Of a stretch of DNA of 64,000 nt, positions 1 to 64,000 are shown piece by piece. The stretch covers positions 6,561,534-6,625,533 of the forward strand of contig NC_083409.1 of NCBI RefSeq assembly GCF_020745735.1, in the 5' to 3' direction. Every line of letters begins with the position of its first letter. Position 1 is the stretch's first letter. Made by a program: the position numbers and the translations under genes. The DNA comes from Hemiscyllium ocellatum. Lineage: Eukaryota. Under the pieces are notes generated by a model. It saw nothing but the letters and a program-made list of their open reading frames with translations, was not told where the DNA came from and did no database searches.

Positions 1-485
1 GTATATTCAATAGCACTATCATCAAGAGGGGAAGCGATGAAGGGCAGGAGGTCAGTGAGTATGCTCTCGGGGTCTGAAGGCTCTGCTGTCAATGGTGGGA
101 TGGAGGAAGCAACAATTGACAGGAGACCAGAGACAGAAGATGGAAGGGGGAGGGAGGGAATGTGAGTCTGCAGCAGGACAAAGAGTGAGGGAGGAGGGAG
201 GCCGTGGAGGCAATTGGCGGGCAGTGAGGTCAGATGTCATTCTGGAATTAAATATGAGTAAGACAGGGAAGGGACTACTCCATATCAGACAAGTTAGGGT
301 TTCTGGATTCAGGGAGCTGGGAGAGGACATTGGAATCATAGAGTAGAAAATGGGATGAGTAGGAATTAGGGTTTCTATGGTCAAGGGGCTGATGTCGTCC
401 AGAGTCGGACAATGTCGTTGAGATTGAAATAAGAAGCCTACGTGATAGGGAGGATGTGGAGTTTGCAGCTTAGGTAATGGGCAGT
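1..485 (-). mobile_element. Degenerate L2/CR1-clade LINE 3' remnant
   Basis: Minus-strand frameshifted fragments ASYFNLNDIVRL, ETLI and HPTIDSRAFR resemble the L2-type ORF2 C-terminus (AYFHLRNIARL..ETLIHAF..STIGGRAFS). Confidence 0.55.
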
Positions 486-489
486 CCAT

Positions 490-625
490 TGCGAAGGAAG
501 CCCTTGTTTATTGGTCTCTTCTGGAGCATTCAGTGGGAAGGAGGCCCATGTTTAATGGTGTATATTGGAGGTTCCAGTGAGAATCAGGCCCATGTTTACT
601 GGTCCTGTGGGACGGTGGCCCATGT
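490..625. repeat. ~40-45 bp minisatellite, left part (GGAGGCCCATGTTTACTGGTCTC..CCAGTG-like unit)
   Basis: 3-4 degenerate units; the same unit resumes at about 1880-2102. Confidence 0.7.
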
Positions 626-629
626 ATAC

Positions 630-1870
630 ATCATCAAAGAGTCATAGTTGCTTACAGTATGGCATCAGGCCCTTCAGCTCAACTCATCCATGCTGACCAA
701 GTTTCCAAAACTGAATTCATCCCATTTGCCTATGTTTGGCCCAAATATCTCTAAATCCTTCCTATCCATGTTCCTGTAAAAGTGTCCTTGAAATGTAGTA
801 ATTATACTCGCTGCTACCACTTCCTCTGGCAGCTCATTATACATACGCACCAACCTCTGTGTGAAGAAGGTTGTCTCTCAGTTCCCTTCTAATTCTTCCC
901 CCTCTCAACTTAAACCTTTCCTTCTAGTACTGGGCTCTCCTACCCTGGGGAAAATACTTTGACTATTCACCTTATCTATGACCCTCATGATTCTATAAAC
1001 CTCTATAAGATCACCCCTCAATCTCCTGCATTCCCTGGAAAAACATTTCAGCCTATCCATCCTTGCCTTACAACTCAAACCGTCCAATCTTGGGAACATC
1101 CCTGTTAATCTTTCTTTTATCCAAACTAGTGTAATAGCTTCCTTCCTATAGCAGGGTGATCAGAAATTTACACAGTGATCAAATGTGACCCTCCCAATGT
1201 CTTGTGCAGCTGTAACATGATGTCCCAGCTCCTGTACTCCCCGTTTTGACCAGTGAAGGTGCGTATGTCAAATACCTTCTTCATCATCATGTCTCCCTGT
1301 AACACCACTTTCAATGAACTATGTACCTGCACCCCTCAGTCTCTCTGTTCAACAACACTCTCCATGGCTCTACCATTAATTGTGTAATTCCTGCCCTGGT
1401 TTATCTTACCAAAATGTAATTCCTTGCATTTGTTGAAATTAAACTCCATCTGGATTTGTTGACCCACTGGCCCAGTTGATCAAGATGACATTGCGCTCTT
1501 GCATACCCTTCCTCCCTGTTCACTATGACAATTTTAATGTCAGCCACAAACTTACTGACCATTCCTCCTATTTTCTCATCCAAATTGTTCACACAAACGA
1601 TGAACAACAATGGATCCAGGATCGATTCTTGTCGCAGATGGCTGGTCACTGGCCTCCAGTCTGAAGAACAACTGTCTCTCTCCAGCATTTGCCTCCTATC
1701 ATCAGGCCAATTTTATATCCAATTGGCGAGCTCTCCCTGGATCGTATGTGATATAATCTTACTCAGCAGTCTACCATAGGGAACTTTATATAAGCCTTGC
1801 TAAAGCCCATGTAGACGGTGTGTACTGCTCTACCTTGATCTATCTTATTGATTAATTCTTCAAAAACTGC
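630..1870 (-). mobile_element. CR1 (HER1-like) LINE, RT to 3' end, decayed
   Basis: ORFs 905-1099 (RRLRGDLIEVYRIM) and 1401-1688 (WRPVTS..LDPLLF..KF), plus VYMGFSKAYKVPYGRL near 1800, are CR1 ORF2 motifs. Confidence 0.9.
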
Positions 1871-1879
1871 TCATCTCCA

Positions 1880-2102
1880 TTGGAAACTCCAGTGAAGAGG
1901 AGGCCGATGTTTATTGGTCTCTTTTGGATGATCCAGTCGGAAGGAGGCCCATGTTTACCGGTCTCCTTTAGAGAGTCCAGTCAGACGGAGGTCAATGTTT
2001 ACTGGTCTCTACAGGGAGCTTTAGTGTGAAGGAGGCCCATGTCTCTCTCAATCCCGTGAACTGAAGTTCATGTTTACTGGACTCTGTTGGAGAGTCCAGT
2101 GC
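1880..2102. repeat. Minisatellite, right part
   Basis: About 5 degenerate copies of the unit seen at 490-625. Confidence 0.7.
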
Positions 2103-2559
2103 TTCATGGATATCATGGTTGGTGTGTGGTCCAGTTCCTTTCTGTTGTAATTGTGTGATGGTCCAACCCAAATCTCAGTGAAACACCCTGACTCAGAGAC
2201 TGATCATGGAAGGGGAAGGACAGGGGAAAGGATTAGAACATGTTGTGAATGGACAGGCTGGGTCATTGGGTCAGAGCCTGTCCTGTCTCTCCAGCTCACA
2301 CTGGTGGTCTGAGGATTTCCTCTCTCTGCTGGGCCTTGATGGAATGAGGTTTGTGTCCAAACCAATCCCCAGTGAGAATAGGCTAACAGCACAAAATTGC
2401 CCTTCATTTAACAAGAATCTGTCCGTTTTCCTGAGAGAGGTCAAACCCTGGTCAATGTGAGAAATAGGGCTTCTGGCGTCAAGTGTTAACATCCATTAGT
2501 CGGGTAGAGCAGAGGGAGATTTATCCTGCATTCAACTGTCACCACCTGGGACACTGTGA

Positions 2560-2819
2560 GTAAGAGAGAGAAGCGAGACAGAGAGAGAGAAAGATAGAGC
2601 GAGAGTGTCTGTGTGTGTGTGATAGAGGGAGGAACATCTGAGACAGTGTGAGATATGTGAGGGGAACAAGAGAGAGGTAGAAGGAGGTAGAAATGGTAAG
2701 GTTGAAGGATAGAAACAAGATGTGACTGAGAGGGATGGAGTGAGGGAAAGAGGAAAGGTGGGTGTGAGACCAAGAATGAAGGGAATCGGGAGAGAGAGTA
2801 TAGGTTTGAATGTGTGTGT

Positions 2820-2868
<49 letters not shown>

Positions 2869-3240
2869 GTATGGTTATAGACAGAATGGCAGAGAGGGAG
2901 GGAGAGAGACTGTAGATTGGGATGCAGAGAGAGGAAGAGAGACAAAGGGAGGAATAGAGAGGGGCAGATAACATTTGGAGTCTTTCAATTGAAGCGGGTG
3001 ATAGAGACAGAGACAGCTGGAGAAATAGAGGTTATCCGGCGGAATGAGGAAGCGTGAGTGAGTTGGAGAGAATGGCTATGAGACAGAGTGTGTGTGTGTG
3101 TGTGAGAGAGAGAGAGACAGAGAGAGAGAGAGAATATGAAAGAGATTAACAGTGGGAGAAAGAGACAGTAGTGAAGAGAAAGAAGTGGAAGATGTGAGTC
3201 AGAAAGGGAAATAGAGAGAGAGAGAGAGAGAGAGAGAGAG
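2560..3240. repeat. (GA)n/(GT)n microsatellite-rich tract
   Basis: Pure (GA)n near 2824-2865 and 3214-3240, with (GT)n runs. Explains the low-complexity SL-rich ORFs. Confidence 0.95.
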
Positions 3241-4180
3241 GTGGACAGGTCCTGGTCGCCACATTCTGGGAACGATGTGATTTTACTTGAGAGGGTGCAA
3301 AGAGTTCCCAGGATGCTGTGAGGAAAGATTGGAAAAATTGGGGTTGTTTTCCCTGGACCGGTGATGTTTGAGAGGGGACCTGATAGAGGGAGATAAGAAT
3401 ATTTGGGCGAGTGATAGGGTGGGTAGGAAGGCACTTTTTACAAGAGTAAGGGACTCAATAACCAGGAACAGAGATTGAAGTTAACACAAACATGGACACT
3501 TAGAAACTCAGAGCAGGAGAAGGCCATTCGGCCCTTTGCGTCTGCTCTGTCATTCAGTATGATAATGGCTGACCCTCCATTTCACAGCCATATTCTTTTT
3601 TTTTCTCCATTCCCTTCATGCTGTTAAAATGCAAAACAATTATCTCTCTCTTTTTCTTGAATATCCTCCGTTCCTTGTCATCCAAAGCTGCCTGTGATAG
3701 AGAATTCAATAGATTGACCACCCTTTGAGTGAAGAAATGTTTCCTTGTCTCAGCCCTAAATGGTCTACCCCATATCCCCCAAGATTGTGTCCCTGGGTCC
3801 AGACTCCCCAACCAGAGGATACTTCCTCCCTGCCCAGTCCTGTTAGAATTTTACATATTTCAATCAGATCCCCTCTCATTGTTCTGAACTCGAGTGAGTC
3901 CAGGCCCAGTCGAGTTGGAGAGTGAGAGGAGAGTTGAGGAGAAATGTTCTCACCCAGAGGGTGGTGAGAGTCTGGAACTCACTGCCTGAAAGGCTGGTTG
4001 AGTTTCAAACTCTCGTCACATTGGAGCAGTGTTTAGATAATCCCTTATGTTTCTGTAGCTTCCGGGTAACGGGCCAAGAGCTGGAGGATGGGATTAGTGT
4101 CATCAGATCGCTGTTGACCAGTACAGATGCAATGGGCCAAATGGACTCATTCAGTGCTGTTCACATCACTGACTCTCTGA
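3241..4180 (+). mobile_element. CR1 3' fragment (+) split by a nested CR1 3' fragment (-, about 3484-3921)
   Basis: The + fragment breaks near 3483 and resumes at 3922 (GELRRNVLTQRVVRVWNSLP); the insert reads KHFFTQRVVNLLNSL on the minus strand. Confidence 0.85.
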
Positions 4181-4312
4181 TACCCAGACAGAGAGACGCA
4201 GACAGACAGAGAGAGAGAAAAGAGGAAGTGTGAGGGGCTGACGTGGCTCTCTCTACCTGATGCTACTTACATACTGAGGATCACCCAGTCAGACTCTCAC
4301 AGGCTGCAGCTT

Positions 4313-4318
4313 TATAAA
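4313..4318 (+). promoter_or_regulatory. TATA box of the V-kappa promoter
   Basis: TATAAA about 60 bp upstream of the leader ATG. Confidence 0.6.
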
Positions 4319-4378
4319 GCAGACCCCAGTGAAGGGAGAGTTTATCAGGAACCAGGCACAGGAACAAGAGCACACACC

Positions 4379-4427
4379 ATGATTTCACACATGCAGCTGA
4401 TCTGGCCCCTGCCATTCTGTGTCGCAG
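4379..4427 (+). pseudogene. IGKV: Ig kappa leader exon (MISHMQLIWPLPFCVA-G)
   Basis: ATG at 4379 and phase-1 GT donor at 4428. Splices in frame to 4614 to give ..[14 protein letters not shown], like shark kappa leaders. Confidence 0.9.
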
Positions 4428-4613
4428 GTACAAATCTCTTTCTTTCCACCTTGAATCTTTAGCTGCTCTCCATTTCATTCCAATTCCACTGACTTGTGAT
4501 TGAATGGAAAATACTGAAAACAGAGGAATGCTCAGTGTCTCCAACAATCTCTCATTTGACAGGCACTTTCTGTGACAGTTCTGACTTCACTGTGTTTCTC
4601 TCTGACCCCTCAG

Positions 4614-4910
4614 GTATCAGTGGGGACATCATCATGACTCAGTCTCCCCTGGTGCTGTCAGCGGCACTGGGCCAGACCGCAACCATCACCTGTACGGCCA
4701 GTCAAAGCATTAGCAACTATCTTGCTTGGTACCAGCAGAGAGAAGGTCAGAAACCCTCTCTCCTGATCTATGCTGCAACAAATCGATTCACATGAGTCTC
4801 CAAGTGATTCACCGGCTGTGGATCAGGGAGCAGTTTCACCCTGACAATAAGCAACGTTCAGAATGAGGATGTCGCTGACTATTACTGTCAGCAACGTAAC
4901 AGCTCCCCCA
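4614..4910 (+). pseudogene. IGKV: Ig kappa V exon, pseudogene
   Basis: Reads [63 protein letters not shown], with TGA at 4793-4795 and 4805-4807. Confidence 0.97.
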
Positions 4911-4938
4911 CAGAGTGATGCAGAGCCGTACAAAAACC
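4911..4938 (+). promoter_or_regulatory. 12-bp-spacer RSS of V, heptamer mutated
   Basis: CAGAGTG + 12 nt + perfect ACAAAAACC (4930-4938); the third base of CAC is changed. Confidence 0.9.
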
Positions 4939-5345
4939 TTAAAGCACACAGAATCACCTCCTGTATTGACACATCCACAGGTGTATAAAATGCATAATAA
5001 TGGACACACAATCCCACCGCCTGAACTGACATATCCCACAGTTAGATCTAAATGAAACTAAACACATTACCCAATGCTGGAATTGTCAGTGTTCCCTACA
5101 CACTCCAGTCCCTGTGGTGTCCACCGCTCACTGTAGGTCTCAGGTTTCCCCCTTACACTCCATGGCCACATGTGAAGAGCAGCTGAAAGATTTAACAACA
5201 AAAAATAAAGTTCACAACCCAGAAGCAGAGACAGAAAGACACATGAATGAGGGAGAGACTGATAGGGGCACAAAGAGGGTGAGAGTGACCGACAGACTGG
5301 GAAATAGGGAGAGGGTGAGAGTGACCGTGGGAAGCAGAGAGCTGA

Positions 5346-5384
5346 GGTTTTTGTACAGCCTCTGCACTGGGAGCTCTCACTGCG
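5346..5384 (-). promoter_or_regulatory. 23-bp-spacer RSS of J, heptamer mutated
   Basis: GGTTTTTGT (5346-5354) + 23 nt + CACTGCG, which reads CGCAGTG from the coding end. Confidence 0.9.
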
Positions 5385-5419
5385 GCTTACGTTTGGTAAC
5401 GGAACCAAACTCAGACTGA
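5385..5419 (+). pseudogene. IGKJ: Ig kappa J segment (LTFGNGTKLRL) of the dead cluster
   Basis: FGxG motif and a phase-1 GTAAGT donor at 5420; about 400 bp from the V RSS. Confidence 0.93.
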
Positions 5420-5787
5420 GTAAGTAAACCTCAATCCTCCGTTATTAACCCTTTCAATACTGAAACTTTCTAAATCACAAATGCTGAATTGATGCAGGTG
5501 TCAGTGGGGAGCTGCAGATATGAAATGGTTGATTGAGAATCATTGTGTCTAACAGGGTGGCCAGCTGTATTTCTTTAGGTCCATTGCCTCCTTTAAGCAG
5601 CAAGGTATAAGTCAGTCAGTTTTACTCACTGTGTGGAGAAGCTCTGTCCATTTGCAGCCTGTGGTCTCATTCCTGCGGCATGCAGTGAAATTAGTGAGTA
5701 GCCTCCTGCCAATCTCAGTGTTACGGACACGGGCAGGGTTTGATGTGAGCTCTGGCTCCCTGTCCCAGTCTCTGATCTTACTGACCT

Positions 5788-5820
<33 letters not shown>
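5788..5820. repeat. (CAG)11 microsatellite
   Basis: Direct count. Confidence 0.97.
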
Positions 5821-5822
<2 letters not shown>

Positions 5823-5874
5823 CAGTGAGACACCAAGCTCCCACCTCCCCCAGCTTTAACTCTGCTCAATCACA

Positions 5875-6330
5875 CAATTGCAGAATTGTTACATTGCACA
5901 AGGAGGCCATTCTACCCATCCTGTATGGACCAGCTCTCTAAATGAGCAATTGACTGAGTGTCATTCTCCTGCCTTCTCCCTTTCACCCTGCACATTGTCA
6001 CTTTTCAAATAACAGCCTCATTCCTTTCGGAATGTTTCAATTGAAGCTGCCTCCACCACACTCTCAGGCAGTGCATTCCACACCTTAACCACTCACTGGC
6101 TGAAAATGTTTTTCCTTCATCTCACTTTTGCTTCTTTTACCAATTATTTTCAATCCATGGCCTCTCCCCCTCAATTCTTTCTCAGGTGGGAACATTTTCT
6201 CCTGGTTCACTCTGTTCAGACCCTCCTGATTTTGAATTTCTCGATCAAATCTCCTCTCTGCCTTCTCTTCTCTGAGGAAGACAGTCCCAACTTCTTTAGT
6301 CTATCTTCATAGCTAACATCCCTCATCCTC
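5875..6330 (-). mobile_element. CR1 3' end fragment
   Basis: Reverse complement of the CR1 tail (..QRVVKVWNALP..). Confidence 0.75.
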
Positions 6331-6589
6331 GATGGGTCAGTTAGCCCATTCCTGTTCCTGGTTCTAACATTCTTATTATCTTATGTTTCTACGTGAGAGA
6401 CACACATCAAATTTTCACTTAGCACTCTGTGGCTGTACCTTCCCAGTCTTATTCCCAACACTCCGTGCAGTCCCATGCTTACACAGTGACCCTGATTTAG
6501 AATTTATTACTCTCTCTCCCTCACTCTGAAGCTGGGTAAGAAGTGCTATTCCTTATTTTGGTGTTGTCTATCTCTCCCAGGATTCTGTG

Positions 6590-7560
6590 CACCTCTGTGT
6601 TCCTCTCTGGTATGGCCTCCTGGATCCCACAGCCCAGCCAAGATAGTTTAAACCTTCTCCAACAGCACTAGCAAATCACCTCAAAGGAGCTCAGTCCCAG
6701 ATCTGTTCAGGAGCAATCCATCTGGTCTGTATATGTCCATCTACCCCCAAAGCCAGTCCCAATGTTAAAATAATCTAAAGCCCTTCCTCCTGGACTGTCT
6801 TTTCAGTTCCACCGTCACCTGTGCTATCCTCCCCTTTCTATTCTCAGTTGCGTAGTGCACTGGGGGCAATCTTGGAGATTCCTACTTTTGAGCTCCTGTT
6901 GCTAATTCCCTCTGGAACTCCCTAAATTATGACTGGAGGACCACATCCCTTTTCTCCCTCTCTCACTGGGACCGATGTGGACCACCACTGCTGCCTGTTC
7001 CCCTTCTCGCCTCAGGATGCTCTGCAGCTACTCAGTGACATCCTTGACACTGGCACCAGGGAGACAACACGCCATCCTTGATTCCCATCTGCAGCTGCGG
7101 AAACACCTATGGATTGTCCTTATGCTCGAATCTTCTCTCACTATCGCTCTTCCAGTCATCCTTGTGCCCCACACCACACCACCCCGTACAGCTGAGCCCC
7201 TCCCCCACTATGGTGTTAGGGACTTGGCTCATTCTCATCAGGATTCCAAACTGAATCCTGGTTGGAGAGTGGGAAGCACTCAGGGGATTCCTGTACTAGC
7301 TGCCTGATCCTTTTGGACTGTCTGCTGCTTCCCTATTCCCTCTCTCCCTGCATACTCTGAAACTGCAGAGTGACCACATCTAGAATCGTGCTCTCCACGG
7401 AGCTCTCAGCCTCACGGACGCTCCACACAGACATCAGCTGCTGCTCAAGCTCCAAAACCCGGAGTTGCATCTACTGCCACTGACCATACTTCCTGTGCTC
7501 ATGGTATTCCAGGAAGCAGGACAAGCAGTTCCCTCATGCAGCCTGATGCTCACTCTCACC
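6590..7560 (-). mobile_element. CR1 ORF1 remnant (SGNH esterase-type with upstream coiled-coil region)
   Basis: Minus strand reads QAAVVVHIG..GRKGDVVLQS and LRVLELEQQL..VREAESSVEST; same family as ORF 46051-46446. Confidence 0.7.
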
Positions 7561-7636
7561 ACTCCCTGATTATCTTTTGTCAAAGTTCGTTTGAGAAACA
7601 GCACCAGCAAGACTCACAATCCAGTACTTTCAATGT

Positions 7637-7980
7637 CCATAGAATGACATAATTCCTACAGTATGGAAACAGGCCATTTGGTCCAACAAGTCCACGCTGA
7701 CCCTCCGAACAGTAACCCACCCAGACCCATTTCCCTACCTTTTTGACTTACATTTACTCCTGACTAATGCACCAAACCTACACTATGGGCAATTTAACAT
7801 GGCCAATTCACCGAACCTGCACAGTTTTGGACTGTGGGAGGAAACCAGAGCACCCAGAGGAAACCCACGCAAGCACAGGGAGAACCCAACTCCACACAGA
7901 CATTCACCCGAGGCTAGAATCAAACCTGGGTCCATATCGGTGTAAGGCACAGAGCTAACCACTAAGTGACCGTACTTCCA
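7637..7980 (-). mobile_element. HE1-type tRNA-derived SINE
   Basis: tRNA-like head with A/B boxes near 7920-7975 on the minus strand, conserved core, and CR1-derived tail. Confidence 0.85.
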
Positions 7981-8009
7981 CTTTTGCAGGGTTTCAAGGA
8001 ACTTCTACA

Positions 8010-8870
8010 TAAACCCAAAATACTTAAGATATAGGAGCAGAACTGGGCCAGTCAGAATAGAGTCCGCTCTGCCATTTGACCTTGTGTGATGTGTTTCTCA
8101 ACCCCATTCTCCTTTTAACTTTTGATCTCCTTACAGATCAAGAACCTATCTGTCTCTCTTTTAAATACTCTCAACACCGGGGCCTCCATAGACCTCTGTG
8201 ACAATGAATTTCGCAGATTCACCACACTGTGGCTGATGAAATGCCTCCTTATCTCAGTTCTGACGAATCATTCTTCACTCTGAGGCTGTGCCTTCGGGTC
8301 CTAGTTTCTTCTAATCGTGGAAACACCTTCGCCACGTTCTCCAGGCCTCTCAACATTCTGTAGTTTCAAGAAGATTCCCCCATCATCTTTCTAAACACAA
8401 TTGCATACAGATCCAGAATCCACAACCACTCTTTATATGACACCCCTTTATTCCCAGGATCATTCTGATTCTTTCTGTCTTTTTCCTCTGGACCCTCTCC
8501 AATGACATCCGTCCTAATAAGGAGACCAAAATTCCAAATGTGGTCTGATTACAGATGATACAAACTCAGCAGTACACCTCTGACATTAAAGTTAATGCTA
8601 ACATTGTAACTGCCTTTCAAACTGCCAATGGTGAACCTGCATGTTAACCTTCAGAGAAACCTGAGCAAGGACTCCCAATTTTCGTTGTGCTTCAGATTTC
8701 TGAAATCTTTCCTCACTTAGCAAACAGTCTACACCAAAGTATCTAGCCTCACAAGTTCCCACATTGTACTCAACCTGCCACTTCTTTGCACATTCTCCCA
8801 GCCTGACTAATTCCTTCTGTAATCTCTTTTCACCAATTTTTGTGTCATCTACAAACTTATCTACAATATC
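8010..8870 (-). mobile_element. CR1 3' fragment, decayed
   Basis: Reverse complement of CR1 ORF2 3' region and tail. Confidence 0.75.
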
Positions 8871-9550
8871 TTGGTGAATGATAGGGCCTTAAGGAATATA
8901 GTGGAACAGAGGGACCTTAGAATTCAGGTAAGCAGTTCTCTGAAGATGGTGTCACAGGTAGATAGGGCAGAGAAGAGAGCTTTTTCTGCAGTGCCCTTTA
9001 TCAGTCAGGGCATTGACTACAGACGTTGGGAAGTTATGTTGCAGTTATACAGGACATTGGTGAAGCCACACTTGGAATATTGTGTTCAGTTTTGCTCACC
9101 TTGTTACAGGAAGGATGTTATAAAACTGGAAAGAGTGCAGAAGAAATTTCAAGGACTCTCCAGGATTCAATGGTTTGGGTTAAAGGGAGAGTACTTTTTT
9201 TCTTTAGAGTGTGGGAGACTGAGGCACGGATAGGGTGACTTCACTCAGTCTTTTCCCGACGGTTTGCGAATATCAACTAGAGCGCATCAGCTTAAGGTTA
9301 GAGGGGAAAGAATAAAAGGGAACCTGAGGGGCAACCTTTTCACAAATAGGATTGTTCGTATATGGAATGAGATGCCAGTGGAAGTGGTTGAGGCGGGTAC
9401 ATTAATAACATTTAAAAGGCATTCGGACAAATACAGCAAAGAAAAGGACTCAGAAGGATATTGGCCAAGTGCAGGATTAGCGTGAATGGACATTTTGGTT
9501 GGCATGGACCAGTTTGGTCCAAATGGCCAGTCTCCATGCTGTCGGACTCT
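8871..9550 (+). mobile_element. CR1 3' fragment
   Basis: ORFs 8871-9233 (LYRTLVKPHLEYCVQF) and 9264-9485 (NLRGNLFTNRIVRIWNEMP). Confidence 0.9.
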
Positions 9551-9557
9551 GTGGCAT

Positions 9558-10175
9558 TGTTATGGACCAGGCCAGACCCTTCGAAACATTTTAAGAATGC
9601 AGACCAGACCTTACCTTTTCGAATTGTGTTAAGCAAATGTAACCTGGATATTCCAAGATTGATACAACTGGTCAAACCACTCAGCTTGAAGGAAAAGAGA
9701 ATTTATTTACAAACCATCAAAAGAAAACAGAATTTAGAATAACTTAACGATTTGAAAACCCAACTGACGAGAAAATGCAACTTGACAAAGTGCTGTTGCA
9801 ATTTGCTGCAACTTCTTTGTTAAAAAAGTAAATATATGCACAAAGGTTCTCACAGGAGAGGAATTTCAGACAGTGAGCACACTGGAAAATGTTGAATTGG
9901 GGAACCATTCCCACCAACAGCTTTCTTTATCCAGGAGCTTCCAACCGACTGTTTGTCAAAAACAGCAAACTGGAAGAACTGGCCATTCTCCTTTTATTGG
10001 ACAAGTATTTAATATAAAACCTAAAAGCCTTTTCCCTGACTGTTGCATTAGGCTGTATCTGTTAGCCATGAGCAAAGTCCCTAACCCAGACAAATTGGAA
10101 CCGCTGCCTGTTCAACCCCTGTTGAAAAAAAATCCAAGGATAACTTAACCTTGTGAAATGAGCAGCATTGTCACA
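9558..10175. mobile_element. Putative solo LTR (~620 bp)
   Basis: Starts TGTTATGGACCAGG and ends TGTCACA (TG..CA), non-coding, wedged between two CR1 fragments. No matching TSD seen. Confidence 0.45.
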
Positions 10176-10851
10176 CCACTGTGAAAGCTGATCTAACGCA
10201 CCGATGCACTTCTTCCACCATTTCTTTGTTCCCCATTAGCCTTCCTGCCTTTCCCAGTGGTACAATTTCTATTATTGACTCCCACGTGCCTTTCATATAT
10301 CTAAAGAAAATCTCTTGCAATTTTTTTATGTTGCTAGCTCAAATACCATTATATTTTATTTACATGCCCACCCTTACTTTTTTTTTTAGTTGCTCTCTGC
10401 TGTTTTTTAAAGGCTTCCCAATCCTCTGGCTTCCCAATAATCTTCAACGCATTGCATGTTTTTTTCTTTTGCTTTTATGCTGACCCTGACTTCCCTCAGC
10501 AACCATGGTTGCCTTGGCCTCCACTCATCACCTTTCTTCTTCCTTGGGTAGAATTCCTGCTCTGCCTCCCAAATTACCTCCAGAAACTCCAGCCATTGCT
10601 GCTCCATTCTCTCTTATGCTGAGTTTACCTACTTACCAACTCTGGCCAGCTCCTCCCTCATGTCTTTGTAGTTACCTTAAGTTAATTGCATTACCGGTAC
10701 ATCTGACTCCAGATTCTCTGTCACAAACTGCAGGGTGAATTCTGTCATATTATGGGCAATGTCCCCATGGGATTCCTTCACCCTAAGTTCCCTAAATCAG
10801 GACTGCTTCAATACACATCACCCAATCCAGAATTGACTATTCCATGGTGAT

Positions 10852-11071
10852 GATCGAGTAAAAAGTGACGTCTGCAGATGCTGGAGATCATAGCCGAAAA
10901 TGTGTTGCTGGTCAAAGCACAGCAGGTCAGGCAGCATTCAAGGAACAGGAAATTCGACGTTTCGGGTCAGGGCCCTTCATTCCTGATGACGGGCTGTGGC
11001 CCGAAACGGGAATTTCCTGTTCCTTGGATGCTGCCTGACCTGCTGTGCTTTGACCAGCAACACATTTTCAG
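10852..11071. mobile_element. Penelope-derived hairpin insertion with a 15-bp flanking direct repeat
   Basis: ~88-bp inverted arms (about 10893-10981 and 10983-11072); CTATTCCATGGTGAT at 10837-10851 and 11072-11086. Confidence 0.85.
10983..11007 (+). ncRNA. Minimal hammerhead ribozyme core, cleavage-site stem eroded
   Basis: CTGATGA-C-GGGC-TGTG-GCCC-GAAAC; the expected GTC after GAAAC is missing in this arm. Confidence 0.6.
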
Positions 11072-12089
11072 CTATTCCATGGTGATCACTACCTCAAGCT
11101 GCTCCAAAAACTATCTCGTAGATATTTCATTAATTGTTCCCTTGAGATCCCCATACAACTTAATTTTCCAGTCTACCTACATATTGAAGTCCCTCATGAC
11201 GATTGTAGCAGGGCCTTCTCTATTACCTGATTTATTTTTTTCCTCATATGCTGACTGCGGCTGGGGGTCCTGTGCGAAGTTCTCATCATGCTCTTTCTCC
11301 CTTGCAACTCCTCACCTATACACAGATTAAATGCATTCCAACTCTAAATCCCTTCTTGTGATTGATCTCATTTTATTTCTTACCAAGAATGTAACCCCAC
11401 CCCCATCTGCCCATCAGCATGTCCTGTCAATCGGATGTGCATCCTTGAGTATTTCATTCTCAGCTCTCAAGCCCTTACAGCCAGGTCTCTGTGATACTCA
11501 AAACATCATTCCTGCCAATTCCAAACTGCACTACAAGCTCAATTACCTCATTTTGGATACTCCCTGCATTCAGGTACAACACCATCTGTCCTGCATTGAC
11601 TCCCCTCCTTTTCATAGTTGTCCTCTTATACACTGTGCGTAAAATTAATTTTCTGACCTGTTCCATAATCTCTGTCCTATTAATTATTTTGGCAACTTTA
11701 CTAACCTCTCCTGAGCCCTGCGTCACTTTCATGATTTTAAAGTTCTTGGGAACTCAAATTATCTCAATTTGTGGCATCACACTGTCTATCCTATTCTGAA
11801 TGCTGCATGCGTTTTCATACAAAGACTTTTTAATTATTTCTATTGTCAAGTTTCCCTGCACATCTGTATTGCCTTGTTACAATATGACATTCACAAATTC
11901 TGACCCTTCCTCGTATTTTCTGGTAACAATCAAACCCATCACTAACCACGACTCCCTCCTTTTGTGCCTTTCATTTTCTCACATTCTGTGCAACTGAACC
12001 CATTTGCTTTTTCTTTGGGTTGACGTCAGGTCAATATTTATCCCTGAAGCATCACTGAACATTTTTCGTAATCTCATTTATGATTGTAT

Positions 12090-12400
12090 GATATTGCTGT
12101 GTACAAATTGTGTTTTCTGCATTACAACAGTGACCAGTGTCCAGACAAGTCCCTCACTCTCTATAAATGCTTTGGGAGAGCCTGACATACAAGTTACTCT
12201 TTTGATGCACTGGGAGCCTTTCAGATATCAGAGATGCCATTCCATTGCTCTATTAGACAGACAGCAGGACGGTGTCTCCTGGTGTCCTGGTCAATATTGA
12301 TTCCCTAATTAGCATCACTACAAATCTGATCCTCGTCTCATTGTCACCCAGCTCTCTGGGATCTTTGTGAGCACAGTCTGATGGAAAGAGCAGCTGCAGC
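12090..12400 (+). mobile_element. Old SINE remnants (Deu-domain/L2-tail type)
   Basis: CATTACAACAGTGAC..GCTTTGGGA tail and GCCATTCCAT..GTCCTGGTCAATATT core; paralogous at about 33550-34500. Confidence 0.5.
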
Positions 12401-13234
12401 ATCCTTAGATGGAGGCAGGTGCAACATAAATGCAAATCTTTCTTTGAGGTTGGAGTTTCCTGAACCTGACTCTTGTCCATTGGATGCACACTTCCATCTT
12501 CCAGGGAACATGGGATCATTAAAAGCAGTGACACTCTCTGATCCAAGGACACTGAGACTCTTTGCAGCCTTAGCTTCGACCTTACCCCAGCGCTGAGCTG
12601 GAAGATTTGAAACAAAATCTAGAACCTTCTTCATGGACACCCAACGTGACTCCTTCCTGAAGTGTGCTGACCCAACTCTGCTCCAATGTTTTTGGATAAA
12701 GTTCTCCCGAGCTGTGAGTGTTAAAGAGGTGTCGAGCTCCACCCCACATACCAGCTCTTGCTCCATAGTTCTAGAGGCTTTGGTGTTTCAAGTGATTAGC
12801 CAAGTGTTTTTTCAATGTGATGAGGGTTTCTGCCGCTCTGACCCTTTCAGACAGTGACGTCCCGATTCCACCAGCCACTGGGTGAAAACAATCACTCCTC
12901 AACTCCCCTCTAACCCTGTCCCCAAATCATTTCAATCTCTCCCCATGGTTATTGCCCTCTCTGCCAATGGAAATCAGTCCTTCCTACTCATTCTATCCAG
13001 ACCCCTCATCATTTTACACACCATCGATCAAATCTCCCCTCAGCCTCCTGTATTCCAAAGAAACCAGTCCCAGCCAAACCAATCATTCCTCAAATCTAAT
13101 ACTCCTCATTCCGGACAAAATACTCCACTGTCTCCATCTCTCGGGTAAACACATCCTTCCTGCAACGTGGTGACCAGAACTGCACACAGTTCTCTCATTG
13201 TGCTCTAACTGGGCTTCATTTGAGGTCAGAAACT

Positions 13235-13450
13235 TTCAGAAGTCACATGACACCAGGTTATAGTCCAACAGGCTTGTTTCAAATCACAAGCTTTCAGAGC
13301 TCTGTTCCTTCCGCATTGAAGTCGCTTCACCTAAAGATGCAGCAGCGTTTCAAAAGCTTGTGATTTTAAATAAACCTGTTGGACTGTAACCTGGGGTTAT
13401 TTGACTCCTGAACATGTCCACCCCTGTCGGGCACCAGAGCCTCCACATCA
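13235..13450. mobile_element. Second Penelope-derived inverted-repeat element, hammerhead motif degenerate
   Basis: Arms about 13235-13311 and 13336-13412 are reverse complements (CCAGGTTATAGTCCAACAGG / CCTGTTGGACTGTAACCTGG). Confidence 0.75.
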
Positions 13451-14023
13451 TATCGATAGTTTCTCATTTTTGCTGAGACTCTCTCTTTTGGAGTGCCACT
13501 CCTTCTCTTCAGGGAAAAGATTTTGAATGATCTCTGTCTCTGTCTCATCCTTGGAGACCTCTCACTGTCCTATCACTGATCTCCCATCAAGTCGATGGTT
13601 CCAGTACTCTTTACACAGTTTGATAAAATAGGTTTTTCCCAAATGAAAACTTTTACACTTGCGCCATAGTTCTCCGTTTCCATCCCTATTCTCAATCTCA
13701 CTGCGTTCCGATCACTGTCACTAAAATGCTCCCACATTGATAGCCCTTCCAGCTGCCAACATTCATTCCTTAAATGGTGGTCCAGGACTGTCCCTTATCT
13801 TTCTGCTGCGTCACCATAACCTTCTCAAGGACAATTAGGAATGGGCAGCAACTGGCTCTGCCAGTGCCCTACATGTCCGTAAAAGCAATTTTTAAAATGC
13901 CAATGCTTTTGTCAGGTATGCTAGGTACTGGATACAAATGTTCAAATGTTTTACCAGTTAATGTTCAGAGAGTGGATATACCTTCAAAAGGCAAGGATTA
14001 AAATTGTTTCTCTTGTCTTTCAG

Positions 14024-14353
14024 GCTGTGACAACTCTCAGCCCAAGCTGACCCTGCTGCCCTCCCTCCCCGGAGTAGGTCAATGCCAAGGCCACTGCCAC
14101 TCTGGTGTGCCTTGCCAATCACTTCTACCCTGATGAGCTGGAGGTGCAGTGGAAGAAAGATGGTGCAGTCATTTTGGGTAGAATTCAGACCATCAACTAC
14201 CTACGAGCTTCGGACAGAACCTACAGTGTCAACAGCCTGCTGACCCTCTCTGGGTCTGACTGGGAGTCCAACGCTCGATTCTCCTGTGCCGTCGCCCACG
14301 CGACCCTCCCTCCTCCCGTCAACAAGAACATCAGGAGATCAGAATGTGTATAG
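14024..14353 (+). pseudogene. IGKC: Ig kappa constant exon 1, pseudogene
   Basis: Acceptor TTTCAG at 14023. Reads (S)CDNSQPKLTLLP, then a +1 frameshift near 14061-14066 and CAG>TAG near 14075, then ATATLVCLANHFYPDELEVQWKKDG..FSCAVAH..RSECV*. Confidence 0.96.
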
Positions 14354-14881
14354 AGTGTTGGAGACAGTCCACAGAGGAGACACAACTTGAAATAGAACAG
14401 GGCTGAGCTGGCAGGTCAAAGGCCATTGTCAGCACTGAATTTCAACTCTCTTCCTTCTCAGGACTGGTTTGTAGACAATTCTAAACTTCAGGGGTTAAGG
14501 CAGGTCATTAGGATAGTGTAGAGAAAACTTCAATCTTTATCTAGCCCCATGCTTTCCCTGACCTGGATATGTTTCATGGGGACAGTGTTAACTTGCGATG
14601 TCACGTAAAAACTCTCGAAGATGCTTAAGACTGTCCGCTGTGCAAAAAACAATATGAACCTCATAAGTCTCTGTTTCAGTAAGACAGACCTCCTTCCTGC
14701 TCAGCCGCCAGTTCCAATTTAAGGTTTTGTGACTGTTTAAAGGGACAGGATTATCAGGTTATTGAGAAAATCTCCACAAGTGTTTTCCTCAAGCTCCATT
14801 GTGGCTGTGAATTTGTGCAGCTTCCTCTGTCTGGGCTGTTAATTGCTGACTGTTTTCTGTCAATGTCAATCTGGAAAAGGG

Positions 14882-14887
14882 AATAAA
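14882..14887 (+). terminator. Poly(A) signal of C-kappa 1
   Basis: AATAAA about 530 bp past the stop, conserved in the second C copy at 37121. Confidence 0.7.
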
Positions 14888-16916
14888 GATGAAGAAGATT
14901 CAGTCTCTGTCTCGTGTGTGCTTTGGAAATGGCCATAGCGGAGTCCTCAGGGATAGGTGTACGAAGTGAAAAGTTCCACCCCACCCCCAGGTATGAAGCA
15001 GGAAGGGGAGAATAGAGGGGGCAATGGGGAACACAATAACCTGATAGGAATTCCCCTGAACACCAACACATCATTTCAGCACAGCAAGATCACGAGCCAA
15101 GCAGTTCAGTTCGCATTTTATTGATCAATTTGACCAGCAGGATCTTGCTATCCAGAATAACAATACCACAGGGTTTGCAAAGTAAATATTCCATATGGTA
15201 TTTGATTTGCATTTGGAGAGAATGTGCAAAATCCACATAGATACTCGCCTGAGGCAGGGATCAAACCCAGGTCCCTGGCACTATGAGGCAGTAATGCTAA
15301 CCACTGAGCCACCATGGCACCCACTATATTGACTTGATCCATCCCTGGTACTAAATATCCTGATGGCAATTCCCCCTCCACACCAACCCATCCATCAGGG
15401 ACAGCAAGATCCTGAGCCAAGCAATTCAGATCAGGGTCACTGGGGAGACACTATTGATCAATATGATCAGCAGAATCTTGGAACTCAGAATAACAATTCC
15501 ACAGGGTTTGGGTAATAAATATTCCATAAATTAGAACTGGGTTTTCTTTACTCTTCAAATGAGATGGAATTGCCCCGTGTGTCCCTGGAGTCAGATTGAG
15601 AATGTTCAGTCTGGGAGTCATGGCTGGGGAGGACAGTCAATGATAAACTGGTTCCACTTTCTGCTGTCATATTCTGTAGCCCCTGGACCATCTCAGTGAC
15701 AACCATCCATGGGACAGGGTGGATTCCAGAGAAGCTCATTGTCCTGACTGTTGTGTTCCTCAGTCCACACGTGGCTCCAGCAATCTCGCTCCATGTTTCT
15801 CGTATCAGTGGGAACCTTGGCGCTGAAATCATAACCAAACAGAATCTCACATAGCGGGGACGCTGCCGGTGGATCAGAAACCCCTTGGATTCAGTCCCAG
15901 ATTCCACCATGGCTCTTTAATTCAAACACAGCATTACCACACTGATTCCACATTCAGAGGACAATTCTGAGATAGGGCAAGTTTAGTTCTTAACACCAAT
16001 GTGAGGAAATGGGGGCTGGGTGTGAAATGTCTAGTCTGAAACTGGTGGGGCTACTTTATAATGAAGAATAGAAACTGATGTCAGGATAAAGTCAGGTTTG
16101 ATGGGATTGAGGAACATCTCAGTGATCTGTCTCCAGAATCCACAGCCTACACACATCCTTCTGTCAGACACTGAAGTCTGAGAAAGCAGCTCATCGACAT
16201 CCAATATTTCTCCAACCTTCCCAGAAAAGGTGAAATATTCTCTGTCTGAGTGATTCCCTGGGGCAGGTCATTTTAAAAATGGCTGTGGGAAGGGAACCGT
16301 TGATTCTCAATGACAAAGCCAATGGGAGGATGTGGAGCTGGCACTGCAAAACATTAGTGCACAGAGGATGACACCAGAAGCAAGTCAATGTTGTCGCTCT
16401 CTCCTTTGGTCATAATTGGTTTTCCCTCATAATGTGCTCTCTTGTATTCGATCCACATGTCTTTCTTTCTTTGCTTCTTTTGACTTGAGTCTATGGGTAG
16501 TTCCATCAACACTCAACCTCATCACACTCATCCTGGCCCCTGAAGAGATTGGTTAGAGAAGACTGGATTACAACAAGTGTCACAGGTATTTCATTCTTAC
16601 CTCATGGAATCAATCCATTGAGTCCATTAATCTTCAAACAGATTCAATCATTAAAGTCACATTCGTTAGTTGTAAAAGTAATGTATTTCTCAGGCTGAAC
16701 GAAGGAAGCTTCAGACTGAGAAATGACCGAGCTTCACTCAGATCCTGAGCATTGGCAAGTGGAACTACGTTGCGTTACGATATCTGGTCAGCGTGGACAA
16801 GTTGGGCCGAAGGTTCTGTCTCCGTGCTGCACATCTCTATGACTCTGAATAGCACAACAGAACAAAGTGATATAAATTAGCACCAGTATTCATACAGGGA
16901 AGCCTATATCCTGCAG

Positions 16917-17272
16917 TTGGCACTCAGTGCAGCTAGCACAGACGGCGATGCTGGGAAGTTTGGTCAATGTGGGAGTTCGGTGAACTCGGGAAAGAGGTCT
17001 ACCTTTGCTTTTCCAAACTGTTTTGGAACTGTCACTTCAGCTGATGGGAGCCTGCACATGCACTTGGTTGATAATAGCAACATAAAAAAAAAACAAGAGC
17101 ACAGGAGTCTGTTGACCATATCTGCTGGGAAGAGCTTTGTGTAAGGAACCATATAAATAGTATGCTTACGAAACCTCCATTATGGAAATTCAAGAAATGA
17201 AAAGTACTGAAACATTGATCCAGAGACTGAGGACAATTACTAGTTTAATGAAAGAATTGATTTCTTTCATTT
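16917..17272 (+). pseudogene. Decayed phase 1-1 exon, death-domain-like (copy 1)
   Basis: Flanked by CTGCAG| and |GTAAGTGAG. Reads ..FSKLFWNCHFS*WEPAHALG***..ESVDHICWEELCVRNHINSML/SIMEIQEMKSTETLIQRLRTITSLMKELISFI with stops and a frameshift; paralog at 59628-59981. Confidence 0.5.
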
Positions 17273-17829
17273 GTAAGTGAGATCAGCATTTTTTCATTAA
17301 ACTGAAATGATTCAGGGTAAATACATCTGTAGTGACTGTATAAAACTACAGCAACTCCCACTCAGGGGGTTTGGATTGGAAGCTGAGTTGCAAGAATCCT
17401 GATACATCAGGGAGGGTCAGAGCTACCTGGAGACTTTGTTCCAGATGGAAGGTGTAAGCCTCAGGACTGGTCAGTCCAATTCCATATTAGTAAGGGGCAG
17501 GAGGGTATGAACCATGAGGGGGTCAGATAAGGGTTTGGAGAATATAGTGGGACAGGAAACCCCGCCCCCACTCTTCGAAACTCCAGTGACATCAAGGCCA
17601 GCCTTTCCAATCCTTCCTCACCACACAGCCCCCTCATACCAGGGATCAATCGGGTAAAACTCCTCTGAAACACTTCCAATGGATTTATATTATTTCTTAA
17701 ATTAGGAGAACAAAAGTTCATACAAATTTTGAGGTGTCCAGGAAGAACTGAAACATCACATTCTCACTTTCAGATCCCTAATCACACCTGCTCTTACTTC
17801 TCACCAGCCTTGTTACTGCCCATCTCTCA

Positions 17830-18190
17830 TTGTCATGTGCACAGTGGCACTGAGCTGCTTTCTTGAACTGCTGCAGTCTGTCTGCTGTAGGTAGACCCAC
17901 AATGTGCGGAGGAAGGGAATTGCAGGATTCCGACCCAGTGACAATGTAGGATCAGCGATATATTTCCATATCAGAATGCTGAATGGCTTGGAGGGGAATG
18001 TGCAAAGAGCGGTGTTCCTGTGTATCTGCTATCGTGTCCTTCTTGATGGACGTGGTCATGGGTTTGGAAGGTGCTCTCTCAGGATCTTTGCTGAACCTCT
18101 GCAATGTTTCTTGTAGATAGTGCACACAGCTGTTCCTGAGGGTCAGTGTGGAGGCAATGGATATATGTCTATGTGGTGCCAATCAAGCTG
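17830..18190 (-). mobile_element. Non-LTR retrotransposon 3' fragment (CR1/L2 superfamily)
   Basis: Same family as 25990-26310, 30500-30870, 50930-51390 and 58730-59100 (..KAARLIGT..YKMHC..). Confidence 0.7.
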
Positions 18191-19532
18191 GCTGAAATTT
18201 GATAAGCAAGATTTAAATAAAACAAAATCACATAAAGCAGTTTAAAATTAAATAAAATCATCAAAAACTGTGGTGTCTTTTTGATAAAACATCACTGAAT
18301 CCAAAACATTATTCCCTCCTCTCTCTGAAGCGGCTCCACCTGTTCCCTTTCTCCAGCATCGTGCTTCTATTTGAGATTTGCAGTATTTTACTCTTGCATC
18401 TGTTTTAATGCCATTGGTTATAAGAGACGCATTGGCCAGCACACTGGGGAGATTTTCCCTGAGATGGTCACAAAGCCCTTATATTCACATTGACCTGAGA
18501 GGGCAGTGGTTTAACCGATCATCCAGCAGATGGCGTCTTTACCTTTGCCAGCCTCAGGATAGTGCTCCAATGTCTGGAGTGGGGCTTGAAACCTGCAGGG
18601 TCAGGTGATGGTGTTATCACTGAGGCCGTCTATTGTTTCCTGGAATGTGGGTATCGCTGGCAAGACAAGCATTTGTTCTCCATCTCTAACTGCCCTGAAA
18701 CTGAGTGACTGGCTCTAACCTTTCAAATGGCATGTAAGGGTCAGCCACATTGCTGGAGTCCTGGCAGAGTCAGACATCTACAATAGGTCTACAAGAACAG
18801 ACCCCTTCAACCCAATGAGCCAAAGTCAGTCAAAACAACCACCTCACTATTCTAATTCCATGTTTCAGCACTTGGCCCGTAGCCCTGTATACCTTGGCAT
18901 CACAGCTGCACACCGAAATACTTCAATGTTATGAGAGCGCTTCTGCCTCAAATACACTTTCAGAAAGCGAGTTACAAATGACCACCACCTTTCTGCACGA
19001 AAACATGTTTCCTCATATTCCCTCTTAATTTTCAGCCATTTTTCTTAAACTTCTGGCCCCGGTCATTGATCATGAAATAAGTCCACATCATCAAGTCACC
19101 CTTTATTTACACATCAACCATCCTTAACTGTAATCTCTCAAATAGAGTTAGGCACCAGAGGCACATGGTCCCTAACACTCAACCTATTTGATGTCAGTAA
19201 GTCATCTCCCTGTTATATCCTTGTAAAGATTTGAGCTTTTCTTGTGAAACTCCTTTGGGATTTTTTTAATGGCACAGAGTCTTCCACACACTCCCATCTC
19301 TCTTGATGCTCACCCTTGTCTGGTTAATTCTTTCCATTTCCTTCTCTTCTTACAGTACATTCCATTTCAGTAAAGTCTGTGATATTTCCACGGAGGATGT
19401 GTACTTGAAACCGCCGTAGAGAAGCTCCTATGAGGAAGCACTTCAACAGAAGGAAGGCTGATATTTGCAGGAAGCCTGGACTGTGCCCTTGTGAACCTTT
19501 TCCAACCATTTCCGTGTGATCTGTCAGTCTCC

Positions 19533-21027
19533 TTCAACTCTTCCCATTTCCTCCAAATCCAGTGGTTAGCCATGGGTCCCAGCTATGTCTGCAATTTGTC
19601 GGTTACATCAAACAACACTTCACCAGTACATGCACAGGCACCGTTCCCCAAATCTTCTACCATTACATCGGTGATTGCATCAGTGCTGCATCCTGCACCC
19701 AGGCTGAACTGGAGCAGTTCATTGACTTTCCATCTTGCCCTTAAATTCACGTAGTCTATCTTGGATAAATACTTCTCCTTTCTTGAGCGCCCCATTTCCA
19801 TCTCCAGTGACAGTCGAGGAACAGACATTTACTGTAAACCCACAGACTCACACAACTACCTGGTCAACTCCTCCTCCCAAACAATATCCTGAAAGAACAC
19901 CATCCCGTTTTCCCAATTCTTCCATCTCCGTCATATCTGCTCGAACGAGGAGATGCTCCACTCCCAAGTGTCCCAGATTTCCACCTATTTTCAACAATGT
20001 ACTTTTCCCACCTCTTCCATTCAGAAAGCCCTCCACCACACCTCTTACATTCTCTGCTCCCCAAATCTAAACACCCCCCCTCCAAAATGCAATAAAGACA
20101 GGGACCCCTTGTCTACACCTTACATCCTACCAATCTCCGCATCCAACGTATCATCCTCAAACAATTCTGCCAACGCCAGTTAGACCCCACCATCAAGAAC
20201 ATCTTCCCCTCCCCACACTTCTCGGCCGTCCACAAGGACTGTTCCCTTTGCCAATCCTTGGTTTTCACCACTTTTCACACCTACCCACTCCCAACAAAAC
20301 CCTAGTGTCTTCCCCTGCAACCATAAAAGATGCAAAACCTGCCAACATACTACCCCTGTCATTTCCATCCAGGTCCCCAGTCCTTCCTGGTCCAACAGAG
20401 GTTCACCTGCCTCTCCTCCAACCTAATTTATTGTATCCAGTGCACCTGTTGTGGTCTTCTCTGCATCAGTGAGACCAAACGTAAACTAAGGACATGTTTT
20501 GATGATCATCTCAGCCAGGCTCACAAAGGCTGATCTGGCCTCCCAGTCACTGCCTATTTCAATTCCCCTTCCTATTCCCTCTCTGACATGACCATCCTCT
20601 GCCTCTTCCATTGCCACAAGCAATCAGACTGCAAATTGGAGGAACAAATAATTATCTTTTGACCGGGGTAGCTTACAACCCAAAGGAATCAACATTGAGT
20701 TCTCCAGTTTCAAAAAACCTCCCTTTCCCAACTTTTGACTCCCTTTCCTGTCCCCCTCCTCCATTCTATTCCACTTGCGGACCCTCCCTTTCAGCCACCA
20801 AATGGATTCATTCCTCCCATCAACCAACCACTTCAAACCCTCTACCTGTGTTCATCCATCAATACCTACCACTCCACCATAACCCCCATCCGCCCAAACA
20901 ACCGATCCCACCTTGATTTGCAGCTCCCCTGACACCACCTGCAGTTCTGAAGAAGGGTGATACCCGAAATGTTGACTGCTCCACCTCCAGATTCTTCCTG
21001 GCTTGCTGTGTTCTTCCAGCCTCCTGT
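19533..21027 (+). mobile_element. Penelope-like retroelement: RT C-terminus, GIY-YIG endonuclease, terminal repeat; frameshifted
   Basis: LAMGPSY and FYHYIGDCISAASCTQAELEQFI (YIDD-derived); TCLSSNLIYCIQCTCCGLLCISETKRKL; hammerhead-type motif at 20947-20976. Confidence 0.9.
20947..20976 (+). ncRNA. Minimal hammerhead-like motif (CUGAAGA variant)
   Basis: CTGAAGA-A-GGG-TGATA-CCC-GAAA-TGTTGAC in the PLE terminal repeat. Confidence 0.5.
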
Positions 21028-23796
21028 AAGCCTCCATTCCAGCCTGATAATCATCTCGGACACTGGAAGAAAATGCCCAGGGCGCAGTTTAACATGGTGC
21101 AAAAAGCCTTTCTGCTGAAGCTTCAGTGTTTGCCTTCAGTGTGGACTTTCAGTTACTGATTTGCTCCCCTGTTAGGTGACAGGAAGAAAGAACACTTGCT
21201 GGTGCAGTGTTTTTTTTTTGTTAATCGTCTCAGGATATTTAAAGCTGCGTGCGCAGTGTAATCACCTTCACACGACAAATTGCTGAGGTCCCAAAATCAG
21301 CAAATGAATGACGAGACAAATCTTTTTGGTGGCATTAGTTGAATATTGAGCAGGATACCTGAGGGAATCTATTCAGAATGGGATCTTATCGAGCCCCCTG
21401 TGGTGGAAGGATTGGGGTCTGGGGGTTGCTGGTGGGGCTTTAAATGAACATCCCATATCATTGTGTCAGAGTTCACTGCAGTCTCAACCTGGATTCTGTG
21501 TTCTCATTTCTGAGGTGGCTTTCAATCCAATGAGCATTTGACTCTGAAACAGGAGCATTGCCCATGGAGTCACCGTCAGTAACAATGTAAACTGTGTAGC
21601 TCTGAAAGCCTAAGTCTGTATTTCAGCTCAGAAGGATATCATCTCATTCATCAAATCTGTTTCTGCCCCTCTGCAGGCTGACCAGGCTGCCAGTGCCTTT
21701 CCAATACTCCCAGATTTTCCCATGTGACACAGCTCATTTTCCTGAGGGATAGATTACTCGGAGTGGAAAAGTGTGGCGCTGGAAAAGCACAGCAGGTTAG
21801 GCAGTTGTGCTCAGGCCGAGGACATGACATTGTCCCTCTGTCAGATCCTCTTCGAGAAACTCATGGCTCACCACCGCCCTCTCCAGGACAGTTAGGGAAG
21901 GTCAACAGCAAGGGTAGTGTTGGTGATGCGTAGTTGCAAGTGCTGAACTCTGCAGTTTTGTGACATGCTTTGATAGCTGTTTGTTCGATCGTTGAGTGTA
22001 ACTTATTTTTTGCTGATCCCAGTGTCAATCCAAAGGACAATCCATCTTTCAGTCTGACACACCAGGGTCACCCTGTCATGGCTCTGTTTCTGGCTGAGAG
22101 TCCAGACTTTCAAAGAGATGAATTCAGTTTGATCATTTAATTTTACATCTTTTCTCATGATTTCTCCTGGGATGGGGCGGGCGTTGACATGTTGGTTATC
22201 GGTTGCCTTCCGCTAATTATCCTGGAGAGGGCTGTGGTAAACCATGTAATATCTGGAAAGGAAGGCGCAGGAATCTGTCCAAAATAGACATGAAATTCAA
22301 TGTGATGTTCACAAATGTTCTTTCGGCGAGGGAGCCTGATCTGTGACTCCTGCCCCACTGTGACATGATCCATTTTTAATGACCCCCTGATCTTACTTAG
22401 CAAAGAACTTAGTCCAAGCAACTGGGAGTGGGCAATAATTATGAAGCTCGCCAATGATGAAGCAGAAATAATAACAAGAAGGAATAATGCAGCTCCTTGC
22501 TGTCTGCCTTTTAGCCTCTGAGCCAGCACACTCTCACCGTTATGGGTTTCTAATCCTCTAACATTAATTCATTTGAGTGTGGGAATATATGAAGAGGTTT
22601 TATTTTGAACTATAAGGTCTCTTTTCTCCGTGACTCTCTCCTTTTCAACCCCCTACAATCCTGTCACCAGATGCTTCTGCTGACAACCTTATTGTGCAGA
22701 GTGAAAGCTCTGAAGCCTCACTGCCTTGTGTCTGTCTCCACTGCAACATTAGACAAATGACGTGTTTCCCAAACCCTGTTGAAATTAAAAGCCAGCAAAG
22801 AAAATGACTGCAACAAGAGTTGTGTTGGTCTTGTTCAAGAAAATAACTTTCATTTTAAAATTACATTTTTGTCAATGAGTGACAAAGGAAAGATGGGGGT
22901 CCAGGATTGCTGCAGCCTCTGCCAGAACATAGGACCCAGGAGCAGGAGCAGGTCTTTTGGGAGCTGCTCTGCCAATGAAGAAGATCACTGCACATCTGGT
23001 TATGATCTCACCTTACATTCTACTTCCCCACTCCCTCCCATTATCCTTAATTTCCTTGTTCATCAAAAAAATCTGTCTACTGCAAACTTGTGCCAACTCC
23101 ATGAGTGAACCTCCATTCCCTTTGTAGAGAAGTGAATTCCACAGAGTATCAACCCTCAGCAAGAAAACCCCTCCTTCCCTTTAAACGGGAGACTGGTTTG
23201 TGTTAAACCGGCCCTCCAGTTCTCGTCTGCCTATAACAGGATCCATCCTCTCAGTATCCAGCCTGTCATGTCACCTTCAGATCAGAAACTGTTAATGAAA
23301 GAGAACAGATTGCAAGAGGAGACTTTTCCCCAGAGATGATGAATAATGTTGATGTAAGTTGCTTTCTTCAGTGGCAGAGTCCAGGACAAGAGGGTTGTTA
23401 GAATTGTAATTCAGATGATTTCAGGAAAAATTCTTTCTGACAGAGATGTGGAAATATGGAACCCTCAATCCAAAATTAAAAAGCTGTTGAGGTTGGGTTT
23501 CAATGTTTAGTTACTCAGGGCAGTACGGTTTAGAGGACAAAGGGAGAATGTATTCCAGGTCAGCCATGGCCTGATTAACTGGGGAAACTAGGTCAAAGCA
23601 ACTGATTGGTCATGCCCACTGGAATCCACTGGAATGACTACTGGTGTGTTTGTGGCTAATGGAAGGAGTCACTACCCATATTCTTTAGCAGCTGTGCAAA
23701 TCCTCCATAGTAACTACAAAGCGGCTGTTTCACTGTGCCTGGCCAGAGGACAATCTACACCAGGTTCTAGCCCAACAGGTTCATTTGAAATCTCAA

Positions 23797-23822
23797 GCTT
23801 CCAAAGCGCTGCTCCTTCATCA
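23797..23822 (-). ncRNA. Minimal hammerhead-like motif in a PLE terminal fragment
   Basis: Minus strand CTGATGA-AGGAGC-AGC-GCTTT-GGAAGC, with one mismatch in GAAA. Confidence 0.45.
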
Positions 23823-23942
23823 GGTGTACCCCAGTCCAGCATCGGCATTTCCTCATTACTGAACAGTCCAAATAAACTGGGGCTCCGTGAGAGTCTAACT
23901 GGCTCCATCTGTACAAATGAGGAGAGAGAGAGAGAGAGAGAT

Positions 23943-23974
<32 letters not shown>

Positions 23975-24252
23975 TACATCTTTGGCAGCAGGATACCTAA
24001 TTGCACCACAATGAAAATGCTCTGCATGCTATGATATATCAAAAAGAAGTATTTTGCTGTAACTTTTGATTATCCTCACAGTGTGCTGTTTTATTCATGA
24101 TGTGATACACGGAGAGTATGTTAGCGTTGGGTGGCAAAGGTATATTTTCTCCACTAATACCTTTCCAAAACTCTCTCTCTGTCTTGCTTTACTCCTTCTT
24201 GACTCTTCCACAATTGCGTCTATTTCCTCACTCCTTCCCAGTCTCAAAGGAA

Positions 24253-24975
24253 CATAATATACAGAGGGATCTGGGTGTACATGTTCACAGATCACTGAAG
24301 GTGCCAGCACCTAAGGCAGTAAAAAAGGTCAATGGCACGCTGGTCTACATTGGGAGGAGCACTGCGTATTAGGATAGACAAGTTATACTGCAGCTTTGCT
24401 GAACTTTGGTTTGGCCACACTTGGAACATTTGTATACAGTTCTGGTCACCACACGACCAGAAGGATGTGGATGTTTTAAAGAGGGTACAGAAAATATTTA
24501 CCATGAATGCTGTCTGATATGGAGAATTTTAGTTATGAAGAAAGGTTGGATAGACTGGATTTATTTTCATTGGAATTCAGGAGGTTGAAGGGCATCCTAA
24601 TAGAACTTTATGAAATTGTGAATGGCATGGAGAGAGTGGAAAATATGTTGGTTTTTCCCAGGGGAGACGGGTCAGTTACTAGGGGACACGGGTTCAAGGT
24701 GTGGGAGGGGGGTGCGGTGGGGATTTAAAACAGATGTGTGAGGTAAGTATTTCACACAAACGGTGGTGAGGGGCTGGAACACGCAGCCAGTGGAGGTGGT
24801 GGAAGCAGACACAATAGCAGCTTTCAAGAAATACCTGGAGGAATACAGGGATAGGAAGGGAATAGAGGGATATGAATCCTGTAGGTGAATACAGTTTCAG
24901 TGAGGAATGGCAAAATGTGTCAGCACAGGCTGGGAGGGCAGAAGGGTCTGTTCCTGTGCTGTAATGTTCCTTGTT
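24253..24975 (+). mobile_element. CR1 3' fragment shared by all three duplicated blocks
   Basis: QRDLGVHVHRSLKV..WPHLEHL..RRLKGILIELYEIV. Same 3' flank (GAATTGGATTCTC..GAGCCAGCTCC) at 28340-28550 and 53670-53850. Confidence 0.9.
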
Positions 24976-27006
24976 CTTTGGTCACTGCTGTTGAATTGGA
25001 TTCTCAGGAGCCAGCTCCCTATGAAGGGCCTGTTCTCATTCTTTTGTTGGAGTTCATGGAGCAGCTGCTGCTTCCTTGCTACGTCACTGATCAAACCAAC
25101 AATGTGGGAAGACTCATGACGGAGTGGATGGTTGTTTGAATTCTCACTTGTGATAATACAGTTTGAAATGTATGAGTGTACTTTCCCCTCCCGCTGTGGA
25201 GTGAGTCACTGCCAGTGTCCCCAACCCGACCTTTTCACTCTTATAGTGGTAGCATTTTTAGGATTCCTTCTGTCGGAAAATGCTGTCATTGACCCCTCTC
25301 ACCCACAACCCACACCACCCTTCCCCGACTTCTCCCATCAACCCCCCTGCCAAGCTCTCGGGCACTGGGTGGGGGTGAATGGAATTTTAACCTTTATTGT
25401 TGCGGGTTGGAATTTAAAAACGGAGAAATCTTGTACCAATTCTAATGGATGTGAATGAGCCTGCACATGCCGTGCTGTGTGCAGTTTTGGTCCTGGTATT
25501 TAAGAAAGGATGGACTGGCATTGGAAGCATCCTCCTGCTCCAATTTCTCACAGCAGAACTGGTTTGGACCCTGCTTGCAGGAGCAGCCTCCAGCTTCTGG
25601 GTGGTGCCATGCCCAGCTTCCCGCTTCCTCTCCCCAGTCTTCTGGTGCAGCAGGTGGGGGAGGCGATATAATGGACCACTCTGTTATCCTCAATCCCTCC
25701 CCAGTCTCCCAAACTCTCCACTCTGGCCTTCCACCACATAACTAGCAGCTGTTCCTTCAGTCTCCCAGGCCCTCAGCACAGGTATTTCCTCCAAAAACCC
25801 CTCTCACTTCTTAGAATAAACTCTTTTGGTCATCAACACAAACACCGTATGTCCCCATCTTTTGAACGGTTACTATATTAAAGATGCTATATTAATGCAA
25901 GTTGGTGTTGTTGATATTACTGACCAGGAGTTATTTATTTCAGGTTTCACCGATATAAGAGGAAAAAGAATGACCACGGTTGTAGAGAGGTAATCATTTT
26001 CAGCCAACTGTATCACTAACACCAGCTCATCAAAAGTCCCTCAAATAGTTCCTTCCAAACCCATGACTGCTTCAGTCTGGAACGACAAGGGCAGCAGATA
26101 TATGGGAACACCAAATCCCTGGAAGTTCAGACAAGCCATTCACCGTCCTGACTTTGAACTGTTCCTTCACCGCCACTGGGTCAAAATTCTGGAATTTCCC
26201 CTCTTAGGGCTTTATGAGTCTATCTACAGCACATGGATGCAACGGTCCAAGAAAGCAACTCAGCACCAACTTCACCAGGGCAACTAGGAATAGTAATAAA
26301 TGCTGGCCCATTCAGTGAACCCCACATCCCATGAAGGCATTTTCAGAAGGCCATTTCCTTTGACATCTCCCTTCCACCCAACCTAATACTCAGGCCTCAT
26401 TGGCTGCTTGGATTTCTCTTGCCATTTGATCCTATTCTCCACTCCGTCTCCTATCCCTGAGATCCTTGTCAATAGTTTGCTGTTATTGTGGGAGCCTGCT
26501 GAGAGTAAATGGGCTGTCACAGTTCCCACATTACAACAATGACTAGACTTTGGAAGTATTCCATGAGCTATAAAACATCTTTGAACATCCTGAGCTCATG
26601 AACGGTGTAACAGGAGTGCAATTCTCTCTCCTTTTTGTTTCCTCTCCATGTCTTCCCATCTGTCTCCCCACAACATTCCTCCCTTGTTTAAAATTTAGAA
26701 TGAATTATGAATCTCTCGGAGAACTTAATCTGTGGCAACATTGAGATTAACAACAACCACCTCCTTGGTGGGCTTTGAGTGTGAAGGTCAATAACACTCT
26801 CACTGGGACTTGATCTGGGTTGTCTCTAGTCAGTCAGTATAATTGTTCTGGGGCCAGACATTACTGACCAACCTTAAACCCTGTGATCTGATTGAGATGA
26901 CAGATGACCTGCGCTGGGCTTTAACACACTGTTACCACAGCACAGAGTGAAATCACGTAGCGCTGGAAAAGCACGGCCGGTCAGGCAATATCCCTGGAGC
27001 AGGAGA

Positions 27007-27037
27007 GTCGACGTTTCAAGCATAAGCTCTTCATCAG
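27007..27037 (-). ncRNA. Minimal hammerhead ribozyme, best-preserved copy
   Basis: Minus strand CTGATGA-A-GAGC-TTAT-GCTT-GAAAC-GTC-GAC: intact core, stem II, and palindromic stem III with GUC. Confidence 0.7.
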
Positions 27038-27290
27038 GAATGGGGAGGAGGGAGTGAGGAGTCGGAGAGATAAATGGGAGGAAATTGGGGCTGGGGAGAA
27101 GGTAGTGAAGATTGCAATAGGTACGTGGAGGTGGGTGGTGACAGTGATAGGTCAGAGTGAAAGGTGGAGCGGATAGGTGGAAAGGAAGATGGACAGGTAG
27201 GACAGTTCAAGAGGGTAGTGCCGAGTTGGAGGGTTGGATCTGGGATAAGCTGGGGGGAATGGAGATGAGGAAACAAGTAACATCAACATT

Positions 27291-27910
27291 CAGAATATTG
27301 AGTACAGGAGTTGGGAGGTCATGTTGCGGCTGTACAGGACATTGGTTAGGCCACTGTTGGAATATTGTGTGCAATTCTGGTCTCCTTCCTATCGGAAAGA
27401 TGTTGTGAAACTTTAAAGGGTTCAGAAATGATTTACAAGAATGTTGCCAAGGTTTGAGGATCCGAACTACAGAGAGAGGCTGAACAGGCTGGGACTGTTT
27501 TCCCTGGAGCATCGGAGGCTGAGGGGTGACCTTATAGAGGTTTACAAAATTAGGAGGGGCATAGATAGGATAAATAGACAACATTTTTTCCCTCGGGTTG
27601 CGGAGTGCAGAACTAGAGGACATACATTTAGGGTGAGAGGGGAAAGACATAAAAGAGACCTCAAGGGCAACTTTTTCACGCAGAGGGTGGTACGTGTATG
27701 GAATGAGCTGCCCGAGGATGTGATGGAGGCTGGTACAATTGCAACATTTAAGAGTCATTTCGATGCCTATATGAATAGGAAGGGTTTAGAGGGATATGGG
27801 CCGGCTCCGGCAGTGGGAATAGATTGGGTTGGGATATGTGGTCGGCATGGACGGGTTGGACCGAAGGGTCTGTTTCTATGCTGTACATCTCTATGACGCT
27901 ATGACTCTAT
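27291..27910 (+). mobile_element. Young 5'-truncated CR1
   Basis: 151-aa open C-terminal frame (27441-27896), CTATGA-type tail, and AACATT at 27285-27290 and 27911-27916. Confidence 0.92.
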
Positions 27911-28490
27911 AACATTGATTCCGTGTCATTGGAGGGTCTCAAGTTGGAAGATGTGGTGTTTTTCCTCCAGTAGTTAGATGGCTTCAACTTGGCGGTTGAG
28001 GAGGCCTAGGGACTTGCATATCTTTAGCAAGTGGGAGGGGGAGTTGAAATGGTCGGGCACAGGGTGGTGGGGTTGTTTAGTGCATGTGTCCTGAAGATAT
28101 CATCTTCCAATCCTCCAATGAAGATGCACTGTCCTCACCAAAACATGTTGGCAAATCTCTTCATACCACATAAAGGGAGAGAAACATTGAAAACTGTAGT
28201 ATCATGAGTGAGAGTCCATTTAATACAAGGATTACGATATTAAATGTTCCCAGTCGTAAACAACATTCGTGTATTGATGTCATTATCTTATGAAACAATA
28301 TTAAAACCTCAGCCAAACATTTTCCTGCAGACAGTGTATTTAAAATATCAAGAGGCTTTCCCCATTGTTAGTTTGATCAGGGACGTAGCAAGGAAGCAGC
28401 AGCTGCCCCATGAACTCCACCAAAAGAATGAGGACAGGCTCTTCATATGGAGCTGGCTCCCGAGAATCCAATTCAACAGCAGGGATCAAA

Positions 28491-29590
28491 GAACAAGGAA
28501 CAATACAGCACAGGAACAGGCCCTTCGGCACTCCAAGCCTCTGCTGATACATGTTGCACTTCTATACTGAAAATATCTTCATTGACAGGATTCATATACC
28601 TCTATTCCCTTCCTATTCATGCATTAGTGCAGGTATTTCTTGAATACTTCTATTGTGTCTGCTTCCACCCCCTCCTCTGGCAGTGTGTTCCAGGTACTCA
28701 ACTTTCTTTGTGTTAAATACTTGGTTTGTACATCTCTTTACAATTAATTCACCCCAAATCCCTGCACCTTGATCTTGTGTCCCCTAGTATTTGACCCCTC
28801 CACCCTGGGAAAAAGCCTCATATTTTCCACTCTGCCTATCCCATTCACAACTCTGTAAACTTCTATCAGGACGCACCTCATTTTCCTGCATTACAGTGGA
28901 AACAAACTCAGTCTCTCCAAACTTCCTTCAGAACTGCAATTCCCCCATACCAGACAATATCCTGGTAAACATTTTCTGCATTGTCTTCAAAACATCCACA
29001 TCCTTCTTTTTGGACCGTATTGAGTTGTATGCAACCAGAACAGTATGCCATATTCCAAGTCTGGCCAAACTAAAGTTCTATAAAGCTGCAGCATAACTTG
29101 TCTATCCTTACTCTCAATGCCTCTTCCAATGAAGGCAAGCATGCCATAAGCCTTTTTTACTGCCTTACCTCCCTGTGCTGGCACCTTCAGTGATTTGTGA
29201 ATATGCACACCCAGATCCCACTACATATCAATACTCCAAAGGATTCTGCCATTCACTGTATAATTCCCACCTGTCCATCACCTTTCAAAATGCATCACCT
29301 CACATTTGTCTGGATTAAACTACATCTGCCATTTTTCGGTCCAAGCATCCAACTGATCTCTATCCTGCCATATCCTAGATAATCCTTCTCTTTATCTGCA
29401 ATTCTACCAATCTTTGTATCAATTGTAAACTTACTAATTAGACCAGCTACGCTTTCCTCCAAATCATTTATGTAGACCATATACAGCCGAATTCCATGTG
29501 GAACCCCACGAACCATTGCCCTCCATTCTGAAAACCATTCTCCCATCACTGCCCTCTGTTTCCTCTGACTCAGCCAATTCTGTGTCCAAT
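28491..29590 (-). mobile_element. CR1 RT/3' fragment
   Basis: ORFs 28987-29208 (LQLYRTLVWPDLEY) and 29295-29615 (WRAMVRGVP..SKFTIDTKIG). Confidence 0.9.
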
Positions 29591-31134
29591 GCTGGGGACA
29601 TTTTAGACAATTCACCTTGTCCCCACCCCATTACTGCAACTTGATCCATTTCATTCAGAAAGAGAAAAAGGACAATGTGCAGATTGTCGAACAGGCCTCT
29701 ACACCTGGGCCTGAGGCAGGAGCCCAATCTGCAACACACTGGCCTCACTTCACACCAACCTTCACACAGTGCGGGGTCATGAACTCCGGCCATCAATCCC
29801 TCTGGGACCGAGACGGAGTGAGGGAACAGGGGCAATTGTAGAAGAGTCAATAAGGAGTAAAGCAAGATGGAGAGAGTGTGTTGGAAAGCGTTTAATGGAG
29901 GGACATACCTATACAGACATTGTCTACGTGTATCATAGAAGGAACAAAACATCTCTCCAGCAATGTGGCTGACCCTTACTTGCCATTTGAAAGGCTAAAC
30001 AAGCCCCTCAGTTTCGGGGCAGGTACGTATGGGGAACAAATGCTGGTCTTGCCAGTGACTCCCGCATCCCAGGAAAGAATATGTGGGTTCAGTGTTAACA
30101 CCGTCACCTGAACCTGCAGATTTCAAGCACCACTCCAGATACTGGAGCAGTATCCTGAGGCTGGCAAAGGCAAGGACGCCATCTGCTGGATGATTGGTTA
30201 AACCACTGCCATCTCAGGTCGATGTAAATATAAGGGCTTTGTGACCATCTCAGGGAAACTCTCCCCAGTGTTCTGACCAATGCTTCTCTTATAACCAATG
30301 GCATTAAAACAGATACAAAAACAAAATACTGCAAATCTCAAATAGAAGTGCGATGCTGGAGAAAGGGAACAGGTGCAGCCTCTGTGTGAAGAGGAGGATT
30401 TTTTGGGTTCAGTCATGTTTTATCTAAAGGGCAGCAATTTTTCATTTATATTTAATTTTATGCTGTTTCATATTATTTTATTTAAATATTGTTGAAAATA
30501 GGTTTGCCCGCTTGATTGGAAACACATTCACACGCCTGCATCCCCCCACATCGATGCTCAGTCACAGCTCTGTGTATTATTTACAAGATGCACTGCAGAG
30601 ATTCACCAAAGATCCTGAGACAACAGCTTCCAAACTCATGACCACTTATATTTGGACGAGGGCAGCAGATACACGGGACTATCACCCCAGCAAGCTCCTC
30701 TCCAAGTCATTCACCAGTTTGACTTGGAAATATGAAGCTGTTCCTCCATCATCACTGGGTCAGAATTCCCTTCCTAAGGACATTGTGGGTCCACCAAACG
30801 CACACGGACTATAGGGGTTCAAGAAGGCAGCTAATCACTACCAGGTCCAGGGCAATTAGAGATGGACAGTAAAAAGCCTGGTACAAGAGAGAGTAGGCAT
30901 GCTTAAGGACCAGAAAGTGAGACTGTGATGTTTCAGTTATTCCTGGATATTGGTGTGACCACAACTCAAATACTGAGGGTAGTTTTTGGTCTCCCTATTG
31001 AAGAAAGAATATAAATGCATCGGAGGTTGTTCACAGGAATTTTACCCGATTGATCCCTGGAATGAGTGGGCTGTGATGAGGAAAGTTTGGAAAAGGGGAT
31101 AAAAGGAATGAGGCGGAGCAGAGTGTTGAGGTAG

Positions 31135-31440
31135 GGATAGGATGAGAATGGTAGAGAGCGTGCCCTGATTAGTCGATGGGAGAGATTAATTTGTATTCAT
31201 CCCTCCCATCAACCAATCAGGTCGTACCCTCTACCTATCTTCACCTCTCCACATCTCACCACCCTGCCACCACCACTCCCTTTATCTGCAGCTCTCCCAT
31301 CATTCCTCCAGCCTCCAATCGACCCCCATTCCTGAAGAAGGATTACAGATAAAATGTTGACTTCTCCACCTCGTGAAGCTGCCTGGCTCGCTGTGTTCTC
31401 CCAGCCTCCTGCTTGTCAACATTGGATTCCAGCATTTGAA
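31135..31440 (+). mobile_element. Penelope terminal-repeat fragment with a short fold-back
   Basis: CCTGAAGAAGG..AAAATGTTGACTTCTCCACCTC matches 20947-21025; about 31140-31190 is inverted relative to 31197-31240. Confidence 0.65.
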
Positions 31441-33639
31441 TTTTGTTTTGTCTCTAATCCCTTCAGGGGCCTGGATGAGAGTGAGGAAATTGGGTTTTGA
31501 TGGAGCTACCCACAGACTCAAGTCAAAAGAAGCAAAGCAAGAAAGGCAAGTGGATCGAATACAAGAGAGCAGATTGTGGGGGAAAACCAATTATTACCAG
31601 TTTAGCAATTGCAAAGGAGGGAGTGACAACATTGAATTGCTTCTGGTGTCATCCTCTGTGCCATAACATTTCACAGTGCCAGCCCCACATCCTTCCGTTA
31701 GCTTTGTCATTGACAGTCAACAGTTTCCTTCCCACAGTCGTTTTTAAAATGTCCTATCCCAGGGAATCACTGACACAGAAAATATTTCACCATTTCTGAG
31801 AAAGTTGGAGAAATAATAGATGTCAAGTAGCTGTTTCTCAGCCTTCAGGGTCTGACAGAAGGATCTATGTAGGCTGTGGATTCTGGAGACAGATCACTGA
31901 GATATTCCTCACTCCCATCAAAACCTGACTTTATTCTGACATCAGTTTCTATTCTTCATTATAAAGTACCCCCACCAGTTTCAGACTAGACATTTCACAC
32001 CCAGCCCCCATTTCCTCACATTGGAGTTAAGAACCAAACTTGCCCTATCTCAGAATTGTCCTCTGAATGTGGCATGAATGCTGTGTTTGAGTGGAAGAGC
32101 CACAGTGGAATCTGGGACTGAATCCAAGGGGTTTCTGATCCACCACCATCATCCCCACTCTGTGAGATTCTGTTTGAATAAGAATTCAGCCCCATGATTC
32201 CCACTGATACGAGAATCATGGAGTGAGATTCCTGGAGCCACGTGTGGACTGAGGAACACAACAGTCAGGGCAATGAGCTGCTCTGGAATCCACGCTGAGC
32301 CCTGGATGGTTATCACTGAGATGGTCCAGAGGATACAGAATATGACAGCAGAAAGTGGAAACAGTTTATCAGTGACTGTCCTCGCCAGCCGTGACTCCCA
32401 GACTGAACATTCTCAATCTGACTCCAGGGACACAAGGGACAATTCCATCTCGTTTGAGGAGTAAAGAAAACCCAGGTATAATTTATGGAATATTTATTTG
32501 CCAAGTTGTTATTATGCAATTGTTATTCTGAGGAACAAGGTCCTGCTGGTTTTATTCATCAATATAGTGTTCCCCGTGGCTCTGGCTCCCAAACAGTTGT
32601 TTGGAATTTCTTGGCTTGTGATCTTGCTGTGCTTAAGGGATGGGTGAGCGTTGATGGGGAATTTGCATTAGATTATTGTGTTCCCCATTGCCCGCTCCTG
32701 ATCATGATCCTGATTACTGCTTGGAGACCTGGAAAAACTTTCATCAGATTCTTTATTTCTTTCGGTTCCTCAACTCTACCCACCCAGAATCTACACCTTC
32801 TGATTCTATATCACTTCTTGCTATTGATTTAATTTCATTTCTTACTCACAAGGCAACTCTTGCCCCTCTGCCCATCCGCCTGTCCTTTTGATAGGACATG
32901 TATCCTTGGATATTTAGTTCACAGCCCAGATCCCCTTACAGCCATGTCCCTGTGATACACGCAACATCGTACCTGCCAGTTTCAATCTGCACTACAAGCC
33001 CATTGTGTATACTGTGTGCATTTAAGTACAACACCCTCGGTCCTGCATTGACTGCCCTCCTTCTCATCATTGTCTGCTTATCTCTTGTGTTTGATGTTCA
33101 ACTCTTGATCCTTTCCATGTCTCTGTCGTATTACATCTTCTAGAAACCTGAATAACTTGTCCTGAGCCCTCCTCCACTGTAACTGTTTAAAATCCCTTGG
33201 AAACTCAATTTACCTCAATTTCTGGCATCACTCTGTCTTCCGTACTCGGAATAATTCACACATTTAGATAAAAACTCTTTAAGTTTGTTCTATTATTGAT
33301 TTTCCCTGCACTTTTTTGGTTCCTTTGATATTCCAAAATTCTGCCCCTTCCTTTTATTTGCTGGTAACAATCAATCCCATCACTAATCACCAACCTACCT
33401 GCCCCTTTCCACTCCATTTCCTCATTTTTCATCCAACTGAACCCAATTATTGGATCTTTGGGTGGAGTTCAGGATAATATTTATCTTTGAACCAGCATAA
33501 TTAACATGGTCTTTGATCTCATTGCTTTTCATGGGATCTTGCTGAGTAGAAACTGGCTGCCACTTTCCTGACATTGCAACAGTGACTGGTTTTCAAACAA
33601 AACTGTCTATAAATGTCTTTGGGAGAGCCTGAGGTGTTA

Positions 33640-34325
33640 GAGTCAGAGATTTGTACAGCACGGAAACCAACCCTTCAATCCAACTCATTAATGCTGACCA
33701 GATATCCTAAATTATTTTAATCCCCTTTGCCAGCATTTAGCCATATCCCTCTGAAGTCTTCCTATTCATATAACCATCCAGATGCCTTGTAAATGCTGTA
33801 TTTCTACCCGCCCCCACCACTTCCTCTGGCAGATCATTCCATACATGTACCACCCTCCGCATGAAAAGGTTGGCCCTTAGGTCCCTTTTAAATCTTTCCA
33901 CTGTCACCTTCAACCTATGCCACCTAGTTTTCAACTGCACCACTCTGGAGAAACGATCTTCTCTAGTAACCCTATCTATGCCCCTCATGATTTTATGAAC
34001 ACTATATTGTCACCCCTCAGCCTCCAATGTTGCAGGGTAAATAGCCTCAGCCTATTCAGCCTCTCCAGATAGCTCAAACCCTCCAACCCTGGCAACAACA
34101 TTGTCAGTCTTTTCTGAAGCATTTTAAGTTTCACAAAATTATTCCTGTAGCAGGTAGACCAGAATTGCACACAGTATTCCAAAAGTGCCCTAAGCAATGT
34201 CCTGTACAGCCGCAACAGCTCCCAACTCCAATATTCAATGCACTGCCCAATTAAGGAAAGCATACTGAACAATATCTTCACCACAATATCGACCTGCAAC
34301 TCCACTTTGAAGGAACTATACTTTT
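33640..34325 (-). mobile_element. CR1 3' fragment inserted after duplication
   Basis: ORFs 33737-33988 and 33985-34371; absent from the paralogous site near 12190. Confidence 0.88.
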
Positions 34326-36273
34326 TTTGGATGAACTGGGAATCCTTCAGTTGTGAAAGATGCCATTCCATGTCACCATTGGAGGAAGAGCAGGCAGTTC
34401 CCCCAGTGCCCTGGTTAATACTTATATCCCAATCAAAATCAATAAAAATCTATTTCCCTGCTAATTATCATAATGTGTTTGGAATCTTACTGTGCACACT
34501 CTGCTGGAAAGAGCCATTGGAGCATCCTGAGTTGGGGACAGGTGGTACACAATTTCAAGTCTTTCTTTAAAGTTGGAGCTTCCTGATCCTGACCCTCACC
34601 CATTGTCCGTGCACTCTCACCTTCCAGGGGTCATTGAGTAATTAGGAGAAGTGACCTTGGCTGACCCTGGGGCAGTGAGACTCTTTGTAGCCTCACCCTT
34701 GACCTCAGCCCATTGGTGTGCAGCAAGGTTTGAGATGTAATCTGGAACATTCCACATGGACCCCCAATGAAGTGTGTGGATTCAAGCCTGCTCCAATGTT
34801 CCCGGATAAAGTTCGCCTGATTTGTGGGTGATAGCAGGTTTGTTAAGGACGTATCGAGCTGCATCCCACTTTCCAGCTTTTGCTCCGTACTCTGGAGGTA
34901 TCGCTGTTTCAAGTGAATATCCAAGTGTTTTTTCAATGTGATGATGGTTTTGGTCTCCCACCCTTTCAGTCAGTGAATCCCAGATCTCACCAGCCTCTGG
35001 GTGGAAACAGTTACTCCTCAACTCCCCTCAAACCCTGCCCCAATTCATTTCAATCTATCCCCATGGCTATTGTTTCTCTGCTGATGGAAATCAGTCCTTC
35101 CTACTCACGCTGTCCAGAGCCCTCATCATTTTACACACCTCGAATTCTCCAACATTCAATATGATCATGGCTGATCATCCAACACAATCCCCTGTTCCTG
35201 CTTTCTCCCCACATTCTTTGATCCCTTTAATCCTAAGAACAATATCTAATTCCTTCTTGAACACATTCCACATCTAATTCCCTCATGCTGGAAGAATGGA
35301 TGAGATATACTGGGTTGTTATTTTTTGACCAGTCTGGGCACAATGGGCTGATGGACCTTTTGGGTCTCTATGATTCTATGATTGTATATTATGAATAACT
35401 GGGTATCAAAGACTGACCCCTGTAGTATGACAATTGGTAACTACCTGCCATTCACAAAAGACTTGTTTCTGTCCTGTTTGCCAACCAGTTCGCAATCCAT
35501 GTCAGTACATGACCCCCAATCCTCCTGTTCGTTGGGATTTCCCTGATTCAGTTGGACATATTTCATCCTGTCAGCTCCTTGCTTTCCTCAGGTCCTGTTC
35601 AATGTCACCCCTGCATTTTCTATCCTCCTGTCAGCTTTCTTCAGGTTTGATCTCCAGATCACCAAATTCACCATCCCTAATTGGTCTTCCCTACTCTGTT
35701 GCCTTTTGGCATCCCTGCCTGAGAGTCTATATTTGGGAATCCCACAATTACTCATTGTGGGAACAGATTCTGAACAATCTCTGTCTCATCCTTCGAGGCC
35801 TCCCACTGCCCTGACAATGATTTTGCATCTTGTACTTGGTTTCAGTCTACTTTTGCTAAATCACTGCGCAGTTTAGTAAAATAGTTCATTCCCAATTGAA
35901 AACTTTTACACTTGCTCCATTGTTCTCCATTTCCATCCGTACTCTCAATCTCACTGAGTTCTGATCACTGTCACTGAAATGCTCCCCCATCGATAGCCCT
36001 TCCAGCTGCCCATATTCATTCCCTACACAATGGTCTAAAACTGTCCCTTCTCTTTCACCATTACCCTCTCAGGGGCAATTAGGAACGGGCAATAAATGCT
36101 GGTTCTGGCAGTGACTCATATTCCCAGAAGTAATTTAAACAATACCTGTTCTTTTATCGGGTTTATTCTGTATTGACTACAAATGTTCAATAAGATTGTA
36201 TTGCCAATGAATACACTGAGAGTCAAAATCTATTTGTTTGGCAGGGATTAAAATTGTTTCTCTTGTCTTTCAG

Positions 36274-36601
36274 GCCATGAGAACTCTCAGCTCAAGCTGA
36301 CCCTGCTGCCCACCTCCCCGGAGCAGGTCAATGCCAAGAGCACTGCCAACCTGGTGTGCCTTGCCAATCACTTCTATCCCGATGAGCTGGAGGTGCAATG
36401 GAAGTAGGATGGTGCAGTCATTTCGGACGGGGTTCAAACTCGCAACTACCCGCGAGCTTCGGACAGCACCTACAGTGTCAGCAGCCTGCTGACCCTCTCT
36501 GGATCTGACTGGGAGTCCAAAGCTCACTTCTCCTGTACCCTCACCCACGTGAACCTCCCGTCTCCCTCAGAAAGTGCATCAGGAGTTCAGAATGTGTGTA
36601 G
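36274..36601 (+). pseudogene. IGKC: Ig kappa constant exon 2, orphan pseudogene
   Basis: Reads (S)HENSQLKLTLLPTSPEQVNAKSTANLVCLANHFYPDELEVQWK*DG. TAG at 36405-36407, -1 frameshift near 36565, corrected end RSSECV*. Confidence 0.96.
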
Positions 36602-37120
36602 AGTGTTGGAGACAGTCCACAGAGGAGACACAACTTTACTTAGAACAGGGCTGAGTTGACAGGACAAAGGTCATGGTCAGCACTAAATTTCAACTCTCTT
36701 CCTTCTCAGGACTGCTCAGAGATACGTCTGAGGTTTGGATGTTGAAGTAGGTCACTGCAACAGTGTCAAGAGACTTGACACTATGTCAAAGCTCATGCTG
36801 TCCTTGTCCTGGGTGTGTTTGATGGGGAAGTGTTGACTGTATGCCAAGTAAAATCTCTTGAAGATGTTGAAGACTGTCAGATGTACAAAACAATGGAAAC
36901 CTCAGAATTCTCTGCTTCAGTCAACCAGATCTCCTTCCTGCTTAGCTGTCTGTTCCAATTTAACATTTTGTCACTGTTTAAAGGGACAGGATTCTCATGT
37001 TATTGAGAAAATCTCCACAAGTGTTTTCCTTAAGCTCCATTGTGGCTATGATTTTGAGCAGCTTTCTCTGTCTGGGCTGTTAATTGCTGTTTTTTATGTC
37101 AATGTGAATATGAAAAAGGG

Positions 37121-37126
37121 AATAAA
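37121..37126 (+). terminator. Poly(A) signal of C-kappa 2
   Basis: AATAAA in the same context (GGAATAAAGATGAA) as 14882. Confidence 0.7.
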
Positions 37127-37559
37127 GATGAATATACAGTCTCTGTCTCTGTGTGGTTTGGAAATAGATGACCTTTCCCGCCCTCTCAGTTGACTGGCTG
37201 CATTTCAGCAGGTCATCGTCACAGTTGGTTGCTTGGCCTGTCAATCAATTACAGTCATTATGCATTAATCATTTTCAAATAAGTCATTTAGTCAGGAATT
37301 TATGCAGGTTACAAGATTCCAAAAAGAACAGAAACTGAAAGTTGTTAAGACTCAATAAGTACAATCTGACGCATTCCTTCCAGGCCCAGCTGATGGGATT
37401 GCACTGTGCAATCTCTGAGGCATGTTGGGTAGCCCCTGAAACAATCTTCATCCATTCACCAACATTGTTGGCTGTGTCTCTCACAGTGTGAGGTGTTTAA
37501 CTTTATGCTGCCTGTAGGTGTCTCTCTCAGTGTGTTACTTAGTGCAACCTGAAGATGTC

Positions 37560-38125
37560 TCTCTCAGTGCGAGTGTGTTACTCTGTGCTGCCTGTAGGTG
37601 TCACTCTGAGGTCTGTGTCTTCGAGTGATGGATTGAGAATGGGGTTTGTGCTGGGGATGGAAGATTAGGCTTTAATCTTCTCAAATCATGAATGAAAAAC
37701 AGCTCAGCTGATTCAGTCTGACAGGCAGTTAATTCAGATGGCCAAAGTTAAAAAGCACACAATACCAGGTCTGAGTCAAACAGGGATATTTGGAAGTTGA
37801 AGTACTCGGTGCGCTGTTCATTCTTCAGGTAGCTGGAGGGGCAGGATCACAGGACACAGAGGTTATAGCAAACTCAGATAGCAGCTGAGAGTGTATTGTC
37901 GGTAACGGAGGGATTTCAGAGGCAGTGGGCACTGTGCTCCCTAATGTGTTGTCCACTTACAAGGGTATTTTCTGGGTGCAGGTTCAGAGCAGTAGTGGCT
38001 GCCTGCTCAGCCAAAGCTGGCTCACCATAGTTGCATTTCAGATGTCAATTAGCACGAAGTTAGGAGCAGCAATATTACCTTCCAGGGAGGGGAGCTGTCT
38101 GAGGGAGGGAGGTTGAATTCTTACT
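37560..38125 (+). repeat. ~570-bp direct repeat (second copy about 40020-40590; partial third copy about 39340-39540)
   Basis: Shared GAGAATGGG..GGCTTTAATCTTCTCAAAT..AAAGTTAAAAA..GGGAGGGGAGCTGTCTGA; includes a PLE terminal fragment. Confidence 0.85.
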
Positions 38126-38448
38126 GCCCCAAGTGAGGTTGCATGATGGATTAATGACAAGTATGGCCACCATGAAGGTGTCAAGTTCTCTCCTCCTGTC
38201 CCAGCTGTGATGCCCCTCGTGTTAAAAACGTGACTGTGCTCCTTTAGGATGATGACTATGTTCCTGTGTGAGGTAGGGAGGGAAGGTCAGCATCCCCCAA
38301 AGGCAGCACAAGCTGGATCGAAGGGGCATCAAGTGTAAGCATGGGAAGATTGAGGGTGACAGAAGGATGGGGGTTTTTAGGTTGTTATTCATTGTCAGGT
38401 CCCAGAGTATCACTACTTCTGACAGTACCCTGTTTTTTTTTAGAACCT

Positions 38449-39290
38449 CTGACACTCCTGTTTATTTTTTCTCTATTACCCCCACACTACTGCCTAACGG
38501 CGGTCGTGCTTATTTTTTTCCCCAGCACCCATGTTGTGTGTGTGCAGGTGTGAGACACAGTGAGAGACATCATGTGTGCGAATCTTTATTCAGTTTCCAC
38601 CACCAGGAAGAAAGGAAACATCCGAGTGGCCTGTGACAAGCAGTGCCCTTCGCATCAAAGGACAATGCTGTGTGATCAAACAGTGAAGGGGAAGGCAGGA
38701 ATTAAATCCAAATAGAGTTGGAGGGGGAGATAATGCTCTCCACTCCCTGCGGCGTCCACCTGTCCCTGAACAACTCCAGGGTGTTGCTGGAGACCATGTT
38801 GTTCCTTCTCCAAGGACACCCGGTTCTAATGTAACCGCGGAAGTGGTGCAGGCAGTTGGCTCAAGGAACCACTTCCACAGCCCACTGCCTGGACCTGTTT
38901 ATGGCCAGTTTGGCCAAGCCCAGGAGCAGACCCACGAGGAGGTCTTCAGACCTGCGCTCCCTCCTCCGTATCGGGTACCCGAAGATCAGGAGCGTGGGAC
39001 GGAAGTGCAACCAAAAGCAGAGGAGGAAGTTTTTAAGAAAATCAAAAGGGAGTGCAAACGCCCACACCCAATATATACATGGTCCACGGATTCCACAGCA
39101 CCACAGAACAAGCAGTTAGGCTGGGAATCCGTGAACCACCGCTGTGCGCACCACCCTCCACCCCAGATCCCCAAGAGAAAGGGTGAGGACTCCCGCATAG
39201 AGAGCCCTCCACGGGGATCCCCACCAACTGGTGGCAAAGTGGTGTGTCCAGACGGTGGATGAGGGAGAAGAGGTGGACGGTGTGCAGCAG
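38449..39290 (-). mobile_element. Tx1-clade LINE 3' end
   Basis: FTDSQPNCLFCGAVESVDHVYIGCGRL (CCHC-type finger) and EDLLVGLLLGLAKLAINRSRQ, followed by a 3' UTR with an A-rich end. Confidence 0.85.
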
Positions 39291-39686
39291 CAGCGTGAGT
39301 AGTATGCTTACACTCACAGACACACATACAGGCAGGACGGAGTGTAAGCATTTTACACAGTATTGCCTGTCTCTCTACTTAGTGCAGCCTGTCAGTGTCT
39401 CTCTGAGGTATTTGTCTCTTAGCGGTGAATAGAGAATGGGCTTTGTGTTGGAGGTTAAAGATTATGCTTTAGTCTTCTCAAATCATGAACGAAAAACAGT
39501 TCAGCTGATTCAGTCTGAGATGGCAGCTCATTGAGAAGACCAAATGTCCCCATCTGCCTCAGCAGAGACACTGACTGGCAGCACAGCGTAACCTGCTCAC
39601 GCTCAGAGAGCCCTACAGGCAGCATGGAGTGTGAGCATGTTACTCAGTGCTGTCTGGGTCTCTCCGTGTGTGTGTTATTCTGTTCG

Positions 39687-40014
39687 GGAGTTGTTCAGCG
39701 AGAGGTGGACGCCGCAGGGAGTGGAGAGCATTATCTCCCCCTCCAACTCTATTTGGATTTAATCCCTTCCCTCCCCTTCACTGTTTGGTCACACAGCATT
39801 GTCCATTGATGCGAAGGGCACTGCTTGTCACAGGCCACTCGGATGCTTCCTTTCTTCCTGGTGGTGGAAACTGAATAAAGATTCGCACACATGATGTCTC
39901 TCACTGTGCCTCACACCTGCACACACACAACATGGGTGCTGGGGAAAAAATAAGCACGACCGCTGTTAGGCAGTAGTGTGGGGGTAATAGAGAAAAAATA
40001 AACAGGAGCGTCAG
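39687..40014 (+). mobile_element. Tx1 3' tail, inverted copy of 38449-38777
   Basis: ~330 bp near-identical reverse complement. Confidence 0.9.
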
Positions 40015-40599
40015 TATTTCACTGAGTGTGAGTGTTTTCCTCTGTGATGCCTGGAGGTGACTCTGAGGTATTTGTCTCTTAGCGGTGGATAGAGAATGGG
40101 CTTTGTGATGGGGAATGAAGAATAGGCTTTAATCTTCTCAAATTTCAGGTGAAAAACAATTCAGTCTGAGATGGCACCTCAGCGAGTTGGTCAAAGTTAA
40201 AAATCACACAACACCAGGTTAGAGTCCAATAGGTTTATTTGGAAGTACAAGCTTTCAGAGTGCTGCTCCTTCATCTGGTCGCTAGCAGGACAGGAACAAA
40301 GTTCACAGAATTTACAGTGAAATTGAGATGGTAACTTAGAAAGGTGAATACTGAGAGTGTATTCTCAGTAAGGGAAGGACTTCAGAGTCAGTGCACACTG
40401 TGTTCCCGAATGTGTTGCCCGATCACAAGGGGATTTCCTGGAGCCTGGGTCATTGCAGTATTGGGTGCCTGCCCAGCTAATGCTGGTGAGCCATAGTCAT
40501 ATTTCAATGGTCTATTAGCCCTAAGCTAAATGCAGCAATATTACATTCCAGGGAGGGGAGCTGTCTGATGGAGGGAGGTTAAACTCTTGCAGACCCAAG

Positions 40600-40800
40600 A
40601 GGCCCAAACTCACACATTCCTGAACACAATGGGCAATTTCAGCATGACCAATTCACCTAACCTACACATGTTCGGAAACCCACACAGACACAGGGAGAAT
40701 GTGCAATCTGTACAGAAGCAGTCACCTGGGGCTGGAATTGACCCGGGTCCCTAGTGCTGTGAGGCAGCAGTGCTAACCGATGAGCTACCTTGCCACCCAT
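40600..40800 (-). mobile_element. HE1-type SINE, partial
   Basis: tRNA-like head GTTAGCACTGCTGCCTCACAGCACTAGGGACCCGGGTCAATTCC on the minus strand. Confidence 0.85.
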
Positions 40801-41689
40801 TAAAAAAGCCCAAAAAGTTGAGCTTTTCTTAATCTCCATGAGCCTGAGGTGATATAAACTATAAACACACAACCCTCTGCTAGGGAAGGCAGTGGAGGGT
40901 GGAAGCCTCACAATCTTTAAATAGAATAACATTTAAGGATCTGGGACAAGTGTAGGAAATTTGGATTAGAGTGTCTTTCGTGGTAGCTATGTTGGTGCAG
41001 ACTCAATGAGCCAAATGGCCTTTTCTGCGCTGTATCCATCTATGCTCCATGCTGAGAGGACAGTGCAAGCTAATGGTGACTAGGTTAGGTTGTTCCAAGA
41101 TGGCAAACTCATCATCAAGGGTCAGAGGAAATGGCTGAAGCTTCAGTGAAGGTCCAAGTAGGTGCTTGGAAGGAAGGTCAAGGCTAATGGAGACAAGGTC
41201 AATGGAGACTGAGCCAGGGCACAGGGTGCTGGCTGGCATCTCCAGGAGTTGTAATAAGGTATGTGTGGACAAGAGGGGAGTGTGTAGGGAGGGAGTGCAG
41301 TTTCAGATGAAATGCGATCTTTGCCAGCAGCAACGTGACCTACAGCACCAGGGGGTGTCCCTTACTGTGTCAGGCTCCCTGCTGCTCTTTGTGTGATTTC
41401 GCACAGCCACTTGGCTGGTCACCACGCAAAGCCTTGCTCATGTCTACACTACCATCTACACCACAGTCTCCACCCACTGTCTGCACCCAGCATCCAAAGC
41501 CACTGTCTGCACCTCCATTTGCACCTCCCATATTTCTGCTTTGTAAATTGTATCCAATAAATCCATTGAGATTACTGCTACAGAAACCTTAATTTCAGAA
41601 TTGGCTATGATTATCTTCAAACCCTGACCTTCAAAGTCTGTGTTCCACAATGAGATGATTAATATTAATTACTGAATCCCATTTGATTT

Positions 41690-42150
41690 CTGTGATGGCA
41701 GGCCTGACGTATAAGGAGAGGTTGAGGTGGTAAGGATTGTGTTCACTGGAGTTGCGAAGAATAAAGGAAGGGAATCTTGCAGAAAGCTATAAAATTGGAA
41801 CCAGACAAGACAAATGGAGTTTGGATGTTCCCAATGGTGCAAAGTTCAGCACCAGGGCTCATAGTTTAAAGTTGAGAGGTAAACCCTATAGGACAGAGAC
41901 GAAGAAAAATGTCTTCACTCAGAGAGTGGTGATCCTGCGGAATTCTCTGTCACAGAAAGTGGTCGATGCCAAAACATTATGTTTTCAAGAAGGAGGTAGA
42001 GAAATTTCTTGTGGCTAAATAATCAAGTAATATGGGAGTAGAGAGGGATTGCAGTATAATGCTCAATGATCAGCTACAATCATTTTGAATGTCAGAGCAG
42101 GCTGGAGAGTCTGATTGGCCTACTCCTGCTCCTATCCTCTATGTTTCTAT
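41690..42150 (+). mobile_element. CR1 3' fragment
   Basis: ORF 41737-42018 (KKNVFTQRVVILRNSLSQKVV). Confidence 0.85.
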
Positions 42151-43984
42151 GGAGCGTAAAATAGACGGTCAAGTGGAGGTCACTCTGTCGGATGGGTAAG
42201 TATCCATTCACAGATTCCACCCACACCACTACCATTCCATTTTAATTGGGTCCACTCCCTCTCTTCCTACGTCTTTGTTATTTGACCAGTGGCCAAACCT
42301 CCCCACCATCACGTTCCACCCACGTCACACCCCACTACCCTGGCGGGATCTGTGCTTGTTACCCATTGTTTGTTTTAACTTACTAATTGGGTGGTGTGCT
42401 GGTGAGGTTTTCAAAGGCTGGAAGAGTTGAATTCTCATCGCCCCTTGGGCTGATTTTGTTGTGTGCCTCCCTCAATATGGGCGACATAACACGGCTGCCT
42501 CACAGAACGAGGGAGCCAGGTTCGAGAGTCATACAGCACAGAAGTAGGCCCTTCGGCCCACCATGTCAATGCTGACCAACACCCACTAAACTACACTAAT
42601 CCCATTTGCCTGCAGTTGTGTCGAGCTGACTATTCCCTGGCATTATGAGCGCTCATCCGAATGTATTTTAAAGGTTGTGAGATTTTCAGCCTGCACAACC
42701 CTCTCAGGCAGCATGTTCCATGTACCTACCACATGCTGGGTCAAAAAATGCTTTCACCTTAATTTTATGACCTCTGGGTGAGGAGCGGAGGCTGCAGAAC
42801 AGTATGAGAGGTCAGAAGTGGAGAGAGAGAGAACAGTGTGAGGGTGAGGAATGGAGCTTGGAGCAGGAAGACACTTGTGTTCTGGAAAGCAGTACATATA
42901 GGGAAGAGATCCAAGAGCTGGTAGGAATAGTCTCCATGCTTCCTAACAGTAGCTTTATGTTGGGAAAGAGATTAAATCAAGAGGTAATTAGAGCCTGGAA
43001 ATAAGGCTGCTCATTAATGACAAATGACTTTAAGCCTTATGTTGATTGTTGTTCGACAGAATTATCTTTTTTATTCATTCACAGGATGAGGACATCACTG
43101 ACTAGGACAGCACTTATTACCCACCTCTAATTGCCCCAAAGGGCAGTTAACAGTCATCCACATTGCTGTAGGATTGGATTCCCATGTAGGCCAGACCAGG
43201 AAAGGATGGCAGTTCCCTTCCCTAAAGGGCATGAGTGAACCAGATGGGTTTTCCCGACAATCGACATGGATTCATGGTCATCGTTAGGCTCCTAATTGCA
43301 GATTTTTAAAATTAATTTCAAATTCCTCCATCTGCCGCAGTGGGATTTGAGCCTGTGACTCCGGAACAATATCTGGGTCTCTGTGCATTAATCACAGAAG
43401 GTTAGTGTGTAGATACAGTCAGTCATCAGGAAAGCTCATAGAACGCTATGGTGTGTTGTGAGGGGAAACTGAATGCAAGGCTTCATTGCAAGATTCAAGA
43501 TCCTGAGGGCCCTTAACGGGTGGACGTGGAAAGGATGTTTCCTCTTGTGGGAGAATCCAGACCTAGGGATCACAGTTTAAAATTAAGGGAGAGTCCATTC
43601 AAATCAGAGATTCAGAAACATGTTACTCTCAGAGTTGTCAGTCTTTGGAATTCCCTTCCTTATAAAAGGCAGTGGATGCAGAATCTTTCAATATTTTTAA
43701 GGCAGAGGTGGATAGATTCTTGATGACGGAATGGATGGAACATTATCGGAGAATGCAGAGTTGAGGTTAAAATCAGACCAACCATCGAAGGCTGTCGCTT
43801 ATATTTTCTATCTGCAGATTAAGCTGCATGTGCAATAGGCCTCATCTGCACAGTGTTTTCTCCAGCCTTTCACAATGTTATGTGAAAGATACTGGCTCCA
43901 CAATCAATCCATTAACTCTGAGTTGGTGTATTTAAACAATAAAACACATTACAAGTCATTAAGCAGACATTACAACAAGCAATA

Positions 43985-44300
43985 ATGGGCAGCTCAGAGC
44001 CTCAATGGTTAGCACTACTGCCTCACAGCGCGCAGGAAACGCGTTCGATTCCACCCTCAAGCGACTGTATTTGGAGTTTGGACATTCTCGCTGGGTCTGT
44101 GTGGGTGTCTTCTGGGTGCTCCGGTTTCTTCCCACAATCCAAAGATGTGCAGGTCAGGTGAATTGGCCATGCTAAAATGGCCATGGTGTTCGGGGATGTG
44201 TGGGTTGTCAGTTGTCAGGGAAAATGTTGAGTAATAGGGTGGGGGAATGGGATGCTCTTTGGAGATTCGGTGTGGACTTGTTGGGATTCTGTGAATCGAT
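43985..44300 (+). mobile_element. HE1-type SINE
   Basis: tRNA head plus the TCCAAAGATGTGCAGGT core. Confidence 0.85.
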
Positions 44301-44564
44301 CTCGGTCAGTGCAGCTTGCAGGCTCACAGATGATTAACTGATAGGTGGAGTACATACACAGGGGTGGATTTTCTCAAAGGCAATATTTTCACACAACACA
44401 CAGCCACTGAACATCTGGAAGAGACTGTTACATTCTCTCTTGTTGGAGACAGTCATTTGGCTGGCAGTTGTGTGACACAAATGTAACCTTATTCATGTTG
44501 CAAACCCACATCTCTGGCAGTAATCTGCTTTGGAACATCCTCAGGTGATAAAAAGTGCCATACA

Positions 44565-44900
44565 TGTGGGTGCACGATGGCTCAGTGGTTACCACTGTTG
44601 CCTCACCGCACCAGGGAAACACCTCAGGCAGGTCTGTGTGGAGTCTGCACATTCTCCCTGTGCCTGTGTGGTCTTCTCTGGGAGCTCTGGTTTCCTCCAA
44701 CAGTCCAAAGATCTGCAGCCTCAGTAAATTGGCCATGCTAAATTGCGCATAGTGTCCAGGGATGTGCAGGCTACGTGGATTAGACATTGGAAAAGTGCAG
44801 GGATAGAGCAGGGGGCTGGGTGGAGTGCTCTTCAGAGGGGCAATGTGAACTTGATGGGCTGAATGGCCTACTTCCACACTATACGGATTCTGTGATACAA
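44565..44900 (+). mobile_element. HE1-type SINE
   Basis: GCACGATGGCTCAGTGGTTA head, core and CR1-like tail. Confidence 0.85.
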
Positions 44901-45014
44901 ATGCAAGTTCCTTCTTTCCATTCTAGCCCTGAAGCATGCATGTGGTTCTATCTCATATCCACTCAAGAGATGGCAACCCTTTGAATACAGGAGCAGCCTC
45001 GATTCTTTTGGAAA

Positions 45015-45120
45015 TCACTTCTTCCAATCTGTGTCCTTCACAGCCTTGTAGGCAGCAACAATGAAATCCGGAAATAACCCAAAGGTATAATCTTCTGGAC
45101 TCTTCATTAAACTGTGGAAC
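45015..45120 (-). pseudogene. RNASEL: RNase L/IRE1-like KEN-domain terminal exon, probably a premature stop
   Basis: Acceptor TTCTTTTCAG|, phase 2. Reads (E)[36 protein letters not shown] versus human RNase L [33 protein letters not shown] (from memory). The symbol means family-level similarity only. Confidence 0.75.
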
Positions 45121-45439
45121 CTGAAAAGAACAATTAATGTCCAATTCAATGAGGATAATTCTCAGCAATACCTAAATGCTGAGTTTTAGTACTCAGCAGG
45201 CCGCAGAAGTCAAAATAACTGAGTAGATCATTGCTCTGAATTGCTCAAAAATTTCACCTTCACATTTCTGGAGGCTTTGATCAAAAAAGGTCGCTTACTC
45301 CTCTGCAAAATACAGCTTAAAATCAACCCAAACACCCAACCACCCAGCAGAGAGCGGAGCCCTGTACTAACTGGAACCTAGTCAGTGGAAGCACTGTCAC
45401 ATCTGTCTCAGAAGCTTTGTCTATTTAAACCAGAGACTT

Positions 45440-45940
45440 AGTCAGAGAGTCTTTCGGCACAGCAATAGACCCTTTGGTTCAACTCATCCATGCTAACCAG
45501 ATATTCTAAATTAATAGAGTCCCATTTGCCGGTAATTGGCTCATATCCCTCTGAATCCTATCTATTCATAGAGCCATCCAAATGCCTTTTAAATGTTGTA
45601 AGTGTACCAGCCTCCACTATTTTCTCTGGCAGCTCAATCCTCACATGCACCACCCTCTGCATGAAAAAGTTGCTTCTTAGATCCCTACCATTTGCTTCCT
45701 TTCTTACCTTAAACCTGTGCCCTCTAGTTTTCAACTCACATACTCTGGGAAAAAGACCTTGGCTATTCATCTTATACATGCCCCTCATGATGTTGTAAAC
45801 CTCTATAAATTCACTCCTCAGCCTCCACCGCTCCAGGGAAAAATAGCCCCAGTGTAGTCAGCCTCTCCCTACAGCTCAAACCCTCCAACCCCAGCTACAT
45901 TGTTGCAAATCTTTTTTGCCCCCTTTCTAGTTAAACAACA
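45440..45940 (-). mobile_element. CR1 3' fragment
   Basis: ORF 45558-45788 (RSNFFMQRVVHVRIELPE). Confidence 0.9.
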
Positions 45941-46039
45941 TTGTTCCTGTAGCAGGAAGACCAGAAAGGAGCCGTTTATTCTCAAGGTGTCCTCACCAAT
46001 GGCCACTTTGGGGGACAGCCAGAATATGGCAGCCCGAAC

Positions 46040-48345
46040 ACTCTCATTTTGTGGGAACAAGAGAGACTCACGGTTGGTGTGTTGCCTCCCAAGTATCAGG
46101 GTTTGTGGTATCTCTGATCATGTTTTTCGGATCCTTGAGGGGGGAGGGGGAGCTGCCCCAAGTCATGTTCCACATAGGCACCAACCACATTGGTAGAAAG
46201 AAAGGTGGGGATTTAAGGCAGAAATTCAGGGAACTAGGGTGGAAGCTTAGAGCTAGAACAAACAGAATTGTTATCTCTGGTTTCTTGCCCGTGCTACGTG
46301 CTAGTGAAGCGAGGAACAGGGAGATAGCAGAGCTGATCATATGGCTGCAGGGATGGTGCAGGAGGAAAGGTTTTGGATTCTTGGATAGTTGGAGCTTTGT
46401 TTCTGGGGGAAGTGGGACCTCTACAAACAGGATGGCCTTCACCTGAACCAGAGGGGTAACAATATCCTGGGGTTAGAATTTGATAACGCTCTTCGGGGCT
46501 GGGGTTTAAACTAATGTTTCAGGGGGCTGGGAACCTGAATTGTAGTCCCAGTGTACAGGAGGTTGAGGGCAGTGAGGTCAGGGATAGGTTTACAAGTTTG
46601 TGAGAGAGCACCAGCAATCAGGGTGTTGGTTTGAAATGTGTGTACTGCAACTCCAAGAGCAACTAGAATAAGGTGGGTGAACTTGCAGCATAGATTGGTA
46701 CCTGGGATTTTGATATTGTGGCCATTTCGGAGACATGGTTAGAGGTCTGATAGAAATGGTTGTTCCGGGATTTAGATGTTTCAGCCAGAACAGAGATGAT
46801 GGTAACAGAGGGAGGGGTATGGCATTGTAAATCATGGGTTATATTACAGCAGCTGAGATAACATATGAGGACTCATCCATTGAGGTAGTTTGGGCTGAGG
46901 TTAGAAACAGGAAATGAGAGGTCACCCTGTTGAGAGTTTTCCATAGGCCTCCAAATTGTTCCACGTATGTAGAGGAAAGGATGGCAAAGATGATTCTCTC
47001 TAGGAGTGAGTGTAACTGGGTAGTTGTTATGGGAGACTTTAAATTCCCCAACATTGATTGGGAATACTATAGTTCAAGTAGTTTAGTTGGGCCAATTTTT
47101 GTTCAATGTGTGGAGGAGGGTTTTCTGACACAATATATAGACAGGCCAATAAGGGGTGATGCCATATTGGATTTCGTCCTGGGGAATGAAACCAGCCAGG
47201 TGTTAGATTTGGAGGTAAGGGAGCACTTTGGCGATAGTGACCACGTTTCGACTATGTTTAAAATGCCAATGGGCAGGGATAGGTGTATATTGCAGGGAAA
47301 GATGCATAACTGGGGGAAAGGCAATTATGATGTGATTAGGCTTGTTTAACAAGGGGAGTTTGGTAATTATACGCCAGTGAGCCTTACTTCGGTTGTGGGT
47401 AAGGCATTCGAAATGATTACAAGTGATAGGATTTATAATCATCAGGATTTATAGTTTTGTGAAGGATAGGTCATGCCTAACTAACCTTATTGAGTTTTTT
47501 GACAATGTGACAAAAACAGTTAATGAAGGTAAAGTGGTTCTTGTGGTGTATGTGGACTTCAGTAAGGCATTTGATAAGCCTCCACACAGTAGGCTATTGT
47601 ACAAGATACGGAGCTTCAGGATTGAAGGTGATTGAATGAATTGGATCAGAAATTGTCAAGCTGAAAGAAGACAGAGGGTGATTGTTTGTGGGAGATGTTA
47701 ATCCTGGAGCTTAGTTACCAGAGGTGTGCTGCAAGGCTCCGTATGGAGGTCACTGCTGTTTGTCAGTTTGATAAATGATCTGGATCTGGGTACAGAAGGG
47801 TGGGGTAATAAATTTGCGGATGACACTAAGGGAGGCAGAGTTGTAGATAGTGCCAAAGCATGATGTGGGTTACAGAGGGACATAGATAAGATGCAGAGCT
47901 GGGCTGAGAAGTGGCAAATGGAATTTAATGCAGAAAAGTGTGAGGTAGTTCACTTCAGAAGGGATAACAGGAATGCATAGTACTAGGTTCATGGTAAAAT
48001 TCCTGGCAGTGTATATGAAAAGAGCAATCTCGATGTCCAGGTGCATAAATCCCTGAAGGTTACCACCCAGGTTGATAGGGTTGTTAAGAAGGGACATGGT
48101 GGGCTGGTATTTATTGGTAGGGGGATTAAGTTTCGGAGCCACGATGTCATGTTTCAGCTGTACAATGCATTGGTCAGTCCACACCTGGAGTATTGCATAT
48201 AGTTCTGGTCATCACATGAGAGGGAGGATGTGGAAGCTTTGGAAAAGGTTCAGAGGAGATTTGCAAGGACGTTGCGTGGTATGGAGGGAAGGTCTTATCT
48301 GGAAAGCCTGAAGGAACTGAGGCTGTTTTCATTGGAGAGATGAAG
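46040..48345 (+). mobile_element. Long CR1 remnant: ORF1 esterase, ORF2 endonuclease and RT, internally deleted and frameshifted
   Basis: VMFHIGTNHIGRKK..VISGFLPV; VVVMGDFKFPNIDWE; VYVDFSKAFDKPPHSRLL; KFADDTK near 47810. Confidence 0.93.
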
Positions 48346-48439
48346 GCTGATTTGCCCCTTACCAAAATACAAACCTTTATATTTATCTAAATAAACCCCA
48401 TCTCCCACTCCTCGTCCATTGGTCATCTGATCAAGCATT

Positions 48440-49030
48440 GATCATATATTATAAACCTGAGCATCTATAAGGCATTTGTGTGAACACACCTGGGGGTTAT
48501 CTCTTCTTATTTGAGGAAGGACGGGGTGGCACTGGAGGCTGTTCAATGGATGTTCCCCAGAATGATCCCAGGGATGAAAGGGCTGTCCTACGAGGAACAG
48601 GTAAAGAGCTTGGACTTGTACTCACTGGAGTTCAAAAGAACGAGGAGGGGTCTGATTGAGGGAGAGAAAATGTGAAAAGAGATTTATAAGGTGGACGTTG
48701 AATTGAAGCTCCCCTTTGTGGGACAACCTCGAACAAGAGGTCATCAATACAGAGAGAGAGGAGTTGGTTTCAAATCTAAGATGCGGAGAAACTACATCTC
48801 CCAGAGGGTTGTGAATCTGTGAAACTCAATGCCCCACAGTGCAGTTGAGGCAGAATCTATCAACAGATTCAAGAACGATGTGTTTCTGATGAAAAGTGAG
48901 ATAAAGAGCGATGGGGAGCAGGCAGGAGAGAGGAGTTGAGACCAGGATAAGATCAGCCATGGTCATGTTAAATGGCGGAGCGGGCTCGAAGGACTGAATT
49001 GCCTTCTCCCGTTCCTAACTCCTATGTTGA
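48440..49030 (+). mobile_element. CR1 3' fragment
   Basis: ..SQRVVNL*NSMP.. and a CR1 tail. Confidence 0.8.
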
Positions 49031-49349
49031 ACACACAGTCAAGACTGACACTGCAAAACTGAGGGACCTGTTGTCTTTCAGGTGAGATACAAAACACGGG
49101 TCCTGCCACAATACATCGAACTTTATTATCTCCCCCAGTGACAAATGCTGGAATTTGAATTCAAATATCAAAGCAAGCTTCATTAATGGTGACAACGATA
49201 ATGATCCCTGATTGCTGTCCAGCCTCAGCCTTACCCAGTCTGAACTTCATCTGACTCCAGCCCCTTCTGAGAAGCCACAGCAAGGCCAACAGTTCGAGGG
49301 CAATTCGTCTTGTGTAACAAATACTGATCTATACTAGTGACACCCACCT

Positions 49350-50520
49350 CCCAGATAACAGAATGCAGCAGAGATTGGTGTCAGCCACAATTATCGGACC
49401 AGACTCCCAATGAGATGGGGAAATGTTTAAAAATGAATTCAGCTCAGTATGGAACAAGTCCCCACTTGTTAACCCATCATCGCTGGCAAAATAAGTGAGA
49501 GAAAACAGAAAACTGAAGGCGAGAACACTCGAATGTGGGAATATCAGTGAGAATTCAGGCAACTGAAGGAAGATATGAAGAACTGCAAAGGAAGACAAAA
49601 TGGGAAGCAAGAGTTACAGAACGTGATGGAGAATGAGACTTGCAATGGGTCACAAGAATAACACAAATGTTTTACTTAAAAATTAGAAAATCAAGGGGGC
49701 TCCAGTGCAATGTGTGCCTTTTAAAAACAAACCGGGAATTCCATAAATAAGACTAAGGGAATGGCTGATATGTACAATAATTAGTTGTGTCAGTCTTCAC
49801 AATCAAGGAATGGGATAATGCAGCTTCCATTCCAGGGAGGTTAGTAATGAATTAAAGATTGGAATTCGCAAAACTTGATACGTGCCAGAAAACAGCATTG
49901 GAATGCGAACAGCTCTAAAGGCTGACAGGTCTCCAGGACCTTAGGAGTTTAAAGAAAGGGGGGATGAAGTTTCAGAAGCTTTTCCCTTCAGGTTCCAAAG
50001 AAGCAACCATTCCTTTATTTTGGAAGATATCCTGCTGTAACTCTGCGGGTTCAAGAAAGATGAGAGAGGGAACCGAGGAAATTATATCCTGGTCAATCTA
50101 ACATCTCTTTTGATGGTTCCATTGGAATCTATAATTAACAGCCGAGAGAATGAACATATAGAGAATTGGAAATAGCCCCCATAAATTTGTGACGGGTAGG
50201 TTCTGACTGACAAACCAAATGCATTAACTAAAAGAGTTGATCGGACTTATAGGCTTATTAGCTTCCAGAAGTACTTAATAATTTTCCACAAAACAGGATG
50301 CTGACAAATACTAAAACCCATGGGATTGAAGATGAATGTTTGACTTGGTTCAGAGGCTGGTTTAGTGACAGATAACAGAGAAAGAAAGTAACGAGTGGTG
50401 TTCCACAAGGATTCTGTGGTAAGGCCTTAACTACTTACTGTATGTGTTAATGAGAATCATTGTTCCACATTGACACAAAGACTGATGGAATAGTAAGCGG
50501 TGAAGATGGTGCTTTTGCTT
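49350..50520 (+). mobile_element. Highly decayed CR1 ORF2 fragment
   Basis: Residual GNY..VNLTS and GRFCLTN motifs. Confidence 0.55.
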
Positions 50521-50574
50521 AACATTGACTCTGAGGACATGGCTCTTGCTGTCTGGGCCAGCATTTATTGCACA

Positions 50575-50920
50575 TTCCTAGTTGCCCTTGAGAATCATAG
50601 AATCATCATATGGTGTGGAAGAAGGCCATTCAGCCCATCAACTTCTCACTAATCCACCAAAGAGCATCCCATCTCGATCATCCCCATCCCTGTAATGCTG
50701 CATTTCCCATCGATATTCAACCCTGCATGCACATCTCTGGACACAATGTGCAATTGAGCATGGCTAATCCACCTAACCTACACATCTATGGATTGTGTGG
50801 AGGAAACTCACTCAGACATGGGGAAAATGTGCAAACTCCACACAGACAGTTGTCCCAGCGTGGATTTGAACCAAGGTTCCTGGCGCTGTGAGGGAAGCAG
50901 AGTTAATCACTGACGCACAA
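50575..50920 (-). mobile_element. HE1-type SINE
   Basis: Reverse-complement SINE core GCAAACTCCACACAGAC and head. Confidence 0.8.
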
Positions 50921-51444
50921 TGCTGCCCTTTGCAAGGTGGTGGTGAGCTGCCATCTTGAACCGCTGCAGTCCATGTGCTGTAGATAAACCCACAATACCC
51001 TAAGGGAGGGAAGTCCAGGATTTTGACCCAGCGACACTGAAGGAACACTAACATATTTTCAAATCAGGATGCTATGTAGATTAGAGAGAACTTGTAGGTG
51101 GTGGTGTTCTGTGTACCTGCTGCCCTTGTCCTTCAAGATGGAAATGGGCGTGGGTTTGGAGAGTGCTGTCCCAGGAGATTGGTGAATTCCTGCAGTGCAT
51201 CTTGTTGATGGTGCACACGGCTGCAACTGAGTATCAGTGGAGGATGGAGTGAATGTTTGTAGGTGTGGTCCCAATCAAGCAGGCTGCTTTGTACTGGATG
51301 ATATCAAGCTTCTTGACTGTTTTTGGAACTGCACCCGTCCAGGTATGTGGGGAGTGATCCATCACACTCCGATCCAAAGCTTGACTGATCTTTTTTTAAT
51401 TCATTTACAGGATTGGACATCACATGATATGTCAACATTTTTTT

Positions 51445-52350
51445 GCCCAGAATCAAGTGGGGTGGCACAGAGACTAGCACCGGGAGGGACATAAGTTTGA
51501 TTCCACCCTTGGGCAGCTGATTTTGTGACGTTTACACGTTCCTCACTGTGTCTGCCTGGATTCCCTCCAGGTGATCCGGTTTCCTCCCACAGTCCAAAAA
51601 TGTGTGGGTTAGGTAGAATGGCCTTGGGAAATGCAAGGTTATAGGGAAGTGGGTTTGGGTGGGATTCTCTTTGGAGAGGCGGTATTGGCTGAATGGCCTG
51701 TTTCCACATTGTAGGGATTCTATGAATTTCTTCACTCAGAGGGTTGCGAATCTTTGGAATACCCATCCCACGATACTTAGTCGATACTTAGTCATTTGAT
51801 TAAATTCAAGATAGAGACCACCCACATGTGGGGAGGAAATAGCGTAGTGGTATCATCACGAGATTGTTAATCCAACGAGCCAAATCATGTTCTGGGGGAT
51901 CTGGGTTCAAATCCTGGCAAAGGCACGGAGTGGAGTTTAAATTTTAAAAACTCAACTTCAGAGTCTAATGATGACAATTGTTTGGGGAGTGTACCATCGA
52001 ACCCACTAATGTCCTTTACACTGCTGTCCTGCTGTCCTACTAACTGACATATCAGTCCAGACCCACAGCAATGAAGAATCATCAAATCCCTACTGTGTGG
52101 AAGAAGGCTGTTCAGCCCATCAAGGCAAAGCAGCATCTCACCCACAGCCACCTCCCTCTCCTATCCTATCCCTGGAGCCTTACACTTCCCATGGTCGATG
52201 CACCTTACCTGCACATCTTTGGACTGAGAGAGGAACCCTCCGCAGACATAGGGAGAACATGCAAACTCCACACAGACAGTTGCCTGAGGGTGGAATCGAA
52301 CGCAAGTCTCTGGTGTTGTGAGGCAGTGGTGCTAGCCATTGTGACACCCA
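51445..52350. mobile_element. SINE cluster: HE1 + (51445-51730), second tRNA-SINE + (51830-52070), HE1 - (52075-52350)
   Basis: tRNA-like heads and HE1 cores. Confidence 0.75.
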
Positions 52351-52755
52351 TTCCACATCGGAGATCGTGACGTCTAACCACTTATTCCCAGGCTGGGACT
52401 CTGCTTTAGAATTCCCAAGTCTGGGCATATCCTTCCAAAATCTACCCTGTCAGGTCCCTGGAGAATTTGAAATGTTTCAGTGAAATCTCCTCCCAACCTT
52501 CTAAATTCCAGGGATGAGATCTGCAATCTCCTCCTGGATTCACATAGAATCTGATGATAAATCCCATTCCTCACCCAGTCCCCTCTCTCGATCATGTGAC
52601 AATCCTCTCAACCCGACACATGAACTGTTGCTGGGTTTGATCATCTCAGTAACAGTTTCAAGGAGGGAAGGAGAAAGAAAGACTCTCTCTGTTTTGAATT
52701 AATGCTAAAACTTGGAAAAGTACGGAAATATTGTCACCAACAATTGTTCACATAC

Positions 52756-52880
52756 TCTTTCTATTCATCAAAGTGCTGGATGAGGTTTCTTATGAATTTC
52801 AGGAGGTCACTGGTGGTGTCCTTATATTCTTTGTTCTTGCCTTGTCTCTTGTTCGTGTCATTTAGGAGAACGACGTCATC
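52756..52880 (-). pseudogene. RNASEL: RNase L/IRE1-like KEN-domain penultimate exon with an in-frame stop
   Basis: TTCCTTCGAG| 125 nt |GTATGT. Reads [40 protein letters not shown] versus RNase L [23 protein letters not shown]. TAG at 52763-52761; the phase-2 end joins 45120 in frame. Confidence 0.85.
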
Positions 52881-53789
52881 CTCGAAGGAAATGAACAACA
52901 GAGTTTGTTTTCTCTGTTGATTGAATTCACCTGAAGAAGGGGTGAGGCTCGTGTCCTATAATAAACCTGTTGGACTATAACCTAGTTTCTTATGATTTTT
53001 GACCTTGGGGATTCCTGGATACAAGGTGTTCAGTAAAGATAAGAAAGAGAGAAAATTGCGAGAAGTGGTAGGATTGTTCTGGAGTCAGACAGTGCTGACC
53101 AACCTTAAGTCCTGAGATATGAAGAGTGAACTCTACTGGGCTTTAACTCACTGTTACCATAGTAAAACAGGGGTTACCCATTTCACAAGAGAGGAAATGG
53201 AAATAACAAACCAGGTGCATGTTAAACACCCACCCAGTCCCGGAGAGAGGGGGACACAAACAGGGGCATTCTCAGACAGAAAGAATGGTAAAAATGGTAT
53301 CACCCCGAGAGTGAAGGGTGGGGTGGGGATAGTGACAGCGACACCACACACGCCCAGAGAGTGGGGACAGTAACACTGACACATTTAAAACTATATCATC
53401 ACAAGTAAGAATTCAAACAGCCACCCACTAAGTCACACAATGTTGAAGATGCACTGTTATCATCAAAACATGTTTGCAAACGTCTTCACAACATGTAAGG
53501 GGAGAGAACCATTGAAAACTGCATTATCACGAGTGAAGGTCCATTTAAAACGTAGACCATGATGTTAAATGTTCCCAGCTGTAAACAACACTGGTGCATT
53601 GATGTAATTATCTTATTAAACAATATTTAAACCACGGCCAAATATTTTCCTGCAGTGTATTTAAAATATCAAGAGGCTTTCCGCATTGTTGGTTTGATCA
53701 GTGCCCCATGAACTCCAACAAAAGAATGAGAACAGACTCTTCATACGGAGCTGGCTCCCGAGAATCCAATTCAACAGCAGGGATCAAAG

Positions 53790-54860
53790 AACAAGGAACA
53801 ATACAACACAGGAACAGGCCTTCGGCCCGACAAGCCTCTGCTGACATATTTTGCCCTTCCATACTAAAACTATCTTCACCTACAGGATTCGTATCCCTCT
53901 ATTCCCTTCCTATTCATGCACTAGTGCAGATATTTCTTGAATACTTCTATTGTGTCTGCTTCCACCCCCTCCTCTGACAGTGTGTTCCAGGTACTCAACT
54001 CCCTTTGTGTGAAATACTGGCCTCACACATCTCTTTTAAATTGCCCCCTCCACCCGCACCTTGAACCCCGGTCCCCGAGTAAGTGATCCCTCCATCCTGG
54101 GAAAAAGCCTCATGTTTTCCACTCTACCTATGTCATTCAAAACTTAATATACTTCTATGACGTCACACTTCATTTTCCCTCACTCTGGTGAAACCAAACC
54201 CAGTCTATCCAACCTTTCTTCAGAACTAAAATTCCCCACACCAAACAATATCTATGTCAACATTTTCTGCACCATCTTCAAAACATCCACATCCTTCTGG
54301 TGGTGTGGTGACCAGAACTGTATACAATAATCCAAATGTGGCCTAACTAATGTTCAATAAGCTGCAGCATGACTTGTCTATCCTTATACTCAATGCCCCT
54401 TCCAAAGAAGGCAAGCAGGCCAAAAGCCTTTTTCAAAACCTTACTTCCCTGTGCTGCCACCTTCAGTGATCTGAGAACATACACACCCAGATCCCTATGT
54501 ATATCAATACTCCAAAGGATTCATCCGTTCACTGTATAATTCCCACCTGTACATCACCTTTCAAAATGCATCACCTTACATTTGTCTGAATTAAACTACA
54601 TCTGCCATTATTTTTGTCCATGCATCCAACTGATCTATATCCTGCTGTACCCTCTGACAATCTTTCTCAATATCTGTAACTCTACCAAACTTTGTATCAA
54701 CTGCAAACATTTAATTAGACCAGCTGCACTTTCCTCTAAACCATTTATGTAGACCACATACTGCAGAGTACCCACCACTGACCCCTGTGGGACGCTAGGA
54801 ATCACAGCCCTCCATTCTGAAAATCATCCTACCATCGCTGCTCTCTGTCTCCTCTGACTC
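53790..54860 (-). mobile_element. CR1 RT/3' fragment, paralog of 28491-29590
   Basis: Direct alignment by eye. Confidence 0.88.
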
Positions 54861-56579
54861 AGCGAGTTCTGTATCCAATGCTGGGAACATTTTAGACAAG
54901 ACACCTGGTTGCCAGATCGTTACTGCACCTTGATCCAGTTCATTCAGAAAAAGAACAATGACAATGTGCAGATTGGAGAACTGGCCCCTACACCTGGGCC
55001 TGAGGCAGGGGCCCAAGCTCCAACATACTGGCCTCACTTCACACCAGCCTTCACACAGAGTGAAGTCATGATCTCCAGCCATCAATTCCTCTGGGATCGG
55101 GATGGAGTGAGGGAACAGGGACAATGTCGAAAAGTCAATAAGGAGTAAAGCAAGATGGAGAGGGTGTGATGGAAAGTGTTTGATGGAGGAACCATTCTTT
55201 GTGATACGCAATACTGACATAGTCCATTCATATCACAGAATGAACAAAACAGCACACCGTGAAGACAATCAAACGTCTTATCAAAGCATTTCTTTTTTCG
55301 CAAAACAATAGCATGCAGAACTTTTTTATTGTGGTGTGATCAATATCATGGTCCAAAGATCCTCGCAGAGCCCCAGTTTATTACTCAGTAATGAGGGATA
55401 CCGATGGGGGGGCTGGGGTTATCTTGATGAAGAAGCAGTGCTTCAAAAACTTGTGATTTCAAATGAACCTGTTGGGCTCGAACCTGGTGTTGTGTGACTT
55501 CTGACTTCTTATTGTTCGGGCATGGTGAAACTTCGCATAACTACAGAGTACTTGTACTACAACTGAGGATTATGGGTAATTACTCCATCCATTGGCCATG
55601 AACAAACACAAACACTCCATTGGATTTCAGCGGGAATGACCTGTCAGTTGCTTCCTAGATATCATTTGATTCACTAACACTCTCTCCAGAGCAATTAGGG
55701 AAGGACCGACACATCAACACACTCCCTCCCGCCACCAATCTCAGGAGAAATTAAAATAAATGGCGTATAATGCAAATGATCAAACTGGTGAGGCTTGAAT
55801 TCATCTCTTTGAAAGACTGGAGTCTCGGGCCAGAATAGAGCCATGACATGGGTGAACCCGATTTGTCACACAGGAAGTTGGAGTGTCCTTCAGATTGACA
55901 CTGGGATCAGCAAAAAATGAATTACACTCAAAGATCTAATAAATGACTGTCAAAGTGTGCCTCCAAACTGCAGAGAACGGCTCTTTAGGCTTCACGCGTC
56001 CTCATCTCTATCCTTGGTTGTTGCCCTTCCCTAACTGTCCTGGAGAGGGCGGTGGTGAGCCATGAGTTTCTCGAAGAGGATCTGACAGAGGGACAAGGTC
56101 ATGTCCTCGGCCTGAGCACAACTGCATGACCTGCTGTGCTTTTCCAGCCTCACATTTTTTGACTCTGAGCACAATGATCCGTCAGGAGAATGAGCTGTGA
56201 TGCAAGAGGAAGCGTGGGAGTGTTGGAATGGCACCGGCAGCCTAGTCAGCCTGCAGAGGGTCAGAAACAGATTTGATGAATGAGCTGATATCCTCCCGAG
56301 CTGAGATGCAAACTCAGGCCTTCAGAGCCACACAGTTTACATTGTTACTGACTGTGGCTCCATGGGCAATGTTCCTGCCTCATCGTCAAAATGGTCATCG
56401 GATTGAAAGCCATCTCAGAAATGAGAACACAGAATCCAGGCTGAGACTGCGGTGCACTGCTGAAAGTTGCACAGTCTCTGACACCATCATTTGAGGTTCC
56501 TCCACCACCACAGGGGGCTTGACAAGATCCCATTCTGTAGAGATTCCTCAGGTATCCTGCTCAATGATGTTTGGTATGC

Positions 56580-57196
56580 TTTCTTTCATTGGTCAGAGCA
56601 TTGGGTACAGGAATTGGGAGGTCATGTAGCAGTTGTACAGGCCATTGCTTAGGCCACTGTTGGAATATTGTGTGCAATTCTCGTCTCTTCCTATCGGAAA
56701 GATGTTGTAAAACATGAAAGGGTTCAGGAAAGATTTACAAGGATGTTGCCAAGGTTGGAGGATTTGAGCTAGAGGGAGAGGCTGGACAGGCTGGGGCTGT
56801 CTTCCCTGGAGCGTTGGAGGCGGAGGGGTGACCTTATAGAGGTTTACAAAATTATCCGGGGTATGGATAGTATAAATAGGCAAAGTTGTTTCCCTGGGGT
56901 CGGGGAATCAAGAACGAGTGGGCATCGGTTTCGGGTGAGAGGGGAAAGATATAAAAGAGACCTAAGGGGCAAATCTTTCACACAGAGGGTGGTATGTGTA
57001 TGGAATGAGCTGCCAGAGGAAGTCGTTAAGGCTGGTACAATTGCAAAATCTAAGAGGCATTTGGATGGGTATATGAATAGGAAGAGTGTGGAGAGATATG
57101 GGCCGGGTTCTGGCAGGTGGGATTGATTGGGTTTTGGGATATCTGGTTGGACTGAATGGTCTGTTTCCGTGCTGTACGTCTCTATGACTCTATGAA
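56580..57196 (+). mobile_element. Young 5'-truncated CR1
   Basis: ORF 56863-57126 (GKSFTQRVVCVWNELPEEVV) and a CTATGA tail. Confidence 0.9.
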
Positions 57197-59627
57197 TAGA
57201 TTTGTATCGTCTTTGTTTCCTGTCTGTGGGACTCATCATCTTGTCTATGAAAGTGACTGCACTGTGCTCACAGCCTTCAATATCCTGAGATGATTAAACA
57301 AAACTGCACCAGCAAGACTTCTCTCTCCTTTATCATGTAGAAGCGTAAACACTGAAACTTCAGCTGAAAGGCTTTTTGCACCATTTTAACCTGCTGCCTG
57401 GGCATTTCCTTCCAATGTCTGAGATGGCTATCAGGCTGGGATGGAGGCTGACAGATCACATGGAATCCTTCAGACAAGGTATACAAGGGCACAGTCCAGG
57501 TTTGCTGCAAACATTGGTCTTCCTTCTATTGAACGGCTGGGAGCTTGTCTATGGCGGTTTCTACTGCACATCTTCCCTGGAAATATCACAGACTTTACTG
57601 AAATGGAATGAACTGAAAGAAGAGAAGAAAATGGGAAGAATTAACCAGGCAAGGGTCAGCAACAAAAAAGGTGGGAGCGTGTGGGAGATTCAATACCCTG
57701 AAAGAAATTCCAACTGAGTTTCCCAAGAAAAGCTCAAATCGTTACCAGGAGAAAACAAGGAGAATCCTCACTGACATAAACAGGCTGAGAGTCAGAGACC
57801 CTGAGCCTCCTGTGCCTGACTCTCTCTGAGGCATTACAGTCAAGGACTGTTCATGTGTCAATGAAGGGAGACTTGGTGACATGGGGTTATATTATAATCA
57901 ATGATCAGAGGGGTATAGATTAAAGATAAATGGCCAAAGGTTAAGAGGGAACATTAGGAAAACGTTTTGACCAGGATGGTGGTGGCAGTCTGGGACTCAC
58001 TCCTTGCAAGGTTGGTTGAGGCAGAACCTCTCCCATAACATTGACGTATTTTGATGTGCAGCTGTGATGCCAAAGTATACAGGGATACGGGCCAAGTGCT
58101 GGACCATGGAATTAGAATAGTGAGGTGGTTGTTTTTACTGGCTTTGACTCATTGGGCGGAAGAGCCTTGTTCTTGTAGACCTCTTTTGGATGTCTGACTC
58201 TGCCAGGACTCCAGCAATGTGGCTGACCCTTACCTGCCATTTGAAAGACCGAGCAAGCCACTCAGTTTCAGGGCAGTTAGGGATGGAGAAAAAATGCTGG
58301 TCTTGCCAGTGACACTCTCATCCCAACCTCAGTGATAACACCGTCACCTGAACCTGCAGGTTTCAAGCCCCACTCCAGACACTGGAGCACTATCCTGAGG
58401 CTGGCAAACGCAAAAATGCCATCTGCTGGATGATCGGTTAAACCACTGCCCTCAGGTCGATGTGAATAAGGTCTTTGTGGCCATCTCAGGGAAAATCTCA
58501 CCAGTGTGCTGACCAATGCTTCTCTTATAACCAATGGCATTAAAACAGATACATAAACAAAATACTGCAAATCTCAAATAGAAGAGTGATGCTGGAGAAA
58601 GGGAACAGGTGCAGCCTCTGTGGGGAGAGTTGGATTAATTTTTTGTTTTTTTCAAAAAGGCAGCACATTTTTATTTTATTTTATTTTATATTGTCTTACA
58701 TTATTTTATTTAAATCTCGTTGAAAAAAAATTAGCCCGCTTGATTGGCACCACATCCACACAAATCCATCCCCTCCACACCGACGCTCAGTCACTTCTCT
58801 GTGTATTATTTACAAGATGCACTGCAGATTCACCAAAAATCCTGAGACAACATCTTCCAAAGTCATGATTACTTAAATCAAGGACAAAGGCAGCAGATAC
58901 AATGGGAATATCACCCCAGCAAGTTCCCCTCCATGCCATTCACTAGATTGACTTGGAATAATAACACTGTTCCTACATTGTCACTGGGTCAGAATCCAGG
59001 AATTCCCTTCCTAAATGCATTGTGGATCTACCTACAGCACACAGACTGTAGGGGTTCAAGAAGGCAGCTAATCACCGCCTTGTCCAGGGCAATTAGACAT
59101 GGACAGTAAAAAGGCTGGTAAAAGTAAGAGTAGGCGTGTTTAAGGACCAGAAAGTGACACTGTGATGTTTCAGTTTTTCCTGAACATTGGTGTGACTACA
59201 TCTCAAATACTGAGGGTGGTTTGATCTCCTTATTGAAGGAAGAATATAAATGCTTTGGAGGTGTTTCAGAGGAGTTTTACTCGATAGATCCCTGGAATGA
59301 GTGGGCTGTGTGATGAGGAAAGGTTGGAAAGACTGGCCTTGTTCTCAGTGGAGTTTAGAAGAGTGAAGGATTTTCCTGTCCCATAGTATTCTCCAACTCC
59401 CTATCTGCCTCCCTCACGGGTCATACCTCATGCCCCGTATTGAACTGTGCGGTCCTGAGGCCTATAACTTTCTTCTGGAACAAAGTCTCCAGGTATCTCC
59501 GCCACTCCCGAATGTATCATTTTTTCAAATCAGCCTCCAACTGGGAGTTCTTATAGTTTTATACATTCACTACACATGTATTTACGCTGAATCATTTCAA
59601 TTAAATAAATATTTTGATCTCACTTAC

Positions 59628-59981
59628 AAATGAAAAATATCCATTTCTTCATTGGACCAGTCATTGTCTTCAATCTCTGTTTTGAAGTTTCAGTACTTTG
59701 AATTTTTAAACCTTCCCTAATGGACATGTCCTGAAGCAGTCTATTTAGAGAGTCCCTCATACTTAACAATTCCCAGCTCATCTGCTTACCAGACTCCTAT
59801 TCTCTTGTTTATCATTTTGTTTCATTCAAACCAAGTGCATGTGCAGGCTCCCCGCAGCTGAAGTGACAGTTCAAAATCAGTTTGGAAAAGTAAAGGTAGG
59901 CTCCGTCCCCGAGTTCTCCGAACTTCCACACTAACCAAACTTGCCAGCATTCCCCTCTGTGTTGGCTGCACTCAGTGCTAG
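59628..59981 (-). pseudogene. Decayed phase 1-1 exon, death-domain-like (copy 2)
   Basis: CTGCAG| 354 nt |GTAAGTGAG, no frameshift. Reads ..FGELGDGAYLYFSKLILNCHFSCGEPAHALGLNETK**TRE*ESGKQMSWELLSMRDSLNRLLQDMSIREGLKIQSTETSKQRLKTMTGPMKKWIFFI. Confidence 0.5.
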
Positions 59982-60409
59982 CTGCAGTATTATGGCTGCC
60001 ATGTATTTATACTGTTTCTGATTTGTATCACTTCATTCTGTTGTGCTGTTGTTCAGGATCTGGGTTAAGCTCACTAATTTCTCAGTCGAGAGCTTCCTTT
60101 TTTCAGCCTGACAGAGACTTTACATGTGCAAACAGCAAATGGGACTTCAATGTTGGAATCTGTTTTCAGGATTGATGGGCTCGATGGTTTGATTCAATGA
60201 GATGAGGTATGAAGTACCTGTGACTCTTGTTGCAATCCAACCTTCTCTGTCTAATCTCTTCAGGGATCGACATTTCAGGTATAACCCTCCTTCAGGACTC
60301 AGGGTGGGTGTTGGAGGAGCTGTGTGGTGAGGTGGGGATAGGTTGAGAAAGGTAGAGAGTATGACCTGATTGGTTGATGGGAGAGGTAAATTTGGATGGC
60401 GTTATCGCG

Positions 60410-62620
60410 AATAGTATGAAATTGAGTAATTTTGGTGTGGGGAGAGGCAGCCGACAGGGATGCCCCCTCTTGCCCCTACTGTTTACCTTGGGACTTGAAC
60501 CACTGGCAGGGATTGTATGAAAAGACCCTGAAATAACGGCACTGAAGGTGGGAGTTGGGGAATACTAAATCACACTCTATCCGGCAATGTCCTACTGTTT
60601 TTGGTAACTCTGAAAAGTCCATAGTGCGGCTAATTAAAAAAAACATAAACTATGCGTCAACTTTTCAGGATACACAATAAATTTTCCAGAATCAGAAATC
60701 CTGCCTGTGGGGGGATTGGTGGAGGTTCTGAAACTGGAGGACGGAATGGAGTTTCCTTTTAGATGGTCACAGTAAGGTTTTCTCTATCTGGGAATTTTTA
60801 TTACCCCTCACTTCCCGCAACTGTATGGAGCTAACCTTGTGTCGCTGTTTGAGAGGGTAAAGCAGGACTTGCAGCGATGGCAGGGAATACCCAGATCATG
60901 GTTCGGCCGTATAGCCTTGATTAACGTGAATGCTGTTCCTTGGTTGTTCTATCCTGTGAGGATGCTCCCTTTGTTATTACCCAACCAGGTGCTGCGGAGG
61001 TTTGTGGGATGGCTTGGATCATATATTTGGCGCTGTCGGCGCAACTTAATTAAATTTACCAATTTACAACTTCTGCAGGATATGGAGGGTGGGTGGTCGG
61101 CTTCCCAGATCTGAAGAGATATCAAATCAGCGCCCTGTTGCTGTATGTAGGTGAATGGGTGCGTAATGACTCAAAGTCGATGTGGCTTGATATAGAGGCC
61201 TCGCAGGCGAGGTGCCCCTTCAGAAGCTTACTGTTCATGGATAAGATGAGATCGGTAGGTGTGCATTGTGATAGTCTGATTATCATAAATACGGTAAAGC
61301 ATGGAGGATAAAGCGGCAGGGTGGGGTCAATTTATCGTTCACCCCGTTAGTGGGAGCTCCAGGATTTAGACTGGGACCAAAGGACTCCAGCGTCAGTGCA
61401 TCGGGGCGTAATGTAATTCCCTGACTGGGAGATTTATCTGTGGGAGGGGTCTTGATGTCTTTTCGCCAATTAGGTCAGAAATATGGAATCCCTAATCGGG
61501 ATCTTTTCTGATATTTCCAGGTTAGGGATTACATACAGAAGAAGACTACATTCTTGACCCAGCCCAACAAGTCGGATATAGAATGAAGAGTGCTCCGATG
61601 TGGGGGCGCTCTTTCAGTTATTACCACATATCATCTGCAGAGAGGGAATGCCTTGGGCGATATGGAGAGAGTCAGGGAGATTTGGAATCAGGAGGTAAGG
61701 GGAGAAATCTCATCAGAAATGTGGGAGTATGTATGAGGGAATGTGAAGAAAATTTCAATCTGCAATAAGGCACACGCGATGCAATTGAAGATCCTCCCCA
61801 GGGCCCAAATGGAGCCAGAGAGGTTAGCAAAGTTTAAGAAAGGATCTTCCCCGAAATGTTCCAAATGTAAAAACAGTATTTACATCCTTACACATGGCTT
61901 TTGATCCCGTTACAAGATCCGTGGATCCTGGGGGGGCCATAGTGAATGAGCTGGAGACAATCCTGTGAATCGAAGTTTGGGAAGATCTGGTGTCCCTCAT
62001 TTTGGGATGACCGAAACTTCCCTCTTTGGGTGAGCACGGGAAGAGGTTATTCAACATTCTTACACATTGTGTGAGGAAGGACATGCTAATGAATTGAATA
62101 TCAGCAAAGCCTCCAGGTCTTTCAAGGTCGCACAGACTTGTGATGGAGCGCATCGCTCAAAATTACTTGACAGCATGGGGCACCACGGAATGGAGCAATT
62201 TTATAAGACATGGTGGCCCTTTCGAATTTACATCAACATGGATCTGTCGGCAGAACTGATTAGGGTCTTTATAGCGGCACGAGGGCTGTATGTGGTGGTC
62301 CAGGGATCCCAGGGATTTGGTGGGTGGGAGGGTGTGGGGTGGTCTCATAAATACGGGTCCAATCACTTTTCCTCCTCTGGACGGGAGCCTTGATGGAGGG
62401 TGCGGCGAGTGGAGTCATGTCATATAGTACAATGTTGTGCAATTTAATTTCAGTGGATTGTAATTAAATTTAGTGTTATTTTATTTAAGTTGAGTTTGTG
62501 ATGATTTGGTTTAAGTTACGCAAATATGAGACAACTGTATCTTGAACAATAGCCGGCAGTTTATTCACATTACTGTATTATAATGTAATATTTTTTTCAA
62601 TAAATATTTACTAAAAAAGG
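60410..62620 (+). mobile_element. L1-clade LINE, 5'-truncated and decayed
   Basis: GCPLLPLLFTLGLEPLA near 60458-60510; WFGRIALINVNAVPWLFYPVRMLP; AATAAA at 62599 and an A tail. Confidence 0.88.
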
Positions 62621-62714
62621 AGGAACATTAGAGAAAATTAACAGACAGAAGCACCATGAATTAGAAATGATCAGGAGTGGTGAAAAGGAGGGAGTAAAGG
62701 AAATTCCTGTAGTA

Positions 62715-62780
62715 TGGAGAGAGAGAGGGAGAGAGCAAGAGAGAATGGGTTCAGAGAGGGAGAGGGAGAGTGAGAATGGG

Positions 62781-62820
<40 letters not shown>

Positions 62821-62880
62821 TGAAGGAGAGAGAGAGAGAGTTCTGAAGGAGAGAGAGAGAGAGTTCTGAAGAAGTTCTGA
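62715..62880. repeat. (GA)n tract with embedded GAATGGGTTCAGA and GTTCTGAAG repeats
   Basis: Direct reading. Confidence 0.9.
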
Positions 62881-63551
62881 ATCAGTGCACGTGATCTCAA
62901 AAGCTGTTCAAAGTTTGCAACGTTTTCCTGAAAATGAACGTCACAAATAAATTCCATTTACATGAATAAAAATCAATTGTCCTTTCTGAAATAATTTAAA
63001 TCCAAAAAATAAAATCAAGACTTATCGTAATGAAGTAAGTGCAAGTATTTAAAATCCTCAATACTTCTGCCTTCCACTTCAGTCATGCAGATATAGTCCT
63101 CCTCACTCAAAGGGAGTATTCAGTGTCTGATATCAGTCATTGTTCAGAGTCTCAGAGCTAACATACACCAAACGCATATCATCGCACCACTAGATATACA
63201 TTTTAAAAAGGTAAATGTAGGTGTAAATACAAAAACAAAATTGAATGCGCAAACTTCTTTGAATTCAAGTCTATGCTACAGTTTGGATAAATAAATGGGA
63301 TCGGGTTGTATATAAATAGGTCGGGAAAAATGTTGGCGCTTCTGGTATCCACATCCTGCCAGTCGGCTGACTCCAGTAAGGATTGATATCCTAAACCACC
63401 TACTTTTTGAGGAAATTCTATGCCAGATGTCAAAACTCAATCAGAGAGAGGGGTTGAGAGGTGGATTCTCTTCCGCTCGGACCATGAGGTTTGGTTTTTT
63501 TCTGGAGTCCACACGTTGGCCGATGGCATGGCCCCTGTTAGGATAACTGTT

Positions 63552-63698
63552 TTAACTGTTGCCCCGAATCTGCTTCGGTACATTTATTGTGTCTTTTACC
63601 AGAGCTTCAAAAGTATCATCTGTCAACTGCATCTTCACACAAAACTCATCCTCATCATAATTCACCCATTGGGCTACCTCCTCATAAAGCTCTTGAAC
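63552..63698 (-). CDS. CEP350: CEP350 terminal coding exon (possibly a decaying paralog)
   Basis: TTTTTTCTGGCAG| then VQELYEEVAQWVNYDEDEFCVKMQLTDDTFEALVKDTINVPKQIRGNS*, versus human CEP350 C-terminus VQELHEEEAQWVNYDEDELCVKMQLADGIFETLIKDTIDVLNQI (from memory). Confidence 0.85.
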   Translation of the reverse strand, partial: VQELYEEVAQWVNYDEDEFCVKMQLTDDTFEALVKDTINVPKQIRGNS

Positions 63699-64000
63699 CT
63701 GCCAGAAAAAAACAGAGAGTGTGTTAACTGTTTTTATATCAAGATTTATTTGTTACAGATCTTTCCTCTCGTATTGAGCAGCGTTTGCCCTGAAATCACT
63801 CAAGCTTCAGGCCTCCCACTTTCCTTCTGTCCAGTATCACACAAGTGGCCATTCCCAAACAGCAGTGTAGCTTGGACAGAAATTCTGGAGGGCTCGCTGT
63901 GAGATCAATGGAGAGTCACTAGTTATTCTTGGACAAAACAATACCAAGGCTGCGCAGGTTAAGGGCTGGCTACATAACTTAGGTCTGACCTGAATATTTC

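What the first reader, a model, noticed from the sequence alone, without database searches (positions are those of the whole stretch)
45015..52880. Hidden two-exon RNase L/IRE1-type KEN ribonuclease gene remnant among Ig kappa segments
Seen in sequence: two minus-strand exons 7.6 kb apart with canonical splice sites join in frame (GA|G). The product is [77 protein letters not shown]. Established: DLLKFIRN..H and P..YF...FPD are KEN-domain hallmarks of RNase L and IRE1. As I recall, the phase 0/phase 2 boundaries match the last two human RNASEL exons. Inference: this is a pseudogenised member of a shark RNase L-like antiviral family sitting in an Ig light-chain region. I found no kinase or ankyrin exons.
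Basis: partly seen in the sequence, partly recalled or inferred. Interest (0 to 1): 0.8.

Follow-up and report, generated by a model that had tools for sequence, protein, structure and literature searches.

The report
Dead RNase L gene tail copy
This is a broken copy of only the last two exons of a shark's antiviral RNase L gene, sitting among decaying antibody light-chain gene segments; it is an ordinary dead gene fragment, not a hidden working gene.

Summary
With X at the stops, the peptide passes Pfam's threshold for the RNase L/IRE1 ribonuclease (KEN) domain, but only its C-terminal 57%. It is RNase L, not IRE1: 71-72 of 79 residues match the full-length "2-5A-dependent ribonuclease-like" proteins of bamboo and epaulette sharks. 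Those proteins find nothing else in the 64-kb window, so residues 1-793 of 873 have no match here.

Against the real Chiloscyllium punctatum gene, the window is collinear from mid-intron 5 through exons 6 and 7 into at least 7.7 kb of 3' flank. Similarity stops about 220 nt upstream of the first exon. Beyond that lies a copy of an Ig light-chain cluster's 3' flank.

The copy carries K->TAG and Y->TGA, has lost the original stop, and has 7 further private amino-acid changes.

Best reading: a non-functional partial duplicate caught up in Ig kappa cluster duplications.

Earlier scan notes report many such tails elsewhere in this genome, and one follow-up reached the same verdict. I could not test that.

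The stops were not checked in reads, because the single read-laying run failed.

The parts
52756..52880 (-). Exon A: copy of the penultimate coding exon (exon 6, 125 nt) of shark RNASEL. It encodes the KEN-domain motif [12 protein letters not shown].
   Evidence: 118/125 nt identical to L001 37398-37522; E 3e-17.
52761..52763 (-). In-frame TAG where functional hemiscylliid genes have AAG (Lys).
45121..52755 (-). Intron (GT...AG, 7,635 nt) homologous at both ends to intron 6 of the real gene.
45015..45120 (-). Exon B coding part: copy of the last coding exon (exon 7). It ends at a premature TGA (45017-45015) where functional genes have TAC (Tyr).
   Evidence: E 2e-16.
45000..45002 (-). Position of the ancestral stop codon (TAG in C. 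punctatum), mutated to TCG here.
52881..53098 (-). Retained proximal piece of intron 5. Similarity to the real gene ends here.
   Evidence: window 53098-53008 matches L001 36692-36780, and window 53007 onward matches L001 37241 onward.
53099..53443 (.). Junction stretch of unassigned origin, between RNASEL-derived and Ig-flank-derived sequence.
53444..60050 (.). F'': a copy of the 3' flank of Ig kappa cluster 1 (window 15354-25119). A further copy lies at 28348-32677. It occupies the place where RNASEL intron 5 and exons 1-5 would be.
37923..45014 (-). 3' UTR and 3' flank collinear with the 3' flank of the real C. punctatum gene, up to the end of that contig.
36327..36566 (+). Ig kappa C exon copy (C2) with an in-frame stop. 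It is convergent with the RNase L tail and ends 8.4 kb from the tail's TGA.

Best explanation
This is a non-functional, unprocessed partial duplicate of the shark RNase L (RNASEL) gene. The copied block runs from the middle of intron 5 through exons 6 and 7 and on into the gene's 3' flank. It was caught up in the segmental duplications and inversions that multiply Ig kappa V-J-C clusters in this orectolobiform-type shark. It encodes at most the C-terminal 57% of the KEN ribonuclease domain. It lacks the ankyrin 2-5A sensor, the pseudokinase dimerisation domain and the first part of KEN, and it is further broken by two premature stops. It therefore does nothing as a protein and has drifted neutrally.

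Shown: the homology, the truncation point, the lesions and the Ig-derived flanks.
Inferred: that it was carried along passively with Ig cluster duplication, and that it is one of many such copies. The latter rests on earlier scan notes that I did not test.
For: Identity as RNase L:
- The joined peptide hits PF06479 at positions 52-124 of 127.
- 71-72 of 79 residues are identical to Chiloscyllium and Hemiscyllium RNase L-like proteins.
- The PDB sequence search finds only RNase L.

Truncation:
- tblastn with Mustelus (P0002) and C. punctatum (P0082) full-length proteins finds only aa 794-873. Everything else has E >= 0.087.
- DNA collinearity with the real gene locus L001 covers exons 6 and 7, intron 6 and at least 7.7 kb of 3' flank at about 85% identity.
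- That collinearity stops at window 53098 = L001 36692, about 1 kb short of exon 5, and L001 has no assembly gap there.
- The sequence upstream (53444-60050) is a copy of the 3' flank of Ig cluster 1.

Decay:
- K->TAG, Y->TGA and the original TAG->TCG.
- Seven further amino-acid replacements are private to this copy, while functional hemiscylliid tails differ from one another at only 1-2 of 81 residues.
- Codon changes against C. punctatum are 10 non-synonymous to 4 synonymous, close to the neutral expectation.
- The neighbouring Ig V and second C exons also carry stops.
Against: - The exons are better conserved than the flanks (93.4% against 84.7%, Fisher p 6e-5). This is expected if only the functional lineage is constrained, but a period of constraint or gene conversion on this copy is not excluded.
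- Splice sites and the catalytic-motif residues (R and H of RNxxxH, and the Tyr before FPD) are still intact.
- The stops and the junction were not confirmed in reads.
- Expression was not tested.
- I could not inspect other copies or the full-length gene in this genome.
Confidence: 0.88

Rival explanations
1. It is the 3' end of a complete RNase L gene, functional or recently pseudogenised, whose upstream exons lie further upstream in or beyond the window.
For: The splice sites of both exons are intact. Shark introns are long: the real genes span 20-33 kb.
Against: The 11 kb upstream in the window holds no RNase L exon. Similarity to intron 5 of the real gene ends about 220 nt upstream of exon A and is replaced by Ig-cluster flank sequence. 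There are two premature stops.
Confidence: 0.03
2. It is a whole-gene pseudogene that later lost its 5' part, for example by insertion or inversion of Ig-flank sequence into intron 5, rather than a copy that was partial from the start.
For: The window shows several inverted and direct rearrangements of the same Ig flank, so secondary rearrangement is plausible. Earlier notes mention one copy with ankyrin remnants elsewhere (untested).
Against: No trace of exons 1-5 appears anywhere in 64 kb. The outcome, a dead tail, is the same either way.
Confidence: 0.07
3. It is a new chimeric gene in which the KEN exons are spliced to other upstream exons in the window, such as the 'death-domain-like' ORF at 59.6-60.0 kb or the exon at 63.55-63.70 kb.
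For: Exon A has an intact acceptor. Earlier first-reader notes s1-233900 and s1-233920 flag upstream ORFs on the same strand.
Against: There is an in-frame TAG in exon A. Only 57% of a KEN domain is encoded. The 59.6-kb ORF has no Pfam hit. It lies in a duplicated Ig flank, and the paralogous copy at 16.9-17.3 kb does not keep the frame open.
Confidence: 0.01
4. The fragment is an IRE1 (ERN1/ERN2)-derived KEN remnant rather than RNase L.
For: The Pfam family PF06479 covers both.
Against: It is 90% identical to proteins with Ank + Pkinase + Ribonuc_2-5A architecture that are annotated as 2-5A-dependent ribonuclease-like. Introns and flanks are collinear with that gene. The PDB search finds RNase L only.
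Confidence: 0.005

Closest known systems
Full-length RNase L ('2-5A-dependent ribonuclease-like') of hemiscylliid sharks (Chiloscyllium punctatum XP_072429488/GCC19658, C. plagiosum XP_043555869, Hemiscyllium ocellatum XP_060686052)
   Same: The last two coding exons have the same boundaries and phases. Identity is 93% at nucleotide level and 90% at amino-acid level. Intron 6 and the 3' flank are collinear.
   Different: Residues 1-793 (ankyrin repeats, pseudokinase, first part of KEN) have no match in the window. There are two premature stops, the original stop is lost, and there are 7 private replacements.
Unprocessed (duplicated) pseudogene fragments created by segmental duplication, as are common beside amplified immune-receptor loci
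   Same: It retains introns and flanks of the parent, has a breakpoint inside an intron, carries disabling mutations, and shows a near-neutral substitution pattern.
   Different: Nothing in kind. The particular pairing of an RNASEL tail with shark Ig kappa clusters was not found in the searched literature.
Mammalian RNase L (human 4OAV/4OAU, pig 4O1O) KEN domain
   Same: The [12 protein letters not shown] motif and the Y...FPD motif align.
   Different: Identity over the fragment is only about 30-34%. The mammalian protein is complete and active as a 2-5A-induced dimer, which needs the domains absent here.

Membership tests
RNase L (RNASEL orthologues) | Sequence closest to RNase L rather than to IRE1/ERN | tested here: met
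   71-72 of 79 aa identical to hemiscylliid RNase L-like proteins. The PDB phmmer search hits RNase L only. DNA is collinear with the real gene.
RNase L (RNASEL orthologues) | N-terminal ankyrin repeats (2-5A sensor) | tested here: not met
   tblastn of P0002 and P0082 against the whole window finds no ankyrin exon.
RNase L (RNASEL orthologues) | Pseudokinase domain | tested here: not met
   No hit to aa 497-742 of P0082 in the window.
RNase L (RNASEL orthologues) | Complete KEN ribonuclease domain (PF06479, 127 positions) | tested here: not met
   Only profile positions 52-124 are encoded. The exon for the first part is absent.
RNase L (RNASEL orthologues) | Conserved KEN motif residues in the retained part (R and H of RNxxxH, and Tyr before FPD) | tested here: met
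   These residues are present in the alignment. Their catalytic role is taken from my own knowledge of human RNase L and was not tested.
RNase L (RNASEL orthologues) | Uninterrupted reading frame | tested here: not met
   TAG at 52763-52761 and TGA at 45017-45015 in the assembly. Not verified in reads.
Unprocessed partial-duplicate pseudogene | Intron and flank homology to the parent gene, ending inside an intron | tested here: met
   The break is at window 53098 = L001 36692, in intron 5.
Unprocessed partial-duplicate pseudogene | Relaxed constraint relative to functional orthologues | tested here: met
   This copy has 7 private amino-acid replacements plus 2 stops, against 1-2 differences among functional hemiscylliid tails. 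Codon changes are 10 non-synonymous to 4 synonymous.
Unprocessed partial-duplicate pseudogene | A full-length parent gene exists elsewhere in the same genome | not testable with these tools
   Only the window is available. Earlier notes s1-200253 and s1-200246 place an RNASEL about 17.7 Mb away; this is unverified.
IRE1/ERN1-2 | Best match and gene structure of IRE1 | tested here: not met

The most novel reading that the evidence does not exclude
The RNASEL tail is not a mere passenger. On this reading it is kept in Ig kappa cluster duplication units because the block downstream of the C exon, which includes the RNASEL 3' end, carries a cis-regulatory or transcription-terminating function for the convergent Ig cluster. 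Alternatively, the tails could serve as gene-conversion donors for the KEN domain of the working RNase L gene.
Probability: 0.04. Interest if true: 0.55.

Novelty: new member of a known kind. Interest (0 to 1): 0.15.

Why it matters
In itself it matters little: it is a dead partial gene copy. Its modest value is as a marker. It suggests that a shark Ig kappa cluster once lay tail-to-tail with RNASEL. The RNASEL tail, which has a recognisable parent and a definable breakpoint, could then be used to order and date the duplications that built the multi-cluster light-chain locus. It also warns annotators that KEN-domain hits in shark Ig regions are fragments, not extra antiviral genes.

Tried and rejected
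No read-level check of the stops, the junction, copy number or expression was possible.
- Exon B alone gave no Pfam or PDB hit. It is recognised only when joined to exon A or compared with shark proteins.
- The search for short annotated KEN-tail proteins found nothing.
- No DNA or neighbouring genes were available for the Mustelus, C. plagiosum or Hemiscyllium RNASEL loci, and P0007 was not on record. Whether the real gene is followed by an Ig cluster could therefore not be checked. The C. punctatum contig ends 7.8 kb past the stop codon.
- The ORF at 63555-63752 gave only weak SAM/PNT-like PDB hits, no Pfam hit above threshold and no atlas hit. Its identity as CEP350 was not tested.
- The 'HPLLW' matches at 28.66 kb and 50.3 kb have E > 4, and the better one is on the opposite strand. 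I rejected them as noise.
- The death-domain-like ORF at 59.6 kb was rejected as an exon.
- Literature searches found no paper linking RNASEL or CEP350 to shark Ig kappa clusters.
Full report
**Observation**

On the minus strand, exon A runs 52880-52756. Its acceptor is ttccttcgag|GATGAC and its donor is AAAGA|gtatgt. Exon B starts at 45120 after ttcttttcag. An in-frame TAG lies at 52763-52761 and a TGA at 45017-45015.

**Is it a KEN domain, and of which type?**

- Exon A alone hits Pfam PF06479 (Ribonuc_2-5A) just below threshold (21.6 bits against 23.3).
- In the PDB it hits only pig and human RNase L, with no IRE1 match.
- Exon B alone hits nothing.
- Joined, with X at the two stops, the peptide scores 36.9 bits (E 4.6e-9) over profile positions 52-124 of 127. 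That is the C-terminal 57% of the domain.
- A phmmer search of exon A against 1.84 billion representative proteins returned an 811-aa protein of Mustelus asterias named "2-5A-dependent ribonuclease-like".
- A follow-up search found full-length proteins with Ank + Pkinase + Ribonuc_2-5A architecture in at least 14 cartilaginous fishes, essentially one per species.
- The window peptide is closest to the hemiscylliids Chiloscyllium punctatum, C. plagiosum and Hemiscyllium ocellatum, at 71-72 of 79 residues. It is 76% identical to Heterodontus, 65-70% to lamniform and carcharhiniform sharks, and 30-34% to mammals.
- It shares states seen only in the hemiscylliid sequences, such as YKAV and the T that begins the Tyr codon which is now TGA. 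The copy therefore arose within that shark lineage (inference).
- RNase L is already known to be functional in a cartilaginous fish (Callorhinchus; PMC10400998).

**Is the rest of the gene there?**

No. tblastn of the Mustelus protein and of the closest full-length protein (C. punctatum isoform X1, 873 aa) against the whole 64-kb window finds only aa 794-873, at E 3e-17 and 2e-16. Every other match has E >= 0.087.

**Comparison with a real gene**

The C. punctatum locus was retrievable as L001 (BEZZ01001581.1). Its coding exons map at:
- 10001-10042
- 22195-23886 (the large ankyrin/kinase exon)
- 28821-28997
- 30823-31044
- 35579-35713
- 37398-37522
- 42896-43013

The window's two exons correspond to the last two, with identical boundaries. 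The window is collinear with L001 as follows:

| Window | L001 | What it covers |
|---|---|---|
| 53007->51321 | 37241-38967 | End of intron 5, exon 6, start of intron 6 |
| 45752->43784 | 42275-44198 | End of intron 6, exon 7, 3' UTR |
| 42083->40604 | 44358-45872 | 3' flank |
| through repeats to 37923 | to 50766 | 3' flank up to the contig end |

The interruption in intron 6 coincides with an N run in L001.

A finer search shows that window 53098-53008 also matches L001 36692-36780, with about 460 nt present only in L001. Beyond window 53098 there is no similarity to intron 5, exon 5 or anything further upstream. Only 58-60% multi-copy repeat matches remain. L001 has no gap at that point. 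The copy therefore begins in intron 5, about 220 nt upstream of exon A.

**What flanks it**

Self-comparison of the window shows the following:
- An Ig kappa cluster on the plus strand. The V exon is at about 4.6-4.9 kb and carries two stops, J is at 5385 behind a 23-spacer RSS, and C1 is at 14078-14350.
- A partial second cluster at 32.8-37.2 kb, whose C2 exon (36327-36566) carries a stop.
- A roughly 10-kb 3' flank of cluster 1 (F, 15354-25119). It recurs inverted at 28348-32677 and again, also inverted relative to F, at 53444-60050.

The last copy of F sits exactly where RNASEL intron 5 and the upstream exons should be. On the other side, the tail's 3' flank runs into the convergent C2 exon, whose end lies 8.4 kb from the tail's TGA. 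The RNase L tail is therefore embedded between Ig-cluster-derived segments. The 345 nt between 53099 and 53443 are unassigned.

**State of decay**

Against C. punctatum the two exons differ at 16 of 243 nt. Ten codon changes are non-synonymous and four are synonymous. They include AAG->TAG and TAC->TGA, and the original stop TAG is TCG here.

Nine of the ten non-synonymous changes are private to the window copy, at positions where the three functional hemiscylliid proteins agree. Those proteins differ from one another at only 1-2 of 81 residues.

The flanks are 84.7% identical (3994/4718, mismatches only) against 93.4% for the exons (Fisher p 6e-5). If divergence is split evenly between the two lineages and only the functional lineage is constrained, about 21 exon differences are expected and 16 are seen. 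No constraint on this copy needs to be invoked, although a short period of constraint or gene conversion cannot be excluded.

**Rivals**

- A complete gene with distant upstream exons is contradicted by the break in intron homology and by the Ig-derived upstream flank.
- A chimeric gene using upstream ORFs is contradicted by the TAG and by the incomplete domain. In addition, the ORF at 59.6 kb flagged earlier has no Pfam hit and is not kept open in its paralogous copy at 16.9-17.3 kb.
- An IRE1 origin is excluded.
- Whether the copy was partial from the start or lost its 5' part later cannot be decided from one copy.

**Earlier notes of this scan**

The notes report RNase L KEN-exon pairs beside Ig kappa clusters at many places over at least 17 Mb of the same sequence piece. 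They also report stranded CEP350 last-exon copies and a possible full-length RNASEL about 17.7 Mb away. One follow-up (s1-228427) concluded 'dead RNase L tail fragment copied with an antibody light-chain gene'. My independent analysis of this window reaches the same verdict. I could not test the multi-copy claim, the CEP350 identity of 63552-63698, or the existence of the parent gene in this genome.

**Not achieved**

- Runs guessed to be RNA, from this and three related organisms, hold about 9-12% of the sampled words of 52500-53100. This is what the 69-nt stretch of exon A that is identical to the real gene would give. It says nothing about this copy.

**Verdict**

The feature is real and was read correctly. 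It is an ordinary dead partial duplicate of a known gene, and the same thing has been seen repeatedly in this genome by this scan. Interest is low. Its residual value is as a marker for reconstructing how the shark Ig kappa clusters were amplified next to RNASEL.

Noticed in passing
window 4493-5420 (+): The Ig kappa V exon of cluster 1 carries two in-frame stops in FR3 (NRFT*VSK*FTG). The J segment (LTFGNGTKLRLS) at 5385 follows a 23-spacer RSS-like signal. This cluster looks like a pseudogene even though its C exon (14078-14350) is open.
   Followed up: partly
window 32805-37165 (+): A partial second kappa cluster (J-C intron plus C exon) is 71-79% identical to 11343-14930. Its C exon (36327-36566) has an in-frame stop (WK*DG).
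   Followed up: partly
window 15354-25119, 28348-32677, 53444-60050: There are three copies (78-85% identical) of the 3' flank of the Ig cluster. The second and third are inverted relative to the first. The first two form a near-palindrome around about 26.7 kb with a 3.2-kb spacer.
   Followed up: partly
window 63555-63752 (-): A 66-aa open frame gives weak SAM/PNT-like matches to ETV6 (single-domain chains E about 0.08). I could not obtain a CEP350 sequence to test this.
   Followed up: partly
P0001 (Larimichthys crocea TMS01848.1, 449 aa): This teleost hypothetical protein is made of three tandem repeats of a KEN-tail-like module (LLRFIRNLxEHY...FPDLF) with no ankyrin or kinase part. Teleosts are thought to lack RNase L, so this family may deserve a look.
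   Followed up: no
L001 36781-37240: About 460 nt in intron 5 of the C. punctatum RNASEL are absent from the window copy. This is either an insertion in that lineage or a deletion here.
   Followed up: no
window 60867-62584 (+) vs L001 15540-17135 (+): A 1.7-kb match at 71% identity to intron 1 of the real RNASEL, but in the opposite relative orientation to the tail. It is probably a shared repeat element.
   Followed up: no
window 37560-40602: A block of tandem and inverted repeats of roughly 300 nt (one arm pair is 96-97% identical: 38449-38777 and 39687-40014). It is also present several times at the end of the C. punctatum contig (L001 47271-50766).
   Followed up: no
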